This document shows, in pieces, positions 1-64,000 of a stretch of DNA of 64,000 bases. Position numbers and translations under genes: made by a program. The notes under the pieces are model-generated. The model did not search any database. It saw only the letters and a list, made by a program, of their open reading frames with translations, and had not been told where the DNA came from. The DNA is from Bacteroidota bacterium (GTDB lineage: Bacteria; Bacteroidota; Bacteroidia; Bacteroidales; JACABE01), in assembly GCA_026391675.1 (NCBI GenBank), contig JAPLDQ010000009.1, positions 4,436-68,435 on the forward strand, written 5' to 3'. Position 1 is the first letter of the stretch; every line of letters starts with the position of its first letter.

Positions 1-1658
1 TTTATGGTTTTAGACGAATTTTGAAGTTTTACTTTTAAAAAATATAAACCAGGCCTGATACCTGAAAAATTATGTTCTTCAATTTGTTTTCCATTCCAAA
101 CCAACTGACCAAGCATATCAGTTAACCCATATTCTTCTTTTCCGTTAATATTGGTTAAATTAATCTTATCGGTAAAGGGATTTGGATAAGCTTTAATTTC
201 AGGGGTATTAATACTTTTTTCATTAACAGAAGTTGTATAAATTTCTAGAAAAGCACCCGGAGTTATTACTTTTCCATTAAAAGCAGCATAAGTTGGGGCG
301 TACTTGTAAACCCTGAAAATTGAATTCATTGTTTCAAATGGTCTGTCAGGATTATGAGGGATGCTGTCTCCTTGAGTTAATGGGCCTAAATTGGTTACCG
401 GACCAATATATTTCCATACTACCTGTCCGGCAGCTGTTACTTCATACAAAGTTCCGGTAGGACCTACACAAATAATGGTATTCCCATTAGGTAAACGCTG
501 TGCACCAGAAATATCACCGGTATACATTGAAGTTGGTGGAGTAGCCTGATAAGTCCAGCTTAAATTTGCAGGTGCATAGGCTGAACCGCTCACTATGGTA
601 TAGTTTCCGCTAGCATCAGCTGCCGGCGTGAACTGGTCAATGGTTGAATAATTTCGGTTTACACCATTGTTAAAACAAAGTAAATCCCCTGCACCCGGAC
701 ATCCCGGTTTAATCCATTCCACATCATGCTGTTCAAAATATTTTTGGTTGCTTGAGGTTCCGGCACCATAACATAAGGGATTTCCCCAGCGATAGATTAA
801 GTCACCGCCTTTTCCTCTTGTTCCGCCTGTATGGCCAGTAGCCTGAGCAGTAGTAGTACTGTGGTCAACTACCCAAACTTCACTGTTTCCTCTTACACTC
901 AGGGCAATCTGGTCGAATGTGGGATTATAGTCAATGGAATTCATGTGATTCCAGAATATTGGCTTTGTCCTGTGGTCACCTGCACAATCTATCAATTCAG
1001 GATGTGCACTTGGAGTTCCATAATTTGACTTAGTGGCATCATGATTCTGAATCAAATGATCCCATACATGCCATTCCCAAACAACTGTTCCTCCTGAGGG
1101 ATAAGTAGGCTGTATTTCTACAATGCAATCGGGTAATATGCATTTTTTCTGACTAAAATCCGGTTGCTGAAAAGTAGTGGTGTCAAATCCGGCAGCTTCT
1201 ACCTGAGCCACAGTTTTTTTCTCAACCACCAGCATAATTATGTTTCCGTTTGGTAATTTTTTGATGTCATGGTGCTGCATATAGGTTGTTGTGGAATAGT
1301 TCATCCACCATATAAGACTATCATTCCAGTTATATTCTTCTATCCTTCCACCTTCACCTCCTCCGGTTCCCAGATTACCCTGAGTCATACATGTCCGCAA
1401 AAGATTTCCATTCTCCAGCAGATAAACTGCTTGTCCGGGCGCATAAGTACTGGCTGTCCATTCGTGTAATTTGCGACCTTCATTATTAATTAAATAGGTC
1501 TTAGTATATTGCTTTGGTGCAAGCAACAGATATCCTTTATATGCATTAGCTGTATCATTAACAAAAACACCCATAGTTTGTGTTTGTGCAAAACTATAGT
1601 TTGCCATCATTACTATTAGTAATATTTGTAATAATGTTTTTATCTTTCCAATATTCAT
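1..1658 (-). CDS. Arylsulfotransferase (ASST)-like beta-propeller protein with T9SS C-terminal sorting domain; 3' end runs off the window (only a few codons missing)
   Basis: Own translation of the minus strand from ATG at 1658: MNIGKIKTLLQILLIVMMANYSFAQTQTMGVF... (signal peptide). I checked the two ends codon by codon and read the rest less carefully; it appears open down to position 3. Paralog of ORF 5639..7429 (QHHDIKKLPNGN / GHHDFVKIYNP; VVWEWHVWDH / VIWEWCFFDH; HMNSIDYN / HCNSLDYN; AQRLPNGNTI / AQRLPNGNTL). Ends ...YPNPFTDKINL...GLYFLKVKLQNSSKTI, a type-A CTD. Absent from the ORF track only because no stop lies in the window. Confidence 0.8.
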   Translation of the reverse strand, partial: MNIGKIKTLLQILLIVMMANYSFAQTQTMGVFVNDTANAYKGYLLLAPKQYTKTYLINNEGRKLHEWTASTYAPGQAVYLLENGNLLRTCMTQGNLGTGGGEGGRIEEYNWNDSLIWWMNYSTTTYMQHHDIKKLPNGNIIMLVVEKKTVAQVEAAGFDTTTFQQPDFSQKKCILPDCIVEIQPTYPSGGTVVWEWHVWDHLIQNHDATKSNYGTPSAHPELIDCAGDHRTKPIFWNHMNSIDYNPTFDQIALSVRGNSEVWVVDHSTTTAQATGHTGGTRGKGGDLIYRWGNPLCYGAGTSSNQKYFEQHDVEWIKPGCPGAGDLLCFNNGVNRNYSTIDQFTPAADASGNYTIVSGSAYAPANLSWTYQATPPTSMYTGDISGAQRLPNGNTIICVGPTGTLYEVTAAGQVVWKYIGPVTNLGPLTQGDSIPHNPDRPFETMNSIFRVYKYAPTYAAFNGKVITPGAFLEIYTTSVNEKSINTPEIKAYPNPFTDKINLTNINGKEEYGLTDMLGQLVWNGKQIEEHNFSGIRPGLYFLKVKLQNSSKTI

Positions 1659-1682
1659 AATCTCTAATTTTTAATGATTTAC

Positions 1683-3944
1683 TTATTTTAAAATGATAAT
1701 TTTTCTTGTTAATATTTGATTATCAACTTGTAATACATAAGTGTATAAGCCATTTTGATATCGTGCTGTATTCCATTGGTAGCTGTGTTCGCCATTACTC
1801 AATTGCCCGTTTGACAATGTTTCCAGCAATTGCCCGTAAGCATTGAATATTTTCAGACTTACATTTTCTGCTTGTTGAAGTGTAAATACTATCGTAGTTC
1901 TTTCATTAGCTGGATTAGGATAATTTATTAATTCAAAATCTTCTTTTTTTGAATTTTGGTAATTAATAATACCTACTGTTCCTGGAGTATATTTGCGAAC
2001 AATTCTAAATCCGATATGATACCATGGATGGTTAGGGTCTTGCGGCCCACGGTAATAGGTAGGATTACGGTTTGAAACCCTGGAATGGCCATCATTTACT
2101 CCATTTGAATCCAGCCCGTTGTACCAGTTACCTCCACGCATGCCACGGTAAGGTTTGCCGTCAGGCATGATAAATCCACTTGTTGGTCCTGTTGGGTTGT
2201 TGTAAGGACTAAGGCTGTAATAATTCTGTCCATACCAATCATTCAGCATTTCCCATACATTGCCTTGCATATCATATAAACCAAAACCATTAACACCATT
2301 ATCGGTTTGATAAGTTGTAGCAGTTCCGGGCCAGTTATAATCAGTCTTTTGTTTTAAGCTACCATTAAAAAAACCTACAGGTGTAGTAAACGGATATAAA
2401 GAAACATTGGTACTTTCGTAAGGATCACCGGAATTGGGGAGATTTGTGCATTTTTTATCGATGGTATCAGCCAGACAATATTTTAAATAGGGATTGGTAT
2501 GTCCTCCTCTTCCTGCCCATTCCCATTCGGCTTCTGTGGGTAACCGATAGCCGTTTTTAGCGAAGTCACATGCTCCGGTTTGCAAAGTATAACAGGATTG
2601 ATATCCATTTTGAGCGCTCATCCAGTTACAAAAAGCAATGGCACCATACCACATTACTCCAACCATTGGATGGCTGGCCCTGAAATCAGCCATGGAAAAT
2701 ACAGCACCATTGTACGAAATACTGTAATAGGATGCAAATTGATTGGTGTAACATAAAATATTTGTATCACCAGTTAAATAAACCTTATTGTTTTGTACCT
2801 GTATCAATCCACTCAATAAATATGAATTCAAGAAAGTAAGAAATTGCTGATTCGTAGTTTCATATTTACTCATATAAAAAGAATCAACTTTTACGCTGTG
2901 TATTGGTGTTTCATCGCTGGGATGACCAGGGTCAACAAATCCAAAATGATCACCCATGCTGAATGTATCAGCAGGAATCAATGCTTCCTGATAATTCAGG
3001 TCGTTTATGGTATTTCCTCCACGTACTAATATTATATGCTCACTGCTTGTTTTATCGTTATATGATACAATTCCATATTGTAAGTTGATATCCCATGCTT
3101 TTGTAGCAGTATTCATCATAGTGGTTGATGACCAGTAATTTGCAACCGTTAACCCTGAAAACACAGTATTATCAAATGAAGGATTAATTTTATTTATCAT
3201 ATTCAGTGATTGCAATTCTTTTACATTAGGTAAACGCCAGTCAGTTTTTCCGGCTATAGTAACTGTATCAGCAAAATTTAGGGCTTGTTCCCAGGTAAAT
3301 GTTCCGTTTGGAATCGTTTTTTGCCAGATTAATCCGGTATAATTATCTGTAATGGTGGAATTCCCGTTATCTGTAAAGTGAGGAACTGAAAAAGTTGTTG
3401 TTATTGGGTTTCTAACTGCTCTGACGTGCATTTTCTTAGTTCCTCCTGCACTTACAGTTTCTGATTTCGGATGTGCCCCTATACCACCACCGGCATTTAC
3501 AACCCAGATTGCTGTTGTATCATCTGCACGCTTGTCACTGCTCCACCAGTATTCTGCCAGGGTTTTTGTAAAATAGACTGTATCAATGGCAGGATTCAGC
3601 CGGTTATGATTATTTATACTAAACAGTTCAATGGCTGTAGGTAATCGCCAGCCTGTAGAGCTTGCCAATGTGAGATTATTACAATATGCAACTGCGTTTT
3701 CAAAGGTCATTTCTCCTCCATCTGCTTTTTGCCATATTAAAGCTGTATTGTTATCTGTAATTGTACCATTTCCATTATCTGTAAACGACATTGGATTAAT
3801 GATAAAATCAGCATCTTCACCATATGTTGAAGTAAATGATGTGTTTTGTCCGGTTTCAGGCAACTTAAAAGGACGAAGTTTCTGTGCTTCAGAATAGATA
3901 AACATTAATAGTAAAATAATTGTAAAAATTGTTTTTCTTTTCAT
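1683..3944 (-). CDS. Secreted fusion protein: two DUF1566 (Lcl C-terminal type) modules + FGE-sulfatase/SUMF1-like domain + T9SS CTD
   Basis: Signal peptide MKRKTIFTIILLLMFIYSEAQ. Two repeats of F(T)DNGN.TITDN.T.LIWQK...W..A...C/A......WRLP...EL. FGE-type strings FSMGDHFG..ETPIHSVKVDSFYMSKYETTNQQF, YRLPTEAEWEWAGRGG, GLYDMQGNVWEM, RGGNWY. C-terminus INYPNPANERTTIVF...GLYTYVLQVDNQILTRKIIILK. GGAGGA 8 nt upstream of the ATG. Confidence 0.8.
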   Translation of the reverse strand: MKRKTIFTIILLLMFIYSEAQKLRPFKLPETGQNTSFTSTYGEDADFIINPMSFTDNGNGTITDNNTALIWQKADGGEMTFENAVAYCNNLTLASSTGWRLPTAIELFSINNHNRLNPAIDTVYFTKTLAEYWWSSDKRADDTTAIWVVNAGGGIGAHPKSETVSAGGTKKMHVRAVRNPITTTFSVPHFTDNGNSTITDNYTGLIWQKTIPNGTFTWEQALNFADTVTIAGKTDWRLPNVKELQSLNMINKINPSFDNTVFSGLTVANYWSSTTMMNTATKAWDINLQYGIVSYNDKTSSEHIILVRGGNTINDLNYQEALIPADTFSMGDHFGFVDPGHPSDETPIHSVKVDSFYMSKYETTNQQFLTFLNSYLLSGLIQVQNNKVYLTGDTNILCYTNQFASYYSISYNGAVFSMADFRASHPMVGVMWYGAIAFCNWMSAQNGYQSCYTLQTGACDFAKNGYRLPTEAEWEWAGRGGHTNPYLKYCLADTIDKKCTNLPNSGDPYESTNVSLYPFTTPVGFFNGSLKQKTDYNWPGTATTYQTDNGVNGFGLYDMQGNVWEMLNDWYGQNYYSLSPYNNPTGPTSGFIMPDGKPYRGMRGGNWYNGLDSNGVNDGHSRVSNRNPTYYRGPQDPNHPWYHIGFRIVRKYTPGTVGIINYQNSKKEDFELINYPNPANERTTIVFTLQQAENVSLKIFNAYGQLLETLSNGQLSNGEHSYQWNTARYQNGLYTYVLQVDNQILTRKIIILK

Positions 3945-3963
3945 ACTTTATTTCCTCCGGATT

Positions 3964-5625
3964 TTAATTTAAATGTATCATTTTCAATGTCTTTGAAAAA
4001 TTACCCATAGAAATACTGTAATAATATATACCACTTTTCAGGGATAAATCATTGGCATTTAATGAAATACTATAACTGCCAATAATTTGATACTGATTGA
4101 CAAGTGTTCTTATTTCTCTTCCAAACATATCATAGATTGAAAGATGTACATTGTTGGCTTCAGAAACTTTATATTTTATAGTAGTTTCATCATAAAATGG
4201 ATTTGGATAATTCTGTTCAATGTTAAACTTAGCCGTTGATTCATTTACTTCAGCTACTGACGTGGTATAAGCTGAAACTGAATAAGAATATGCAAGTTCC
4301 CCATTGGGATGTCCTGTTGTTGCTTCATTAGACAAATATGTTTTGAAATAATCCACTTTGGCATTGCTGTCTGATACTGTTACCAAAAGATAACCCCTGC
4401 CTGGCATAATTACACCTGTAACATATCCATAATTTGTGGCCTGAGTATTGGTAATATTTCTATTGGAAGGCTGAGGTACTTCCTGATATACCATTCCATC
4501 CTTGTCTTGTTTATCATATAAATGATCATGCCCGTGAAAGAAAATCTGAACATGATTATCCACCATAAGCTGATGTATTGTTTTTTGCCAGCTCGGGCGA
4601 TAGGTAGTAAAGCCCCAGGTTGTATCAGAATTATAGCCTCCCATTTCAAAAAAATCAACATATTCAGTACCGCCACGGGCGTCACTGCCTTTGCCGCCCA
4701 ATAAATTATGACAAAAAACAAATTTAAACTTCGCCTGACTTGTCGTCAAAACATTCTTAAACCAGTTATATTGTGTTGTTCCAAGTGTCCAGCCCCAATT
4801 CCCCTTTACAAGTGAGTACCAGAAAGGATCAAGGACCACAATCAAGGCATTGCCCCATTCATATGCATAGTAATTTCCCCTGAATCCGATAAATGGCTGG
4901 TTTGTAGTATCACCTGTATAAAATGAATTGGGAAAAGGATTTGGATAATATTTTTTTCGGGTCTTGCTGGCTTTTACTGGTAAGCAAGTATCTGTTCCAT
5001 TTAGCAACCAGCCTAATTCACCTTCATGATTGCCAATTACCAGAAATAATGGAACTGAATGACAAACTTCATTAAAATAAGATCTGAAAAGAATGTGACG
5101 ATTGGTAATTTCGGTTTGCGATTGTACAGGTAATTTTTCAGACATAAAAATATCGCCCAAGTCAATCAAAAAATCAGGATTTTTAGCATAAATATTCTGC
5201 AATGTAAGCGTATATGCTGCCGGATTTGAGTTGGTATCCAGATGAGGGTCTGCTTCAATAGCAAAAGTATATGAACTACCTGCTGGTCTTGGTGAATGAA
5301 AACTATGTTCAGTTCCGGCTAAAAAAGCAGATGTACTGCCACTGCTGCGATATCTTGTACGATAATAGTATTTTGTATTGGTTTGCAATCCTGTAAAGTC
5401 AATTTCAAGCGGAACGTTAGCATTGGCAATTAACGTAGCGGTAGTATTAGTATAAGTCCCTGAAATGCTGCCATATTCACAATATACATCTACCTGTTGG
5501 TCAAACAGAACATTCATTGTGATTGAATTATTGGTGGGTCTGCCCAATAATTCAGTAAAATTTTGAGCTTTACTGCTTAAAAAACATGTAATTAGTAATA
5601 ATATAGTCAGAAAGAAAGATTTCAT
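3964..5625 (-). CDS. Purple-acid-phosphatase-like metallophosphoesterase with T9SS CTD (paralog 1)
   Basis: Signal peptide. N-terminal Fn3-like PAP domain (LGRPTNNSITMNV...TNTKYYYRTRY). Calcineurin-type motifs ADPH, LGDIF, GNHEGE, CHN, GHDHLYD. CTD NYPNPFYDETTIKY...GIYYYSISMGNFSKTLKMIHLN. Confidence 0.85.
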   Translation of the reverse strand: MKSFFLTILLLITCFLSSKAQNFTELLGRPTNNSITMNVLFDQQVDVYCEYGSISGTYTNTTATLIANANVPLEIDFTGLQTNTKYYYRTRYRSSGSTSAFLAGTEHSFHSPRPAGSSYTFAIEADPHLDTNSNPAAYTLTLQNIYAKNPDFLIDLGDIFMSEKLPVQSQTEITNRHILFRSYFNEVCHSVPLFLVIGNHEGELGWLLNGTDTCLPVKASKTRKKYYPNPFPNSFYTGDTTNQPFIGFRGNYYAYEWGNALIVVLDPFWYSLVKGNWGWTLGTTQYNWFKNVLTTSQAKFKFVFCHNLLGGKGSDARGGTEYVDFFEMGGYNSDTTWGFTTYRPSWQKTIHQLMVDNHVQIFFHGHDHLYDKQDKDGMVYQEVPQPSNRNITNTQATNYGYVTGVIMPGRGYLLVTVSDSNAKVDYFKTYLSNEATTGHPNGELAYSYSVSAYTTSVAEVNESTAKFNIEQNYPNPFYDETTIKYKVSEANNVHLSIYDMFGREIRTLVNQYQIIGSYSISLNANDLSLKSGIYYYSISMGNFSKTLKMIHLN

Positions 5626-5638
5626 AATTTATAATTGT

Positions 5639-7429
5639 TTATTTATAATAGATTAATTTTTTACTAAGTTTGTAATTATCAGCTTTTAGAACATAAAAAT
5701 ACATACCGCTTGTAACTCTGTTGCCACCATCATTATAGCCATCCCAGCTAAGGCTGTATTTTCCCTGGCTGCATTTTTTATTCATCAGTAGTTTTACCTG
5801 ATTCCCGGCCATGTCAAATACAATTATGCTGATTTGCTTCGGCTCATTAATTTCAAAATCAATGGTTGTGGAATTGGTAAACGGATTGGGATAATTCTGA
5901 TTCAGCATATCCGGAATGGATGCTTTTTCTAATTCCTTGATAAAATTGACATCTGCAGGTGTATAATAATTTGGAGTTGCACCTGTCATCGTATTCCCCG
6001 GTGTTAATGTATGACCTACCAAGGCAGGATGTGTAGCTGAATATCTGTAAGCTCTGAAAACGCCATTATAAGTCGGATAATTATCTTTTTTAATTCTTTT
6101 AATTCCATCTCTTGTCATGGGATTAATGTATTCCCATACAATGGAAGTATCGCTTGGTGACACTTCAAAGAAATGACCATCATTCATGGAACAAACCAGG
6201 GTATTTCCGTTTGGTAAGCGTTGGGCACTTGAGCCTATCGTACTGTATAAAGAGGTGTTGTTTTTGCTGGAATACATCCATACAATTTGTTTGGATACAT
6301 TTTTCTTTTCCTTCATCAGATTATTATCCGGTGAATTTACCTGATTATAACCTGCCAATGGAGGATTTACAAAATTACCGGTATTTACACCGGCTGAATT
6401 CAGATAAGGATTTATCTCAACTATATAAGATTGTGGTGTAAGTTCAAAAAGGTTTTCGGCATTGTTGAAAACTAAAAAATGCCCTGCACCCGGCAATCCT
6501 GGTTTAATCCACTGGATATCATGAGAACCTCCCAGCTGCTTATGGCCGGAAGTTGCTTTTTCCCAATTGGCAAGTACTGAAGGAGGATCACCTTTATCAT
6601 ATTTGGCAGGATCACCAAATCTGTATAAGAAATCGCCTGCACTTGTTGCTGCTAAAGCAATACTACTTGTTGGTTGATTTGCAATAAAGGTCGCACCATG
6701 ATTGATAACATAAAACTCACCATGAACAGAATTGATAACCACAAAATCCGAATCCTGATTATAATCCAATGAATTACAATGTATCCAGTCGCTTTTTACA
6801 GGATTACCGGTCATATTTATATCTATTCTTCCAGGTGTATTAGCAACTACACCATAGGTTGGCTTTGAAGGATATTTATCCTGCACAACATGGTCAAAAA
6901 AGCACCATTCCCATATAACAGTACCTTGCCTGTTAACTTCAACTATAGCATCCATCTGTGCTCCGGTATAGCTGTTAACAGAATCGCAGCCGGCAGCCAG
7001 GCATTGAGCAGCTGTTAAATCCTTATTGGCAATATACATAAAGGTTGAATCGCCTAATTTTGGATTATAGATTTTTACAAAATCATGATGTCCATGATAA
7101 GTTGAACGGGTTTCGGTATATGACCATACAGTATTTCCGTTCCAGTCCAGTTCTTTCCAGGAATTCTGACTGCTGGGATTGCCGCCAACAGCATCCAGTA
7201 AATTACCGTTATCAGTAAAACGGGGATTAGTACCAATATTCCAGGTATGAATTACATGCCCTTCCATATCAATTAAATAGCTTGTTCCCCTTGTTCCGAA
7301 TAAGGTATAGCCGGTATATGTTCTGCTGTTATCCCAGTATTTCGTTTCTGTTTGGGTAAAAAAACTTTCCTGTGCAGTTACAGTAAAAACATATGTTGCA
7401 AAAATTAATAATATTGCATATTTTTTCAT
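5639..7429 (-). CDS. Arylsulfotransferase (ASST)-like beta-propeller protein with T9SS CTD
   Basis: Signal peptide MKKYAILLIFATYVFTVTAQ. ASST-family-like strings (YTGYTLFG...SYLIDMEGHVIHTW, HGHHDF, VIWEWCFFDHV, DWIHCNSLDYN, AQRLPNGNTLVC, IVWEY). CTD NYPNPFTNSTTIDF...GMYFYVLKADNYKLSKKLIYYK. Confidence 0.8.
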   Translation of the reverse strand: MKKYAILLIFATYVFTVTAQESFFTQTETKYWDNSRTYTGYTLFGTRGTSYLIDMEGHVIHTWNIGTNPRFTDNGNLLDAVGGNPSSQNSWKELDWNGNTVWSYTETRSTYHGHHDFVKIYNPKLGDSTFMYIANKDLTAAQCLAAGCDSVNSYTGAQMDAIVEVNRQGTVIWEWCFFDHVVQDKYPSKPTYGVVANTPGRIDINMTGNPVKSDWIHCNSLDYNQDSDFVVINSVHGEFYVINHGATFIANQPTSSIALAATSAGDFLYRFGDPAKYDKGDPPSVLANWEKATSGHKQLGGSHDIQWIKPGLPGAGHFLVFNNAENLFELTPQSYIVEINPYLNSAGVNTGNFVNPPLAGYNQVNSPDNNLMKEKKNVSKQIVWMYSSKNNTSLYSTIGSSAQRLPNGNTLVCSMNDGHFFEVSPSDTSIVWEYINPMTRDGIKRIKKDNYPTYNGVFRAYRYSATHPALVGHTLTPGNTMTGATPNYYTPADVNFIKELEKASIPDMLNQNYPNPFTNSTTIDFEINEPKQISIIVFDMAGNQVKLLMNKKCSQGKYSLSWDGYNDGGNRVTSGMYFYVLKADNYKLSKKLIYYK

Positions 7430-7436
7430 AATAATT

Positions 7437-9113
7437 CTATTTTAGTTTGACAATTTTCTTTGTAATCATATTATTATTTGCTAATAGCCTGCAGATATAT
7501 GTTCCTCCCGGTAGATCTTTCCTGTTCCATATAAAAGAATTTTTTCCGGCACCACTAAACATTTCTGTCTTATCGAATACAATTTTTCCCGTCATATCTG
7601 TTATAACAAGTTTAATTGTTTCCGCTTTTGCTACATTAAAGTTAATTGATATTTCATCATTAAATGGATTTGGCATGCAGATTAATTCGTCAGGATTTTC
7701 TTTTTTGCTGATATCTTCAATTGTGGTCGTATTACAATTACCAATGGTATAAGAAAATGCTACTTCCATATTATGATGAACACCACTTATAGTATCTGCC
7801 GGTAAATAAGCCCTGACAAAATCTACTTTTACACATGCCGGAGATACTGTAACTCTTAAATGCCCTGAACCACCAATAGTATCAGAAGTATAGGCATCTG
7901 CATTGGCAAGCATTCCTATTTCATAAGTAGAATCACTGGGCATGGGCACCTCCTGATATACCACACTATCCATTACTTCATGCGCAAATAGATGATCGTG
8001 ACCCTGGAAGAAAATATTTACGTGATTATCAACAAATAATTGATGAATGGGTTTTGCCCAACCCGGACGGTTTGTCGGGAATGTAAAACTAGTGCCATTT
8101 TGTTCATAACCACCCCATTCAAAAAATTTAGCCTGTACTTTAGCTCCCCTTCCCTGGCCGGATACATGATGGGCAAAAACAAATTTATATTGGGCTGTAC
8201 TGTTTTCAAGTGTGGATTTTAACCAGTTATATTGTGCACTTCCCAGTGTCCAGTCCCATTTTTGTGGTTTTGCTGAGGTATCGCATTGGTATCTGTATAC
8301 ATCCAAAACTACAAAAAGTGCATTTCCCCAGGTATAGGCATAATAATTTTCGGGATTTCCTATCCCATATGGCTCAATATCAGTATTGCCGGTATAAAAA
8401 CTATTAGGGAAAGGATTAGCAAAATAAAATTTACGCCATAGGCTACCCATTACAGCCAGATTATTGGGCGGATTCTGATTATAGTAATAGTTAAACTCCC
8501 CTTCATGATTACCCATGCAGAAGAAGTAAGGAATGGAATGGCATATACTACCCAATAACGGACGGTAATATTTATGTAAACTGTCTAATTTTCCTGATGT
8601 AATGGTTGTAGGATAATGGTCGTCACCATAAGTATCACCCATATCAATCATAAAATCAGGTTTATCGGCTGCCTGATTGGCTATACATATTTTATATTCA
8701 TTCAGAACTCCTTTTTTATCATATAAATGAGCATCCGACTCAATTGTAAAAGTAAAAGTACTGCCTGTTGCACGTTGCGTATAAAAACTATGTTCAGCAC
8801 TTGCTGAAAACAAGGCTGTAGAGCCATTCAGACGATACCTTGTCCTGTAAAAATACTTCGTATTGGCTGATAATGCTGTGAAGTCAACTTTTAAAGTAGT
8901 ATCTTTTTTAGCTAAATATGTAGTAGTTGTGTTAGAATAATTACCTGAAATTGTGCCATATTCCCAGTAAACATCAGATTTCTGGTCAAATAATACCGTC
9001 ATCGTTATTGAATTATTGGTAGGCCTGCCTAATATTTCATTATAGGTCTGGGCTGACAGGCAGGTTGATAAAATTGTAAAGGATAAAAATATTAATATGT
9101 TGTCAATTTTCAT
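7437..9113 (-). CDS. Purple-acid-phosphatase-like metallophosphoesterase with T9SS CTD (paralog 2)
   Basis: Collinear with 3964..5625 (LGRPTNNSITMTVLFDQ, NTKYFYRTRY, SDAH, MGDTY, GNHEGE, AHH, GHDHLFAH, VYQEVPMPS). CTD CMPNPFNDEISINF...GTYICRLLANNNMITKKIVKLK. Confidence 0.85.
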   Translation of the reverse strand: MKIDNILIFLSFTILSTCLSAQTYNEILGRPTNNSITMTVLFDQKSDVYWEYGTISGNYSNTTTTYLAKKDTTLKVDFTALSANTKYFYRTRYRLNGSTALFSASAEHSFYTQRATGSTFTFTIESDAHLYDKKGVLNEYKICIANQAADKPDFMIDMGDTYGDDHYPTTITSGKLDSLHKYYRPLLGSICHSIPYFFCMGNHEGEFNYYYNQNPPNNLAVMGSLWRKFYFANPFPNSFYTGNTDIEPYGIGNPENYYAYTWGNALFVVLDVYRYQCDTSAKPQKWDWTLGSAQYNWLKSTLENSTAQYKFVFAHHVSGQGRGAKVQAKFFEWGGYEQNGTSFTFPTNRPGWAKPIHQLFVDNHVNIFFQGHDHLFAHEVMDSVVYQEVPMPSDSTYEIGMLANADAYTSDTIGGSGHLRVTVSPACVKVDFVRAYLPADTISGVHHNMEVAFSYTIGNCNTTTIEDISKKENPDELICMPNPFNDEISINFNVAKAETIKLVITDMTGKIVFDKTEMFSGAGKNSFIWNRKDLPGGTYICRLLANNNMITKKIVKLK

Positions 9114-9130
9114 AATTTGTATTAATTAGA

Positions 9131-9616
9131 TTATTTATTTTGTTGATTTTCAGGTTTTAAATAGTCCCGTATTTCTTTTACAAGACCTTTAAACTTTTCC
9201 ATTTGCTCAGGAGTACAAATTTCTTTAAGTACTTTTGCCTGTTCAAAACGAAGTAATTCCATCTGATATTCATTATCAGCAACACGTCGGGCAATACTTT
9301 TCACATATATAGTATCTGTATTCTGATTAAACATCATCGCATTCATCGTATCACGCTGGCTTTTTATCAGTTTGCTCAATTTTTCTTCTTTACTAAAAAA
9401 ATCTTCCCTTATATTTTTAAACGATATAACCTGATTATCGGTTAATTGAAGCTTATCTTTTAAAACAGCTGTTATACCTTCAATGTTTCGGTTTGGAAGT
9501 TTATTACACCGGCAATTTCTTTGCTGCATCCAGATATAAAAAACTGAAAACAAGTTCAGTACAATTAGTAAAAGAATTAAGCGAAGTAAAAATTTGTTTT
9601 TTAAAAAAATATCCAT
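9131..9616 (-). CDS. Spy/CpxP-family (LTXXQ-motif) periplasmic protein; start moved to the internal ATG
   Basis: N-terminal TM/signal anchor, LTXXQ-type strings (LQLTDNQ, CTPEQMEKF), helical and charged. The track start at 9664 would overlap the upstream ORF by 44 nt. The ATG at 9616 (MDIFLKNKFLL...) lies 4 nt after that ORF's stop. Confidence 0.6.
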   Translation of the reverse strand: MDIFLKNKFLLRLILLLIVLNLFSVFYIWMQQRNCRCNKLPNRNIEGITAVLKDKLQLTDNQVISFKNIREDFFSKEEKLSKLIKSQRDTMNAMMFNQNTDTIYVKSIARRVADNEYQMELLRFEQAKVLKEICTPEQMEKFKGLVKEIRDYLKPENQQNK

Positions 9617-9620
9617 TGCT

Positions 9621-9905
9621 TTAAAATTTTGATGAGCTGGTTTGAATAAGAAATTCTCTTGCAATAGTTTTCATCTTGTCCTTTTCCTTTGATTGTTTGC
9701 GAAAATGGGAAAACCCGTTAGTAAAAGAAAAAACATTTATGGTAAGTAAAATAATTATGGTAATCATAATCAGTTTATTTGAAGAAAAGGTATTTGAATA
9801 GTTATTACAATGCTCAAGCCGGTGGAATAATTTCTCATTCCATCCAGCAGAAGGTTCTATTGAACCTATGCTGTCAAACTGCTTTATTAAATCTGACTCA
9901 TCCAT
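9621..9905 (-). CDS. Small single-pass membrane protein in the anti-sigma-factor position (function inferred only from position)
   Basis: 94 aa, one central hydrophobic helix (LIMITIIILLTINVFSF), directly downstream of the ECF sigma gene. No zinc-finger HxxxCxxC motif seen. Confidence 0.45.
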   Translation of the reverse strand: MDESDLIKQFDSIGSIEPSAGWNEKLFHRLEHCNNYSNTFSSNKLIMITIIILLTINVFSFTNGFSHFRKQSKEKDKMKTIAREFLIQTSSSKF

Positions 9906-9953
9906 GATATTAAGCTGTTTATATTTGACGATTTTATTTTTATATTCTGGTGC

Positions 9954-10538
9954 TTATCGTTTTATTATATGTAAAAAATTTATCTTCGCCCTGTAAATCA
10001 AAGATTCAACGGCAGTTACAGTTGTATTCATAATTTCAGCTATTTCAGCGTTGTTGTAATCTTCCATTTTGCTTAATGTGATGGCAATACGTTGATTCTC
10101 AGGTAACTTATTCAATGCGTTCAGCAATATTCGATAAGATTCATTCTCTTCCAACACTTTATCTGGTCTTTCGTGACTGCTGATCCAATGGGTAATTTGT
10201 TCCAATCCAATACTTTTTGCAATAGCAGTTATTCTTTTTTTCCTATTCTGTTTCTTGATTTCATCCAGCGATTTTGTTGCAGCAATGCGGTAAATCCATG
10301 TGCTTAATTTGGCTTCGCCACGGAAATGTTTAATGGATTGAAAAATCTCAATAAATACCTCCTGTGCAACATCCTCTGCATCTTCCAAATTAAGCAGAAA
10401 TCGATAGCAAATATTAATTACATTTTTCTGGTAAGCAGCAATCAAATTATGAAAAGCAGCTTTATTGCCTTGTTTTAACAAGGTGAGTAAAGCTGCTTCG
10501 TCCAATGTATTTTTATTTAATTGGTTTTTGCTATCCAA
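9954..10538 (-). CDS. ECF-type RNA polymerase sigma-70 family factor
   Basis: Region 2 (AAFHNLIAAYQKNVINICYRFL, DAEDVAQEVFIEIF) and region 4 HTH (LPENQRIAITLSKMEDYNNAEIAEIMNTTVTAVESLIYRAK). The track start at 10538 is TTG (plus strand reads caa). There is no in-frame ATG before region 2, so the exact start is uncertain. Confidence 0.85.
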   Translation of the reverse strand: MDSKNQLNKNTLDEAALLTLLKQGNKAAFHNLIAAYQKNVINICYRFLLNLEDAEDVAQEVFIEIFQSIKHFRGEAKLSTWIYRIAATKSLDEIKKQNRKKRITAIAKSIGLEQITHWISSHERPDKVLEENESYRILLNALNKLPENQRIAITLSKMEDYNNAEIAEIMNTTVTAVESLIYRAKINFLHIIKR

Positions 10539-10701
10539 AATTGCAGTCCGGTTTACATAATTATTATAAAAACTAGATATATTATATAATATTTAGATGA
10601 AAAAATGGTGAAAAGGTTTAATTGTAAAATTATATATCTCTGATTTCTTGCTTGCTTTTTTTTGACTAGCAATTTCATTTTCCAATATCATTTCTTTATC
10701 G

Positions 10702-10709
10702 TAATTTTG
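10702..10709 (+). promoter_or_regulatory. Bacteroidota -7 promoter box TAATTTTG upstream of the helicase gene
   Basis: Exact match to TAnnTTTG, 22 nt before the ATG at 10731 and downstream of the track's TTG start at 10662. Confidence 0.5.
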
Positions 10710-10730
10710 AAAACTGAAAAGGAGAAATGC

Positions 10731-13046
10731 ATGTCGAAGAATTTTTTAGAAGAACTGAATGAAGCCCAGCGTATAGCGGTTGAAACGATAGATGGTCCTG
10801 TAATGATTATTGCCGGTGCCGGTTCTGGTAAAACCCGCGCACTTACTTACCGCATTGCTTATTTACTGAGTAAAGGCGTTGATCCGTTTAATATATTATC
10901 CCTTACCTTTACCAATAAGGCTGCCAAAGAGATGAAAGAGCGTGTGCATGAACTGGTTGGCAGTACCGATGCCCGCAATGTATGGATGGGTACCTTTCAC
11001 TCCGTTTTCGCAAGAATACTCCGTCAGGAAGCTGAAAAATTAGGCTATCCGTCAAACTTTAGTATCTACGATACCGATGATACCAAGAGTCTGATGAAAA
11101 ATATCATCAAGGAACAGAACCTGGATCCCAAGCAATATGTTCCCAATCATATATTACACCGTATATCTTCTGCCAAAAGCAGTCTGCTTTCAGCAAATGA
11201 CTATAACAGCAACCCTGAGTTGATTCAACAGGATAAAATGGCCAACAAGCCATTAATCGGACAATTATTTACACTTTATAACCTACGGTTGCGTAAGGCT
11301 TCGGCAATGGATTTTGACGATTTGCTTTTTAATACCAATGTATTGCTGCGTGATTTTCCGGAAGTGCTGTTTAAATATCAGCATAAATTCAGGTATATAT
11401 TGGTGGATGAGTATCAGGATACCAATTATGCCCAGTATCTGATAGTGAAAAAACTGGCTGCCAATAACGAAAATATCTGCGTGGTAGGGGATGATGCCCA
11501 GAGTATTTATGCATTCCGTGGCGCTAATATCCAGAATATCCTCAATTTTAAAAGCGATTATCCTGATTTAAAAACATTTAAACTGGAACAAAATTACCGT
11601 TCTACCAAAACCATTGTTAATGCGGCAAATAGTCTGATTGCTAAAAATAAAGACCAGATATTTAAGGAAATATGGACTGATAACGACGAAGGACAAAAGA
11701 TAAAACTTTTAAAAGCTGCATCCGACAATGAGGAAGGCACTTTGGTTGCCAATGCCATTTTTGAATCAAAGCAAAACAATCAGCTGCAAAATAATGCCTT
11801 TGCCATTTTATACCGCACCAATGCGCAGTCGCGTGCAATGGAAGAGGCATTAAGAAAGCTGAATATTCCTTATCGTATATATGGTGGTTTATCGTTTTAT
11901 AAACGCAAGGAAATAAAGGATTTACTGGCTTATTTCAGGTTGGTAATCAATCTGAATGACGAAGAAGCCATGCTTCGCATCATTAATTTTCCAACCAGGG
12001 GAATTGGTCAGACTACCATAGACCGTATCCGCATTGCTGCAGATACAAACAATATGTCGATATGGCAGATTATGGATGCACTGGATCATATTACTATCGA
12101 TGTAAACCAGGGAACCAAAGCTAAAATTGCTGATTTTGTTGCCAAGATCAAATCATATCATATTTTGTTAAAAACAAAAAATGCCTATGAGCTGGCAAAA
12201 AACATAGCCATTTCGTCGGGTATAATGAAGGCATTGAATGATGACGATACACCCGAAGGCGTTAGCCGTATCGAAAATATTGAGGAATTACTGAATGCCA
12301 TTAAGGATTTCTCAGAATCAACTGATGATTTGGTAAGTACCGATCCTGAATTAGCCGAAAATAATAATGAAATCCGCAGCCTTGAAGCCTTTATGCAGGA
12401 TATAGCCTTGCTTACCGATGCTGACAATGATGGTGAAGATGATAACAACAAGGTTTCGATGATGACCATTCATGCCGCCAAAGGGCTTGAGTTTCCTTAC
12501 GTGTTTGTAGTTGGATTGGAAGAAAATTTATTTCCATCCATCATGTCAATTTCATCAAGGGCAGATCTGGAAGAAGAGCGCCGTTTGTTTTATGTTGCCA
12601 TAACCCGTGCCGAAATTAAACTTACGCTATCCTATGCTGAAATGCGATACCGCTGGGGCGATTTAAGTTTCTGTGAACCCAGCCGCTTTATCGAGGAAAT
12701 TGATGTTAAATATCTTGATTTCCCTCAAAAGAATCCTACAATTGCAAAATTTAAAGGAGATAATAATTTCCTCAGTAATGAGCCTAAAATAGGTATTCCT
12801 TTTGATAAGAATAAATTTAAAAAAGTAAATTATCCGAATAATTCAGGTGAAAATTTCAATCCTTCTGCAATGGAAGAGATTGATGGCTTACAAATAGGTA
12901 TGGAGGTTGAGCATGATCGTTTTGGTATGGGCAGAATTATAAATTTGGAAGGCAGTGGTCCCAATAAAAAAGCGACTGTGAATTTTCAGAATATCGGTAA
13001 TAAGCAGTTATTGCTGAAGTTTGCCAAATTGAAGATTATCAATTAA
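10731..13046 (+). CDS. UvrD/PcrA/Rep-family SF1A ATP-dependent DNA helicase
   Basis: LNEAQRIAVE, Walker A AGAGSGKTRALT, VDEYQDTNYAQY, QNYRST, TIHAAKGLEFPYVFVVGLEE, C-terminal GMEVEHDRFGMGRI. Start placed at ATG 10731 (AAGGAGA 5 nt upstream), not TTG 10662. Confidence 0.95.
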   Translation: MSKNFLEELNEAQRIAVETIDGPVMIIAGAGSGKTRALTYRIAYLLSKGVDPFNILSLTFTNKAAKEMKERVHELVGSTDARNVWMGTFHSVFARILRQEAEKLGYPSNFSIYDTDDTKSLMKNIIKEQNLDPKQYVPNHILHRISSAKSSLLSANDYNSNPELIQQDKMANKPLIGQLFTLYNLRLRKASAMDFDDLLFNTNVLLRDFPEVLFKYQHKFRYILVDEYQDTNYAQYLIVKKLAANNENICVVGDDAQSIYAFRGANIQNILNFKSDYPDLKTFKLEQNYRSTKTIVNAANSLIAKNKDQIFKEIWTDNDEGQKIKLLKAASDNEEGTLVANAIFESKQNNQLQNNAFAILYRTNAQSRAMEEALRKLNIPYRIYGGLSFYKRKEIKDLLAYFRLVINLNDEEAMLRIINFPTRGIGQTTIDRIRIAADTNNMSIWQIMDALDHITIDVNQGTKAKIADFVAKIKSYHILLKTKNAYELAKNIAISSGIMKALNDDDTPEGVSRIENIEELLNAIKDFSESTDDLVSTDPELAENNNEIRSLEAFMQDIALLTDADNDGEDDNNKVSMMTIHAAKGLEFPYVFVVGLEENLFPSIMSISSRADLEEERRLFYVAITRAEIKLTLSYAEMRYRWGDLSFCEPSRFIEEIDVKYLDFPQKNPTIAKFKGDNNFLSNEPKIGIPFDKNKFKKVNYPNNSGENFNPSAMEEIDGLQIGMEVEHDRFGMGRIINLEGSGPNKKATVNFQNIGNKQLLLKFAKLKIIN

Positions 13047-13243
13047 TTTATTGTAAATAAACCCAAATCAATCGAATTTGTAGGTAGGTGTAATAGATAT
13101 TGTTTTTAACATATTATAATCACAGCTGTGTTGCTATTCTAAAATCATAAATCGTTAATCGTTGTTATAAAATCAAAAAATATTTGCAATTAACGATTAA
13201 TGAATGAAGGAGTCTGAAGATTTGCTTCGTAACAAGCAATTCA

Positions 13244-13549
13244 TCATTTATAATTTTTAATTCGTAATTGATTTTCCTTATCCTCACTAAATTTAATTTC
13301 CACTATATCTTTCTGCCTTATAATAGTCCCGATTATTGATCCGAAACTATCAAGCCCCAGATTCATAGCATCTTTTTTATCAACCAGATGCCATTTTAAT
13401 ATATGAAGTTCTTCCGTTTCATCTTCATCTTTAAAATATCCTATAAGTATGCCTTTTAAGATGGTATTATCTTGCAGTTTTATTACCACCTCTCTGGAAT
13501 TATTTAAGAAGAATTCGTTATAAATCTGATTTGATAAATCCTTATGCAT
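13244..13549 (-). CDS. Hypothetical 101-aa cytoplasmic protein, translationally coupled to kup
   Basis: Its ATG (13549) overlaps the kup stop (13542-13544) by 8 nt. No signal peptide or TM. Beta-rich string VVIKLQDNTILKGILIGYF. No family recognised. Confidence 0.6.
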   Translation of the reverse strand: MHKDLSNQIYNEFFLNNSREVVIKLQDNTILKGILIGYFKDEDETEELHILKWHLVDKKDAMNLGLDSFGSIIGTIIRQKDIVEIKFSEDKENQLRIKNYK

Positions 13550-15521
13550 TGTTTATAGGTTTTAAGAAATCCTTTTCTTTCCTGATTAATTGTATTCTTG
13601 AAGATGGTTGATAAACCAAGGGTATTTGCTCTATAACCACATCGCTCTTGTCTAGTCCAAATGCTCTTTCATCACTCTGACCCAAGCGGTTTAACAGGTA
13701 ATATGAATTCAATAAAATACCATCACGAATTGTAAATTCGTTTTCTACTGAAAGAAATTTTTTAATGATTACAAATTTGAAATCAGGTTCAGTATTATAT
13801 TTTGTGGAGCCATCAGGACGTATATGGAGGTTAAGTTCTTTATGGCAGACTAAATCCTGAACTATCTTTTTAAAATATAACTCTGTTTTAGGCTGTACTC
13901 GGAATCCTACATTAATATTTATTTTAATCAATTTGTTTTCAATCAGTTCAGAAACATCATAATATAAATCATATGGACTTTCGGTTCTATTTAAATGGAC
14001 AAACCAATATACATCAGCCCGTTTAGGTTTTTTTGCAAAAATAGATTTGATTATCTTTTCTTCAATTTCATGACGGTTATTGGCTTTTGTAAGGTAAATA
14101 AGATGTGTTGAAAATTTTGGAATCGAATCATCTATACTTAGTTCCTTAAACTGTTGAACAAATCTGCCAAGGTCAATGAATTTAATAAAGCGGTTATGAA
14201 TCTTTCTGGCATAATACCATACATACATGGTAGAAAAAATAAATAGTTCAAAAAACAAAAACATCCATCTTTCTTTGATTTTAGCAACATTGGCAATAAA
14301 AAATGAAAACTCAATGACAACAAATACCAGAAGTATAGCGTATATCAGGAATTTGTTCCATTTTAATTTAAATCGCATAAAATAGCTTAACAATATTGTA
14401 GTCATCATCATGGCTATGGTTATACTAAAACCATAAGCTGCTTCCATATGGGTGGAAGTTTTGAAATATAAAACCATCAGTATACAGCCAATCCAGAGTA
14501 TATTATTAACACTGGGAATATAGATCTGACCTTTTGTTTCTGTCGGTTGCCTGACAGCTATACGGGGCCAGAAGTTCAGGTTCATCGCTTCGCTGATGAG
14601 CGTGTAACTTCCGCTTATTAATGCCTGAGAAGCGATGATAGTGGCAGCTGTTGCAATAATTATCCCTGAGAATAAGAACCAATGCGGCATTAACTCAAAA
14701 AATGGATTTCTTCCGCTTAAGTATGCATCATTCTGATGCATCAACCAGGCTGCTTGTCCGATATAATTTGCTACTAAACTGCATTTAACAAAAATCCAGC
14801 TTACACGGATGTTTTTTCTACCACAATGCCCTAAATCAGAGTACAATGCCTCCGCTCCGGTTGTTGCCAGAAAGACGGCTCCCAGTAACCAAAAGCCTTT
14901 TGGATATTTTGAAATAAGCTGATAAGCATAATAGGGATTTAATGCTTTAATAACCGATGGAAAATGCAATATTTCTATGAATCCAAGTATAAAAAGCATT
15001 GAAAACCAAACCAGCATTACCGGTCCAAAAACACTGCCAATTTTATAGGTTCCAAAGCGTTGAAAGAAAAAGAGTAGTGAAAGAATAATGATAACACAAG
15101 GTACTGTCGAAAGGTTTTCTAAACCTCTTATCATGGTTAAGCCTTCAATGGCGGATGAAACAGAAATAGGAGGTGTTATTATACCATCAGCAAGTAAGGT
15201 TGTAGCACCAAGTATTGTAGGAATAACCAACCACTTTCCATATCTGCGGATTAAAGCATAAAGAGAGAAAATCCCACCTTCACCATGATTATCTGCTTTT
15301 AAAGTGAGAAAAATATATTTAAAAGAAGTTTGAAAAACAAGTGTCCAGAAAATACAGGATACACCACCAAAGACCAATATTTCATCTATTTTCCTATCAC
15401 CAACTACCGCTTTAAGTGCATATAGGGGACTTGTACCAATATCACCATATATAATGCCCAATGCTACCAATAGAGATGCAAATGATACTTTACTGATAAT
15501 ATTACCTTTCAACCTATCCAT
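13542..15521 (-). CDS. kup: KUP/HAK/KT-family potassium uptake transporter
   Basis: N-terminal GDIGTSPLYA signature, about 12 hydrophobic segments, about 200-aa cytosolic tail. 659 aa is typical. Confidence 0.92.
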   Translation of the reverse strand: MDRLKGNIISKVSFASLLVALGIIYGDIGTSPLYALKAVVGDRKIDEILVFGGVSCIFWTLVFQTSFKYIFLTLKADNHGEGGIFSLYALIRRYGKWLVIPTILGATTLLADGIITPPISVSSAIEGLTMIRGLENLSTVPCVIIILSLLFFFQRFGTYKIGSVFGPVMLVWFSMLFILGFIEILHFPSVIKALNPYYAYQLISKYPKGFWLLGAVFLATTGAEALYSDLGHCGRKNIRVSWIFVKCSLVANYIGQAAWLMHQNDAYLSGRNPFFELMPHWFLFSGIIIATAATIIASQALISGSYTLISEAMNLNFWPRIAVRQPTETKGQIYIPSVNNILWIGCILMVLYFKTSTHMEAAYGFSITIAMMMTTILLSYFMRFKLKWNKFLIYAILLVFVVIEFSFFIANVAKIKERWMFLFFELFIFSTMYVWYYARKIHNRFIKFIDLGRFVQQFKELSIDDSIPKFSTHLIYLTKANNRHEIEEKIIKSIFAKKPKRADVYWFVHLNRTESPYDLYYDVSELIENKLIKININVGFRVQPKTELYFKKIVQDLVCHKELNLHIRPDGSTKYNTEPDFKFVIIKKFLSVENEFTIRDGILLNSYYLLNRLGQSDERAFGLDKSDVVIEQIPLVYQPSSRIQLIRKEKDFLKPINNA

Positions 15522-15618
15522 GCTTCATAATTTGATAGCACAAAGGTCAATACTAAGACATTAATAAAGTATTAAAGAATGGATGTTAAGTATAAAGAAA
15601 ATATAAAGAAATTTGATG

Positions 15619-16299
15619 TTATGTAAAACGGTAGCCAACACCACTTTCAGTAATAATAAGCTGAGGTTGATTTGGATTCTCTTCAATTTTTTTGCGAAGC
15701 TGGGCTACAAATACTCTTAAATATTGCGATTCGGTTTGATAGCCTACACCCCATATTTCTTTTAAAATAAACTGATGGGTTAAAACCCTTCCTTCGTTTC
15801 TGACAAAAAGCGAAAGCAGATTAAATTCTGTAGAGGTGAGTTTAATAATTGTATTATTCTTCTTTACGGTACGTGCAACAAAATCAATATTTAAATCACC
15901 GCTGGTAAAACAACTGCTTTTATCTTCATCACTATTATTTCTACGGATACATGAACGTATTCGTGCCAACAATTCACCTGTTCTGAAGGGTTTGGTGAGA
16001 TAATCTGTAGCTCCGTTATCAAGAGCAGAAATAATATCAGTTTCGCTGCTCTGAACAGAAAGTATTATTATTGATTTATTATACCATGCCCTGAGTTCTT
16101 TAAGTATCTCATGTCCGCTTTTATCCGGTAAACCAATATCCAGTAATATTAATTCAGGAGGATGATTGGCAGCCATAATTACACCTTCTTTTCCTGTAGC
16201 TGCCTGCCATACTTTATAACCATTACTTTCAAGGTTTATTTCCAATAATTTACGAATCTGAGGTTCGTCATCAATGATTAATATTTCTGCTTTACTCAT
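15619..16299 (-). CDS. kdpE: OmpR-family response regulator, KdpE-like
   Basis: Receiver domain (ILIIDDEPQ, LLDIGLPD, TKPF) plus winged-helix output (LTSTEFNLL, YLRVFVAQLRKKIE, GVGYRF). Overlaps the upstream kinase gene by 8 nt. Confidence 0.8.
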   Translation of the reverse strand: MSKAEILIIDDEPQIRKLLEINLESNGYKVWQAATGKEGVIMAANHPPELILLDIGLPDKSGHEILKELRAWYNKSIIILSVQSSETDIISALDNGATDYLTKPFRTGELLARIRSCIRRNNSDEDKSSCFTSGDLNIDFVARTVKKNNTIIKLTSTEFNLLSLFVRNEGRVLTHQFILKEIWGVGYQTESQYLRVFVAQLRKKIEENPNQPQLIITESGVGYRFT

Positions 16300-17371
16300 T
16301 TTTAAGGTTATTTATAAATGATGTTTCCACAGCAAGTTCAATTGTAAATTTTGCTCCTCCGCATTCAATATTTTCCAGTTTAACTTTGCCATTATGCGCT
16401 TCCACAAAACCTTTGACAATAGATAATCCCAATCCGGTTCCTCCGGTTTTGGTTTGAGGTAAACGATAAAATTTATCAAAAATGTATTTTATTTCGGTTT
16501 CCGGAAATCCTTTACCATTATCAGCAATACAAATTACACAATTATCCTTATCATACATTGCATTTATTTTGATAATTGAGTTTTCTGCTGTATGTTGAAT
16601 TGCATTCTGTATGATATTATACAATACTTCTTCAATCAAAACAGCATCCAGTTTAAATAATGGTAAATTATCTGAAGGTAAAAATTCAATTTTGTGCTGA
16701 ATATCATAACTGCTTATTTTTTGTATAACATTAAATATGAGTTCATTAATATCATTCCAGTCCAGTTTTAATTTTATAACACCGGTTTCGATACGACTCA
16801 TATTTAATAAATTTTCTACTTGCCTGTTTAATCTTATACTGGCCTTGTCGATTTCATTTATTAACTCAATTTGATTTTCAGGACTTAATTTGTCTTTATT
16901 CTCTTTCAGCATATCTACTGCTCCAAAAATGGCTGATATTGGTGTCCTTAGCTCATGCGAAAGCGAATTTAACAATGTATTGTAAAGTTTTATTGTATTT
17001 TCTTTCTCTTCCTTATCCCTTGCTTTAGTTTCTGCTTTACGTATTTTAAAAGTTAAAACGGTATTTAATATTGCTATTAAAAAATACATTAAAAACATCA
17101 GTAAATCTTCCGCATTGTCAACATGAAGCGTAAAAAGGGGAGGAATAAAAAAGAAATTCCAGATTAAAGCACTTAATATAGCTGCAATAAGAACCGGAAA
17201 AATATCAAACATCATTGCAAGCAATGAAACTGTAATTAATAATATTAATGCTACAACCCTGTAACCGATAAAATGTACAGAATAAAAACAGGATAGAGAA
17301 ATTAAAACAACAGCTCCAATGCTTATAAAATATTGTAAGGGTTTATTTAAATTTCTTGTTTTTAATAACAT
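16292..17371 (-). CDS. Sensor histidine kinase, KdpD C-terminal type (DUF4118-like TM block + HisKA + HATPase), lacking the KdpD N-terminal sensor/Usp domains
   Basis: Four TM helices at the N-terminus, H-box SHELRTPISAI, N box NAIQHT, G boxes DNGKGF and GGTGLGLSIV. Only 359 aa. Confidence 0.8.
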   Translation of the reverse strand: MLLKTRNLNKPLQYFISIGAVVLISLSCFYSVHFIGYRVVALILLITVSLLAMMFDIFPVLIAAILSALIWNFFFIPPLFTLHVDNAEDLLMFLMYFLIAILNTVLTFKIRKAETKARDKEEKENTIKLYNTLLNSLSHELRTPISAIFGAVDMLKENKDKLSPENQIELINEIDKASIRLNRQVENLLNMSRIETGVIKLKLDWNDINELIFNVIQKISSYDIQHKIEFLPSDNLPLFKLDAVLIEEVLYNIIQNAIQHTAENSIIKINAMYDKDNCVICIADNGKGFPETEIKYIFDKFYRLPQTKTGGTGLGLSIVKGFVEAHNGKVKLENIECGGAKFTIELAVETSFINNLKNE

Positions 17372-17440
17372 TTTACATCATTTAAATTATGCATCAAAAT
17401 TAATACATTGTTTGTAAATATAATATAAATAAATAAAAAA

Positions 17441-17464
17441 GAGGTTATCACTCGTGATAACCTC
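17441..17464. terminator. Bidirectional rho-independent terminator hairpin
   Basis: GAGGTTATCA-CTCG-TGATAACCTC, a perfect 10-bp stem, flanked by an A-run (17434-17440) and a T-run (17465-17469). Lies directly after the stop of the OmpA-family gene. Confidence 0.8.
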
Positions 17465-17488
17465 TTTTTATTGATTAAACGTGGAAAA

Positions 17489-19735
17489 TCAGAATTCAAC
17501 AATAAACTCAACCCGGCGGTTTTGTTTCTGACCTTCTTTCGTTTTATTATCAGCAACCGGTAAAGTATCTCCAAATCCTTTAGCTTTCATGCGGTTTTCT
17601 TCAACACCTTTCTGCTGTAAATATTTTTTAACAGCATTAGCACGCTTTTCGGAGAGTTCTTTATTCTTTTCCGGATTGCCAACATTATCGGTATGTCCGT
17701 TTATAGTAAGAATATAGATTGGGTTATCTTTCATAACCTTAGCAACCTGATCAAGAATACCAAATGATGGTTTCAGAATTACTTCTTTACCTGAAGCAAA
17801 CTGTATACCCTGTAAAGCTTTTTTAAATAATTCCTTTACTTCAGCTTTTACTTCAACCGGGCAACCATGGTTTTCTTTTGGACCGGCTACTTCAGGGCAT
17901 TTATCATCAATGTCAGGCGTTCCGTCCTTATCTTTATCAGGACAACCCTGTAATGCAATCTCTCCCTTTTCATTCGGACATCTGTCTTCAGCATCCTGAA
18001 CGCTGTCACCATCAGTATCAGGGCAACCCTGGAATATAATTAAACCTTTAACGGTTGGACATTTATCCAGAAAATCAGGAACACCGTCACCGTCAGTATC
18101 AACAGGGCATCCATTAGTATCTACCTTTATACCTTTAGGTGTATTAGGGCACTTATCAAGATAATCGGCTATGCTGTCACCATCAGTATCAAGTGGACAA
18201 CCAAGAGAATCCACCTGAACACCCGGAGGTGTATCCGGACATTTATCATTCTTATTTATTACACCATCACTATCAGCATCTTTTCCCGCATCTTTTCTAA
18301 GCTGTTTCAGTCTTCTAACGCTTGGAGTTTCATCTTCAACTACAACAGCTTTTTTAGTAACATATCTGTTTCCTTGAGTATTTCTACCTAAAACGAAAAG
18401 ATTAATTCCGAATTGCATTCCGAAATTTTTCATGTCAGCTAAATAAAGAGATGAAAAATGATCACCAATCAGATAAAACTGAAACGGACCAATATTTAAG
18501 TTAAAGCCGGCACCGGGATTGAAAACATTTCCTGAAACAAACGTATTACTGACAGTAAATGCGAAAAATTTACCGATACTGCGGTTATAGGATACACTAA
18601 CCATAGTATTTACATCATTATTCACAAAATCATTACGCATCAGTAATCCAAATCTGTTATTGGGTGTAAGTGCAAAAGCAATGCTGGAATAAAGTTTGGT
18701 TTTTAATGGGGCTGAATAGGATGTTCCTTTACGATCAGTAATACCAAAGGTTTCTTTTAAAGAATCTTCAATATCTTTCATAACAGCACTATTAAAGCCT
18801 GAAGCAGGAAAAATTTCATTGATATCAAAACCATTGAAAAGGAAGGGTGTATTTGGCTTTTTGCTTACATAATCCTTAACATTTGATTTCCATGTAATTG
18901 ACCCTAAATCGACTACACTCAAGCCAAAGGTAAATTTATCATTTAAGCGGTATTCGCCGCCAAAATCAAAAGCAATACCTTTATTATCCATTAAATTGGA
19001 AGTTTTCAGGTTTTTTATCTGATCACCAATATTTGTCAAACTATCAAAAGGTGAAGAGGAATGGATTAAAAAATCAGATGAAGCTGTTAGTGCATAAGTA
19101 GTCGGATCTGTATATAAATATAGATTTGACCTTTCAGTATATACATTAACAATCCCAATTAAATACTTGAATCTGACGCCAAGGGTAAGTTTCTTGCTTA
19201 TTTCCCTTGAATAGCCAAATGCAAATTCCATATAGTCATTTAATGAAATTTTTGAATCACTTAAATTTGCTGTTTTTCCAATATATTCTTCGTTTCCTTT
19301 CAGCAATAATGTCATTAAAGCTTTTGTATAATTAAAATTCGTAGAAAATTTATTGGTTACACTAAAGCTAAAATAATTCCTTTTAATCTTAAAACCCATG
19401 GCAAACAACTGTTCCGTGAAGTCAGTAGATATTTTATTATTATCAGACATTGATGATAACAATTTATCTTTATCAATAATCAAAGAATCATCAGCTCTGC
19501 GTGTAAACATATTATTATAGGTAAAATTGCCAATTTCAAAACTGGCTCCAACTGCTGATAACCCGGGGAAACCCAAATAAAAATTACAGTTTGGTAAACT
19601 AGCCGGATTTAAATAATTAGACTGAGGTATACTATTCATAAAATAAATAGTATTTCCATCCTGTGCCGTAGCATTTTCCTGCATACTTAATAATGTAGCA
19701 AAGAAAGCAAAAAGTATATATATTCTTATTTTCAT
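17489..19735 (-). CDS. Outer-membrane fusion protein: N-terminal predicted beta-barrel + thrombospondin type-3 (Ca-binding) repeats + OmpA-like peptidoglycan-binding domain
   Basis: Signal peptide. About 450 aa of alternating beta-strand-like sequence with the N-terminal string SIPQSNYLNPA, reminiscent of PorP/SprF-type barrels. Repeats D.DGDG.PD..DKCP (x5-6). C-terminal OmpA strings (INGHTDNVG, NKELSEKRANAV, NRRVEF). AGGAGGA 7 nt upstream of the ATG. Confidence 0.8.
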   Translation of the reverse strand: MKIRIYILFAFFATLLSMQENATAQDGNTIYFMNSIPQSNYLNPASLPNCNFYLGFPGLSAVGASFEIGNFTYNNMFTRRADDSLIIDKDKLLSSMSDNNKISTDFTEQLFAMGFKIKRNYFSFSVTNKFSTNFNYTKALMTLLLKGNEEYIGKTANLSDSKISLNDYMEFAFGYSREISKKLTLGVRFKYLIGIVNVYTERSNLYLYTDPTTYALTASSDFLIHSSSPFDSLTNIGDQIKNLKTSNLMDNKGIAFDFGGEYRLNDKFTFGLSVVDLGSITWKSNVKDYVSKKPNTPFLFNGFDINEIFPASGFNSAVMKDIEDSLKETFGITDRKGTSYSAPLKTKLYSSIAFALTPNNRFGLLMRNDFVNNDVNTMVSVSYNRSIGKFFAFTVSNTFVSGNVFNPGAGFNLNIGPFQFYLIGDHFSSLYLADMKNFGMQFGINLFVLGRNTQGNRYVTKKAVVVEDETPSVRRLKQLRKDAGKDADSDGVINKNDKCPDTPPGVQVDSLGCPLDTDGDSIADYLDKCPNTPKGIKVDTNGCPVDTDGDGVPDFLDKCPTVKGLIIFQGCPDTDGDSVQDAEDRCPNEKGEIALQGCPDKDKDGTPDIDDKCPEVAGPKENHGCPVEVKAEVKELFKKALQGIQFASGKEVILKPSFGILDQVAKVMKDNPIYILTINGHTDNVGNPEKNKELSEKRANAVKKYLQQKGVEENRMKAKGFGDTLPVADNKTKEGQKQNRRVEFIVEF

Positions 19736-19752
19736 ACTTATATCCTCCTGAG

Positions 19753-21411
19753 CTATTTTAAATTAGTATTTAATTTAATTTTCATACCTAATTTCACATC
19801 CAGATAGTCATTGGCTGTTACTTTTACAATTTGAGCCGGATAGGAGGGAGAATACAATATTGCTTTAATCAGTATCTTAGTTGCTTTCTGGATCTTAATA
19901 ATACGGTTTCTTCCCAGAGTATAATCACTAAGTTTATAGGTAGGAGCAATAACATTATAGTTAACAGGATCTATTACTCCGGCATTAATAATATTCTGAT
20001 TATCAGTTACCAGCGAATCCAATGCATTATACATGCTGTCAACAAAATAAATCTGTATTTTTCCATTTAACGGGAAAGCATTCCAGGTATTAATCCTGAA
20101 AGTTGCTTCAGAAATATTATCGGCATTATCCATTTTAAAAGGCTTCTCATCTGTATATTTAAATCCACCGACTTTTCCTTTTAATGGAAGATTAACATTA
20201 ATGTCAACGGAAAATTTACTGGTATCAATTACAAAATTGGTAGCCGCCGGATTATTTACAGGATTTAAATTACCTGTAATCTGGAAATAAAGTTTCTTCG
20301 GTGATATGTTCATGGCTTGTGCCAGATCAGAACTTATTGTTTTTGGAATAATTGTTGTAATAGTTTGACCAATCTGATTTATTAAAGGATAATCTACACT
20401 GAAAGGATTTGTAGCCGGGAAATCGTAAACCCATTTATTCTGGCTGCCATTTTGTGCCTGAAAATTATCAACTTTTATAGAAACAGGTAAACCAAAAGAG
20501 TTGTATATTTTTGCACCAACTTCAATCTTATCAAATTCAAACATACCTTCATACTGATTTGCATTTAATGATAAATCTGTTGTGTCAAGTTCTGGAAAAG
20601 AATATTGTCCAATATAGCCTATCAGTTTATCATATTTGATATCAGTAATAAAACTGTTTAATTTTGTATGATATGAGGCTAAATTTGCATTTCCTTCACC
20701 ATATATTGTATGTGCATAACTTAATACTACTTCATTTTTATGCCCTGATGTATTGTTAAATCTGATTTTAAAGCCATCCATATTAATAGTTTGAATGACT
20801 GGCTGAGTTGTATCAGAACCAGCAGGACGAGGATAATCGATAATAATTTCTTCGCTGAAGCTTTGTCCGTCAGGTTTTATAATATTTGGCGAGCTGACAA
20901 CAAATTTGGTTTTATGGTTGAAATTTGTAGTTATATTAATATTTAAAGTAGCAGTTTTTACATACACGCTGTCTAATCGCTGATTCTTAGTTGGATCAGG
21001 CATGTCAAACGAAAAAGGTTTTGTAAATGAAAAAAACAGAGAGCTTCCATTTGCGATAGGTGGTAATGCTACATCTGTTGTATCAGTATATATAGTTTGA
21101 TCAGGAATTATAAAAAGATCTCTTGCATACTTTGATTTTAAGTCTTTTGTATTATAAACCAGAAAGATGGAATTATCAGTCGAATTTACCTGTATAATTG
21201 AAGTATCATTAAGTAAATCTTTTAAAGTCATTCTTGAACTAATAAAAGGTGCTGCCCATGATACATCAAATGGGTTTTTCACAATTTTGTCGAATTCAAA
21301 ATCACCTTCCTTAACGCAAGATATAATAAAAATTGAGGATAGCAATGCGGCAAGAAAAACATATTTTGTCTTATGTTTAAATAAAAAAACAAGACGTTTA
21401 GTTTTTTTCAT
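19753..21411 (-). CDS. Hypothetical lipoprotein (552 aa), no recognisable family
   Basis: Lipoprotein-type signal (…LSSIFIISC|VKEG). 17-nt gap to the downstream OmpA-fusion gene. Confidence 0.75.
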   Translation of the reverse strand: MKKTKRLVFLFKHKTKYVFLAALLSSIFIISCVKEGDFEFDKIVKNPFDVSWAAPFISSRMTLKDLLNDTSIIQVNSTDNSIFLVYNTKDLKSKYARDLFIIPDQTIYTDTTDVALPPIANGSSLFFSFTKPFSFDMPDPTKNQRLDSVYVKTATLNINITTNFNHKTKFVVSSPNIIKPDGQSFSEEIIIDYPRPAGSDTTQPVIQTINMDGFKIRFNNTSGHKNEVVLSYAHTIYGEGNANLASYHTKLNSFITDIKYDKLIGYIGQYSFPELDTTDLSLNANQYEGMFEFDKIEVGAKIYNSFGLPVSIKVDNFQAQNGSQNKWVYDFPATNPFSVDYPLINQIGQTITTIIPKTISSDLAQAMNISPKKLYFQITGNLNPVNNPAATNFVIDTSKFSVDINVNLPLKGKVGGFKYTDEKPFKMDNADNISEATFRINTWNAFPLNGKIQIYFVDSMYNALDSLVTDNQNIINAGVIDPVNYNVIAPTYKLSDYTLGRNRIIKIQKATKILIKAILYSPSYPAQIVKVTANDYLDVKLGMKIKLNTNLK

Positions 21412-21519
21412 ATAAAAATTATTTATAGATTTTTAAAATAAATTTTAATAAACAGTAAATGAGAATATTAAACACACAATTAAAAGTGTATTTAATGTTA
21501 TTAAAATAGAAAACTTAAA

Positions 21520-22146
21520 TTATTTAGTTTTTTCTACTTTTATTTCGTCGTGATAAGGCAGTTTCTTTAAGATTTTTTCGATAAGTTCTTTTTCAATAAA
21601 AAGATGGTTTTTGTCAGCATTTTCACTGGCAATATCATAAAATTCCCATAATAATAAACCACTTTTATCAAAAATTGAGACCTTTAAATCAACTGTATTT
21701 TTAACTTTTTCATTAAAAGTCTGAGATGATTTATAGAAATAAATTACAATAGTTGCATCGGCTTCGCAAAATTTTGCTATTTCATCCTTCGCAGTTTTAA
21801 TAATATTGTAATAATTGACTTTATTAGCAGCCAACATGGTATTGGTTTTCCTTACATCCTGTATCTGACAGGATAATTTTTCTTTCTGGGCTCCTTGTAA
21901 ATAAGAGGCATAAAAATAATCCTGAAGTAACATAGATTCGCTTTCATGTAATTTATCCAGATCTTCAACGATTAAATCGCGTGGCATATTTTTAGGATCT
22001 AAGGAAATTATAATTGGTACAACAGCAACTATTTTATGATTTTTTTGATAACTCATAAAATCATCGATTTTGTATGCTTTCTGACTGAAAGTGCTGGTAA
22101 AAGAAGCAATAAACAATACAATAAAAAGTAATTTTGAAATTTTCAT
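21520..22146 (-). CDS. Hypothetical secreted protein (208 aa)
   Basis: Signal peptide MKISKLLFIVLFIASFTSTFSQ. GGAGGAA 6 nt upstream of the ATG. TATATTTG box at 22196-22203. Confidence 0.7.
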   Translation of the reverse strand: MKISKLLFIVLFIASFTSTFSQKAYKIDDFMSYQKNHKIVAVVPIIISLDPKNMPRDLIVEDLDKLHESESMLLQDYFYASYLQGAQKEKLSCQIQDVRKTNTMLAANKVNYYNIIKTAKDEIAKFCEADATIVIYFYKSSQTFNEKVKNTVDLKVSIFDKSGLLLWEFYDIASENADKNHLFIEKELIEKILKKLPYHDEIKVEKTK

Positions 22147-22232
22147 AAATGGTTCCTCCGTGTTAATTATGATTAAAAAATTAAATAATAATTAACAAAT
22201 ATAATATAATACAGAGTAAAAAACCAAATTTT

Positions 22233-23234
22233 TTATAAATTATTTGAATTTAATTGCTTCCAGATTAGATCTTTTAAAGCCTGAAGCCCATAACCGGTTA
22301 TGGAAGAGATAAATACATAAGGGATGTTGCGTGGAAGTTCTTTTCTCATTGCAGTTATCAGCTCTTCATCTGCTAAATCGCATTTAGTAATAGCTAATAT
22401 TCTGCTTTTATCCATTAATTCGGGGTTGTATTTTTTTAATTCGTTGGCCAGAATTTTATAATCTTTTTTAATATCATTGCTATCGGCCGGAACCATAAAT
22501 AACAATATGGAATTTCTTTCAATATGTCTTAAAAATCTTAATCCCAGCCCTTTTCCTTCCGCAGCACCTTCTATAATTCCCGGAATATCAGCCATTATAA
22601 AAGATTTTTCGTCATAATATTTTACAATGCCAAGATTAGGCTTAAGTGTAGTAAAAGGATAATCTGCAATTTCAGGTTTAGCAGAAGAAACAACGGATAA
22701 TAATGTTGATTTGCCGGCATTTGGGAATCCAACCAGACCAACGTCTGCTAATAATTTTAATTCAAGTATTTTCCAGCCTTCAGTAGCCTCTTCACCGGGT
22801 TGTGCATATTGCGGTGACTGATTTGTTGATGATTTAAAATGATCATTTCCGAGTCCTCCGCGACCACCTTTCATCATAATTACTTCTTGTCCGTGTTCGG
22901 TAACCTCAAACTCAATTTCTTCAGTTTCGGCATCACGAACTACGGTTCCAAGTGGTACTTCAATATAAATATCTTTACCCTGTGCTCCTGTGCTCAGACT
23001 TTCGCTTCCACTCTGACCGTTTTCACCATGTATATGTTTGGTATATTTTAAATGCAGCAATGTCCATAATTGTTGATTACCTTTCAGGATAATATGAGAT
23101 CCCCTGCCACCATCACCGCCATCAGGTCCGCCGTGAGGGCTGATTTTAGAACGATGGTAATGATGTGAACCGGCTCCGCCTTTTCCTGAACGACAAAAAA
23201 TCTTTACATAATCCACAAAATTCGAACTTGCCAT
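22233..23234 (-). CDS. obg: GTPase Obg/CgtA
   Basis: Gly-rich Obg fold ([12 protein letters not shown]...[12 protein letters not shown]-like) followed by G1 [10 protein letters not shown]3 DIPG, G4 TKCD. Confidence 0.95.
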
Positions 23235-23238
23235 TATC

Positions 23239-23820
23239 TTACTTTCTATTTTTTATTTTATCAATTATGCTTTCAATATTTTGAAAAACATCTGTTACAG
23301 GAGCCATTCCACTTACAATATGAAGTTTTTTCTGCTTTCTATAATAATCTATCAAAGGTACGGTTTGTTTTTTATATACTTCAATTCTTTTTCGAATAGT
23401 TTCAGAATTATCATCGCTTCGGTGTGAATCTAAGGAACGGTTTAATATCCGGTTAAATAATTCTTCTTCATCCACTTCCAATTGAAGCACTAAAGCTATT
23501 TTTGATTTTTTATGCTGTAAAATTTCATCCAGATATTCAGCCTGAAAAAGAGTACGGGGAAATCCGTCAAAAAGCAAACCTTTTGATTTGTTTTTTTTCA
23601 GTGCAGCAACAAATATTTCCCTCATAATAATATCGTCAGGTACTAAATAACCTCTGTCGATGAACTTTTTAACTACATCACCGATTGCCGTGTGTAACTC
23701 AACTTCTTCCCTAAGCATATCACCGGTTGAAATATGCGATAATCCATATTTTTCTATAATATGGGCTGACTGTGTACCTTTGCCACAACCAGGGGCTCCT
23801 AAAATAATAATATTAAACAT
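23239..23820 (-). CDS. adk: Adenylate kinase, short-LID type (single domain)
   Basis: P-loop [14 protein letters not shown] site [35 protein letters not shown]. Confidence 0.9.
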
Positions 23821-23825
23821 GTTAA

Positions 23826-24995
23826 TTATCTTATTTTTTTCATTATACCTTCAACTGCAACACATAAACGTTGAAATACTTCATCTTCAGGGCCTTCGCC
23901 ACTAATTGAAGAGAATTTATTTTGTTTCTGATAATACTCGGCAACTTTTGGTGCTTTTTTCTCATACACTTCCAAACGGTGAACAATAATTTCAGGGTCT
24001 AAATCATAAACCCTTGCCGATTTGGTTTTAGCTCTTGCCGAAAGACGTTTGATGGATTGCAGTGTTGTTGAAGTTATCTCCAGCATCCCCGTGGCTGAAG
24101 AACCCAATCTTTGCAATAAACCATCAAGTATGTATGCCTGAACTATACTACTTGGATAGCCTTTGAAAATAAATCCTTTTGCATTCGGATTCATTTTGAT
24201 TTTGCCTTCAATAAGTCTGATGGCAATTTCATCAGGTACTATATCGCCTTTATCCATGTATTCTTTGGCAATTTTCCCCATATCGGTATCATTCTCGATT
24301 TCTTTGCGCAACAGTTCACCTGTGGAAATATAAACCAGATTATACTTTTCGGCTAATTTTTTAGCCTGAGTACCTTTGCCTCCTCCCGGAGGTCCGAATA
24401 GTACTATGTTTAACCATACACTTTCAAGGTTTTTCTCTATAGCCTTACTAAGCCGTTTGAATATATCTTCAATTTTACCCACTCCATTAATTGGGAATAA
24501 TTTTTTCTTTTCCTGATAAAACTGTGCAACAGGTATAGTTTTATTTTTATATTCCTCTAACCTGAATCTGATAATATCTTCTTTATCGTCAGTCCTGCCT
24601 GATGTTTTACCTCTTTCAAGCATACGTTTGATAAGTTCTTCTTCCGGAACTTCAATACTCAGCATACATAATAATGAAGTATTCATTTTTAATAGTAAAC
24701 CTTCGAGTATATAAGCCTGAACTACTGTTCTTGGAAAACCGTCAAATAAAATTCCATTTGAATCAGTATTTGCCATTATCCGGTTTTCAAGTATCTGAAC
24801 GATTATTTCATCTGTGACTAATTCTCCTTTACTGATAACTTCTTTTGCTTCCATGCCAAGCGGTGTTCCTTCTGCAATTTCCAATCGAAGAATATCACCG
24901 GTAGCAATATATGTGAGATTATATTTATCAATTAATGCTTGTGATTGGGTACCTTTACCGGCACCAGGAGGTCCGAACAGTGCAATATTCAACAT
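23826..24995 (-). CDS. Tandem two-domain adenylate kinase fusion (canonical AK domain + divergent AK-like domain)
   Basis: Domain 1: GPPGAGKGTQS, TGDILR, DGFPRT, GRTDDKEDIIRFRLEEY. Domain 2 (from about residue 195): GPPGGGKGTQA, TGELLR, but KGYPSS in place of DGFPRT and SARVYDLDPEIIVHRLEVY in place of GRTDD... Confidence 0.85.
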   Translation of the reverse strand: MLNIALFGPPGAGKGTQSQALIDKYNLTYIATGDILRLEIAEGTPLGMEAKEVISKGELVTDEIIVQILENRIMANTDSNGILFDGFPRTVVQAYILEGLLLKMNTSLLCMLSIEVPEEELIKRMLERGKTSGRTDDKEDIIRFRLEEYKNKTIPVAQFYQEKKKLFPINGVGKIEDIFKRLSKAIEKNLESVWLNIVLFGPPGGGKGTQAKKLAEKYNLVYISTGELLRKEIENDTDMGKIAKEYMDKGDIVPDEIAIRLIEGKIKMNPNAKGFIFKGYPSSIVQAYILDGLLQRLGSSATGMLEITSTTLQSIKRLSARAKTKSARVYDLDPEIIVHRLEVYEKKAPKVAEYYQKQNKFSSISGEGPEDEVFQRLCVAVEGIMKKIR

Positions 24996-25013
24996 AAATT
25001 ATCAGGTTTAAGT

Positions 25014-25547
25014 TTATACTATTTTATATATATCGGGTAAATTTCTGGCAAATCCATCATAGTCAAGTCCGTATCCTACAATAAAATCGTTGGGAATCTC
25101 AATAGCAACATAGTCAATTGTGTATTCTTTATCGTATTTATCTGGTTTTAACAGCAAAGAGGCAATTTTAATATCGGCAACCTCATATTTCTTCAGTTCT
25201 TTTATCATGTATTCAATTGTAATTCCTGTATCAACAATATCTTCAACCAAAATGATATCTCTGCCTTTTATATCCTGATTGATACCAATTAAATGTTTTA
25301 CACTTTCTGTTGATGAGGTTCCGCTATAAGATGATAGTTTAACAAAGGAAATTTCACAATTTATATTTAATCCTTTGAATAAATCTGATGCGAACATAAA
25401 GGCACCATTCAACACTACTATAAATAAAGGATTTTTAGCTGCATAATCCCTGTTTATTTGTTGAGCAACTTTATCAACAGCTTTAAGAATTACTTCCGAT
25501 TGAATAAAAATTTCAAATTCTTTATCTTTAACTTTTATCTTATTCAT
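25014..25547 (-). CDS. hpt: Hypoxanthine(-guanine) phosphoribosyltransferase
   Basis: PRPP-binding loop ILVEDIVDTGIT, C-terminal VGYGLDY. 177 aa. Confidence 0.9.
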   Translation of the reverse strand: MNKIKVKDKEFEIFIQSEVILKAVDKVAQQINRDYAAKNPLFIVVLNGAFMFASDLFKGLNINCEISFVKLSSYSGTSSTESVKHLIGINQDIKGRDIILVEDIVDTGITIEYMIKELKKYEVADIKIASLLLKPDKYDKEYTIDYVAIEIPNDFIVGYGLDYDGFARNLPDIYKIV

Positions 25548-25579
25548 TAAATATTTATTTTTACCAAAGATTTATCAAG

Positions 25580-25587
25580 CAAACTTA
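25580..25587 (-). promoter_or_regulatory. -7 box TAAGTTTG for the hpt-adk-adk-obg string
   Basis: Plus strand reads CAAACTTA. 33 nt upstream of the hpt ATG. Confidence 0.4.
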
Positions 25588-25675
25588 CATAATTTTTTGA
25601 ATTATTACAAAAAACTGACAAAATAATTAATTTCAAGGATTTTATAAAAAACTAATAATAAAAACGAAATATAAT

Positions 25676-26179
25676 ATGCAAGCAAAAGTTAGTATTATCA
25701 TGGGAAGCACTTCCGATTTACCCATTATGGAAGCTGCTGCGAAATTTTTAAACGAAATGCAGATACCGTTCGAAATGAATGCTTTATCTGCGCATCGTAC
25801 ACCTGAAAAGGTAATTGAATTTGCAGAAAATGCACATAAAAAAGGGATAAAAGTGATTATTGCAGCCGCCGGTATGGCTGCTCATCTGCCGGGAGTTATA
25901 GCTGCAATTACACCATTACCGGTTATAGGAGTACCTATTAAATCTTCACTGGAAGGGATGGATGCAATTTTATCAATATTACAGATGCCTCCCGGAATTC
26001 CGGTAGCTACTGTGGCGCTTAACGGTGCTCAGAATGCTGCCATTCTTGCATTGGAAATATTAGCAGTAGGAGATGCTGAAATGCTTAAAAAAATGATAGA
26101 TTTTAAAGCAAGTTTAAAGTCAAAAATTACCAAAGCAAATGAAGAACTGGCCAATGTTAAATATGATTATAAGGTCTGA
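25676..26179 (+). CDS. purE: 5-(carboxyamino)imidazole ribonucleotide mutase
   Basis: IIMGSTSDL, SAHRTP, AAGMAAHLPGV, VIGVP. 167 aa. Confidence 0.93.
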   Translation: MQAKVSIIMGSTSDLPIMEAAAKFLNEMQIPFEMNALSAHRTPEKVIEFAENAHKKGIKVIIAAAGMAAHLPGVIAAITPLPVIGVPIKSSLEGMDAILSILQMPPGIPVATVALNGAQNAAILALEILAVGDAEMLKKMIDFKASLKSKITKANEELANVKYDYKV

Positions 26180-26214
26180 TTATTTTAATATAATCTCAGG
26201 TCTGAAAAACAAAA

Positions 26215-26238
26215 AAGCTTGTCAATATTGACAAGCTT
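26215..26238. terminator. Bidirectional rho-independent terminator between purE and tsf
   Basis: AAAAAAGCTTGTCAATATTGACAAGCTTTTT: a palindromic stem (GCTTGTCA / TGACAAGC) flanked by an A-run and a T-run. Confidence 0.8.
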
Positions 26239-26263
26239 TTTCTTTATAAATTAACTGATTATA

Positions 26264-27088
26264 TTAAGCACCTAACATTAATCTTTTAAAAGCTGTTACT
26301 TTTAAATCACTGTCATTGTCTTTAATATATTGTTCAACTGTTTTCTTTCCTTCTTTGATGAAGTCCTGATTTAACAATGTGCTGTCTTTAAAGAATTTGT
26401 TTAATTTACCCTGAGCAATTTGTTCAACCATACTTTCAGGTTTACCTTCCTGGCGGATTAAATCTCTGTAAATTTCAAGTTCTTTTTCAATTACGTCAGC
26501 AGGAACACTGGTTTTATCTATAGCAACAGGTGCCATTGAAGCAATCTGCATAGCGATATCTTTTCCTAAAGTTTCGTTGCATGATTTGCTGAAACCAACA
26601 ATAGTTGCTAAACGTGAACCATGGTGAATATAAGAAACGCACATCGGGCTTTCGATAAAATGATAATGGGCTAACTGAACTTTTTCGCCGGTTTTGCCGG
26701 TTTGATCCGTTAATAAATCAGCAACAGTAATTCCATTGATAGTTAATGCTTTTAATTCGTCTTCTGATTTAGGCATTTTTTCGATAGCTAAATCCAATAT
26801 TGAATTGCAAAAATTAACGAATAATTCGTTTTTTGCTACGAAATCAGTTTCGCAATTGATCATGATGATAGCGGCAAAATTTTTGCTATCATTGGTTTTT
26901 GCTATAACAACACCTTCGTTAGCATCTCTGTCAGCTCTTTTGCTGGCTAATTTCTGTCCTTTTTTTCTCAGGAAATCAATTGCTTTATCAAAATCACCAT
27001 CATTTTCAACCAATGCGTTTTTGCAATCCATCATGCCGGCACCGGTCATTTGTCTTAGTTTGTTTACTTCTGCAGCAGTAATAGCCAT
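26264..27088 (-). CDS. tsf: Translation elongation factor Ts
   Basis: N-terminal UBA-like V.KLRQMTGAGMMDCKNAL, then LRKKG...A.KRA.R.A.EG. Confidence 0.95.
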   Translation of the reverse strand: MAITAAEVNKLRQMTGAGMMDCKNALVENDGDFDKAIDFLRKKGQKLASKRADRDANEGVVIAKTNDSKNFAAIIMINCETDFVAKNELFVNFCNSILDLAIEKMPKSEDELKALTINGITVADLLTDQTGKTGEKVQLAHYHFIESPMCVSYIHHGSRLATIVGFSKSCNETLGKDIAMQIASMAPVAIDKTSVPADVIEKELEIYRDLIRQEGKPESMVEQIAQGKLNKFFKDSTLLNQDFIKEGKKTVEQYIKDNDSDLKVTAFKRLMLGA

Positions 27089-27119
27089 TTTATATAGATA
27101 TTTTTAAAAATTTTTAAAT

Positions 27120-28055
27120 TTATTTAGTTGTAGGTTTCTTTTTTAAAGTTGCAGGTTTTGCAATAGCTTTACGGGGTCTTTTGGTTGCATCACCACTACC
27201 CATAGCTGCATCCTGTTCTTCTTTCATTTTTTTAGCTAAGTTTCTTTTTGCTTCTGCAGCTACTTCGTCTTCATCAACTTCTGTTAATGAATGAATATGT
27301 TTTGTAGTGTCGAAGCTATCTTCAGTTGCATCATCAGCGTCATCAGTAGCTTTCTTGTCTTTATCGAATTTTCTTTCGTTCAAGCCTTCTTCAATAGCAT
27401 TAACAACAGCTTCCAGAATCACATTGATAGATTTTGATGCATCATCATTACCCGGAATAGGAAAATCGATTAAATCAGGATTTGTATTGGTATCAACCAA
27501 TGCAAAAGTTGGGATATTTAAACGTTTTGCTTCTGAAACAGCAATGTGTTCTTTATTGATATCAATGATAAAAATTGCAGAAGGTAAGCGGTTCAAATCA
27601 GAAATACTACCTAAGTTTTTTTCCAGTTTAGCTCTTTCGCGGCTAATCTGAAGTCTTTCTCTTTTTGAAATATCTGTAAAAGATTTATCTGTCATCATTC
27701 TGTCGATAGATGACATTTTTTTAACCGCTTTGCGGATGGTAGCAAAATTGGTTAACATACCTCCCGGCCAACGCTCGGTAACATAAGGCATATTTACTCT
27801 TTTTACCTGTTCGGCAACGATTTCTTTTGCCTGTTTTTTTGTAGCAACAAATAAAATCTTTTTACCTGATTTTGCAATTTGTTTTAAAGCATTGGCAGCT
27901 TCATCAACTTTTGCAACTGTTTTATGTAAATCAATGATATGAATACCATTGCGTTCCATAAAAATATAAGGAGCCATTTTAGGGTTCCATTTTCTTTTAA
28001 GGTGACCAAAATGTACACCTGCATCTAATAACTGATCGAAATTTGTTCTTGGCAT
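27120..28055 (-). CDS. rpsB: 30S ribosomal protein S2 with a charged C-terminal extension of about 60 aa
   Basis: LLDAGVHFGH, RWNPKM, GIHIIDL, VTERWPGGMLTN. Tail DKDKKATDDADDATED...KRPRKAIAKPATLKKKPTTK. Confidence 0.95.
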   Translation of the reverse strand: MPRTNFDQLLDAGVHFGHLKRKWNPKMAPYIFMERNGIHIIDLHKTVAKVDEAANALKQIAKSGKKILFVATKKQAKEIVAEQVKRVNMPYVTERWPGGMLTNFATIRKAVKKMSSIDRMMTDKSFTDISKRERLQISRERAKLEKNLGSISDLNRLPSAIFIIDINKEHIAVSEAKRLNIPTFALVDTNTNPDLIDFPIPGNDDASKSINVILEAVVNAIEEGLNERKFDKDKKATDDADDATEDSFDTTKHIHSLTEVDEDEVAAEAKRNLAKKMKEEQDAAMGSGDATKRPRKAIAKPATLKKKPTTK

Positions 28056-28094
28056 TTAATTATTTTTTTAAATTGTTTACTTTCATTAAAAGAC

Positions 28095-28133
28095 AATTAT
28101 CAAGTAGCCCTTTTGCAAGGAGTCTTGATAATT
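28095..28133 (-). promoter_or_regulatory. Two-tier hairpin between rpsI and rpsB (terminator/attenuator or rpsB leader structure)
   Basis: AATTATCAAG (28095-28104) pairs perfectly with CTTGATAATT (28124-28133). Inner CCTT-ttgc-AAGG. No TAnnTTTG box seen between rpsI and rpsB. Confidence 0.35.
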
Positions 28134-28162
28134 TAGATACTAAACTCTGTTCTATACAAGTC

Positions 28163-28549
28163 TTAACGTTTACTGAACTGGAATTTCTTACGGGCTTTTT
28201 TCTGTCCTGGTTTTTTACGTTCAACCATTCTTGGATCTCTTTTCATTAATCCTTTTGCCTTTAGCGGCGGACGGTTTTCTGCATCAACAATACATAAAGC
28301 ACGGGATATAGCCAAACGGATAGCTTCTGCCTGTCCGGTGATACCACCACCATCCAGATTAGCTTTAATATCAAAACTTCCTTGATTTCCTAAGATTTCG
28401 AAAGGTTGAGTAACGATATATTGCAAAGTACCTGTATTGAAATATTCTTTATAATCTCTATTGTTGATAGTAATTATACCGGTGCCCGGTTTCATGTAAA
28501 TACGTGCAACAGCAGTCTTTCTTCTTCCTATTGTATTTATAATTTCCAT
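28163..28549 (-). CDS. rpsI: 30S ribosomal protein S9
   Basis: GRRK.A.AR, GGG..GQA.A...GI.RAL, C-terminal KKFQFSKR. Confidence 0.95.
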   Translation of the reverse strand: MEIINTIGRRKTAVARIYMKPGTGIITINNRDYKEYFNTGTLQYIVTQPFEILGNQGSFDIKANLDGGGITGQAEAIRLAISRALCIVDAENRPPLKAKGLMKRDPRMVERKKPGQKKARKKFQFSKR

Positions 28550-28550
28550 G

Positions 28551-29006
28551 TTACTTTAATGTGTTAAGTTTAGTTGGTTTTGGAGCTTGTGCCTGATGAG
28601 GATGTTCTGAACCGGCATAAACATATAAATTTTTGTAAAGTGCGCTTCCTAAAGTATTTTTAGGCAACATTCCTTTTACTGCTTTTTCAATAATAGAAAT
28701 AGGTTTGTGTGCCAGTAATTCTTTAGGCGTTGCAAAACGCTGACCACCAGGATAACCGGTGTGACGAACGTAAACTTTCTCAGTCATTTTGTTACCGGTA
28801 AGTTTTACTTTCTCAGCATTAATAACCACTACATTATCACCACAGTCAACATGAGGTGTAAAGCTGGGTTTGTTTTTTCCTCTCAAAACATTGGCGATTT
28901 TTGAAGCCAAACGTCCCAAAACTTCATTTTCAGCATCTATCAGAATCCATTCTTTGCTTACGGTTTCCTTATTTGCTGATACTGTTTTATAACTTAATGT
29001 ATCCAT
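28551..29006 (-). CDS. rplM: 50S ribosomal protein L13
   Basis: W.LIDAE...LGRLAS.IA..LRGK.KP.FTPH.D.GD.V.VINA. 1-nt gap to rpsI. Confidence 0.95.
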
Positions 29007-29060
29007 TTGATTGTTTAAATATTTCTTTTTCGCTTATTTACCCTTTTTAAAAAGGGAGTG

Positions 29061-29068
29061 CAAAATTA
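29061..29068 (-). promoter_or_regulatory. -7 box TAATTTTG upstream of rplM
   Basis: Plus strand reads CAAAATTA, 55 nt upstream of the rplM ATG. The palindrome CCCTTTTTAAAAAGGG (29041-29056) lies at the predicted 5' end of the leader. Confidence 0.45.
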
Positions 29069-29357
29069 GTATTTATTTTTAATATAACAAATTTTACCAA
29101 CATAAATTTGTTGATAATCTGAAAAAATAATTTTTAAAAACTAATAAAATTTATTTTCTTTCAAAAAAAACTGTAAATCTTTCCAACCTTTTTTAAAAAA
29201 TTGAGTCTTATTAATATAGACTTTATAACATTTTATTTATTTCCCAAAAAAAGTAATGCAATCCATTTCTTTTTATTTTCAGCGTAACAAAATTAAAAAT
29301 CAAAAATAATTTTATTTTATATTGTTAAATTTTAGTTATTTGTTATTTTAAAAACAG

Positions 29358-29365
29358 TATATTTG
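29358..29365 (+). promoter_or_regulatory. -7 box TATATTTG upstream of the 896-aa T9SS cargo gene
   Basis: Exact TAnnTTTG. Its last G is the first base of the track's GTG start, which argues for the ATG at 29401. Confidence 0.5.
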
Positions 29366-29400
29366 TGAAAACCAAAAATAATCAATTAATACTAATTAAA

Positions 29401-32091
29401 ATGAAAAAAAATTTATCAGTTATCGCATTGCTTTTAATTTGCAATTTTATTAGTTTTGGACAAGATTTAACGGTTAAACCTTCGTTTGTTTCAATTGCAA
29501 ATACTCAGGAAAAACAGGGGTTTGACCAAGATTTTAAGCAGAAGATGGTTTCCAAAACCAAAGCTGTTATTTGGTCTTCAAACATGCTAAATGCCAGCCA
29601 ATGGGTTGCTGCAAAACTAGCGGATCAAAGTTCAACTATCACAAATCAGTGGGAATGGATAGCTGATACCTCTGCTTTTTCTTACTATTGGAAATATTAT
29701 GTTGGTTCATTAATGGGTTCTGCAACACCAATGCAGGGCGTTTTTTATTTTGATGGCATTACTAATATTTTGAATGCAAATTATGGGGTAACCAACACTA
29801 CATTAACCAATGCCATTGCAATCAGCACAATTGGACATCCTACAGTAAATATTAAATTCTACCAATTGTACAAATCGTTTAATGTCGATACTACAATTTT
29901 AGAAGTAAGTACTGATAATATAAACTGGAATAGTATTATAGTTAATCCTAAAATTCCAGGCATGGTAAATACATACACATACGGTTGGAAAGAGTACAGC
30001 CTGACACAATGGATCGGAAATAAGTCTCAGGTATGGATAAGATTCAGGTTTTCTTCTCCCGGAACTACTACAAGCGGTGCACAATACAGCGGGGGTTACG
30101 GCTGGGCTATTGATGATGTTGAATTATTTGACCCGGCTAATAATAATATACAAATAAACAGAACTACTTTGTATAATGGCTATTCGAAAATACCTTCTGG
30201 TCTGGGAATGCCAATGACTTATGATGCAGATTTAGAAAATCTGGGTGGTTTATCTCAAACAAATGTAAAATTACATGGGGTTGAATTAACTACAGCAAAA
30301 GATTCTTCTAGTTTAGGGATAACTTTAAATACGGGTCAAAGTATTACAAATGTTTCCGTTGCCAGTAATTTCTTTATTCCACCATCAGTTTTAGGTACTT
30401 ACAAAGTAATGTCGTATATTTCAAGTGATTCGATTCCATTTTTACTGGCTCAGGATACTTTTGATGTAAATGTAGTCTGTAATACCTGTATGTATTCAAG
30501 AGACTATGATAACTATACCGGTTCAAGATGGGCAGGTACAACAGGTACATTAGCTGATCCTTATACTGCCTGTAGTATATTTCAGGTTGGTAGCGACAGA
30601 ATGGCTTATGGGGTTAATTTTGTGGTAAATAAGGAAAGCAAACCAGGTTCAAGGGTCAGAGCTGTTTTATATAAATTTGATTCAGGAACATTTGCAAGAT
30701 ATATAGTTGCTCAGTCAAATAATTATTATATTACTGCAGCCGATATTCCGACAACTGTTCCGATACAACACCCGCCTTCAATAAGTCTTGCATTTACGTC
30801 AGGATATACCATGCAGAAAGATTCTATGTATTATATTGGTGTTATGGTTTATGGAGGTACTGATACAGTAAAAATTGCCACAGACAATTCAGCTATCCCT
30901 CAAAATTCCCAATCTTCCCAGTTTTTTAATACTACAGCAAATGCATGGTATATTTGGACAACAGGAAATGTTCCTCCATTAATGATACGTACAATTTTTT
31001 CTTCATCAACTACACTTCCTTCAAATGCAGGTGCTATTACAGGTTTAACATCTGTATGTCAGGGACAGAGTCTGGTAAATTACAGTGTTCCGGCAATCGC
31101 TAATGCAACATCTTATGAATGGACATTGCCTTCGGGTGTTACAGGAAGCAGTTCAACAAATACAATTACTGTGAATTACAGCAATACAGCAGTATCAGGT
31201 AATATTTATGTGAGAGGTGCTAATGCTTTTGGAAATGGTGTAAATTCGGCTTTAGCAATTAATGTTAATTCATTACCTCCTAATGCTTTAATTATTTCAG
31301 GAGCTACAAGTGTTTTATCAGGACAGCAGAATGTTGTATATTCAGTTCCTGTAAATGCAAATGTAACATCCTATATATGGACATTGCCCACAGGATGCAC
31401 CGGTACAAGTAATACAAATCAAATTACTGTCAATTTTGGATCAACTGCATTTTCAGGAAATATTATTGTAAAAGGAATTAATGCTTGCGGAACCGGACCA
31501 ATAAATTCTTTATATGTTACAGTTAATCCATTAGTTCCGAATTGTTCAGCCCAATTTAATATGGTTGCTGATACCATTCCACATGTTTATTCAATTGTAA
31601 ATAATGCTTCCGGCATTCCTCCATTGCATTTTTACTGGAGTTGGGGCGATGGAACACATGATACAACAGCACTTCCGGTACATACCTACAGCACAGGAGG
31701 ATATTATAATATCTGTCTTAAAGTTACAGACTCTGTAGGTTGTATTTCAACATACTGCGATTCTACTTTTTTACAGAAAGGTACAAATAATATGATATCT
31801 GTTAAAGTATATCCGGGTGCTTTTTTAGGTATAGATAATAATTCATCCACTGAAAAGATAAAAATATATCCCAACCCGGCTACTTATAAATTAACACTGG
31901 ATTTACAACAACTAAAAGACTTGCATAATACGATAATTTACATTTATGATATTCAGGGGCAGTTAATATTACAGCAAACTATAAATGATAAAGAGACAGA
32001 ACTTAATATAAGTAGTTTTGCCAAAGGCGTATATGTTATTAAGGTAAATAATGATAAGCAGAGAATAGTGAGTAAATTTGTTAAGGAATAG
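29401..32091 (+). CDS. Large T9SS cargo protein: N-terminal MAM/choice-of-anchor-J-like domain, two PKD-like ~85-aa modules, one PKD domain, type-A CTD
   Basis: Signal peptide MKKNLSVIALLLICNFISFGQ. GGYGWAIDDVELFD. Duplicated modules I(T/S)G.TSV..GQ..V.YSVP..ANATSY.WTLP.G.TG.S.TN.ITVN...TA.SGNI.V.G.NA.G.G (about 31021-31275 and 31276-31530). PKD core WSWGDGTHDT...HTYSTGGYYNICLKVTDSVGC. CTD IYPNPATYKLTLDL...GVYVIKVNNDKQRIVSKFVKE. Confidence 0.8.
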   Translation: MKKNLSVIALLLICNFISFGQDLTVKPSFVSIANTQEKQGFDQDFKQKMVSKTKAVIWSSNMLNASQWVAAKLADQSSTITNQWEWIADTSAFSYYWKYYVGSLMGSATPMQGVFYFDGITNILNANYGVTNTTLTNAIAISTIGHPTVNIKFYQLYKSFNVDTTILEVSTDNINWNSIIVNPKIPGMVNTYTYGWKEYSLTQWIGNKSQVWIRFRFSSPGTTTSGAQYSGGYGWAIDDVELFDPANNNIQINRTTLYNGYSKIPSGLGMPMTYDADLENLGGLSQTNVKLHGVELTTAKDSSSLGITLNTGQSITNVSVASNFFIPPSVLGTYKVMSYISSDSIPFLLAQDTFDVNVVCNTCMYSRDYDNYTGSRWAGTTGTLADPYTACSIFQVGSDRMAYGVNFVVNKESKPGSRVRAVLYKFDSGTFARYIVAQSNNYYITAADIPTTVPIQHPPSISLAFTSGYTMQKDSMYYIGVMVYGGTDTVKIATDNSAIPQNSQSSQFFNTTANAWYIWTTGNVPPLMIRTIFSSSTTLPSNAGAITGLTSVCQGQSLVNYSVPAIANATSYEWTLPSGVTGSSSTNTITVNYSNTAVSGNIYVRGANAFGNGVNSALAINVNSLPPNALIISGATSVLSGQQNVVYSVPVNANVTSYIWTLPTGCTGTSNTNQITVNFGSTAFSGNIIVKGINACGTGPINSLYVTVNPLVPNCSAQFNMVADTIPHVYSIVNNASGIPPLHFYWSWGDGTHDTTALPVHTYSTGGYYNICLKVTDSVGCISTYCDSTFLQKGTNNMISVKVYPGAFLGIDNNSSTEKIKIYPNPATYKLTLDLQQLKDLHNTIIYIYDIQGQLILQQTINDKETELNISSFAKGVYVIKVNNDKQRIVSKFVKE

Positions 32092-32139
32092 AAATATTAT
32101 TGAAAACCTAACAGTTTTAAAACCTGTCAGGCTTTCAAC

Positions 32140-32273
32140 ATAAAAATTATTTTGCAAATTATTATATTACTTTTGATTTTAATTAAACAAAAATATTATG
32201 AAAAAGCTCATTGTTTTTATTGTCGTATTTTATGTTGTGAATATTGCGAATGCTCAATGGCAACAGACAAGCA
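32140..32273 (+). repeat. 5' module copy A (promoter + leader + signal peptide), duplicated at 33448-33581
   Basis: Manual alignment: only two mismatches in the 58 nt before the ATG, and few in the signal-peptide codons up to AATGCTCAATGGCAA. Confidence 0.85.
32168..32175 (+). promoter_or_regulatory. -7 box TACTTTTG
   Basis: Exact TAnnTTTG, 23 nt before the ATG at 32198. The same octamer sits at 33486-33493. Confidence 0.55.
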
Positions 32274-33373
32274 TGAATAATTATTCTGTTAGATCTTTAG
32301 CACTTCATGACAGTTGTTTATTTGCAGGAACTTTTGCAGGAATTTATAGATCCTTAAATAATGGGACTAGTTGGATTCCTGCTAATAATGGCTTAGCTTA
32401 TACCGACATAAATACCTTATCAATAAAAGATAGTAATATTATTGCCGGAGCTATTAGAGGAGTTCATTTATCTACTAATAATGGAAGTAATTGGGTTGAT
32501 AAAACTACAGGGATAGATAACGATTTTATTTATGCATCTGCGTTTAAAGACAGCAATATATTTATAGCCTCAGATGCGATTTATTTATCTACGGATTTTG
32601 GTAACACGTGGGTTAATAAAAGCATTGGTCAACCTACCAGTTGTTCAATGACATCTTTTACTATAAATGGTAATAATATATTTGCCGGTGATTATTATAA
32701 TGGTGTATTTTTATCTCAGAACAATGGAAATTCCTGGATTCATCTAAATTTAGGCATTACTTCATGTTATGGTGTAAATGCCTTAGCATCAGTTGGGAAC
32801 AAAATTTTTGCTGCTACAGTTACAAATGGGGTATATTTATCTGTAAATAATGGGAGTACCTGGTCAGCAATAAGCAATGGATTACCAACTTCTTATTTAG
32901 CACAAACATTTGCAATTTATGATAATATTATTTATCTAGGAACTATGGGTCGTGGTGTTTTTATGTCAAAAGACTTTGGAAGTAACTGGACTGATATTAA
33001 TTTTGGTTTGTCAAATCTGGAAATCATGTCATTAGCTGTTAATAAAGATTTTCTATTTGCGGGTACCAACAATACAGGAGTATGGAGACGTTCCTTAATT
33101 GAAATATTGGACGTTAAAGATGGTAATTTTAATCAAATTATTAATATTTATCCAAATCCTGTTAAAGATAAGCTAAATATTGATTTACAGGATTTGAAGA
33201 ATTTAAAAAATGCAAGTCTTTCAATATATGATATTCAGGGTAAATTGCTTTTAAATCAATATATTACACAAGCAAAAACTGAAATAAATATTCAGTATTT
33301 TACCAAAGGAGTATATATTGTAAAAGTGTATACCGGAAATAATGTAATAGTAGATAAATTTATTAAAGAATAA
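32198..33373 (+). CDS. BNR/Asp-box (sortilin/Ycf48-like) beta-propeller repeat protein with T9SS CTD
   Basis: Signal peptide, then six S.(N/D).G..W repeats (SLNNGTSW, STNNGSNW, STDFGNTW, SQNNGNSW, SVNNGSTW, SKDFGSNW). CTD IYPNPVKDKLNIDL...GVYIVKVYTGNNVIVDKFIKE. Confidence 0.8.
   Translation: MKKLIVFIVVFYVVNIANAQWQQTSMNNYSVRSLALHDSCLFAGTFAGIYRSLNNGTSWIPANNGLAYTDINTLSIKDSNIIAGAIRGVHLSTNNGSNWVDKTTGIDNDFIYASAFKDSNIFIASDAIYLSTDFGNTWVNKSIGQPTSCSMTSFTINGNNIFAGDYYNGVFLSQNNGNSWIHLNLGITSCYGVNALASVGNKIFAATVTNGVYLSVNNGSTWSAISNGLPTSYLAQTFAIYDNIIYLGTMGRGVFMSKDFGSNWTDINFGLSNLEIMSLAVNKDFLFAGTNNTGVWRRSLIEILDVKDGNFNQIINIYPNPVKDKLNIDLQDLKNLKNASLSIYDIQGKLLLNQYITQAKTEINIQYFTKGVYIVKVYTGNNVIVDKFIKE
33188..33373 (+). 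repeat. 3' module copy A (CTD-coding end), duplicated at 35385-35570
   Basis: The first 100 nt differ at two positions from the copy at 35385. The last ~42 nt including the stop are identical. Confidence 0.85.
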
Positions 33374-33447
33374 ATTAAATTTGAATTTTATGTTATAAGC
33401 CCAGACTGGATTAAAAACCTTGTCAGGACTTAATAAAGCTTATAATA

Positions 33448-33581
33448 TCTTGCAAAAATAAAAATTGTTTTGCAAATTATTATATTACTTTTGATATTAA
33501 TTAAACAAAAATATTATGAAAAAGCTCTTTGTTTTTATTGTCTTACTTTATTTTGTGAATATAGCGAATGCTCAATGGCAA
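33448..33581 (+). repeat. 5' module copy B
   Basis: See 32140-32273. Confidence 0.85.
33486..33493 (+). promoter_or_regulatory. -7 box TACTTTTG
   Basis: Exact TAnnTTTG, 23 nt before the ATG at 33516. Confidence 0.55.
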
Positions 33582-35570
33582 AGAACTAATGGTCCTATTG
33601 GTGGTAATATTCTTTCGTTTGCTATCACAGGTACTAATGTATTTGCCGGAACAGCAGGTGGCGGAATCTTCCTAACTAGTAATAATGGCTCAAGTTGGAC
33701 AGCAGTAAATAATGGATTAACGGATTTAACTGTTTCAGCATTAGCTGTAAATGGAATTAATATTTTTGCCGGAACAAATGCAGGTGTTTTTTTATCAACA
33801 AACAATGGAACAACATGGACTGCAGTTAATAATGGATTAGTTACTGGTTTTGGTATATCTTCTTTAACCGTAAGTGGTACAAAAATTTATGCGACAACAC
33901 TAGGAAGTGGCATTTTTGTATCCACAAACAATGGAACGAGTTGGACGGCAATAAATAATGGGCTTACACAATTGGGTTTTCGCTCATTGGTTGTAAAAGG
34001 GTCAAATATATTTGCATGTGCAGGAACTTCAGGAATATTTTTATCAACAAATAATGGCAGTAGTTGGACTACAGTTAACAATGGAATTGCTGCCGGTTAT
34101 GGAATTGAATCATTAGCAGTTTGTGATTCAACTTTAATTGCTGGTGCAAATGGAGCTACAGTGTTTTTTTCAACTAACAATGGAGCAAGCTGGATTCCCA
34201 CTCATATTGGCAATCCTGCTCTAAATTGTGGTATTACTTTTGCATTAGCAGTAAGTGGAAATAATATTTACGCTGGTACTTATGGATATGGTGCTTTTAT
34301 GACAACAAATAATGGTGTTAGCTGGACACCAGTTAATAGTGGATTATTCAGTAGTAAAATTTGGGCTTTTGCTATAAATGGTACAAATATTTTTGCCGGA
34401 ACAGGGGATTATGGAGGTGTGTTTTTATCAAATAATAATGGAACAAATTGGAGTGCAGTAAATAATGGAATTGTAAATTCAAATGTTTTATCATTAGCTT
34501 CAACTGACAATAATTTATTTGCAATAGCAGATTTTGCAATGGCAGAATTAATACCTAGTGTTTATCGTACAATTAATGATGGTGTTAATTGGACCTCATC
34601 AAATACAGGATTAACAAGTATTAGTCAAAAACTAATAACCACAAATGGGAATCTGGTTTATGAAGGAACTCAGGAAGGATTATTTGTATCAAATGATTAT
34701 GGAGTTAATTGGACACATATAAATGATGGACTAATCAATACTTGTATTAATTCAATAGCATTTAATGGCTCAAATATATATGTTGGGACTTTTCAAGGTG
34801 TAGTTCTATCAACAGATAATGGTTTGACCTGGAATGCTATTAATAATGGCTTAAATAATTTATATATATCAAGAATAGCAGTAAAAGGGAATAATATCTT
34901 TGTTGGAACAGGTGGTGGGATTTATATGTCATCTAATAATGGTTCAACATGGAGTAATGCCAATAATGGATTAACAAGTAATCAGATTTTTTCTATAATT
35001 AGCTCTGATAATAATCTTTATACAAGCAATACCAAAGGAGTCTTTTTATCTACAAATAATGGAGCAAATTGGAATAAAATTAGTCATAGCTTTGCAGATA
35101 CTGCAATATTATCATTAGTTGCAAGTGGATCAAGTATTTTTGCCGGTACTTCAGGTAATGGCGTGTTTTTATCAAATAACAATGGAAATAATTGGTCAAA
35201 TATTGGATTGTCTAATTCTATTATAAATTCTATGATAATAAATGGAACTAATATCTTTGCAGGGACAGATGCACTTGGTGTATGTAAAAGACCACTTTCT
35301 GAAGTTATTGGCATTTCTGAAAATACAAATAAAAATATTATTGTTTTTCCTAATCCTGTAAAAGACTTACTCACAATTGATTTTCAGGATTTGAAGAATT
35401 TAAAAAATGCAAGTCTTTCAATATATGATATACAGGGTAAATTGCTTTTAAATCAAGATATTACACAAGCAAAAACTGAAATAATTGTTCAGCAATTTAT
35501 TAGGGGAGTGTATTTCTTAAAAGTAAATACAGGAAATAATGTAATAGTAGATAAATTTATTAAAGAATAA
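33516..35570 (+). CDS. BNR/Asp-box beta-propeller repeat protein with T9SS CTD (13 repeats, long paralog)
   Basis: Thirteen copies of G(V/I)F(L/V)S.NNG..W..(V/I)NNGL spaced about 40-47 aa apart. CTD FPNPVKDLLTIDF...GVYFLKVNTGNNVIVDKFIKE. Confidence 0.8.
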   Translation: MKKLFVFIVLLYFVNIANAQWQRTNGPIGGNILSFAITGTNVFAGTAGGGIFLTSNNGSSWTAVNNGLTDLTVSALAVNGINIFAGTNAGVFLSTNNGTTWTAVNNGLVTGFGISSLTVSGTKIYATTLGSGIFVSTNNGTSWTAINNGLTQLGFRSLVVKGSNIFACAGTSGIFLSTNNGSSWTTVNNGIAAGYGIESLAVCDSTLIAGANGATVFFSTNNGASWIPTHIGNPALNCGITFALAVSGNNIYAGTYGYGAFMTTNNGVSWTPVNSGLFSSKIWAFAINGTNIFAGTGDYGGVFLSNNNGTNWSAVNNGIVNSNVLSLASTDNNLFAIADFAMAELIPSVYRTINDGVNWTSSNTGLTSISQKLITTNGNLVYEGTQEGLFVSNDYGVNWTHINDGLINTCINSIAFNGSNIYVGTFQGVVLSTDNGLTWNAINNGLNNLYISRIAVKGNNIFVGTGGGIYMSSNNGSTWSNANNGLTSNQIFSIISSDNNLYTSNTKGVFLSTNNGANWNKISHSFADTAILSLVASGSSIFAGTSGNGVFLSNNNGNNWSNIGLSNSIINSMIINGTNIFAGTDALGVCKRPLSEVIGISENTNKNIIVFPNPVKDLLTIDFQDLKNLKNASLSIYDIQGKLLLNQDITQAKTEIIVQQFIRGVYFLKVNTGNNVIVDKFIKE
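35385..35570 (+). repeat. 3' module copy B
   Basis: See 33188-33373. Confidence 0.85.
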
Positions 35571-35594
35571 ATTGGATTTAACCTATTTATTATG

Positions 35595-35626
35595 AGCCCT
35601 GACATAGTTTAAAATCTGTCAGGGCT
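35595..35626 (+). terminator. Rho-independent terminator after the 684-aa propeller gene
   Basis: AGCCCTGACA (35595-35604) pairs with TGTCAGGGCT (35617-35626), followed by TATTTTTC. Degenerate versions of the same ...CTGTCAGG.CT hairpin follow the two preceding genes (about 32102-32136 and 33396-33432). Confidence 0.7.
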
Positions 35627-35635
35627 TATTTTTCA

Positions 35636-36874
35636 CTAAAAATTATAGGTTGCACTTAAAAGTACCCTGAAATTAGCATATTCAGCAGTATTGTTTACAA
35701 TTCCTTTTGTATCAGGTGTGCCATAGGCTGCAGCGGTATATTCAAATTCACTTCCGAATTGCAATGGTCCTGTTGTATAAAAAATACGTGGTGCTATGCG
35801 ATAGATATAATCGATAGTATTGCCTCTGCCGTAAAACTTGCCATTGGTCATAATTTTGCTGCTGTAACCCAGGTTTTTGGTGTAACCGGCAAACAAACCA
35901 AATGTCCAAGCTGAACCTTTGGTAGCTATATCTGTCCAAAGATTTGCAGTTTGTAAATTACCATAGGTTATACTTCCATCTTTAGGGTCAATAGCTTTTT
36001 CGAAATAACCGCCCAGCATGGTGTGTTCTGAAAGATTTTCGCCACAACTGGCCTGTAATTTAATATCTACTTTGCTGTATACCAGCTTTGCAAAGCCAAT
36101 GGCTGCAAATGATTTAACCCTGGCATCTGTTTTAATATTACTGTCGGTAAGTAATCTGGGTTGTATCATCTTAAAATCGCCGCCAATTCCAAATAAATGA
36201 TGGTTAACAGTATATTGCAACTGCAGATGCAAATCAGGGATAACTGCATTGCGTAAATACACTGAACTTACACCCAGCGGGCCATCATTGGAATAGTCGC
36301 GTTGCGAAGCCATAACACCGATTATTTTAAGTCTACCGAAATTATGGGAATATCTTACTTGAATATGTCTGGAAAAAGCATGAAAAGGTGCTCCTGCACT
36401 CAGGGCTATAGTATAGGGAATCATTTCCGGTACATCAAAAGGATGCCAATATTGTCCCATCAATAATTCACTGTTTTGCCATTTTAGTTTTACATATGCA
36501 TGCCGCAAGCGGAAACCATTGTTGTCATTATTGGTCTGACCGGTAAAATCGCCTTCAAATAAAGCTGTTGCCTTGGCATTAAATACATCCGGACCAAATA
36601 CATTAGCTGTTAAGCGGGTTATCATCGCCAACTGGTTAAAACTTGGTGTGGCATTGATGTCGTTTCCGTTTTTATCTGCTTTTTTATTTTCGGGATACAA
36701 CAGTAGCATGGTTTCGCGTCCGCCAACCGTCTGGCGTGTATCATACATAATCTGTGAATTAACAAATCCATTGAATCTGATTCCGAATTTAGCTGTATCT
36801 TTCTGGGAAAATGAAGGCAGGCTGATGAATAAGCCGGCAATTAGAATTAAAAGAGTAAGTTTATTATGTTTCAT
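35636..36874 (-). CDS. Putative outer-membrane porin (beta-barrel, family not recognised)
   Basis: Signal peptide MKHNKLTLLILIAGLFISLPSFSQ, alternating beta-strand pattern throughout, terminal aromatic (…SATYNF). Confidence 0.6.
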   Translation of the reverse strand: MKHNKLTLLILIAGLFISLPSFSQKDTAKFGIRFNGFVNSQIMYDTRQTVGGRETMLLLYPENKKADKNGNDINATPSFNQLAMITRLTANVFGPDVFNAKATALFEGDFTGQTNNDNNGFRLRHAYVKLKWQNSELLMGQYWHPFDVPEMIPYTIALSAGAPFHAFSRHIQVRYSHNFGRLKIIGVMASQRDYSNDGPLGVSSVYLRNAVIPDLHLQLQYTVNHHLFGIGGDFKMIQPRLLTDSNIKTDARVKSFAAIGFAKLVYSKVDIKLQASCGENLSEHTMLGGYFEKAIDPKDGSITYGNLQTANLWTDIATKGSAWTFGLFAGYTKNLGYSSKIMTNGKFYGRGNTIDYIYRIAPRIFYTTGPLQFGSEFEYTAAAYGTPDTKGIVNNTAEYANFRVLLSATYNF

Positions 36875-36945
36875 TTAAATCTGTTTATTAGCCACTAAGA
36901 CACAAAGTCACAAAGAAATTTTTGTATTTTAAAGTATCTTGACAG

Positions 36946-36953
36946 CAAAATTA
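36946..36953 (-). promoter_or_regulatory. -7 box TAATTTTG upstream of the porin gene
   Basis: Plus strand reads CAAAATTA, 72 nt upstream of ATG 36874, abutting the stop of the upstream gene. Confidence 0.35.
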
Positions 36954-36955
36954 TG

Positions 36956-37687
36956 TTATTTGGTTTTTCCTTTAATTGCAGCTAATGAAAGTATTATTCC
37001 CAAAGCAATGCCCAATAATGCAGCAAAAGCTACCCTGTATTCTGACGGAAGCAAAAAAGTGATAGTATGAGCCGGTATCCAGAAAAAAGGAATGGTTTTC
37101 TTAAAAACAAAATTCCACTGAACATTCCAGTTGATACGGCTTAAGATATCACCGAAATGAATCTTTTTAAATAGTCCGTTGATTGTACCTCCATTGTCTA
37201 CTATATGCGTATCTGTTATTTTATGAAAAGTCATCATTATTGGCGCGTAAATCAGGTTCATGGCTGTACTGATGCAGAATGCCGCCAGCAACCTTGTTCC
37301 TCCCATGCCATTGGCAATAGCATCGGAAATATCCTTGGTTTTCATGGCATCGGCAACACCGGTAATACTGCAGGATTTTTCAAGAAATCCTGGTATACCG
37401 ATAGCAAAAATATCAAAGGCCAGTTTAATGGTTATCCCTAAAAATCCCCATACAATGGCTCTGGGTAAAATACCAAATCCGGTTGTATTAAAAACACCGG
37501 TTTTGATACGTAAACCGATTACTTCGCCCATAGTAGCCAGTAATGCAAATTTTAAGAAGCTGGTAAATACCCAATATTGAGGATTGTAAATAAACCCTTT
37601 TTGTATACTACTCAAAAATGGAAAAGGGATGAATGGGAATAAAATAGCTAATGCCAGTATTATAAAAAGTAAATCGTTTTTCTTCAT
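36956..37687 (-). CDS. Polytopic inner-membrane protein of unknown function
   Basis: About six hydrophobic segments. The C-terminal string FFWIPAHTITFLLPSEYRVAF is loosely reminiscent of Mpv17/PMP22-type membrane proteins (tentative). Confidence 0.6.
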   Translation of the reverse strand: MKKNDLLFIILALAILFPFIPFPFLSSIQKGFIYNPQYWVFTSFLKFALLATMGEVIGLRIKTGVFNTTGFGILPRAIVWGFLGITIKLAFDIFAIGIPGFLEKSCSITGVADAMKTKDISDAIANGMGGTRLLAAFCISTAMNLIYAPIMMTFHKITDTHIVDNGGTINGLFKKIHFGDILSRINWNVQWNFVFKKTIPFFWIPAHTITFLLPSEYRVAFAALLGIALGIILSLAAIKGKTK

Positions 37688-37714
37688 ATTGATTAGTTTG
37701 TAAAGTTGATAAAG

Positions 37715-37894
37715 TTAAACTTTATTGTTTTTCCTGAAAGATTCATAATTGATTACTGCCAGAGATATGATACTGATAACCAATGCTATCCAGTATTTAT
37801 AATCTGCATTTTCATTGTGCATAAACAGCAGCATGGCTATTATCAGTAATGATAAAGCCATGATTTTTAATTTACTACCAAATTTATTTTTCAT
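37715..37894 (-). CDS. Possible 59-aa two-TM membrane peptide (below the ORF-track cutoff)
   Basis: Own translation: MKNKFGSKLKIMALSLLIIAMLLFMHNENADYKYWIALVISIISLAVINYESFRKNNKV. ATG start, fills the gap between two same-strand genes. Confidence 0.35.
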   Translation of the reverse strand: MKNKFGSKLKIMALSLLIIAMLLFMHNENADYKYWIALVISIISLAVINYESFRKNNKV

Positions 37895-37960
37895 GTGTTT
37901 TTGATTAAATTAAGATACTAACTTTAAAAACTTTATGAACTTTCAAACTTTATAAACTCA

Positions 37961-40018
37961 TTATTTCTCAATTCTGATTCTGGCATCAACAGCTACAACT
38001 TTATCTTTCTTGCCCAACAAAGGATTGATGTCCATTTCCCTGATTTCAGGAGCAACTGAAAGCAAGGTTGAAACTGCAATAATTACATTTATAAATTCTT
38101 CTTCGTTTATACCTTCCTGTCCTCTTACACCCTGAATGATTTTATAGCTTTTCAGATTGCGGACCATTTGTGTGGCTTCCTGTTTGCCGATAGGAACCAG
38201 ACCTGCGCTTACATCTTTAAGTACTTCAATAAAAATACCACCCATTCCGCACATCACAAGATGTCCGAATTTGTCTTCGTAATTGGCACCTACAAACAAC
38301 TCAGTTCCTGAAAGCATGGGTTGAATAAGGATGGCTGTGGTATCTTTAATTTTTATCATTCTGTCGAATTCTTTTTCAACAGTTACTGCATCTTTAATAT
38401 TGAGAACAACGCCGCCAACATCAGATTTATGAACAGGACCAACTACCTTCATTACTACAGGGAAGCCCAGTTTGGCTGCAGCTTCAACTGCTTTGGCTTT
38501 TTCAGTAACCACAGCTTCACCTGCACGCGGAACACCGGCAGCATCCAGTAAACCCTGAACTGCTTCAGGTGATATATAACCATTATCGCAAGTGTCAATA
38601 ATTGCACGGATTAGAGCTTCATCCACATGTGAAGTGCATGATTTCATCAATAATGGTTTATTGGTGTCATAAACTTTTGCCAGCGCTGTGCCAAGGGTGA
38701 CTTCGTCAGGGAAATTAACCCAGCCTTTGGCAATAAAATCTTCCACTTCTTCCTTTGCAGTCAAAATGGAAGGTAATACAGGATAAATAGGCTTTTTGGA
38801 TTTTTTTAGTTTTTCACTTAATACATTGTAAACGTCAAAGAGTTTAAATAAACCCGGTGTGCCAAAAATGACAACCATTCCGTCAATTTCATCAAAATCA
38901 TTGTCAACATAATCAATGATAGTACCTAATTGTTCAGCTGTTCCTGTTGCCAGAAAATCAATCGGATTGGCTACAGATGAACCCGGGAATAACTTAGTAA
39001 GCAATTCTTTGGATTTTGGATTTTCAATAGCAGGAATATTCAAACCACCTTTGGATAATGCATCGGTTAACATTACTGCCGGACCCCCTGCATGTGTGAT
39101 GATGGCAATATTTTTACCCTTTAATTCAGGATAGGTAAAAACGGAAGCTACACTGATAAGATCTTCTCTTCCGTAACAACGGACAATGCCTGCTTTGCGG
39201 AACAATGCATCTACTGAAATATCAGAACTTGCCAGTGCGCCTGTATGTGATGACGCTGCACGGCTTCCTGCTTCTGATGAACCTGCTTTTACAGCTGCAA
39301 TTTTACATCCTTTTTTAATCAGAGATGCAGCATGTTTCATCAACATTTCTGGTTTTGAAATATTTTCAATATATAATAATTTTATTTTTGAACTTGTAGC
39401 TGGGTCGAATGTTTCGTCCATATATTGCAGTATCTCTTCAACACCCATCTGAGCTGAGTTCCCTACAGAAAAAACGTTGGCAAAACTTAATCCTTTTGGA
39501 ATACCTGCTTCCATAATAAAACAGGCTGTTGCTCCGGAGCCTGAAATAAAATCACAACCCTGTGCATTCAGTTTTGGTATAGGCAATGTGAAAATACTAT
39601 GGTGTGCCGGTGTTAATATACCAACGCAATTTGGGCCTATTAATGAACCATTTACTTTATTTATAAGCTCAACAACTTTGTCTTCCAGTATTTTTCCTTC
39701 ATGGCTTTCTTCGCTGAAACCTGCAGACAGAATTATAAATGCTTTAGTGTTTTTTTGTTGCGTAAGTAATTCAACAGTTTCTGGAATGTATTTGGCTGCT
39801 ATAGCAATAATAGCAAGGTCAACCTGTGGTAAGTCCGCAGTATTTCTGAAACTTTTAATGCCCTGGACTTCGTCTTCTTTAGGATTACTCACATAGAGTT
39901 CTCCTTTAAAATTTCCATCCATAAGGTTTTTTAATATTTTTCCGCCTGGTTTTTCTATATCGTTGGAAGCACCGATTACTACGATACTTTTTGGCATAAT
40001 TAATTCATTGGTAATCAT
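37961..40018 (-). CDS. ADP-forming acetate/acyl-CoA ligase family protein (fused CoA-binding + ATP-grasp subunits)
   Basis: N-terminal PKSIVVIGASN...PGGKI, IGPNCVGI, GNSA, SHTGALAS (phosphohistidine loop). C-terminal ATP-grasp (GFPVVMKVVGPVHKSDVGGV, INPL). Confidence 0.8.
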   Translation of the reverse strand: MITNELIMPKSIVVIGASNDIEKPGGKILKNLMDGNFKGELYVSNPKEDEVQGIKSFRNTADLPQVDLAIIAIAAKYIPETVELLTQQKNTKAFIILSAGFSEESHEGKILEDKVVELINKVNGSLIGPNCVGILTPAHHSIFTLPIPKLNAQGCDFISGSGATACFIMEAGIPKGLSFANVFSVGNSAQMGVEEILQYMDETFDPATSSKIKLLYIENISKPEMLMKHAASLIKKGCKIAAVKAGSSEAGSRAASSHTGALASSDISVDALFRKAGIVRCYGREDLISVASVFTYPELKGKNIAIITHAGGPAVMLTDALSKGGLNIPAIENPKSKELLTKLFPGSSVANPIDFLATGTAEQLGTIIDYVDNDFDEIDGMVVIFGTPGLFKLFDVYNVLSEKLKKSKKPIYPVLPSILTAKEEVEDFIAKGWVNFPDEVTLGTALAKVYDTNKPLLMKSCTSHVDEALIRAIIDTCDNGYISPEAVQGLLDAAGVPRAGEAVVTEKAKAVEAAAKLGFPVVMKVVGPVHKSDVGGVVLNIKDAVTVEKEFDRMIKIKDTTAILIQPMLSGTELFVGANYEDKFGHLVMCGMGGIFIEVLKDVSAGLVPIGKQEATQMVRNLKSYKIIQGVRGQEGINEEEFINVIIAVSTLLSVAPEIREMDINPLLGKKDKVVAVDARIRIEK

Positions 40019-40064
40019 ATATGATGTATTTTATAATTGCTGTACACTTGAAATTTTAAGAGCG

Positions 40065-40072
40065 CAAAGGTA
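40065..40072 (-). promoter_or_regulatory. -7 box TACCTTTG upstream of the acyl-CoA ligase gene
   Basis: Plus strand reads CAAAGGTA, 47 nt upstream of ATG 40018. Confidence 0.4.
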
Positions 40073-40142
40073 TCAAAAAACCAAAGAAATAAAAAAAAAG
40101 TTTGGAAAACGAATTCTCTGTTTTAAAATTATTTTCAGATAT

Positions 40143-41018
40143 TTAATTATCTTTTTTCAACAAATGAATACGTTTCATTACGAAGCAGAATAAAATGGCA
40201 GTCCAGAAAGAAAACAAAGCGTAAACCAGAGCTACTTTGCCATAATTTTCGTTATGAAGCAATACTCCTGAAATTAAAAATGCCAGCGTTGTATTATGTA
40301 CTGCTGATTCTACTGAAATTGTAATTTCATTTTTATTTCCCAGCTTAAATAACTTTGCAATAAATAATCCTGTAAACAGGCATAATACATTTAAAAGTAT
40401 GGCAAATGGAAGTATATTCAATGCTTCTGAAGTAGCTAAGCCGCTAACTTTACCTGTCCCGAAATACATTAAAGTAAAGACTAATCCTAATAAAATCATT
40501 AATACCGGCTTTACATATTTTGTAATTTGCTGAGCCATATTTTTGTTGATTTGTCTTAATAAAACTCCTGCTGTAACCGGAATGGCTGTAAATACAAATA
40601 CTTCCCCAAATGTATTCCAGAAGGGCAGGAAAAATTGTTTGTCAACTCCTTCGAAATGGTGTAATGCGTAATTAACAATTAAAGGTATTGTAAAAAGGGC
40701 TAAGATGGAATTTACAGTTGTTAAAACAATGGATAAAGCTGTATTTCCTTTAAACATAAATGTTATAAAGCCTGAGGTTGATCCACCGGGACTGGCAGCT
40801 AAAATAACCAATCCAATCTGGATATAAGTAGGCATATTAAATAACTTAGCTATGGAAAATGCTATAACCGGAAGCAGTATCATCTGAGAAAATAAGCTTA
40901 TGATTAGCGCTTTTGGATTGGAAAAAATATGCTTTATTTCGCTTAAAGTCAGTGATACACCTATCCCAAACATAATCAGCGATAAAACAATAGTTACTAA
41001 AATATCAATCAGACCCAT
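40143..41018 (-). CDS. Bile acid:sodium symporter (BASS) family transporter
   Basis: 291 aa, about 9-10 TM, ASPGGSTSGFITFMFKGNTALS matches the family's core motif region. Confidence 0.7.
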   Translation of the reverse strand: MGLIDILVTIVLSLIMFGIGVSLTLSEIKHIFSNPKALIISLFSQMILLPVIAFSIAKLFNMPTYIQIGLVILAASPGGSTSGFITFMFKGNTALSIVLTTVNSILALFTIPLIVNYALHHFEGVDKQFFLPFWNTFGEVFVFTAIPVTAGVLLRQINKNMAQQITKYVKPVLMILLGLVFTLMYFGTGKVSGLATSEALNILPFAILLNVLCLFTGLFIAKLFKLGNKNEITISVESAVHNTTLAFLISGVLLHNENYGKVALVYALFSFWTAILFCFVMKRIHLLKKDN

Positions 41019-41081
41019 AGTTTAATGTTGAGACAGCACTAAAATAAAGCCTCAATAAAATATGAGGCATATTATCTTAAA

Positions 41082-41089
41082 CAAAAATA
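41082..41089 (-). promoter_or_regulatory. -7 box TATTTTTG upstream of the BASS gene
   Basis: Plus strand reads CAAAAATA, 64 nt upstream of ATG 41018. Confidence 0.35.
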
Positions 41090-41215
41090 TGTTTTTATTT
41101 GACTGGATAAGTAATTTTTAAGTTAATTATTTGTGAATTAATGAGAATTGATAATAAAAAATAAAAAAACTTTCAAAACTTTAAAAGTATTATTGTGTAG
41201 GTTTCAAATAATTTA

Positions 41216-41223
41216 TATTTTTG
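41216..41223 (+). promoter_or_regulatory. -7 box TATTTTTG upstream of the aminotransferase gene
   Basis: Exact TAnnTTTG. Its terminal TTG is the track's start at 41221, which argues for ATG 41269. Confidence 0.45.
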
Positions 41224-41268
41224 GTTTCAGATAATTTATATAATTTCAAACTTAACAGCCCTGTATTC

Positions 41269-42585
41269 ATGAAGGAAACTCCAATTAAAAGAGAACTGGT
41301 TGATCAATTAATAATTGAAAATAATATTACTGATGTGGGTAAAGCATCCATACGCGTCGTTAAAAAGCTGATAGATGATATTGAAAGTGCTTCAGGCAGT
41401 CGTTTTATCAGAATGGAAATGGGTGTTCCCGGCTTACCTCCGGCTCAGATTGGTGTAGAAGCAGAAATTGAAGCGCTCAAAAGGGGAGTAGCTGCCATTT
41501 ATCCTGATATTCAGGGTATTCCTTCGCTAAAAACTGAAATATCAAGGTTTGTAAAATTATATTTGGATGTTGACGTGAGTCCGCTTGGTTGTATTCCAAC
41601 CGTTGGTTCAATGCAGGGAGGTTTTGCAGCATTTTTAATTTTAAATAATTTATACGAAGGCAAGGATACAACACTTTTCCTTGACCCTGGTTTCCCTGTT
41701 CATAAACAGCAACACCGCTTACTCGATTTAAAATTTGAAAGTTTTGATGTTTATAATTATCGTGGAAGCAAACTTCGTGAAAAACTTGAATCTTATCTTG
41801 TTAAAGGCAATATCTCCTGCATGTTATATTCAAATCCGAACAATCCGTCATGGATTTGTTTTACAGATGAAGAATTAAAGATAATTGCTGAAATGGCTGA
41901 TAAATATAACGTAGTCATTATGGAAGATTTGGCTTATTTTGCTATGGATTTCCGTAAAGATTATTCTGTGCCCGGTCAACCTCCTTATCAACCTACAGTT
42001 GCAAAGTATACAGATCACTGGTTACTTTTTATTTCAAGTTCCAAAGCCTTTAGCTATGCAGGCCAACGTATAGGTATGATGGTAATCTCCGATAGCTTAT
42101 TCAATACCAGGAGCGAAAATCTTCGCAGGCGATTTACATCTGATATTTTTGGAAATGCAATGATATTCGGGACGGTTTACTCTTTAAGTTCAGGAACATC
42201 GCATTCAGCTCAGTATGCTCTGGCAGCTATGCTTAAAGCAGCCAATGATGGTACATTCAATTTTCGAAATGATGTAAAGGAATATGGCGAGAAAGCCCAT
42301 ATTATGAAAAAAATATTTATTGAAAATGGATTTCATATTGTATATGATAAAGACATTGACCAGCCGATAGCCGATGGTTTTTATTTTACTTATTCTTATC
42401 CTGGATATTCAGGTGAGGAATTATTAAAGGAAATGCTGTATTATGGTGTTAGTGCAATCTCTTTAGCCATTACAGGCAGCGAAAAAACTGAAGGCATGCG
42501 AGCCTGTGTTTCACTGGTAAAAAGGGATCAGTTCCCTGATCTGGAAGTCCGATTAAAAAGATTTCATGAAAATAATCCATACTAA
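41269..42585 (+). CDS. Class I/II PLP-dependent aminotransferase
   Basis: NPNNPS, MEDLAYF, PLP-lysine motif SSSKAFSYAGQRIG. Start at ATG 41269 (MKETPIKREL). Confidence 0.8.
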   Translation: MKETPIKRELVDQLIIENNITDVGKASIRVVKKLIDDIESASGSRFIRMEMGVPGLPPAQIGVEAEIEALKRGVAAIYPDIQGIPSLKTEISRFVKLYLDVDVSPLGCIPTVGSMQGGFAAFLILNNLYEGKDTTLFLDPGFPVHKQQHRLLDLKFESFDVYNYRGSKLREKLESYLVKGNISCMLYSNPNNPSWICFTDEELKIIAEMADKYNVVIMEDLAYFAMDFRKDYSVPGQPPYQPTVAKYTDHWLLFISSSKAFSYAGQRIGMMVISDSLFNTRSENLRRRFTSDIFGNAMIFGTVYSLSSGTSHSAQYALAAMLKAANDGTFNFRNDVKEYGEKAHIMKKIFIENGFHIVYDKDIDQPIADGFYFTYSYPGYSGEELLKEMLYYGVSAISLAITGSEKTEGMRACVSLVKRDQFPDLEVRLKRFHENNPY

Positions 42586-42610
42586 TATTATTTAGTTTAA
42601 TTAAATAAAA

Positions 42611-43198
42611 ATGAAAAAGATCTTATTTTCAATTTTGTTATTCACGATGATGTTTTCAACTTTTGGGCAAGACCAAAAAGTTAAAAAGAATGTTGAAAGT
42701 AGTTCAAAAAAGAAAATATATCAGATAGAATCCAATGGATTATATGGTTTTGTGGATGCTAATGGAAAAGAAATAATTAAACCGAAATTTGAAACTGTTG
42801 ATGAATTCGGAGAAAGACGAAAAGACTGGGCTTTGGTTTTACAGGATGGGTTATATGGTTTTATCAACAATGAAGGGCTTGAAGTTGTAAAACCGAAATA
42901 TGATGCTATAGCATTTTTTGGCGAATATCATGAAGACTGGGCTATGGTTATAAAGGATGGTTTAATTGGATTTATTAATACTCAGGGTATTGAAGTTGTT
43001 AAACCCCAGTATGATGCAGTTAATTTATTCGGAGAATATTATTATAAATGGGCTTTGGTCGAAAAAGATGGCTTATTTGGTTTTATTGATAATAAAGGAG
43101 TTGAAGTTGTAAAACCTAAATATGACTATTTTATTAGAGGTAACCCTCTTACAGGATTCTTTGGTGGTGGAAATCAGGAAGATATTGAATTTAAATAA
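42611..43198 (+). CDS. WG-repeat (KWG-type beta-repeat) secreted protein
   Basis: Signal peptide, then GL(Y/I/F)GF(V/I)(D/N)..G.E(I/V)(I/V)KP(K/Q)(F/Y)(E/D) repeated four times. Confidence 0.75.
   Translation: MKKILFSILLFTMMFSTFGQDQKVKKNVESSSKKKIYQIESNGLYGFVDANGKEIIKPKFETVDEFGERRKDWALVLQDGLYGFINNEGLEVVKPKYDAIAFFGEYHEDWAMVIKDGLIGFINTQGIEVVKPQYDAVNLFGEYYYKWALVEKDGLFGFIDNKGVEVVKPKYDYFIRGNPLTGFFGGGNQEDIEFK
42737..43135 (+). repeat. In-frame tandem repeat, 111-nt period (about 3.6 units), encoding the WG repeats
   Basis: GAAGTTGT(A/T)AAACC... recurs at 42881, 42992 and 43103, spaced exactly 111 nt. Confidence 0.8.
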
Positions 43199-43226
43199 AG
43201 AATTAATAAATATATTTTACAAAAAA

Positions 43227-43255
43227 ACCCTGATAAACGTTCAGTTTATCAGGGT
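43227..43255. terminator. Bidirectional rho-independent terminator between the WG-repeat gene and gcvT
   Basis: ACCCTGATAAAC-gttca-GTTTATCAGGGT, a perfect 12-bp stem flanked by A7 and T5. Confidence 0.85.
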
Positions 43256-43277
43256 TTTTAATTGATAATGAATAAAA

Positions 43278-44381
43278 TTATCCTTTATAAAAAGGTAATT
43301 TAACCACCTTGGCTTTTAGTAATTTTTCACGGATTTTTATATAAATTTCTGTGTCTGTTTTGGCAAAAGCTGTATTTACATAACCCATACCAATATTCAT
43401 ATCCAGTGATGGTGCCATGGTACCTGAAGTTACTTCTCCAATTTTATTACCTTCAGCATCACAGATTTCATAATAATGACGTGGAATACCTCTGTCAATC
43501 ATTTCGAAACCGACCAATTTATGCTTAACGCCATTTTTCTTTTGTTCCAGTAAATAATCTTTATCAATAAAATTTTTGGTGTCGGTAAATTTGGTTATCC
43601 AGCCTAAACCTGCTTCAATTGGAGAAGTTGTGTCATTGATATCATTTCCATAGAGGCAGAATCCCATTTCCAGACGTAAAGTATCGCGTGCACCTAAACC
43701 AATTGGTTTTATGCCAAATTCTGCACCTGCTTCATAAACAGCTTTCCAGATTTTATCTGCATCTTCATTTGCAATATATATTTCGCAGCCACCTGAACCT
43801 GTATAGCCGGTAGTAGAGAAAATTACATCCTTTACTCCTGCAAAAGTGAGTTTCTTGAACGTATAATATTCCATATCAGTAACCTTTGTCTCAGTCAGTT
43901 TTTGCATGGCTTTTAATGCCAATGGGCCCTGAATAGCCAATTGTGCAATTTCATCGGATGCATTGTATAATTCTTTACCGATTTCCAATCCCATTGCTTT
44001 TGCATTTTCGCAGCACCATGCCCAGTCTTTATCAATATTGGCAGCATTTACAACCAATAAATAGGTAACTTCATTTACACGGTATACCAGTAAATCGTCG
44101 ACTATTCCGCCTTTACCATTCGGGAAACAAGAATACTGAACTTTGCCGTCAAATAATACGGAAACATCATTAGAAGTTACTCTTTGAACAAAATCAAAAG
44201 CTTTTGGACCTTTTACCCAAAATTCACCCATATGTGAAACATCAAAAACACCAACTGCTTTTCTTACTGTGAGGTGTTCTGCTACTAATCCTTCATATTG
44301 AACAGGCATGTTGTATCCTGCAAAAGGAACCATTTTTGCTCCCATTTCGATGTGAAACTTTGTAAATGCGGTATTTTTCAT
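43278..44381 (-). CDS. gcvT: Glycine cleavage system aminomethyltransferase (T protein)
   Basis: [39 protein letters not shown]. Start moved to ATG 44381 because the track start at 44423 lies inside the -7 box. Confidence 0.93.
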
Positions 44382-44420
44382 TGTATAGATTTTATGTTTT
44401 AATATTAAAAATTGCGGGAA

Positions 44421-44428
44421 CAAAAGTA
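44421..44428 (-). promoter_or_regulatory. -7 box TACTTTTG for gcvT, inside the 21-nt module 44419-44439
   Basis: Plus strand reads CAAAAGTA, 40 nt upstream of ATG 44381. Confidence 0.55.
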
Positions 44429-44507
44429 AAAAATATTAACAAGAATTGGATGTTTCAATTAAAATATTATTAGTTTGGCTGCTGCACTTTATTTTAAAAC
44501 TATGTTT

Positions 44508-46085
44508 TTAAAAATTGTATGATTTGAAAACGAGATAGAATGGACTTTTCTTGTCTTTCTGAGCTAAATAGCAGATTTTCCAGTTACTCTCTTCGGTTAC
44601 AAAAGGTATTGCAGCAACTGAATATGAATACTGGCTACCTGAAAAAGATATTCCCTTACTTCCCACCATATCTTTCCATTCGGATTCGTTTAGAAGACTC
44701 CTGAAACTTGAGTTTACTTCTTTTAAAGTATTGCCATTCTTTGTTTTAAATAAAATTAAATCATAACTGTTGGTGTGGGTAACAGAACTTACTGTTCCTT
44801 CATCATCAACCTGCCAGGTGGAGTTTGCACTTCCTTTTTCACGTGTAAACTTCTTAAGTTTGCAGTTATTATCCCATTTTAGATTACCATCAGCATCAAA
44901 ACAAGCAACCTGAATGTGAGGGAAAAAAGATTCAGAATATTTTGTTGATTGTGTTGTTCCCATTCCACTTCCTGATTTACTAGTTGTTACTTCATAAATC
45001 GGAGCATATGATTCAAAAAATGAATAATATAAATCACCTGATTTTATTGTTGGGTGAGCAACAATGTTAAATGACTGTTCAAGTGTACCTTTTTTTGCTT
45101 TATTTTCTTTTATCTTTTTTTCAATAAAACCTGTAAGAATGTTATCACTGATTGCAACCATAGGATGTTTTAAACTGCCAAATCCTGTAGTGGAAAATGA
45201 ACTTACTTTATTATTTTCAACTTTAAGCATGGCAAAAGAACTTGCAGGTTCCACCATATCTGCTGTCCTTGAACTGTTCAGCATATCAAAGCCAAAAAAA
45301 TGGATTGCTTTATCTATATGAAAGGGTAAGCAATCAAATGGCCATTCTTTTTCTTCTGATAAAGCAGTTTTGCTTACTCTTGTCAAACCGCCTTCAGCGC
45401 TAATTTTATCAATTTCGCATCCGATAAAATCTTTTGCTTTGTCTTTATAAGAAAGCATGGTATACATACTTCCATCGTCGGAAGTATAACAACCAATATA
45501 ATCAACCAATTTTATTTCTTCACCCAGCTGAATTGTTTGTAACTGCTTGGTTTTTTTTACTTTTATTATTGAATAAGCCTTGTTCTTAAATGTTCCAAGG
45601 TCTGAGAAATTAGCATACATCATTTCTTCAGTTGACCCGAAATCACGTAAAGTCGCATTTGAAGGTATTTCTGCATCCATCAGTTCATTTTCTCCATCTT
45701 CCAGACTTATGGCTATTATTCTTATTTTTTCATTATACAAAACCCTGTGAGACCATTGATTCCTTTTGCTGTCAGAATAGTAAGCAGCAAAAATTTTCTT
45801 TTTATCTTCAGATAATCTTATCCTGTCTAATTTAAAACCAACATGATCAATTGTAATTGACCAGGTTTTTTCATACTTATTATTTAAAAATGTAACTTTT
45901 AAGTCCTGAACTTTTTTACTGGTATAAACTCTTTCAAAGATAAGAATACCTTTATTTTCAACAGGAAATAAATCTACTGCGGCATAATCTACAGTAAGCT
46001 GAAATTTAAAAGTGTTTTGAGAAATTACGCTTAAATTTGAAATGATAAGCATTAAAATAAAAATAAATTGAAACTTTCTTTTCAT
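44508..46085 (-). CDS. Orphan secreted protein (525 aa), no recognisable family
   Basis: Signal peptide MKRKFQFIFILMLIISNLSVISQ. Long uninterrupted ORF with its own promoter box. No CTD and no lipobox. Confidence 0.75.
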   Translation of the reverse strand: MKRKFQFIFILMLIISNLSVISQNTFKFQLTVDYAAVDLFPVENKGILIFERVYTSKKVQDLKVTFLNNKYEKTWSITIDHVGFKLDRIRLSEDKKKIFAAYYSDSKRNQWSHRVLYNEKIRIIAISLEDGENELMDAEIPSNATLRDFGSTEEMMYANFSDLGTFKNKAYSIIKVKKTKQLQTIQLGEEIKLVDYIGCYTSDDGSMYTMLSYKDKAKDFIGCEIDKISAEGGLTRVSKTALSEEKEWPFDCLPFHIDKAIHFFGFDMLNSSRTADMVEPASSFAMLKVENNKVSSFSTTGFGSLKHPMVAISDNILTGFIEKKIKENKAKKGTLEQSFNIVAHPTIKSGDLYYSFFESYAPIYEVTTSKSGSGMGTTQSTKYSESFFPHIQVACFDADGNLKWDNNCKLKKFTREKGSANSTWQVDDEGTVSSVTHTNSYDLILFKTKNGNTLKEVNSSFRSLLNESEWKDMVGSKGISFSGSQYSYSVAAIPFVTEESNWKICYLAQKDKKSPFYLVFKSYNF

Positions 46086-46157
46086 GTGTTTAAATTTTAA
46101 GAATGGATTAAAATGATTTATGACTGTATTTAAGTATTTTCATAAAATTTGTGCAAA

Positions 46158-46165
46158 CAAAAGTA
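46158..46165 (-). promoter_or_regulatory. -7 box TACTTTTG for the orphan gene, inside the 21-nt module 46156-46176
   Basis: Plus strand reads CAAAAGTA, 73 nt upstream of ATG 46085. Confidence 0.5.
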
Positions 46166-46388
46166 AAAAATATTAATTATTATGGTGCATTGTACGCAAA
46201 AATAAAATTCATTTCTAAAAACAATATATATTTGCAGGAAAATCAGGTATATATTAAGTCTTGGTAAAATAAATATATAAATATTAAAATAATTCAATAA
46301 ACAGCAAAAGAAAAGGAATTAAACATTGTCATATATACAATTTTAGTCCATTTTGGTATCTATACCAATTTCCTAATTAATTAAAATG

Positions 46389-46396
46389 TAAATTTG
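46389..46396 (+). promoter_or_regulatory. -7 box TAAATTTG for the RND operon
   Basis: Exact TAnnTTTG. Its TTG is the track's start at 46394. ATG 46412 lies 16 nt downstream. Confidence 0.5.
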
Positions 46397-46411
46397 CAAA
46401 AAAGAATAAAA

Positions 46412-47467
46412 ATGAGAAGTTTTAGTTTCATACTGCTAATAACGGTATTTGTTTTTTATGGCTGTACTAATGGCAAATCAAAGAATGATACAAAAGATAA
46501 GGCTAAAGACAAAGGACAGGCAAAGGTTGAAGGTTTTCTGGCAAAGCCAAGCTTGCTGATTAACAATATTACAGTTTCAGGTTCATTATTAGCTTTTGAA
46601 GAAGTATCATTAATGAGCGAAATGTCAGGAAGGGTTGTATTTATTAACCTTCCTGAAGGAAAAGTGGTTAAAAAGGGAAGTCTGCTGATTAAACTTTTTG
46701 ATGATGATTTGCAGGCAAATCTAAATAAACTCCAAACAGAACTGGCTATACAGGAAAAAATTCTGAAAAGACAAACTGAATTACTGAAAGCAAATGGTAT
46801 CAGTCAGAACGATTATGATCAAACCTATTTGCAGGTAAATTCAATTAAAGCCAACATAGATGTTCAGAAAAGTCTGATACGTAAAACTGAAATACTGGCT
46901 CCATTTGATGGAGTTATTGGTCTGCGAAATATAAGCATTGGTGCTCAGGTTTCTCCATCAACCCTTTTAGCCACTATACGTATGGAGGATAAGTTAAAAC
47001 TTGATTTCAGCATTCCTGAAAAATACAGCAGTGAGGTAAAACCCGGATTGAAAGTTAAATTCACAGTTCATGGAGATGATACACCTTTTGATGCTGTCGT
47101 TATTGCAACTGAAGGTAGTATTGATGCAACAACCAGAAATTTAAAAGTCAGAGCATTGGTTAATTCAAAATCCAGTAATTTAGTCCCCGGCGGATTTTCT
47201 ACAGTAATGCTTTCTTTAGGTGAAAATAAAAATGCTATTCTTATTCCAACACAAGCCATAATTCCTCAGGAACGCAATAAAAATGTAATTGTTGCTAAAA
47301 ATGGACTGGCTCATATTATAAAAGTTACTACTGGTATTCGCAAAGCCTCAAATATTGAAATTATTGAAGGTGTTAATGCCGGAGATACAGTTATTACAAC
47401 AGGTTTGTTATTTCTGAAAGAAGGTGCCAAGGTGTCATTTTCAAATGTAAAAACCGAAGACATATGA
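46412..47467 (+). CDS. RND efflux periplasmic adaptor (membrane fusion protein)
   Basis: Lipoprotein-type signal (…FVFYGC), coiled-coil hairpin region, beta-barrel/lipoyl motifs (ILAPFDGVIG). ATGA overlap with the pump gene. Confidence 0.9.
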   Translation: MRSFSFILLITVFVFYGCTNGKSKNDTKDKAKDKGQAKVEGFLAKPSLLINNITVSGSLLAFEEVSLMSEMSGRVVFINLPEGKVVKKGSLLIKLFDDDLQANLNKLQTELAIQEKILKRQTELLKANGISQNDYDQTYLQVNSIKANIDVQKSLIRKTEILAPFDGVIGLRNISIGAQVSPSTLLATIRMEDKLKLDFSIPEKYSSEVKPGLKVKFTVHGDDTPFDAVVIATEGSIDATTRNLKVRALVNSKSSNLVPGGFSTVMLSLGENKNAILIPTQAIIPQERNKNVIVAKNGLAHIIKVTTGIRKASNIEIIEGVNAGDTVITTGLLFLKEGAKVSFSNVKTEDI

Positions 47468-50400
47468 TTATTTCAGATTTAGCATTGAAGCGTCCTGTAG
47501 GCTCAATCGTATTAAGTCTTACAATTATCTTACTCGGTATTGTTGGTTTTAGCTTTCTGGGAATACGTTTATTTCCGGCTATTGATCCTCCTGTAATAAC
47601 AGTACAGACAACTTATACCGGAGCAAATGCAGAAATTATTGAATCTCAGATTACTGAACCACTGGAAAAATCGATTAATGGCATTGAAGGTGTAAAATCA
47701 ATTTCTTCAACTTCTGCTATCGGAAGCAGCAATATAACAGTAGAATTTAATCTGGATGCAGATCTTGAAAAAGCTGCCAATGATGTCAGGGATAAGGTTT
47801 CGCAGGCAGTAAAAAACTTACCACAGGATATTGATGCCCAGCCGACAGTTACCAAATCGGATGCCAACAGTGATCCGATTATTATGCTGATTGCACGAAG
47901 TACAAATATGAATGCCATTGAGTTGAGCGATTATGTCGAAAATATTTTGTTGGAAAAATTTCAAACAATACCCGGCATAAGTTCTGTAGTTATTTATGGA
48001 CAGCAAAAACCTGCAATGCGGTTGTGGCTAAATCCCGAAAAAATGGCAGCTTTGTCTATTACTGCCAGTGATGTTAGTGTTGCATTGGCTAAGGAAAATG
48101 TTGAAATGCCAGGTGGTAAAATCAGAGGTAATAATACTGAACTGATTGTTAAAACTTATGGAAGACTTACCACGGAAGAAGATTTTAATAACCTGATTAT
48201 TAAACAGATTAATAATCAGGTAATACGATTTAGTGATATTGGTGAAGCCATTCTTGGACCTCAAAATGATGAAACCGGAGCAACAATTAATGGAGTTACA
48301 GGTGTTACTTTAGCTTTAATTCCTCTACCGGGTGCCAATAGCATTAAAATTTCTGAAGAATTTTACAAAAGACTCGATCAGGTTAGCAAAAACCTGCCCA
48401 AAGGCTTAAAATTGGATGTTAGTCGCGATAAGTCTATTTTTGTTAAACAATCTGTAAATGATGTTATTGAAACATTGGGAATCGCTATATTTTTAGTAGT
48501 ATTGATTATTTTCCTTTTTTTCAGGAACTGGATTATTGCTATGCGTCCGTTGATTGATATTCCTGTTTCCTTAATAGGAACATTTTTTGTTATGTATTTA
48601 CTGAATTATTCTGTTAATGTCCTTACATTACTTGGGATTGTTCTGGCTACAGGTTTAGTGGTAGATGATGGAATTGTTGTAACCGAGAATATTTTTAAAA
48701 GAATTGAAAAGGGAATGGATAAATGGCAGGCAGCTTTTGAAGGTACTCGCGAAATATTTTTTGCTGTAATATCCACTTCACTTACCCTGGCTATTGTTTT
48801 TATACCCGTTGTTTTCTTACAGGGTTTTACAGGCAGGCTATTCCGTGAGTTTGGTATTGTTGTAGCCTCAGCTGTACTTATTTCTGCTTTGGTATCATTA
48901 ACACTTACACCTGTATTAAATGTAAAATTAGGTGGTTCAGCGTCACATCATTCAAAATTTTATCTGGCAACTGAAGATTTTTATGTAAATCTAGAAAACA
49001 GATACAGGAATATGCTGGGGTTTTTTATTAATAGAAAATGGATTTCAATAATGATTCTTTGTTCTTGTGTTGTATTGATTTTCATTTTTATGTTTTTCAA
49101 TGTTTTAAAATCAGAATTAGCTCCTTATGAAGACCATAGTTATATTCGTTCAACAGTAACTGCTCCTGAAGGAACCGATTACAGCAGTACAAAAAAAATA
49201 CTGGAAAAAATCGCCAGAAAACAAATGGATTCGATACCAGATGCAAATTTTATATTTGTTCGTTATGGTGGAGGCGGTGGAGGCAGTTCCAGCGCCAATT
49301 CAGGCTTTGTTATTACATTTCTTCCTGACCCAAGTGAACGAAAGATTACACAACAACAAGTATATGATAAGTTGCAGAAAATGTACAAAAGTATCCCTGA
49401 TGCACGTATTAGTGCCATGCAGGAAGCAACAATAGCAACTACATCATTTGGTGGCTTGCCGGTACAGTTTGTTTTGCAAAATATTGATTTTAATAAGTTA
49501 AAACAGGTATTACCAAAATTTTTGGAAGAAGCACAAAACAGTCCGTATTTTACAAATGTTGATGTTAACCTCAAATTCAACAAACCTGAATTAAATATTA
49601 CCGTTGACCGTTTAAAAGCTACAAGTCTTGGTGTAAGTGAAAAAGATGTTTCTGATGCACTTGATCTTGCTTTAAGCGGAGGCAGATATGGTTATTTTTT
49701 ACGGAATAATAAGCAATATTTTATTATTGGTCAGGTTGACAGGGAAGACAGAAACAAACCTGCTGATATTTCTTCCCTTTATGTCAGAAATAATGCCGGA
49801 AAAATGATACAACTTGACAATCTGGTAAAAATAGAGGAAAATAGTAACCCGCCTGCCTTATATCATTTTAATCGTTATAAATCTGCTACTGTTTCTGCAA
49901 ACCTTGGACAAGGAAAAACCTTAGGTGAAGGCATAAAAGAAATGCAGCGCATTTCTTCAAAATTACTGGATGAATCGTTCAGTACTGATTTGGCTGGCTC
50001 TTCCAGAGATTTTGCTGAAAGTAGTTCTAATATCTTATTTTCACTAATACTTGCAATTTTATTAATTTATCTGATTCTGGCTGCACAATTCGAAAGCTTT
50101 CTTGATCCGTTAATAATTATGCTAACAGTTCCAATGGCTTTCACAGGAGCTATTCTTTCATTATGGATATTTGGACAAACATTAAATATTTTTTCTGAAA
50201 TCGGTATGATATTACTCATTGGAATAGTAACGAAAAATGGAATATTAATTGTGGAATTTGCTAACCAGAAACGAAAACTTGGGTTATCAAAAAAGGAAGC
50301 TGGCTTTGAAGCTGCTTCAGCCCGCTTTCGCCCTATTATTATGACTTCATTAGCTACAATGTTTGGTGCACTGCCAATTGCTTTTGCTATGGGTTCCGGT

Positions 50401-50532
50401 GCTGAAAGTCGTGTTTCATTGGGTATTGTCGTTGTTGGTGGGTTGTTATTTGCGTTGATACTGACTTTATTTGTTATTCCTGTTATGTATATTATGATGT
50501 CTCGGAAAAAAGAATTAGGAAATAGGAATTAG
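47464..50532 (+). CDS. RND (AcrB/HAE1-type) efflux permease
   Basis: 1022 aa, 12-TM plus two large periplasmic loops. RPV.S.V....I.L.G, VVDDGIVVTENI, GILIVEFAN. Unusual YGGGGGGSSSANSG insert. Confidence 0.95.
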   Translation: MIISDLALKRPVGSIVLSLTIILLGIVGFSFLGIRLFPAIDPPVITVQTTYTGANAEIIESQITEPLEKSINGIEGVKSISSTSAIGSSNITVEFNLDADLEKAANDVRDKVSQAVKNLPQDIDAQPTVTKSDANSDPIIMLIARSTNMNAIELSDYVENILLEKFQTIPGISSVVIYGQQKPAMRLWLNPEKMAALSITASDVSVALAKENVEMPGGKIRGNNTELIVKTYGRLTTEEDFNNLIIKQINNQVIRFSDIGEAILGPQNDETGATINGVTGVTLALIPLPGANSIKISEEFYKRLDQVSKNLPKGLKLDVSRDKSIFVKQSVNDVIETLGIAIFLVVLIIFLFFRNWIIAMRPLIDIPVSLIGTFFVMYLLNYSVNVLTLLGIVLATGLVVDDGIVVTENIFKRIEKGMDKWQAAFEGTREIFFAVISTSLTLAIVFIPVVFLQGFTGRLFREFGIVVASAVLISALVSLTLTPVLNVKLGGSASHHSKFYLATEDFYVNLENRYRNMLGFFINRKWISIMILCSCVVLIFIFMFFNVLKSELAPYEDHSYIRSTVTAPEGTDYSSTKKILEKIARKQMDSIPDANFIFVRYGGGGGGSSSANSGFVITFLPDPSERKITQQQVYDKLQKMYKSIPDARISAMQEATIATTSFGGLPVQFVLQNIDFNKLKQVLPKFLEEAQNSPYFTNVDVNLKFNKPELNITVDRLKATSLGVSEKDVSDALDLALSGGRYGYFLRNNKQYFIIGQVDREDRNKPADISSLYVRNNAGKMIQLDNLVKIEENSNPPALYHFNRYKSATVSANLGQGKTLGEGIKEMQRISSKLLDESFSTDLAGSSRDFAESSSNILFSLILAILLIYLILAAQFESFLDPLIIMLTVPMAFTGAILSLWIFGQTLNIFSEIGMILLIGIVTKNGILIVEFANQKRKLGLSKKEAGFEAASARFRPIIMTSLATMFGALPIAFAMGSGAESRVSLGIVVVGGLLFALILTLFVIPVMYIMMSRKKELGNRN

Positions 50533-50937
50533 GAAACTGGAATTAAAAATGAAAAATAGCAATATATTACAAGAAAAATCATATGCTTTTGCAATTAGAA
50601 TTGTGAAAGTTTATAAGTTTCTGGTTGATAAAAAAAAGGAATTTGTTTTGTCAAAGCAATTATTAAGAAGCGGAACATCAATTGGAGCAAATACAGAAGA
50701 AGCAATTGGAGGACAGACAGAAAAAGACTTTTTTGCTAAAATGAATATTGTATATAAAGAAGCCCGTGAAACACATTATTGGATAAGATTATTAAAAGAT
50801 ACGGATTTTTTAGATGAAAATCAGGCACAGTCTTTATTGATTGATTGTGATGAGATATTAAAAATATCTGGCAGTAGTATAAAAACATTAAAAATTAAAA
50901 TGAATAAAATCTTTCCTAATTCCTAATTCCAGATTCC
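50512..50937 (+). mobile_element. Candidate IVS-like cassette: four-helix-bundle ORF bracketed by GGAATTAGGAA-based inverted repeats
   Basis: Left flank GAATTAGGAAATAGGAATTAGGAAACTGGAATT. Right flank TTTCCTAATTCCTAATTCCAGATTCC. 50525-50536 is perfectly complementary to 50912-50923. 50532-50544 pairs 12/13 with 50925-50937. Confidence 0.4.
50549..50926 (+). CDS. Four-helix-bundle protein (23S rRNA intervening-sequence protein / Avd-like family)
   Basis: Family strings LSKQLLRSGTSIGANTEEA, KDFFAKMNIVYKEARETHYWIRLL. 125 aa. Confidence 0.85.
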   Translation: MKNSNILQEKSYAFAIRIVKVYKFLVDKKKEFVLSKQLLRSGTSIGANTEEAIGGQTEKDFFAKMNIVYKEARETHYWIRLLKDTDFLDENQAQSLLIDCDEILKISGSSIKTLKIKMNKIFPNS

Positions 50938-50952
50938 AAATAATAAAACCCA

Positions 50953-52245
50953 ATGAAATCATTTATATCTTTAATATTTATTAGCATAATTTCAATTGCT
51001 AACGCACAGCAGGTTTTAACTGTTGAGGATGCATTAAAAACAGCGTTGAAAAACAATTATGGTATTTTAATCTCCCGCAATGAGACTGAAATATCAAAAA
51101 CTAATAATACAGCAGGAAATGCAGGAATGTTACCAAATATTTCTGCATTTGGAAATGGGAATTTTGAATCAAACAATGTTAATCAGAATTATGCAGGAGG
51201 AACTTCTTCAAGCTATAATGGATTAACGACTATTTCATTAAATGCGGGAACAGAACTTAGCTGGACTTTGTTTGATGGTGGTAAAATGTTTGTTACCAAG
51301 AATAAATTAAGTGAAATAGAAGCGTTAAGTGAAATACAGTTAAAGGATAAAATATTTCAAACCCAATATGATGTTATCTCAGCTTATTTCGATGTAGTAA
51401 GGCAAAAACAACAATTAACTTCAATCAATGAGATTATTAAATATAATACCGAATTGGTTAAAATTCTGGAAATATCCTTTAATGCCGGGTCAATTGCAAA
51501 AAACAACCTGTTGCAAGCCAAAATTGACCTGAATGTTTATAAAGAAAATGCTATAAATCAGGAGTATGTTATCATTGCTGCAAAAAAGACGCTAAACCAA
51601 TTAATTGGCGTAAGTATTGATTCTCCTTTTGAAGTAAATGATTCTATTCCATTAAATTATACTTTTAATAAAGCTGAAATCAATAAAAAACTATTTGCTT
51701 CAAACACTACAATTTTATCCTTTCAAAAAGAAATTGATATAGCTAAACTAAGTTTGACAGAATACAACCGCATGCGTTATCCGCTTATAAATTTAAAAGC
51801 CGGCTATTATTATTCTCATACCGATAATTCTGCTGGTTCATTATTAAAAAATCAGGCTTATGGTCCACAGATTGGCGGTTCAATTAGTATTCCGCTTTAT
51901 CAGTCAGCAAAGATTAACCGGCAAATTTCTATTGCCAGTATTGAGATCCAGTCTGCTACTTTTAATCTTGAAAATTTAAAATCCCAGCTCAATAAAGATT
52001 TGCAAAATGCAATTGTAAGTTATGAAAATCAGCAGCGTTTGCTGGATATTGAAAAAGAAAATAATGCATTTGCAAAGGAAAATCTTGAAATCAGCCTGCA
52101 ACGATTGAAATTAGGACAAACTAATACGATAGAAGTTCATCTGGCTCAGGAAAATTATGTACAATCCATGACAAGACTTATCAATTTTAAATATAATCTT
52201 AAAATTGCTGAAACCAAACTCAAGCAATTATTGGCAGAGTTATAA
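50953..52245 (+). CDS. TolC-family outer-membrane efflux protein (RND partner)
   Basis: Signal peptide, LTVEDALKTALKNNYGI start, two coiled-coil/beta repeats. 430 aa. Confidence 0.85.
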   Translation: MKSFISLIFISIISIANAQQVLTVEDALKTALKNNYGILISRNETEISKTNNTAGNAGMLPNISAFGNGNFESNNVNQNYAGGTSSSYNGLTTISLNAGTELSWTLFDGGKMFVTKNKLSEIEALSEIQLKDKIFQTQYDVISAYFDVVRQKQQLTSINEIIKYNTELVKILEISFNAGSIAKNNLLQAKIDLNVYKENAINQEYVIIAAKKTLNQLIGVSIDSPFEVNDSIPLNYTFNKAEINKKLFASNTTILSFQKEIDIAKLSLTEYNRMRYPLINLKAGYYYSHTDNSAGSLLKNQAYGPQIGGSISIPLYQSAKINRQISIASIEIQSATFNLENLKSQLNKDLQNAIVSYENQQRLLDIEKENNAFAKENLEISLQRLKLGQTNTIEVHLAQENYVQSMTRLINFKYNLKIAETKLKQLLAEL

Positions 52246-52271
52246 TAATTCTTTAATTCCCACTCCGTTTA

Positions 52272-53582
52272 TTAATAAATATTTGAGCCTAAAGCTATTT
52301 TAAGCTTTAAATAACTCAGGCTATAGTCAATTTTAGCTTTTAATACAGCTAATCCGGCTTCAGATAATGAAGTGGAATTGTCTAATAATTCCAGATTAGT
52401 AATAACACCCGACTTAAAACTGGTTTCGGCTAAATTGTATGCTTTTTCAGCTTGCTGAAGCTGCAATTCAGATTGTTTGATTTTTTGTGCAGCAGATGAT
52501 ATATTAGCCTGACATTCAATAACATCATTTGTGATATTTCTTTTTATAAGTTCAACGTCATCTTTGTTGCTTTCAATTTCTGTTTTGGTTTGTAATTTAT
52601 TATATTTAGTCCGGTTTGCATCAAAAAGAGGTATTTTTAAATTCAGACCTACAGCATAATTTAATTTTTCAGAATATATATCCGGGGTATAACCATTCTT
52701 AAAACCACTGGCAGCAAAGAAATTTAAAACCGGATAATTTTGCATTCCTATCGATTTAAAATGTATTGTTGAAAGTATCGTTTTTTGCTCAGCTATTTTT
52801 ATTTCGTTTCTGGTGTTATATGCAGTAACCAATAATGAATCAGTTGAATTAACTGTTTCCATAGCCAGCAATTCCTTTTTTACTGTTATCTTTGAATTAT
52901 CAGATCTTCCCAGCATAGTATTTAACTGACAACTCTGTATTTTAAGCGCAGTTAGTAAATCGGTTTTTTGATTTTCAATTGCAGAGATTCTTACTTTTGT
53001 AGTAAGTACTTCATATTGGGTAGCTGAACCACTTGCTGCTTTTTTTTCAATAAAATTAAGATGTTCATTCAAAGTACTGAGTTGTTCGTTTTTAATATTT
53101 ATGGCTTCCTGCAGAAATACTATTGAATAATAAATATTAATTACTAAATTAGATAGTCTTTGTTTAAGTTGTGTTGCAGATAAATCAACAATATCCTTAT
53201 TTTGGTTTTCGTAATCTATGTTATTACTGGTTTTCCCAAAATCGTAAATTGTCTGATTGTAATTAACTGTTGCAGAAAAATTATCGGCAGGATTCAGGTT
53301 AAAGCTACCTAATCCGGGCAAACTAATAGTTGCAACCGGTCCAACATGTGTATAATTGGAATTGATTGATATATCAGGAAAATAAGCAGATTTAGCCAAT
53401 CCTATTCTGGCAGTTGCAGCAATCTTTTCCTGTTCACTCTTTTTTATGGATGGATAATTCGTTAATACCTCCTTAAGAACATTTTGTAATGAAAGCGTAT
53501 CATTACCTGAGTTGGATTGTGCTGAAAGCTGAAAGCTGAAAGCTATTAATAATAGTAATAAGCTGATTTTATTTGATTTCAT
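52272..53582 (-). CDS. TolC-family outer-membrane efflux protein (MFS-system partner)
   Basis: Signal peptide, LSLQNVLKEVLTNYPSI start, duplicated TolC repeat architecture. 436 aa. Confidence 0.85.
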   Translation of the reverse strand: MKSNKISLLLLLIAFSFQLSAQSNSGNDTLSLQNVLKEVLTNYPSIKKSEQEKIAATARIGLAKSAYFPDISINSNYTHVGPVATISLPGLGSFNLNPADNFSATVNYNQTIYDFGKTSNNIDYENQNKDIVDLSATQLKQRLSNLVINIYYSIVFLQEAINIKNEQLSTLNEHLNFIEKKAASGSATQYEVLTTKVRISAIENQKTDLLTALKIQSCQLNTMLGRSDNSKITVKKELLAMETVNSTDSLLVTAYNTRNEIKIAEQKTILSTIHFKSIGMQNYPVLNFFAASGFKNGYTPDIYSEKLNYAVGLNLKIPLFDANRTKYNKLQTKTEIESNKDDVELIKRNITNDVIECQANISSAAQKIKQSELQLQQAEKAYNLAETSFKSGVITNLELLDNSTSLSEAGLAVLKAKIDYSLSYLKLKIALGSNIY

Positions 53583-53587
53583 AAGAT

Positions 53588-55201
53588 TTAAGTATTTTTA
53601 ATTTCTTCAGTTTTTTTTATTGAACGTAAAATTACTGTAGGTATAATCCCGATTAAAGTAAACAGTGCCGCAATAAGAAAATCATCATCTATGCCCTGAA
53701 TAAAGGCCTGTTTGCTGATTCCTGAAACAATAATTGCCTTTCCTTGCTGCATCGCTGTGGTCATTGTACTGCCTGCATGACTCTGAAGGTAATATGACAT
53801 ATTTGTAATTACATTTTTAAATTCCTGTGATCCTGATAGTATAGCATTTCCAAATTGCTGGGCATGATAATTTACCCTTGATGCCAGCAGGGTTGTAAAA
53901 ATGGCAACGCCTATACTTCCGGCAATCTGACGAATGGTATTCGTAATGGCTGATGCCTGTGCCATTTTATCACGGGATATTGTGAGCAATGACATAGCAC
54001 TCAGCGGTGTATAAATAATACCCATGGCAAAACCTCTGATGTACAAAGAAGTCATTATAAAGTTATGTTCTGAAAGAAAGGACAGCTTTGAATTTAAATA
54101 AAAGCTGAAAGTAAGTAATATCAAACCGAGTATAATAGGGATTTTAGCTGATGTCTTATTCGAAAAAAAACCGGCCAGAGGCGAAGCAATTCCCTGGATA
54201 ATACCTACAGGTAAAAAGACAGAGCCTGCCTGTATAGCTGTGTATCCTAATGAGTTTTGCAGATAAAGCGGCATAAGGAAAGTACTGCCGAACATTCCGA
54301 TACTGAAAATAAATAAGATGAGGTTTGCAGCCCCAAAATTAGTATTCTTCAATAAACGTAATTCAAGCAATGGGTGCTCTGTAGTGAGTTCATGAGTAAT
54401 AAATACTGCCAGGGCTATTATTGAAATGGCAAAACAAAATAATATATAAGGAGCTGACCATCCCATTGAATTTGTTGCTGCATTTCCTTCAGATAATGCA
54501 AATAATAATACCGGCAGGAATATAACTACGGATATAAAACCAATAAAATCGAATCCTCTGATTTTTTTATTGATATACTCTTTTTGAACAATAATGGTAA
54601 ATAACATAGCCATAATACCAACAGGTATATTTACATCAAATATCAACTGCCAGCTGAAGTTATCGACCAGATAACCACCAATTAAAGGACCAAATGAAAT
54701 TGAAGCAGCTGCTGATATAGCCCAGAAACCAAGTGCTATTCCTCTTTGTTTTACTGGGAATTCTCTTGTAACTATTGCCATTCCAAGTGGCTGAATGGTG
54801 CCGGCACCTAAACCTTGTATAATGCGGGAAATAATTAAAGTGTTCTCATCATTGGAAAGCCCACAGAGCAGAGATCCCAGTGTGAAAAAGAACAAGCCTA
54901 AGAAATATATTCTTTTAAATCCGAATTTATCGGCTATCCATCCCGATGTGGGAAGCATTACTGCCATGGCCAACATATAGGCTGTAATTACCCATTCAAT
55001 TTTATCAAGACCAACACCAAAAGTGGACATAATTTTGGGTAATCCCACATTTACAATTGTGCTGTCAAGCACTGCCATAAATGTACCAATCATAATATTC
55101 GCCAAAACAAACCATTTGTATAAATTGTTTTGAGGATGAAAGCCCGAATCGCGGCTTCTGACTTTACTACGAAGCTTATGGGAAACAGATAATTTACGCA
55201 T
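53588..55201 (-). CDS. DHA2-family (EmrB/QacA-type, 14-TM) MFS efflux transporter
   Basis: FMAVLDSTIVNVGLP, GWIADKFGFKR, 14 hydrophobic segments. TAATG overlap with the upstream HlyD gene. Confidence 0.9.
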   Translation of the reverse strand: MRKLSVSHKLRSKVRSRDSGFHPQNNLYKWFVLANIMIGTFMAVLDSTIVNVGLPKIMSTFGVGLDKIEWVITAYMLAMAVMLPTSGWIADKFGFKRIYFLGLFFFTLGSLLCGLSNDENTLIISRIIQGLGAGTIQPLGMAIVTREFPVKQRGIALGFWAISAAASISFGPLIGGYLVDNFSWQLIFDVNIPVGIMAMLFTIIVQKEYINKKIRGFDFIGFISVVIFLPVLLFALSEGNAATNSMGWSAPYILFCFAISIIALAVFITHELTTEHPLLELRLLKNTNFGAANLILFIFSIGMFGSTFLMPLYLQNSLGYTAIQAGSVFLPVGIIQGIASPLAGFFSNKTSAKIPIILGLILLTFSFYLNSKLSFLSEHNFIMTSLYIRGFAMGIIYTPLSAMSLLTISRDKMAQASAITNTIRQIAGSIGVAIFTTLLASRVNYHAQQFGNAILSGSQEFKNVITNMSYYLQSHAGSTMTTAMQQGKAIIVSGISKQAFIQGIDDDFLIAALFTLIGIIPTVILRSIKKTEEIKNT

Positions 55202-56199
55202 TAATCTTTAATAATTTTAACCACACTTGACATGCCTGATAAAAAGCGAAATGCTGAAATATTTTTATTGTTCAACGTAGCATCAATTGATATCTTTATT
55301 GGAACACGCTGTGTAACTTTGGTAAAATTTCCTGAAGCATTATTGGCAGGGATTAACGAAAATTGAGAGGCTGTGGTGGATCCGATTGAAAAGACTTTTC
55401 CTGTGAAAGTAATATCAGGAAAAGCATCAATGCTAAATTTCGTTGCCTGACCTAAATGCAGCATACCTAAACTGGTTTCTTCCAAAAATACAATAACCCA
55501 ATATTTGTTATTATTGGTAATGGTGTAAATGGATTGCCCTGCCTGAACAATATCCCCTGCAAGTAACCAGCGTTTGGCTATAATTCCCTGACTTGGTGCA
55601 TAAAGTTTGGTATTTTTCAGTTGTGTTTTTATAACATTAATTTGCGCTTCAGCGTTTTCTATTGCTTTACCTGCAGTTGAAATCTGTGATTTTGAGACCA
55701 TTAATTGTGATTTAGCCGCTTCAAGCTGAGCCTGGGCAGTTTCAAATGTTTTTTTGATATGATCATACTGTTCTTTTGAAATGACATCCCCTGCAAATTG
55801 AGTTTTTGCCCTGTCAAAATCCTCCTGAGCACGACTTAAACCTACTTCAAGCACTTTAATATTTGACTGATCTGAAGCATATTTAGCCTCTGCCTGATTT
55901 TTGTTTGCTTCTGTCTGTTCTTTTGCAGCTATTGATTGCAGTTTTTGTGCAATCAAATCTGTACTGTCTAACTCTGCCAAAAGCATACCTGAATATACTG
56001 AATCTCCTTCCTGGGCAAATATTTTGCTGATTCTGCCCAAAATTTTCGAACTTACTGATACTATGTCTGATTCTAAATGAGCATCATCAGTTGTAATATA
56101 TTTTATATAGTCTCTGTACCAAAAAATGCTGCCAATGATTACTGCCAGAATTACAATTGTCAGAGGTATATAAACTTTAAGGTTTTTCTTTTTCTTCAT
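55201..56199 (-). CDS. HlyD/EmrA-family membrane fusion protein
   Basis: N-terminal TM anchor, TDDAHLESDIV, long coiled coil, YAPSQGIIA. Confidence 0.88.
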   Translation of the reverse strand: MKKKKNLKVYIPLTIVILAVIIGSIFWYRDYIKYITTDDAHLESDIVSVSSKILGRISKIFAQEGDSVYSGMLLAELDSTDLIAQKLQSIAAKEQTEANKNQAEAKYASDQSNIKVLEVGLSRAQEDFDRAKTQFAGDVISKEQYDHIKKTFETAQAQLEAAKSQLMVSKSQISTAGKAIENAEAQINVIKTQLKNTKLYAPSQGIIAKRWLLAGDIVQAGQSIYTITNNNKYWVIVFLEETSLGMLHLGQATKFSIDAFPDITFTGKVFSIGSTTASQFSLIPANNASGNFTKVTQRVPIKISIDATLNNKNISAFRFLSGMSSVVKIIKD

Positions 56200-56230
56200 G
56201 TTAATTTACTTAAATTCGGATTAATTTTTT

Positions 56231-56728
56231 TTATTTTTTATTTAAATTTTCGGTTGATGGATTACATGGATGGCAAGGGTCTGAAGGAATTAATATCAAT
56301 ATTTCCTTAACCTGTTGTGAAGCTGTAGATAATATGCTTAAATTTTCTTTACTGAGTAACTGTAATCTCTCTTTCATTTCAAGACTTATTTCTTTTTTTA
56401 TGGAATTATAATCGTCCATGCCTTTTTTTGTGATTTGTATATATATAATCCTACGGTCTGCAGGATCATTCAGCCTTTCAACCAAATCATCGGCAATAAG
56501 TCTGTCAACTAAAGTTGTAACTGTTGGTTTTGGAACAGCCAGATAACATCCTATTTCTGACATGGATAGCTTTCCATAATTGTGCAAAGTTCCCAATACA
56601 AGTAAAGTTCCATGGGTATGGTTACTTTTATTCCGTATTACTTTGGTATAATCTTTTGAAAGTAATGGTTTTATTGAAAACAGATTTTCAATAATGAGAT
56701 CAATATTTGACCCTGTTTCCTCTTTCAT
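56231..56728 (-). CDS. MarR-family transcriptional regulator
   Basis: Winged HTH LSMSEIGCYLAVPKPTVTTLVDRLIADDLVERLNDPADRR. First gene of the efflux operon. Confidence 0.85.
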   Translation of the reverse strand: MKEETGSNIDLIIENLFSIKPLLSKDYTKVIRNKSNHTHGTLLVLGTLHNYGKLSMSEIGCYLAVPKPTVTTLVDRLIADDLVERLNDPADRRIIYIQITKKGMDDYNSIKKEISLEMKERLQLLSKENLSILSTASQQVKEILILIPSDPCHPCNPSTENLNKK

Positions 56729-56765
56729 CGTTAAATTTTTTAATAGTTTATATTAATAATGGTTA

Positions 56766-56773
56766 CAAAAGTA
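56766..56773 (-). promoter_or_regulatory. -7 box TACTTTTG for the marR efflux operon
   Basis: Plus strand reads CAAAAGTA, 38 nt upstream of ATG 56728. Confidence 0.5.
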
Positions 56774-56891
56774 TAACTATTAACAATATTAAACCAATAT
56801 GGATTCGGATATTAGTAAAATTTAACAAAAATTATATGATTATGATAAATTAAGAGGCTGTCTCAAAAGTTTAATTTACTTGCATATCAAC

Positions 56892-56967
56892 CTCTGTGTA
56901 ACTCTGTGACTTCTCATTAATTCTCTGTGTAATAAATATTTAATAATTTGCACAGAGTTACACAGAG
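56892..56967. repeat. CTCTGTG/CACAGAG word array including a perfect 17-nt inverted repeat
   Basis: CTCTGTGTAACTCTGTG (56892-56908) is the exact reverse complement of CACAGAGTTACACAGAG (56951-56967). A third CTCTGTG is at 56923-56929. Confidence 0.9.
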
Positions 56968-56974
56968 AAAATTT

Positions 56975-56999
56975 AGAGGTTCACAAAGACTTAACCTCT
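56975..56999 (-). terminator. Possible terminator of the GH38-like gene
   Basis: AGAGGTT...AACCTCT 7-bp stem with an 11-nt loop. On the minus strand it is followed by AAATTTTCT. Confidence 0.35.
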
Positions 57000-57035
57000 T
57001 AATTAGATTGGGATATAATATTTTAGAATTTATAT

Positions 57036-60000
57036 TTATCTAGTTATCATTACTGTCACAATTTCATTGGAAAGCATTTTTATTTTGTCCAGTTTTTCAC
57101 CCTGTTCTTCAAAAGGACTGCTTCTATAGATATTTTTATAAAGTGGACTCAAATTAAGATTTACTTCTTCAGTCGTGTTTCCCGGATTGTATATGCGAAC
57201 AATTAAAGCATTATTATCTTTTGCAGGTTTTATTGAACTTACATAAACATTATTATTGCTGAGTGTGAATGGTGGCACGATTCTGGATTGTTCTGTCAAA
57301 GCTGTTTCCTGTAAAATAAGCGGTTGACTGCTTTCAATTCCGTGTTGAGTTGCACTAATTTGATTATAAGATAAATGTGGTATAATGGAATGAGTATAAC
57401 TGCTGATACCGGCCTGATCAGCTTTGTAATTGGTGTACCAGTAGTTATTCATAACATAGGTAAAAATCCTGGATGATGGGATTTGAGTCTTTTTCCAGCT
57501 GGCATTAGCCTGTACCGAGCCGGGATCAGGCAATTCGCTGTGCATTTCACCGATTTCCACCAAAGGTGTTTCGTTTAATGTCAATGTTACACCATAATCT
57601 TTATTTGAAACATCAACAAAGCGTTGCGCAGAATAATAATCTTTACAGGCACCTGCCAGCTGATTCTTTTCAGGACTGATTACTGCATAGCCTAAATCAA
57701 TTCTTACTTCAGGATCAGAAATAGTAAAAGGATAGGCAAAGTGAATGGCCTCGCCTTTACGAACCAATTTTTTATCGATGGTATTGATAATATCAATTTT
57801 ATTCATTCCTTTAACTAAGCGGATTTCCCGTTGAATTGAATTACATCCCGGAGCTTCGGATTTAATTAAAAATGAAGCTATCAAAGGACCGTTTTCTTTT
57901 ATACTTATTGTATTTTTTGTTGCTGTCTTTGCCTTTGATGCATCATAGCCTTCCACATATAAGTATTCATTAAGACCGTTACTGTTTTTATCAACCATTT
58001 CAGCAATATTCTTATATTGTAAATGCTTGATACAAGCTGAAAACGGATCAATTTCAAAACTTAGGCTGTCATCGGTTATTTTTATTTTTTCAATCCTTAA
58101 ATTGCTTTTAAAAGTTGATTTGCCAGCATAAATTGTAAAACTAACGCCTGATAATCCGGGAATATTTTCAGCTAAAAAAGCCAGGTCACCATTTGATAAA
58201 CGTTGTGAAGGAACAGCTTTTCCTTTTTCATTCTTTATCACATCTCCAATAGTGCTTTTTTCTTTTGGAATTATTACAATATCTGAGCGTTTCCATGAAT
58301 TGGTATTGATAACACTGAATATAAATTGATCTGATTTATGTTGCAGGATTTCATCTCTTATCTCTTTTGATTGGTTTACAGCATCTAAGGCATATGCCTG
58401 CTTAATATTCCATTGAGTCTTTGCAAATTCACAATCAGGATCTGAAGTACTGTTGTAGGCGCCCCAGGTATGTTCGTCCCATAATAATACATTCCGCCAT
58501 GGAACATAAAATTTAGCAGCATTGTATTTTTCAGGCGATATAATGGAATATAAAATTTCTGATTGTACCAGATTTTCAGATACATTCCTTATCAATCCGG
58601 TTTCATAGGCAGATGAAACAGCTCCGTCTTCCCAGTAAGGAGTCAAATCACCGGAATAGGAGGGAAGGTCCTTGCCGTATTTCTTTTCAAATGCTTCAAA
58701 AGCCTGTTCTGAAGTGGAAAGAATAATTTTTGGTGATTCGTATTTTTCATTCCATGATTTTACAAAATCAGATAATTCAGGATCGGTAGGTCCGTTATCC
58801 CCTTTAATGGTATAGCGCATTTGCAGCATATCGTAAGGAAATGCTTTCCTGTCGAGAAAAGAGAAATAATCAGTCAATGTTTTCTTAAAAAGCAATTCAT
58901 TTCTGGTGATAGAGCCCCTGTGAAAAGCAGAATATCCCAATCCAGCCATCCAGTAAAGCAATTTTTCCTTACCTGAAGGCGAAATCCAGTAAAATGGCTT
59001 ATCGCCCCATGCCACACTGGAGTATCCTACACGGTCACCACTTCCGATTGCATCTCCTCCTAAAGTCTTAAATCCGTTCATAAAATTCGGACCGCTTGAA
59101 AAGTACTTTATTCCCGATTGAGCCAGTGTTGGTATCGTATTCCAGGTCATTCCCGGTATATCTGAAATCATGGCTGAATTGATAGTAAGATTATATTTTT
59201 TGCTTAAAATTCTGGCATATTCCGTTAATTTATAAAATTCTTCAGGACGGCTTAAACCCGTAAGCGGATTGGTATACATGGCCTGCAGTCCCATGTAGCC
59301 ATTTTTAACAGCATCGATAAATTCCTTTTTCTTTTCTTCACTGGCTGTGGCAAGAAATGATTCAGTAGCCCAGAGAATTTCTACATTCCATTTATAGCGG
59401 GCTTCAGCAGGATAATCTTTTGTTTTCTTTATCAGATCCAAAGCATCGTTGATATTTTTAATCTGTTTATTCAGTACATCTGTTTGAATGTCAGAATAAC
59501 CAATGTCATTGTGGGAATGGGACATCAGATATATGCTGCGTTTTTTAACAGGTGTAACCATAATCTTCTGACTGGCAAGTTTCTCACCATCAACACTTAC
59601 ATCTATTCCAATTTCTTTTTCAGCTGTTACCGGATCAATACTGATCTCAAAATTATTTAATCCCAACACTAAATCGTAATTCAGTGTTTTACCTGCTATT
59701 TGAATTATTGCTTTCCCTTTTTCTTTTGGATAACTGATATCAGCTCTTACCAATTGCTGGGTTTTTCCGTTTATATTTGCAAGAAATGGCATGGCATAAG
59801 CATTGAAGGAATTGTTCATTGCATAAAGAAACGTCATGTACCAGTCGCGTGAATCGGCTTTTTCACCTACAACTTTTATCCTTATTCCTTCTCCCTTTTT
59901 AAATTTGGCGACAGGGACCTTTAAATACATAAATCCCGAAATATCATTTAATCCGTCTTCGCCTTTGTATTCAAAACTAAGTTCACAGCCATCTTCAGCT

Positions 60001-60386
60001 TTTTTTAACCATTGCTTGTCATTTTTATTAACATGGGTCTGAAAACTGAAATATTTTGAATTATTAATACTTATATCAAAATTTCTGTCACCTTTGCTGG
60101 TTCCGGATGAATAAGAGCATATCCAGTAAAAAGTGACAAATTTTTCTTTGGTTTTAACAGGAATGGCTTCGGTTTCCCATTCTATCTGCATTTCGCCGGA
60201 TGTGCAACGTGTTAAAATAGCTGAAGTTGCAGCTGAATTAAAGCAATGGTATTCTATGGGTTCTCCTGAAATTACTTTTACACATCCTTTCAATAAAGGG
60301 CTTGTGTTTTTTGCAGTTTGTGCATAGGAATTTCCAAAAATAATAACTGATAATACAATCAGGGAAGAAATAATGAATTTATACAT
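57036..60386 (-). CDS. Large secreted glycoside hydrolase family 38 (alpha-mannosidase)-like protein with a ~280-aa N-terminal extension
   Basis: Signal peptide. GH38 N-domain-like strings YLMSHSHNDIGYSD, NVEILWATESF, MISDIPGMTWNTIPTLAQSGIKYF. No T9SS CTD. Assignment is by motif only. Confidence 0.5.
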   Translation of the reverse strand: MYKFIISSLIVLSVIIFGNSYAQTAKNTSPLLKGCVKVISGEPIEYHCFNSAATSAILTRCTSGEMQIEWETEAIPVKTKEKFVTFYWICSYSSGTSKGDRNFDISINNSKYFSFQTHVNKNDKQWLKKAEDGCELSFEYKGEDGLNDISGFMYLKVPVAKFKKGEGIRIKVVGEKADSRDWYMTFLYAMNNSFNAYAMPFLANINGKTQQLVRADISYPKEKGKAIIQIAGKTLNYDLVLGLNNFEISIDPVTAEKEIGIDVSVDGEKLASQKIMVTPVKKRSIYLMSHSHNDIGYSDIQTDVLNKQIKNINDALDLIKKTKDYPAEARYKWNVEILWATESFLATASEEKKKEFIDAVKNGYMGLQAMYTNPLTGLSRPEEFYKLTEYARILSKKYNLTINSAMISDIPGMTWNTIPTLAQSGIKYFSSGPNFMNGFKTLGGDAIGSGDRVGYSSVAWGDKPFYWISPSGKEKLLYWMAGLGYSAFHRGSITRNELLFKKTLTDYFSFLDRKAFPYDMLQMRYTIKGDNGPTDPELSDFVKSWNEKYESPKIILSTSEQAFEAFEKKYGKDLPSYSGDLTPYWEDGAVSSAYETGLIRNVSENLVQSEILYSIISPEKYNAAKFYVPWRNVLLWDEHTWGAYNSTSDPDCEFAKTQWNIKQAYALDAVNQSKEIRDEILQHKSDQFIFSVINTNSWKRSDIVIIPKEKSTIGDVIKNEKGKAVPSQRLSNGDLAFLAENIPGLSGVSFTIYAGKSTFKSNLRIEKIKITDDSLSFEIDPFSACIKHLQYKNIAEMVDKNSNGLNEYLYVEGYDASKAKTATKNTISIKENGPLIASFLIKSEAPGCNSIQREIRLVKGMNKIDIINTIDKKLVRKGEAIHFAYPFTISDPEVRIDLGYAVISPEKNQLAGACKDYYSAQRFVDVSNKDYGVTLTLNETPLVEIGEMHSELPDPGSVQANASWKKTQIPSSRIFTYVMNNYWYTNYKADQAGISSYTHSIIPHLSYNQISATQHGIESSQPLILQETALTEQSRIVPPFTLSNNNVYVSSIKPAKDNNALIVRIYNPGNTTEEVNLNLSPLYKNIYRSSPFEEQGEKLDKIKMLSNEIVTVMITR

Positions 60387-60470
60387 AATCTTATATTTTT
60401 ATGATGTTTGTTGAATATTAATACAAAATGAATTGGGAATTTATTCCTGCTGTAAAATTATTAAATACTT

Positions 60471-61040
60471 TTATTTTTTTGCAATAATTAATCCAAAATG
60501 ATAAGGTGCTAAAATAAAAGGAGGTTTATGCAGGTCAAATTTTAAAAAGTCTATCCATCCTGAAATATTATCCGGTTTTGGCCGTGTACTTACTTCAGGT
60601 CCGCGGGGTGTAGTAATATCGCTTCGCCAGTGGATGATTCCGATTTTACCTTTGGGCTTTAAAATACGCAATGCTTCCTTGAAAAAGTCTTCAGGTTTAT
60701 CATGATGTAAAATATTGAATATCATGACATAGTCAATGGAATTATCTGCCAATCCTGTTGTTTTATCAAGAATATCCCGTTTTTCAGTTTGAACATTTGT
60801 AATCTTTTCGTCTGTAAGTTTTTGCAAAACCAATTGCAGCATATCATTTTCAATATCAAAAGCATATAATGTTCCATTTATCCTTTTTGCTGCGGGTATT
60901 GTAAATGTACCATAGCCAAAACCGATTTCAACCATATTGTTAATGCTGTTATTGATTTCCAATTCAGATAAAATCAAGTCAACATTAAAAAATGATGACC
61001 ATAATTCTTCTTCGGGCATGCCGCTGTCTCTTACTTTCAC
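60471..61040 (-). CDS. Class I SAM-dependent methyltransferase
   Basis: Motif I VEIGFGYGTFT, post-I FDIE, DYVMIFNILHH. The track start at 61040 is GTG; the alternative ATG at 61019 (MPEEELW) is equally plausible. Confidence 0.7.
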   Translation of the reverse strand: MKVRDSGMPEEELWSSFFNVDLILSELEINNSINNMVEIGFGYGTFTIPAAKRINGTLYAFDIENDMLQLVLQKLTDEKITNVQTEKRDILDKTTGLADNSIDYVMIFNILHHDKPEDFFKEALRILKPKGKIGIIHWRSDITTPRGPEVSTRPKPDNISGWIDFLKFDLHKPPFILAPYHFGLIIAKK

Positions 61041-61050
61041 CCGCTCTTAG

Positions 61051-61893
61051 TTATTCTTTAATCAATTTATGTGTATAAATGCCATCTTTAGTTTCGATGC
61101 GGAGAAAATATATTCCATTTTTCAAAAAACTAATATCAAACTCCGCATTATCTTTATACCGTTCCATTTTATTTATCAAAAGTCTGCCACTTAGATCACT
61201 TATTGTTAACTTATAATTTTGTTTAATAAAAATGTTTATTCTGGAATTAGCCGGATTTGGAAAGATTGAAATAATGTCTGAAGATTTATTAATATTTTCA
61301 ATACCTGTAAAATGTGGGTCTGGAGTACCACAATATTGATTTCCTTTTTTAAAATAGCTTAAATAATAAAGAATATCTGCATCAGCAGCATGTCTTCTGA
61401 AATATTTAAGTCTACCTAATCCTACACCATAAATTTCTTCATAGTAAATGCCTTCAAAACAACAAACTAAACATCGTGTGTTTTTATAAACAATATGATT
61501 ACAATAATTAGCTGCAGTAAAAACAGTATCATGATATGAATTACAGGAATCTACTTGAAAATGTGGAATATTTTTTGTAATTAATGAATCTAAATTTGAA
61601 ATAGAATAATTTACTGTGTCTGAATAAAAATTGAATACCGGATTTGGACCTGGTGTAATGGAATATTTATTTTCAATAGAAGTGTAATATACAGTATTAC
61701 TGTCAGTTGAGTAACTTTTGTTAAGAATAATAGATTGATACCCAATTGAGGGAGCATAAGCAGGAGTTATTTCTATCGTCTGAAACTCATCATTTACATC
61801 AAAATTATATATTTCACGGATAGTAGGTATATTCTGTGATTTTAAACCTGTAGTGAAAAGTAGAATTATTATTAGTTGTAATGCAGTTTTCAT
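61051..61893 (-). CDS. Hypothetical T9SS cargo protein (280 aa)
   Basis: Signal peptide. CTD IFPNPANSRINIFI...GIYFLRIETKDGIYTHKLIKE. Confidence 0.7.
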   Translation of the reverse strand: MKTALQLIIILLFTTGLKSQNIPTIREIYNFDVNDEFQTIEITPAYAPSIGYQSIILNKSYSTDSNTVYYTSIENKYSITPGPNPVFNFYSDTVNYSISNLDSLITKNIPHFQVDSCNSYHDTVFTAANYCNHIVYKNTRCLVCCFEGIYYEEIYGVGLGRLKYFRRHAADADILYYLSYFKKGNQYCGTPDPHFTGIENINKSSDIISIFPNPANSRINIFIKQNYKLTISDLSGRLLINKMERYKDNAEFDISFLKNGIYFLRIETKDGIYTHKLIKE

Positions 61894-61913
61894 AATACTG
61901 TGGTATTTAGCAA

Positions 61914-61921
61914 CAAATGTA
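61914..61921 (-). promoter_or_regulatory. -7 box TACATTTG
   Basis: Plus strand reads CAAATGTA, 21 nt upstream of ATG 61893. Confidence 0.4.
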
Positions 61922-62084
61922 ATAAATATAAATTCAATTTGTATTTATTTTTTTAATGAAATTAATTTAAAATATTAATTCCAGTACAACGTTATTATTA
62001 ACAACTTCATGTTAGCAAAAAGAAGATTTAGCAAATAGCTGCTACGATATTAACCTTTACCTTTATACTTTAAAATTAAAGAAA

Positions 62085-62813
62085 ATGACAGGATTTATTT
62101 TGCAAATTACACAAACCGCTGCAACCGTCGGAGATACTATGACTAAAGCGGTAAATCAGGTAGTTAATCAACCGGTAGTTCAACCAAAGGAAGAAGCGAT
62201 TTCAATTATGAATCTGGTGATAAAAGGAGGTTGGATTATGATTCCTATTCTTATTTTATCCTTGCTTACAGTCTTTGTTTTTATTGAAAGATACATTGCC
62301 ATCAAAAGAGCCTCCAGAGGCGAAAAAAACTTTATGGACAAAATCCGCGACTTTATTGTTAATGATCGTTTGGATTCAGCATTATCATTATGTAAATCAA
62401 CAATTAGTCCAATAGCGCGAATGACTGAAAAAGGATTATCACGTTTAGGCCGTCCATTAAATGAAATCGGAGAATCTATTGAAATTGTAGGTAAATTTGA
62501 AGTCTATAAACTCGAGAAAAACCTGGCGATTTTAGCTATCATTGCCGGTATTGCACCAATGTTTGGATTTATTGGAACAATAATCGGTGTTATAAAAATC
62601 TTTCATGATATTTCCATCGCCGGAGATGTAAGTATATCAAGTGTTTCATCAGGACTTTACACCAAAATGGTTTCCAGTGCTTCCGGTTTAATCGTTGGTA
62701 TTGTCGCATTTATCTGCTATCACTGGTTAAACATTATGATAGAAAAAATAGTACAGAAAATGGAATATAATGCGATGAATTTTATTGATTTCTTACAAGA
62801 ACCTACAAAATGA
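62085..62813 (+). CDS. exbB: MotA/TolQ/ExbB proton-channel family protein
   Basis: Three TM, GIAPMFGFIGTIIGVI, SSGLYTKMVSSASGLIVGI. Confidence 0.88.
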   Translation: MTGFILQITQTAATVGDTMTKAVNQVVNQPVVQPKEEAISIMNLVIKGGWIMIPILILSLLTVFVFIERYIAIKRASRGEKNFMDKIRDFIVNDRLDSALSLCKSTISPIARMTEKGLSRLGRPLNEIGESIEIVGKFEVYKLEKNLAILAIIAGIAPMFGFIGTIIGVIKIFHDISIAGDVSISSVSSGLYTKMVSSASGLIVGIVAFICYHWLNIMIEKIVQKMEYNAMNFIDFLQEPTK

Positions 62814-63220
62814 AACTTCGCAGGAAAAATAAAACAAGCATTGAGGTAGCTACATCGTCAATGAACGACATCATGTTCTTTTTGATGTTGTTTTTCCTGA
62901 TTATGTCAACCTTATTGAATCCTAATGTGATTAAGCTTTCATTGCCAAGCTCAAAACATCCGAGTGAACTGCGACAGAAAGAAGTCAGCTTATCTGTTAC
63001 CAAAGAAATGAATTATTTTATCAACAACAGACAGGTTCCTTTTAATCAGCTGGAACCTGAATTAATTGCTGAGCTGAGGGGAGTGGAAAATGCTACTGTT
63101 GTCCTGCGTTGCGATAATTCCTTAAGTGTTCAGAGTTTGGTAGATGTTTTGGAAATAGGTAATAAATTAAGAATAAAAATGATTTTGGCAACTAAAGCTT
63201 CCAATGGACCACAAAACTGA
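62810..63220 (+). CDS. exbD: ExbD/TolR biopolymer transport protein
   Basis: N-terminal ...SSMNDIMFFLMLFFLI TM, periplasmic domain V.L..D....V..LV.V.... ATGA overlap with exbB. Confidence 0.85.
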   Translation: MKLRRKNKTSIEVATSSMNDIMFFLMLFFLIMSTLLNPNVIKLSLPSSKHPSELRQKEVSLSVTKEMNYFINNRQVPFNQLEPELIAELRGVENATVVLRCDNSLSVQSLVDVLEIGNKLRIKMILATKASNGPQN

Positions 63221-64000
63221 AACATCGGATACTAAGCGCATGCTTGCAGGGGCTTTGGGAACAATATTATTTCATTTGTTGCTGATACTTTTGCTTTGGT
63301 TTGCAATGTTGCGTACACCCATTCCTCCTTTTCCAGATGCCGGAGGTGGTGGTGGCGGAGGCCTTGGTATTGAAGTAAACCTCGGCAATGCTGATAATGG
63401 TATGGGCGTAAACGAAGCTAATATTTCTTTTCCTGAATTTAAACAACCTGCCAAAGAAATAATAAATCCTGAACCAGTCGATTTAAAGGCAAAAACAGAT
63501 AATCAGGAAAATCTTATTACTGACGAAACTACCGATGAAAATGCTACTTCATTAAATACTTCAAAAGATAAAAAAGCAAATAAAACCACAAAACCGGAAG
63601 AACCTAAAATAAATCCTATGGCCTTATTTAAGAAGACCAACAGTGATGGTACTACGAACAAGGCTGGCAATCAGGGTAATCCCAACGGCAATCCAAACAG
63701 CAGTAATTATACCAAAGGCGGAGGTACGGGCACAGGTCAGGGCACAGGCAATGGTTCAGGAGTTGGACCAGGTTCAGGTTCAGGAACCGGCGGTGGAAGC
63801 GGAAGCGGCAATGGCACAGGTATAGGCTCAGGTAATGGTCCCGGGATTTCTTATGCTTTAAAAGGACGTAACTCAAAATCATTACCCAAACCCGATTATA
63901 GTTCAAGTGAACAAGGTACCGTTGTGGTTAAGATATGGGTAAATACAAATGGTGAAGTAACCCGTGTTGAAGCCGGACAAAGGGGTACAACCACTTCAGA
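63204..64000 (+). CDS. tonB: TonB-family energy transducer, 3' end beyond the window
   Basis: Own translation from ATG 63204: MDHKTETSDTKRMLAGALGTILFHLLLILLLWFAM... (TM anchor), a long Gly/Asn/Ser/Thr-rich linker, then PKPDYSSSEQGTVVVKIWVNTNGEVTRVEAG (start of the TonB C-terminal domain). No stop before 64000. Overlaps exbD by 17 nt. Confidence 0.8.
   Translation, partial: MDHKTETSDTKRMLAGALGTILFHLLLILLLWFAMLRTPIPPFPDAGGGGGGGLGIEVNLGNADNGMGVNEANISFPEFKQPAKEIINPEPVDLKAKTDNQENLITDETTDENATSLNTSKDKKANKTTKPEEPKINPMALFKKTNSDGTTNKAGNQGNPNGNPNSSNYTKGGGTGTGQGTGNGSGVGPGSGSGTGGGSGSGNGTGIGSGNGPGISYALKGRNSKSLPKPDYSSSEQGTVVVKIWVNTNGEVTRVEAGQRGTTTS

Follow-up and report, generated by a model that had tools for sequence, protein, structure and literature searches.

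Open reading frames of the S23p/four-helix-bundle (4HB) family sit inside 23S rRNA intervening sequences (IVSs), in helix 45 in Coxiella burnetii and also in Leptospira, according to PMC4990558 and to Ralph & McClelland 1993 as cited there. In the Coxiella IVS, two to three tandem heptamers GACAGAT, the number of which varies between strains, stand just upstream of the S23p ORF, and the RNase III cut falls where the first heptamer begins, halfway along the 28-bp terminal stem (PMC4990558). The domain (PF05635 / TIGR02436) was still called functionally uncharacterised in 2024 (PMC11270868), and the published family motif GxxRxxxSxxxNxxE belongs to its helix 2 (PMC3936711). The family is very large: among the 8000 candidates scored in one search at least 7998 were significant.

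Cyanobacterial STRR are tandem heptanucleotide repeats. Similar repeats are described as GGGAATC in Xanthomonas, where 70 convergent pairs occur, and as GGGGA(C/T)T in Nostoc (PMC4692102), as well as TAACTGA in Beggiatoa, cyanobacteria and Bacteroidetes (PMC4679880); neither of these two papers mentions the 4HB / S23p family. In Neisseria, the stems of the Correia elements (CREE) are bound by RNase III and either cleaved or protected by it, with a change in the expression of neighbouring genes (PMC2649163).

The stretch of DNA analysed here, 64 kb in length and called the window below, carries an RND efflux operon with a 4HB gene placed between the pump gene and the gene of its outer-membrane efflux protein (OEP). 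The features of the locus are as follows.

46394-47467, + strand: RND membrane-fusion (adaptor) gene, gene 1 of the operon, given for context; HlyD-type, Pfam HlyD_D23 / HlyD_3
47464-50532, + strand: RND permease (pump) gene; Pfam ACR_tran, E 2e-283; tail SRKKELGNRN-stop
50504-50545, + strand: left heptad array; TRF period 7 / 14 (50504-50536/45); direct repeat D4
50512-50536, + strand: left arm of the best inverted repeat and predicted stem; pairs with 50912-50936
50549-50926, + strand: 4HB gene, 125 aa; TIGR02436 / PF05635; tail KIFPNS-stop
50912-50941, + strand: right heptad array; TRF period 7 (50913-50941); complement of the left word
50912-50936, + strand: right arm of the best inverted repeat and predicted stem; pairs with 50512-50536
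50953-52245, + strand: outer-membrane efflux protein gene, given for context; Pfam OEP

The cassette ORF is separated from the pump gene by 16 nt, and its stop codon from the OEP start by 26 nt. A terminator scan found no + strand terminator between the pump, 4HB and OEP genes, and with this spacing the cassette is thus read within the operon transcript; a sigma-70 promoter scan is uninformative, as the host belongs to the Bacteroidota. The 4HB gene is the single ORF of the cassette, which occurs once in the 64-kb window. On translation, the left heptad array supplies the final six codons and the stop of the pump (50512-50532, ELGNRN-stop), and the 4HB stop codon (50924-50926) falls within the right array (FPNS-stop), exactly where the original prediction, made from the sequence alone, had placed the ends of both genes. 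Next to the cassette lie efflux genes, the gene of a glycine-cleavage T protein and one ORF without assignment. Given these immediate neighbours, among which there is no reverse transcriptase gene and no template/variable repeat pair, an accessory gene (avd) of a diversity-generating retroelement (DGR) was rejected as a candidate.

The window 4HB protein matches PF05635 (23S_rRNA_IVP) at E 4e-25 with 88.4 bits (cut-off 33.8), TIGR02436 at E 5e-31 with 107.1 bits (cut-off 24) and, over residues 4-115, PDB entry 2RLD at E 2.5e-31. These three matches bear out its earlier assignment to the 4HB / 23S-IVS-protein family. In the PDB sequence search 2RLD was the sole match, and 4DWL was not matched. 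Judging from the homology to 2RLD, an entry with five chains, the protein probably folds into a four-helix bundle and assembles as a pentamer. The R-x3-S-x3-N-x2-E motif is present in LLRSGTSIGANTEEA, giving R40, S44, N48, and E51, and the residues G42, T43, G46, N48, E50, and E51 are invariant in an alignment of 28 sequences (A1); the leading G of the published motif (PMC3936711) is not at that position in the window subfamily. The dN/dS between the window gene and its same-site orthologues is 0.05-0.10, which means strong purifying selection. The gene is thus not a decaying passenger. PADLOC returned no match for the window protein at E <= 0.01; many relatives nonetheless lie within restriction-modification, CRISPR and helicase-methylase operons. 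Searches of 2.9 million viral contigs with the single protein and with alignment A1 retrieved no relatives, hence a phage-borne origin of the window subfamily is unsupported.

Comparison with homologous operons defines the insertion. Among the 74 measurable pump-OEP junctions 67 are empty and at most 158 nt long, and a 4HB gene is found at 0 of 80 homologous loci, which agrees with the earlier remark that efflux operons normally have nothing there; among homologous pump-OEP operons the cassette is confined to the closest relatives. Empty sites, proposed earlier as a check, are found in the sister lineages L024-L026 (OEP 63-64% identical). They align with the occupied ones up to the first heptad and again from the last heptad, with the insert boundaries at about 50511 on the left and about 50937-50941 on the right. 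The pump C-terminus differs as well, since the pumps of cassette-free relatives end in SGKKD-stop, followed by a heptad-free spacer. Same-site orthologues are intact in L001, L002/L005, and L004; the copy in L014 has a premature stop, and in L022/L023 a mini-copy with an internal deletion occurs twice in tandem. In all these same-site copies, the decayed ones included, the GGAATTA/TAATTCC arms are kept, and they persist even though dS among the orthologues exceeds 2, a divergence that makes the insertion old. We are highly confident that the locus holds an inserted cassette with the inverted heptad arrays typical of the family. On this reading an IVS-type cassette entered, long ago, the 45-50 nt that separate the RND pump gene from the outer-membrane gene, and it consists of three parts, i.e. 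a tandem 7-nt word, a pentamer-type 4HB gene (TIGR02436 / PF05635) and the tandem reverse-complement word.

The position conserved within the clade and the arms kept over a long divergence might also indicate a host device, i.e. a processing or attenuation site built into the operon, by which expression of the outer-membrane channel would be freed from that of the pump, the ORF being incidental. The Neisseria Correia elements, bound and cleaved or protected by RNase III with an effect on adjacent genes (PMC2649163), would be its precedent. We find this very improbable: 67 of the 74 homologous operons do without the cassette, the same cassette type occurs in unrelated operons (restriction-modification, CRISPR, glycoside hydrolases, other RND positions), two lineages let it decay while retaining the operon, and the strong purifying selection shows that the ORF is not incidental.

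The left array reads GGAAAAA GAATTAG GAAATAG GAATTAG GAAACTG GAATT, with GGAATTA as its tandem word, and the right array, TTTCCTA ATTCCTA ATTCCAG ATTCCAA AT, is its complement. The flanks quoted in the original prediction are letter-exact, and so are its pairings, 12/12 between 50525-50536 and 50912-50923 and 12/13 between 50532-50544 and 50925-50937. The longest inverted repeat (50512-50536 / 50912-50936) spans 25 nt with 88% complementarity; the predicted RNA duplex of the two arms has 23 pairs and -28.2 kcal/mol. Pairing peaks are spaced exactly 7 nt apart (shifts -15, -8, -1, +6, +13, and +20), in line with the several registers foreseen earlier, and the proposed folding of the cassette RNA gives a predicted MFE structure of 50495-50955 that is closed by the terminal arm stem (z = -2.3). 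What had been overlooked is that the arms are tandem 7-nt arrays and that this is a rule of the whole family.

An inverted repeat might arise by chance from low-complexity sequence of an AT-rich (34% GC) intergenic region, and short A/T-rich words do recur by chance in the AT-rich window: allowing one mismatch, the 11-mer has 6 occurrences where 2.3 are expected. The exact word GGAATTAGGAA has no second occurrence across the 64 kb. The longest perfect complement between the flanks is 14 nt, against a mean of 5.9 nt in shuffles, only 1 of 2000 of which reaches 14. A Smith-Waterman alignment of the upstream flank with the reverse-complemented downstream flank scores 35, a value reached by only 1 of 283 control genes, and this sole gene adjoins the heptad arrays of another cassette. 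Moreover, the same layout recurs with other words in the orthologues and at 29 loci across phyla. The shuffles and the control genes thus refute an origin by chance, to which we give next to no credence.

At these 29 4HB loci, from at least six phyla, a left heptad array is accompanied by its reverse complement on the right; at least 10 words occur, and in most loci the dominant left word is the reverse complement of the dominant right one. Flank complementarity was scored by local alignment, which replaced noisy RNAduplex energies of 110-nt flanks (significant as well, p = 3e-12). The median score is 37 for the 29 loci versus 16.4 +/- 3.8 for the 283 control genes (Mann-Whitney p = 4.5e-18), with 93% of the loci above the control 95th percentile. 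The period is specific: 618 kb contain 37 arrays of period 7, 24 of them within 150 nt of a 4HB ORF, versus 0-3 arrays for each of the periods 5, 6, 8, 9, and 10. The predicted MFE fold is closed by at least 24 left-right pairs in 25 of the 29 cassettes versus 10% of 120 random segments. Terminal repeats of this kind also accompany other family members, as would be expected from the original prediction. Exact look-ups of the window protein and of P0001 retrieved no contig; the second copies compared, which share a genome or contig with a first one and have arrays too, are those of L008, Nostoc flagelliforme and Chlorohelix. Complementarity is kept while the word changes. Proteins with 66-71% identity are flanked by unrelated words, e.g. 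AGGTCGG versus AATTCGC, which rules out protein-word specificity as a strict rule, and the word GAATTA[CG] is shared by proteins that are only 54-86% identical. The arrays often have 4-4.5 copies (L107, L109, L110, L111), and the copy number differs between near-identical strains (three in L117, two in L118 and L125). In two loci, L013 and L104, arrays of the same orientation lie beside the ORF.

Relatives occupy diverse operons, such as hsdS-4HB-hsdR, helicase-4HB-methylase, csx2-4HB-cas1 and RND adaptor-4HB-pump, and the same cassette type is also found in glycoside hydrolase operons and at other RND positions. Co-orientation with both neighbours was counted at annotated loci, as naive ORF-based orientation disagreed with the annotation at some plasmid loci; it holds for 12 of the 15 annotated plasmid copies, against a gene-triplet background of 45%. 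The other three and several metagenomic copies are not co-oriented with both neighbours, yet their arrays are present. Heptad hairpin modules also exist without an ORF (L083 3740-4500, the right flank of L010, L109 2669-2872). On the 69-kb plasmid pAfl69, the single 4HB gene has 10 of the 11 period-7 arrays around it at a distance of up to 4.1 kb; nine arrays have the word of this gene, a second word occurs in its left flank, and several arrays lie in frame inside neighbouring genes. The only two arrays of the 82-kb plasmid pEu1 abut its two 4HB genes. Candidate carriers in culture are Flavobacterium glaciei DSM 19728 (L011), Nostoc punctiforme PCC 73102 with its plasmids (H14, H17), Bacteroides thetaiotaomicron with the gene of 2RLD, and Xanthomonas campestris, where XCC0516 adjoins bccP. 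The literature searched, most subscription journals lying outside it, holds no link between non-rRNA 4HB genes and inverted heptad arrays, and a prior description is possible.

We suggest that in the operon RNA the two arrays would pair, as the folding predictions indicate, into a duplex of about 23 bp, which closes off the ORF and can slip by 7 nt. Such a duplex would be a substrate of RNase III. Cleavage, if it proceeds as in the rRNA IVSs, would excise the cassette RNA and part the pump message from that of the outer-membrane protein. The parallel with rRNA IVSs drawn in the original prediction is real, as the Coxiella IVS has heptamers at an RNase III-cut stem (PMC4990558), and the reading of the locus as an IVS-like cassette is supported. 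We consider it probable that the heptad arrays act by mutual pairing. For pairing in RNA followed by RNase III cleavage, argued by analogy with the rRNA IVSs, the chance appears to us slightly below even, and RNase III processing of this particular mRNA is plausible on the same analogy. The explanation that we favour as a whole, namely an old IVS-type cassette with an RNA duplex, RNase III excision and a selected protein, seems to us somewhat more probable than its negation.

Several points weigh against the RNA stem. In the sense strand the arm mismatches have no excess of the G:U type (15 G:U-type, 23 A:C-type, 60 transversions), hence selection on an RNA stem is not demonstrated, although this test is weak, as slipped registers turn most mismatches into whole-word variants (the 60 transversions). 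The pump stop lies in the left arm and the 4HB stop in the right arm, so that terminating ribosomes would melt the stem. We know of no explanation in RNase III biology for the strict 7-nt period. The arrayed loci that are not co-oriented with their neighbours and the same-orientation arrays of L013 and L104 also speak against the RNase III explanation.

The lack of a G:U signature would equally suit arrays that act in DNA, as repeats at or close to the ends of a mobile or recombinogenic element, with RNA pairing as a by-product. Hairpins or cruciforms, or mutual synthesis or copying, would then drive insertion, local spread and concerted evolution. Whole arrays and both arms switch word together at 66-71% protein identity, and templated copying or slippage accounts for this more easily than stepwise compensatory mutation. 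The slipping of array copy number between strains (L117 vs L118/L125; Coxiella, PMC4990558), the ORF-less hairpins of L083, L010, and L109 and the clustering of arrays near the 4HB genes of pAfl69 and pEu1 point in the same direction. However, the cassette contains no transposase, recombinase or nuclease motif, comparison of occupied and empty junctions reveals no target-site duplication at the insert boundaries, no protein sequence is found at two sites (P0090 and P0017), and the window subfamily is absent from the 2.9 million viral contigs. We thus hold action in DNA to be a serious but rather unlikely possibility.

Two related candidates were rejected. A MITE or insertion sequence does not agree with the lack of target-site duplication, of a transposase and of near-identical copies at different sites; recent transposition does not agree with P0090 (24 contigs) and P0017 (23 contigs), each of which is found at a single site only. 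The cassette may therefore be called mobile, as in the original prediction, on the evolutionary scale, but not in the recent past, since the insertion is old (dS > 2) and identical proteins are single-site.

A relative of the family, Avd, binds nucleic acid. Its known partner in diversity-generating retroelements is the reverse transcriptase (PMC10053308), and the family forms five-subunit rings, as seen from the five chains of 2RLD and the Xcc0516 homopentamer (PMC4990558). The heptads could thus be binding sites of the 4HB protein on single-stranded RNA or DNA, one ring subunit per heptad, with the inverted layout mirroring symmetric binding instead of pairing. The protein would then regulate its own gene or serve as a trans-acting factor for all arrays of the genome, as RAYT does for REP. 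This agrees with arrays of often 4-4.5 copies (L107, L109, L110, L111), with the word shared between ORF-less arrays and a nearby 4HB gene, and with the X. campestris GGGAATC array that overlaps the start codon of the crystallised XCC0516, while about 185 others are dispersed (PMC4692102 supplement). We nevertheless find it unlikely: words are unrelated at 66-71% protein identity and GAATTA[CG] goes with proteins 54-86% identical, a mismatch from which sequence-specific reading by the 4HB protein is not evident.

A broader proposal, which we put forward as a conjecture with the chances against it, is that 4HB genes with inverted heptad arrays are a distinct, very widespread and unrecognised class of elements, in which the 4HB protein recognises, maintains or spreads the arrays, preferentially in cis. 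If true, it would explain the orphan heptad repeats (STRR, Xanthomonas GGGAATC, Beggiatoa TAACTGA), described since 1990, as well as the ORF-less hairpin derivatives and the in-frame invasion of coding sequences; the rRNA IVSs would be only a special case, that of an element inserted in rRNA. The fixed non-coding anatomy, with arrays covarying as whole words, is a first concrete and testable handle on PF05635 / TIGR02436, members of which interrupt efflux, restriction-modification, CRISPR and polysaccharide utilisation operons, and the arrays might explain the heptanucleotide repeats of bacteria, which have long been a curiosity. In annotation, the arrays account for odd C-terminal tails of host proteins (ELGNRN-stop, NS-stop) and for repetitive peptides of the NYELRIT type. 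For efflux biology, the arrangement suggests that the outer-membrane component in this clade may come from a processed message.

Among known systems, the Neisseria CREE and similar MITEs resemble the window cassette in being small, bounded by terminal inverted repeats, placed beside or between genes and co-transcribed with them (PMC2649163). However, the terminal repeats of CREE have a fixed length of 26 nt, TA is duplicated at their target and they enclose no ORF (PMC2649163), whereas in the window cassette the arms are tandem 7-nt arrays that vary in word and length, a target duplication is not seen and a conserved ORF is enclosed. Avd of the diversity-generating retroelements has a homologous four-helix-bundle fold and falls into the same neighbourhood in Pfam/CDD (PMC10053308). 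The orphan heptad repeats are likewise tandem 7-nt arrays, mostly intergenic near start codons and with species- or strain-variable copy number, and their function is not established; unlike them, arrays of the window type form complementary pairs around a specific gene. In REP/RAYT systems (REPtron) a small gene is flanked by inverted short repeats that also occur elsewhere without the gene. The ORF-less heptad hairpins (L083, L010, L109) and the 186 GGGAATC arrays of X. campestris, one of them at XCC0516, are similar. RAYT, an HUH/Y1 transposase, has a known catalytic motif, and REPs are imperfect palindromes, whereas 4HB has no recognisable catalytic domain and the heptads are tandem.

The comparison with the rRNA IVSs of Coxiella and Leptospira comes last. 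Unlike them, the window cassette is hosted by the transcript of a protein-coding operon, its site is an intergenic spacer and not the tip of an rRNA helix (the region 50300-51100 has no Rfam match at E <= 1), and the upstream host ORF, i.e. the pump, runs into the left arm. The RNase III cut is established in Coxiella and is a prediction for the window cassette. In Coxiella the ORF is in decay and regarded as untranslated, whereas the window ORF is intact and under purifying selection. In both, the loop encodes a member of the same protein family, a long stem is closed by terminal inverted repeats, and the element is transcribed only within its host transcript. The tandem heptamers found beside the ORF at the Coxiella stem have their counterpart in the window cassette, where period-7 arrays stand on both sides.

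The four-helix-bundle (4HB) gene of the window lies between the RND pump gene and the outer-membrane efflux protein (OEP) gene of an efflux operon, with the same orientation as the operon, in AT-rich DNA (34% GC):

46394-47467, + strand, adaptor of the efflux operon
47464-50532, + strand, RND pump
50549-50926, + strand, 125-aa ORF, 4HB protein (PF05635, E 4e-25; TIGR02436, E 5e-31)
50953-52245, + strand, OEP

On both flanks of the 4HB gene TRF finds a 7-nt word in tandem, hence the pairing between the flanks repeats at offsets of exactly 7 nt. We call the gene and its two arrays, or arms, the cassette. The flank sequences quoted in the original prediction are exact, and the complementarities proposed there are reproduced (12/12 and 12/13). 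The best inverted repeat joins 50512-50536 with 50912-50936 (25 nt, 88% complementary); as an RNA duplex it is predicted to have 23 pairs and -28.2 kcal/mol. This duplex also closes the predicted minimum-free-energy structure of 50495-50955. The pump C-terminus (..ELGNRN-stop) runs into the left array and the 4HB ORF terminates (..FPNS-stop) within the right one, as had been described. The ORF is only 16 nt from the pump and 26 nt from the OEP, which leaves the cassette no room for a promoter or terminator of its own, and the terminator scan found none on the + strand between the three genes. A chance origin of the inverted repeat is excluded: its 14-nt perfect complement is attained by 1 of 2000 shuffles and its flank-complementarity score of 35 by 1 of 283 control genes, this single gene adjoining the heptad arrays of another cassette.

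Two other repeats are present in the window. The perfect period-7 array (GCTGAAA)x3.4 at 53521-53546 lies inside the 5' end of an OEP gene on the - strand (52272-53582), with no complementary partner or 4HB gene nearby; this OEP gene belongs to another efflux operon, convergent in direction (MFS 53588-55201, MFS-OEP gap 5 nt). The 111-nt tandem repeat at 42822-43125 (2.7 copies, 74% identity), in the + strand ORF 42611-43198, is a repeated protein module unrelated to the cassette.

Complementary heptad arrays are the rule of the 4HB family. All family loci were picked by protein similarity alone: 18 from species-representative genomes (50-82% identical), 15 annotated plasmid regions (31-55% identical) and further contigs for two proteins, P0090 and P0017. 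The taxa are Bacteroidota, Cyanobacteriota, Chloroflexota, Spirochaetota, Fibrobacterota, Bacillota (a pseudogene) and a gammaproteobacterium. Nearly all loci have a tandem heptad array, then the 4HB gene, then the reverse-complement array, and in most of them the dominant words of the left and right arrays are reverse complements of each other. The words vary (AATTAGG, AATTACG, AATTCGC, AGGTCGG, AGTGATT, ACCAGTG, AAAATCT, AATCCCC/AAATCGT, AAGGATG, CCGCTCT, AAAGAGT, AGTTATG). The median flank-complementarity score is 37 in 29 loci versus 16.4 +/- 3.8 in the 283 control genes (Mann-Whitney p = 4.5e-18); 93% of these loci exceed the control 95th percentile and 41% the control maximum. With a strict detector, 618 kb contain 37 arrays of period 7, 24 of them at most 150 nt from a 4HB ORF, versus 0-3 for periods 5, 6, 8, 9 and 10. 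At least 24 left-right pairs form in the minimum-free-energy fold of the cassette +/- 90 nt in 25/29 loci, versus 10% of 120 random segments. Other copies of the family were to be tested for terminal repeats, and the second cassettes of locus L008, Nostoc flagelliforme and Chlorohelix are flanked as well. The two cassettes of L008 (2950-4841) share one word (AATTACG) and encode proteins 86% identical; in N. flagelliforme the words are AATTCGC and AATTCGT, one per copy, the right arm of each copy matching its own word, and Chlorohelix has AAGGATG and AAAATCT. The only gene between the two L008 cassettes is on their strand and encodes 341 aa.

4HB proteins 66-71% identical may carry unrelated words (L108 vs L109-L111, L112 vs L114/L115, L113 vs L116). 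Despite the word change, each cassette is self-complementary and the copies inside one array are alike; therefore, the 7-nt period and the side-to-side complementarity are conserved, not a sequence. This covariation argues for a function or generating mechanism based on the mutual match of both sides, at either the RNA or the DNA level, between which it does not discriminate. It argues against strict sequence-specific recognition of the heptads by the 4HB protein. The window protein aligns end-to-end (E 2.5e-31) with PDB 2RLD, an uncharacterised protein with five chains in the deposit.

The arms are predicted to pair in the operon transcript. We infer that RNase III would cut there, which would free the cassette RNA and split the pump message from the OEP message. 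Among annotated relatives, 12/15 are co-oriented with both neighbours, often within operons, versus 45% of background gene triplets. Against the model, both arms are in part translated in the window, some cassettes differ in orientation from their neighbours, and the 7-nt period is left without explanation. The G:U test also gives no support: transitions that would fit G:U pairing in the sense RNA are not in excess in the best alignments of the arms (15 vs 23 of the opposite type), and 60 mismatches, the majority, are transversions, reflecting whole-word differences at slipped registers. Hairpins at the DNA level, or templated copying from one arm to the other, would account for the concerted word change, the local spread of arrays and the ORF-less hairpins. 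The arrays may also be binding sites of a putatively pentameric 4HB protein. These rivals are compatible with RNase III cleavage and with one another. A purely host-regulatory role is unlikely.

Plasmid pEu1 (82 kb) has just two strict period-7 arrays, and they abut its two 4HB genes. On pAfl69 (69 kb, Dolichospermum) 10/11 such arrays lie at most 4.1 kb from the single 4HB gene; nine bear the word of its cassette, and the left flank additionally holds a second word. AATTACG arrays lie in frame within the neighbouring helicase and DNA-methyltransferase genes (L138/L139, record 27263-33661), encoding ITNYELRITNYEL... linker peptides, and arrays in the complementary, stop-containing orientation are at gene ends (..IRNS-stop, ..WDNS-stop). 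An array of the second word, (GGAATTT)x6, separates the left arm from the start codon of the 4HB gene (L110 1385-1430, record about 29023-29088). Downstream of the 4HB gene no complementary partner is present; the complementary word recurs as a short run, AATTCCA x3, at record 31081, about 2 kb away. ORF-less modules (heptad array, ~50-140-nt loop, complementary array) occur in L083 (3740-4500), L010 (3364-3505) and L109 (2669-2872). L083 has several such modules in succession downstream of the OEP gene. Another OEP gene is directly followed by TTTTACT/TCTTACT in about 18 copies (L064 3903-4028).

The window cassette is an old insertion. A metagenome scan with the window OEP protein gave 80 homologous operons (51-65% identical), of which 0/80 encode a 4HB protein, and the pump-OEP gap is at most 158 nt in 67/74 measurable ones; thus, as claimed originally, nothing normally sits there. 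Only the closest relatives of the window locus have the cassette at the orthologous site:

L001, pump C-terminus 93% identical
L004, OEP 71% identical
L014, OEP 70% identical
L005 (sequence identical to L002 and L003), OEP 69% identical
L022/L023, OEP 65% identical

Empty sites, the proposed counterpart, are found in the next relatives (L024-L026, 63-64%), with a 44-83-nt spacer without heptads. Their alignment with the occupied sites runs as far as the first heptad and resumes immediately ahead of the OEP start codon, and no target-site duplication is visible in this comparison. Their cassette-free pumps end ..SGKKD-stop, the suspected difference; therefore the window pump tail ELGNRN is supplied by the insert.

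Purifying selection on the intact same-site 4HB orthologues is strong (dN/dS 0.05-0.10). Synonymous sites are saturated when the window is compared with L004/L005 (dS >2), yet the non-coding arms share one word. In L014 the ORF has decayed through a premature stop. The other decayed lineage, L022/L023 (2097-2500), has a tandemly duplicated mini-ORF of about 36 codons, in which an internal deletion joins the N- and C-terminal ends of 4HB (MKKDNVLQEK/TLVNDCEKILKITGS...) within bracketing GGAATTA/TAATTCC arrays; this remnant is a miniature, MITE-like derivative.

Small elements in general seem to land in the pump-OEP spacer. In L060 (1691-2501) the spacer holds a 157-aa ORF of the GxxExxY family (TIGR04256, E 3e-38) between the arms of a separate inverted repeat, AATAGAACGCAGATT / AATCTGCGTTCTATT, whose words resemble GCAGATT/GCGGATT. 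It represents a second family of small terminal-repeat cassettes. In L051, L053, L068 and L077 gaps of 271-439 nt are filled by GC-rich REP-like palindromes, such as CCCCGAAGGGG and CCGTAGGGAAT.

The proposed mobility holds for the long timescale, over which the cassette, including its arms, has come to lie at unrelated sites and in different phyla. For example, GAATTA[CG] arms accompany proteins 62-71% identical in Bacteroidota and in a Competibacteraceae genome. It does not extend to recent movement, of which there is no sign, P0090 (24 contigs) and P0017 (23 contigs) each being at one site; the window subfamily is absent from viral contigs. At the P0017 locus (L126-L135) the cassette follows a 171-aa DUF1016_N ORF reading into the heptad array (..ELELELGIRN-stop), and a short downstream ORF is a putative DUF1016 C-terminal tail; a YhcG-type nuclease gene, broken or split, may surround the cassette here.

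The 4HB family and its presence in rRNA intervening sequences (IVSs) are already known, as are 4HB genes scattered in operons, e.g. cas loci (PMC3936711), and the homology to Avd (PMC10053308); a 2024 paper still describes the domain as functionally uncharacterised (PMC11270868). The rule that complementary heptad arrays flank non-rRNA copies, with whole-word covariation, was not found in full-text searches that covered few subscription journals. The interest lies in the family-wide generalisation of the heptad-array anatomy. In X. campestris, GGGAATC array #15 (622956-622983) overlaps the start codon of XCC0516 (supplement file 2, PMC4692102), a crystallised 4HB/S23p member beside bccP (XCC0517); the authors drew no link between heptamers and the gene family.

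Heptamers at a 4HB-family gene were noted once before, for Coxiella burnetii. Its 23S rRNA IVS has a 28-bp terminal stem and two or three tandem heptamers (GACAGAT) directly upstream of a 4HB-family ORF; the copy number varies by strain, and 5' cleavage falls where the first repeat begins (PMC4990558). Similar to this variation, the left AATTACG array about 80 nt upstream of the 4HB start has three copies in L117 and two in L118 and L125, near-identical strains with an identical 4HB protein, a one-heptad slippage polymorphism. We rate the window element as a cassette of the IVS type that resides in an mRNA operon. The Coxiella IVS and the window cassette share the same anatomy (terminal stem, tandem heptamers, 4HB-family ORF), therefore the rRNA-IVS analogy was well founded, and by this analogy the Coxiella experimental result is the best available guide to the cassette mechanism.
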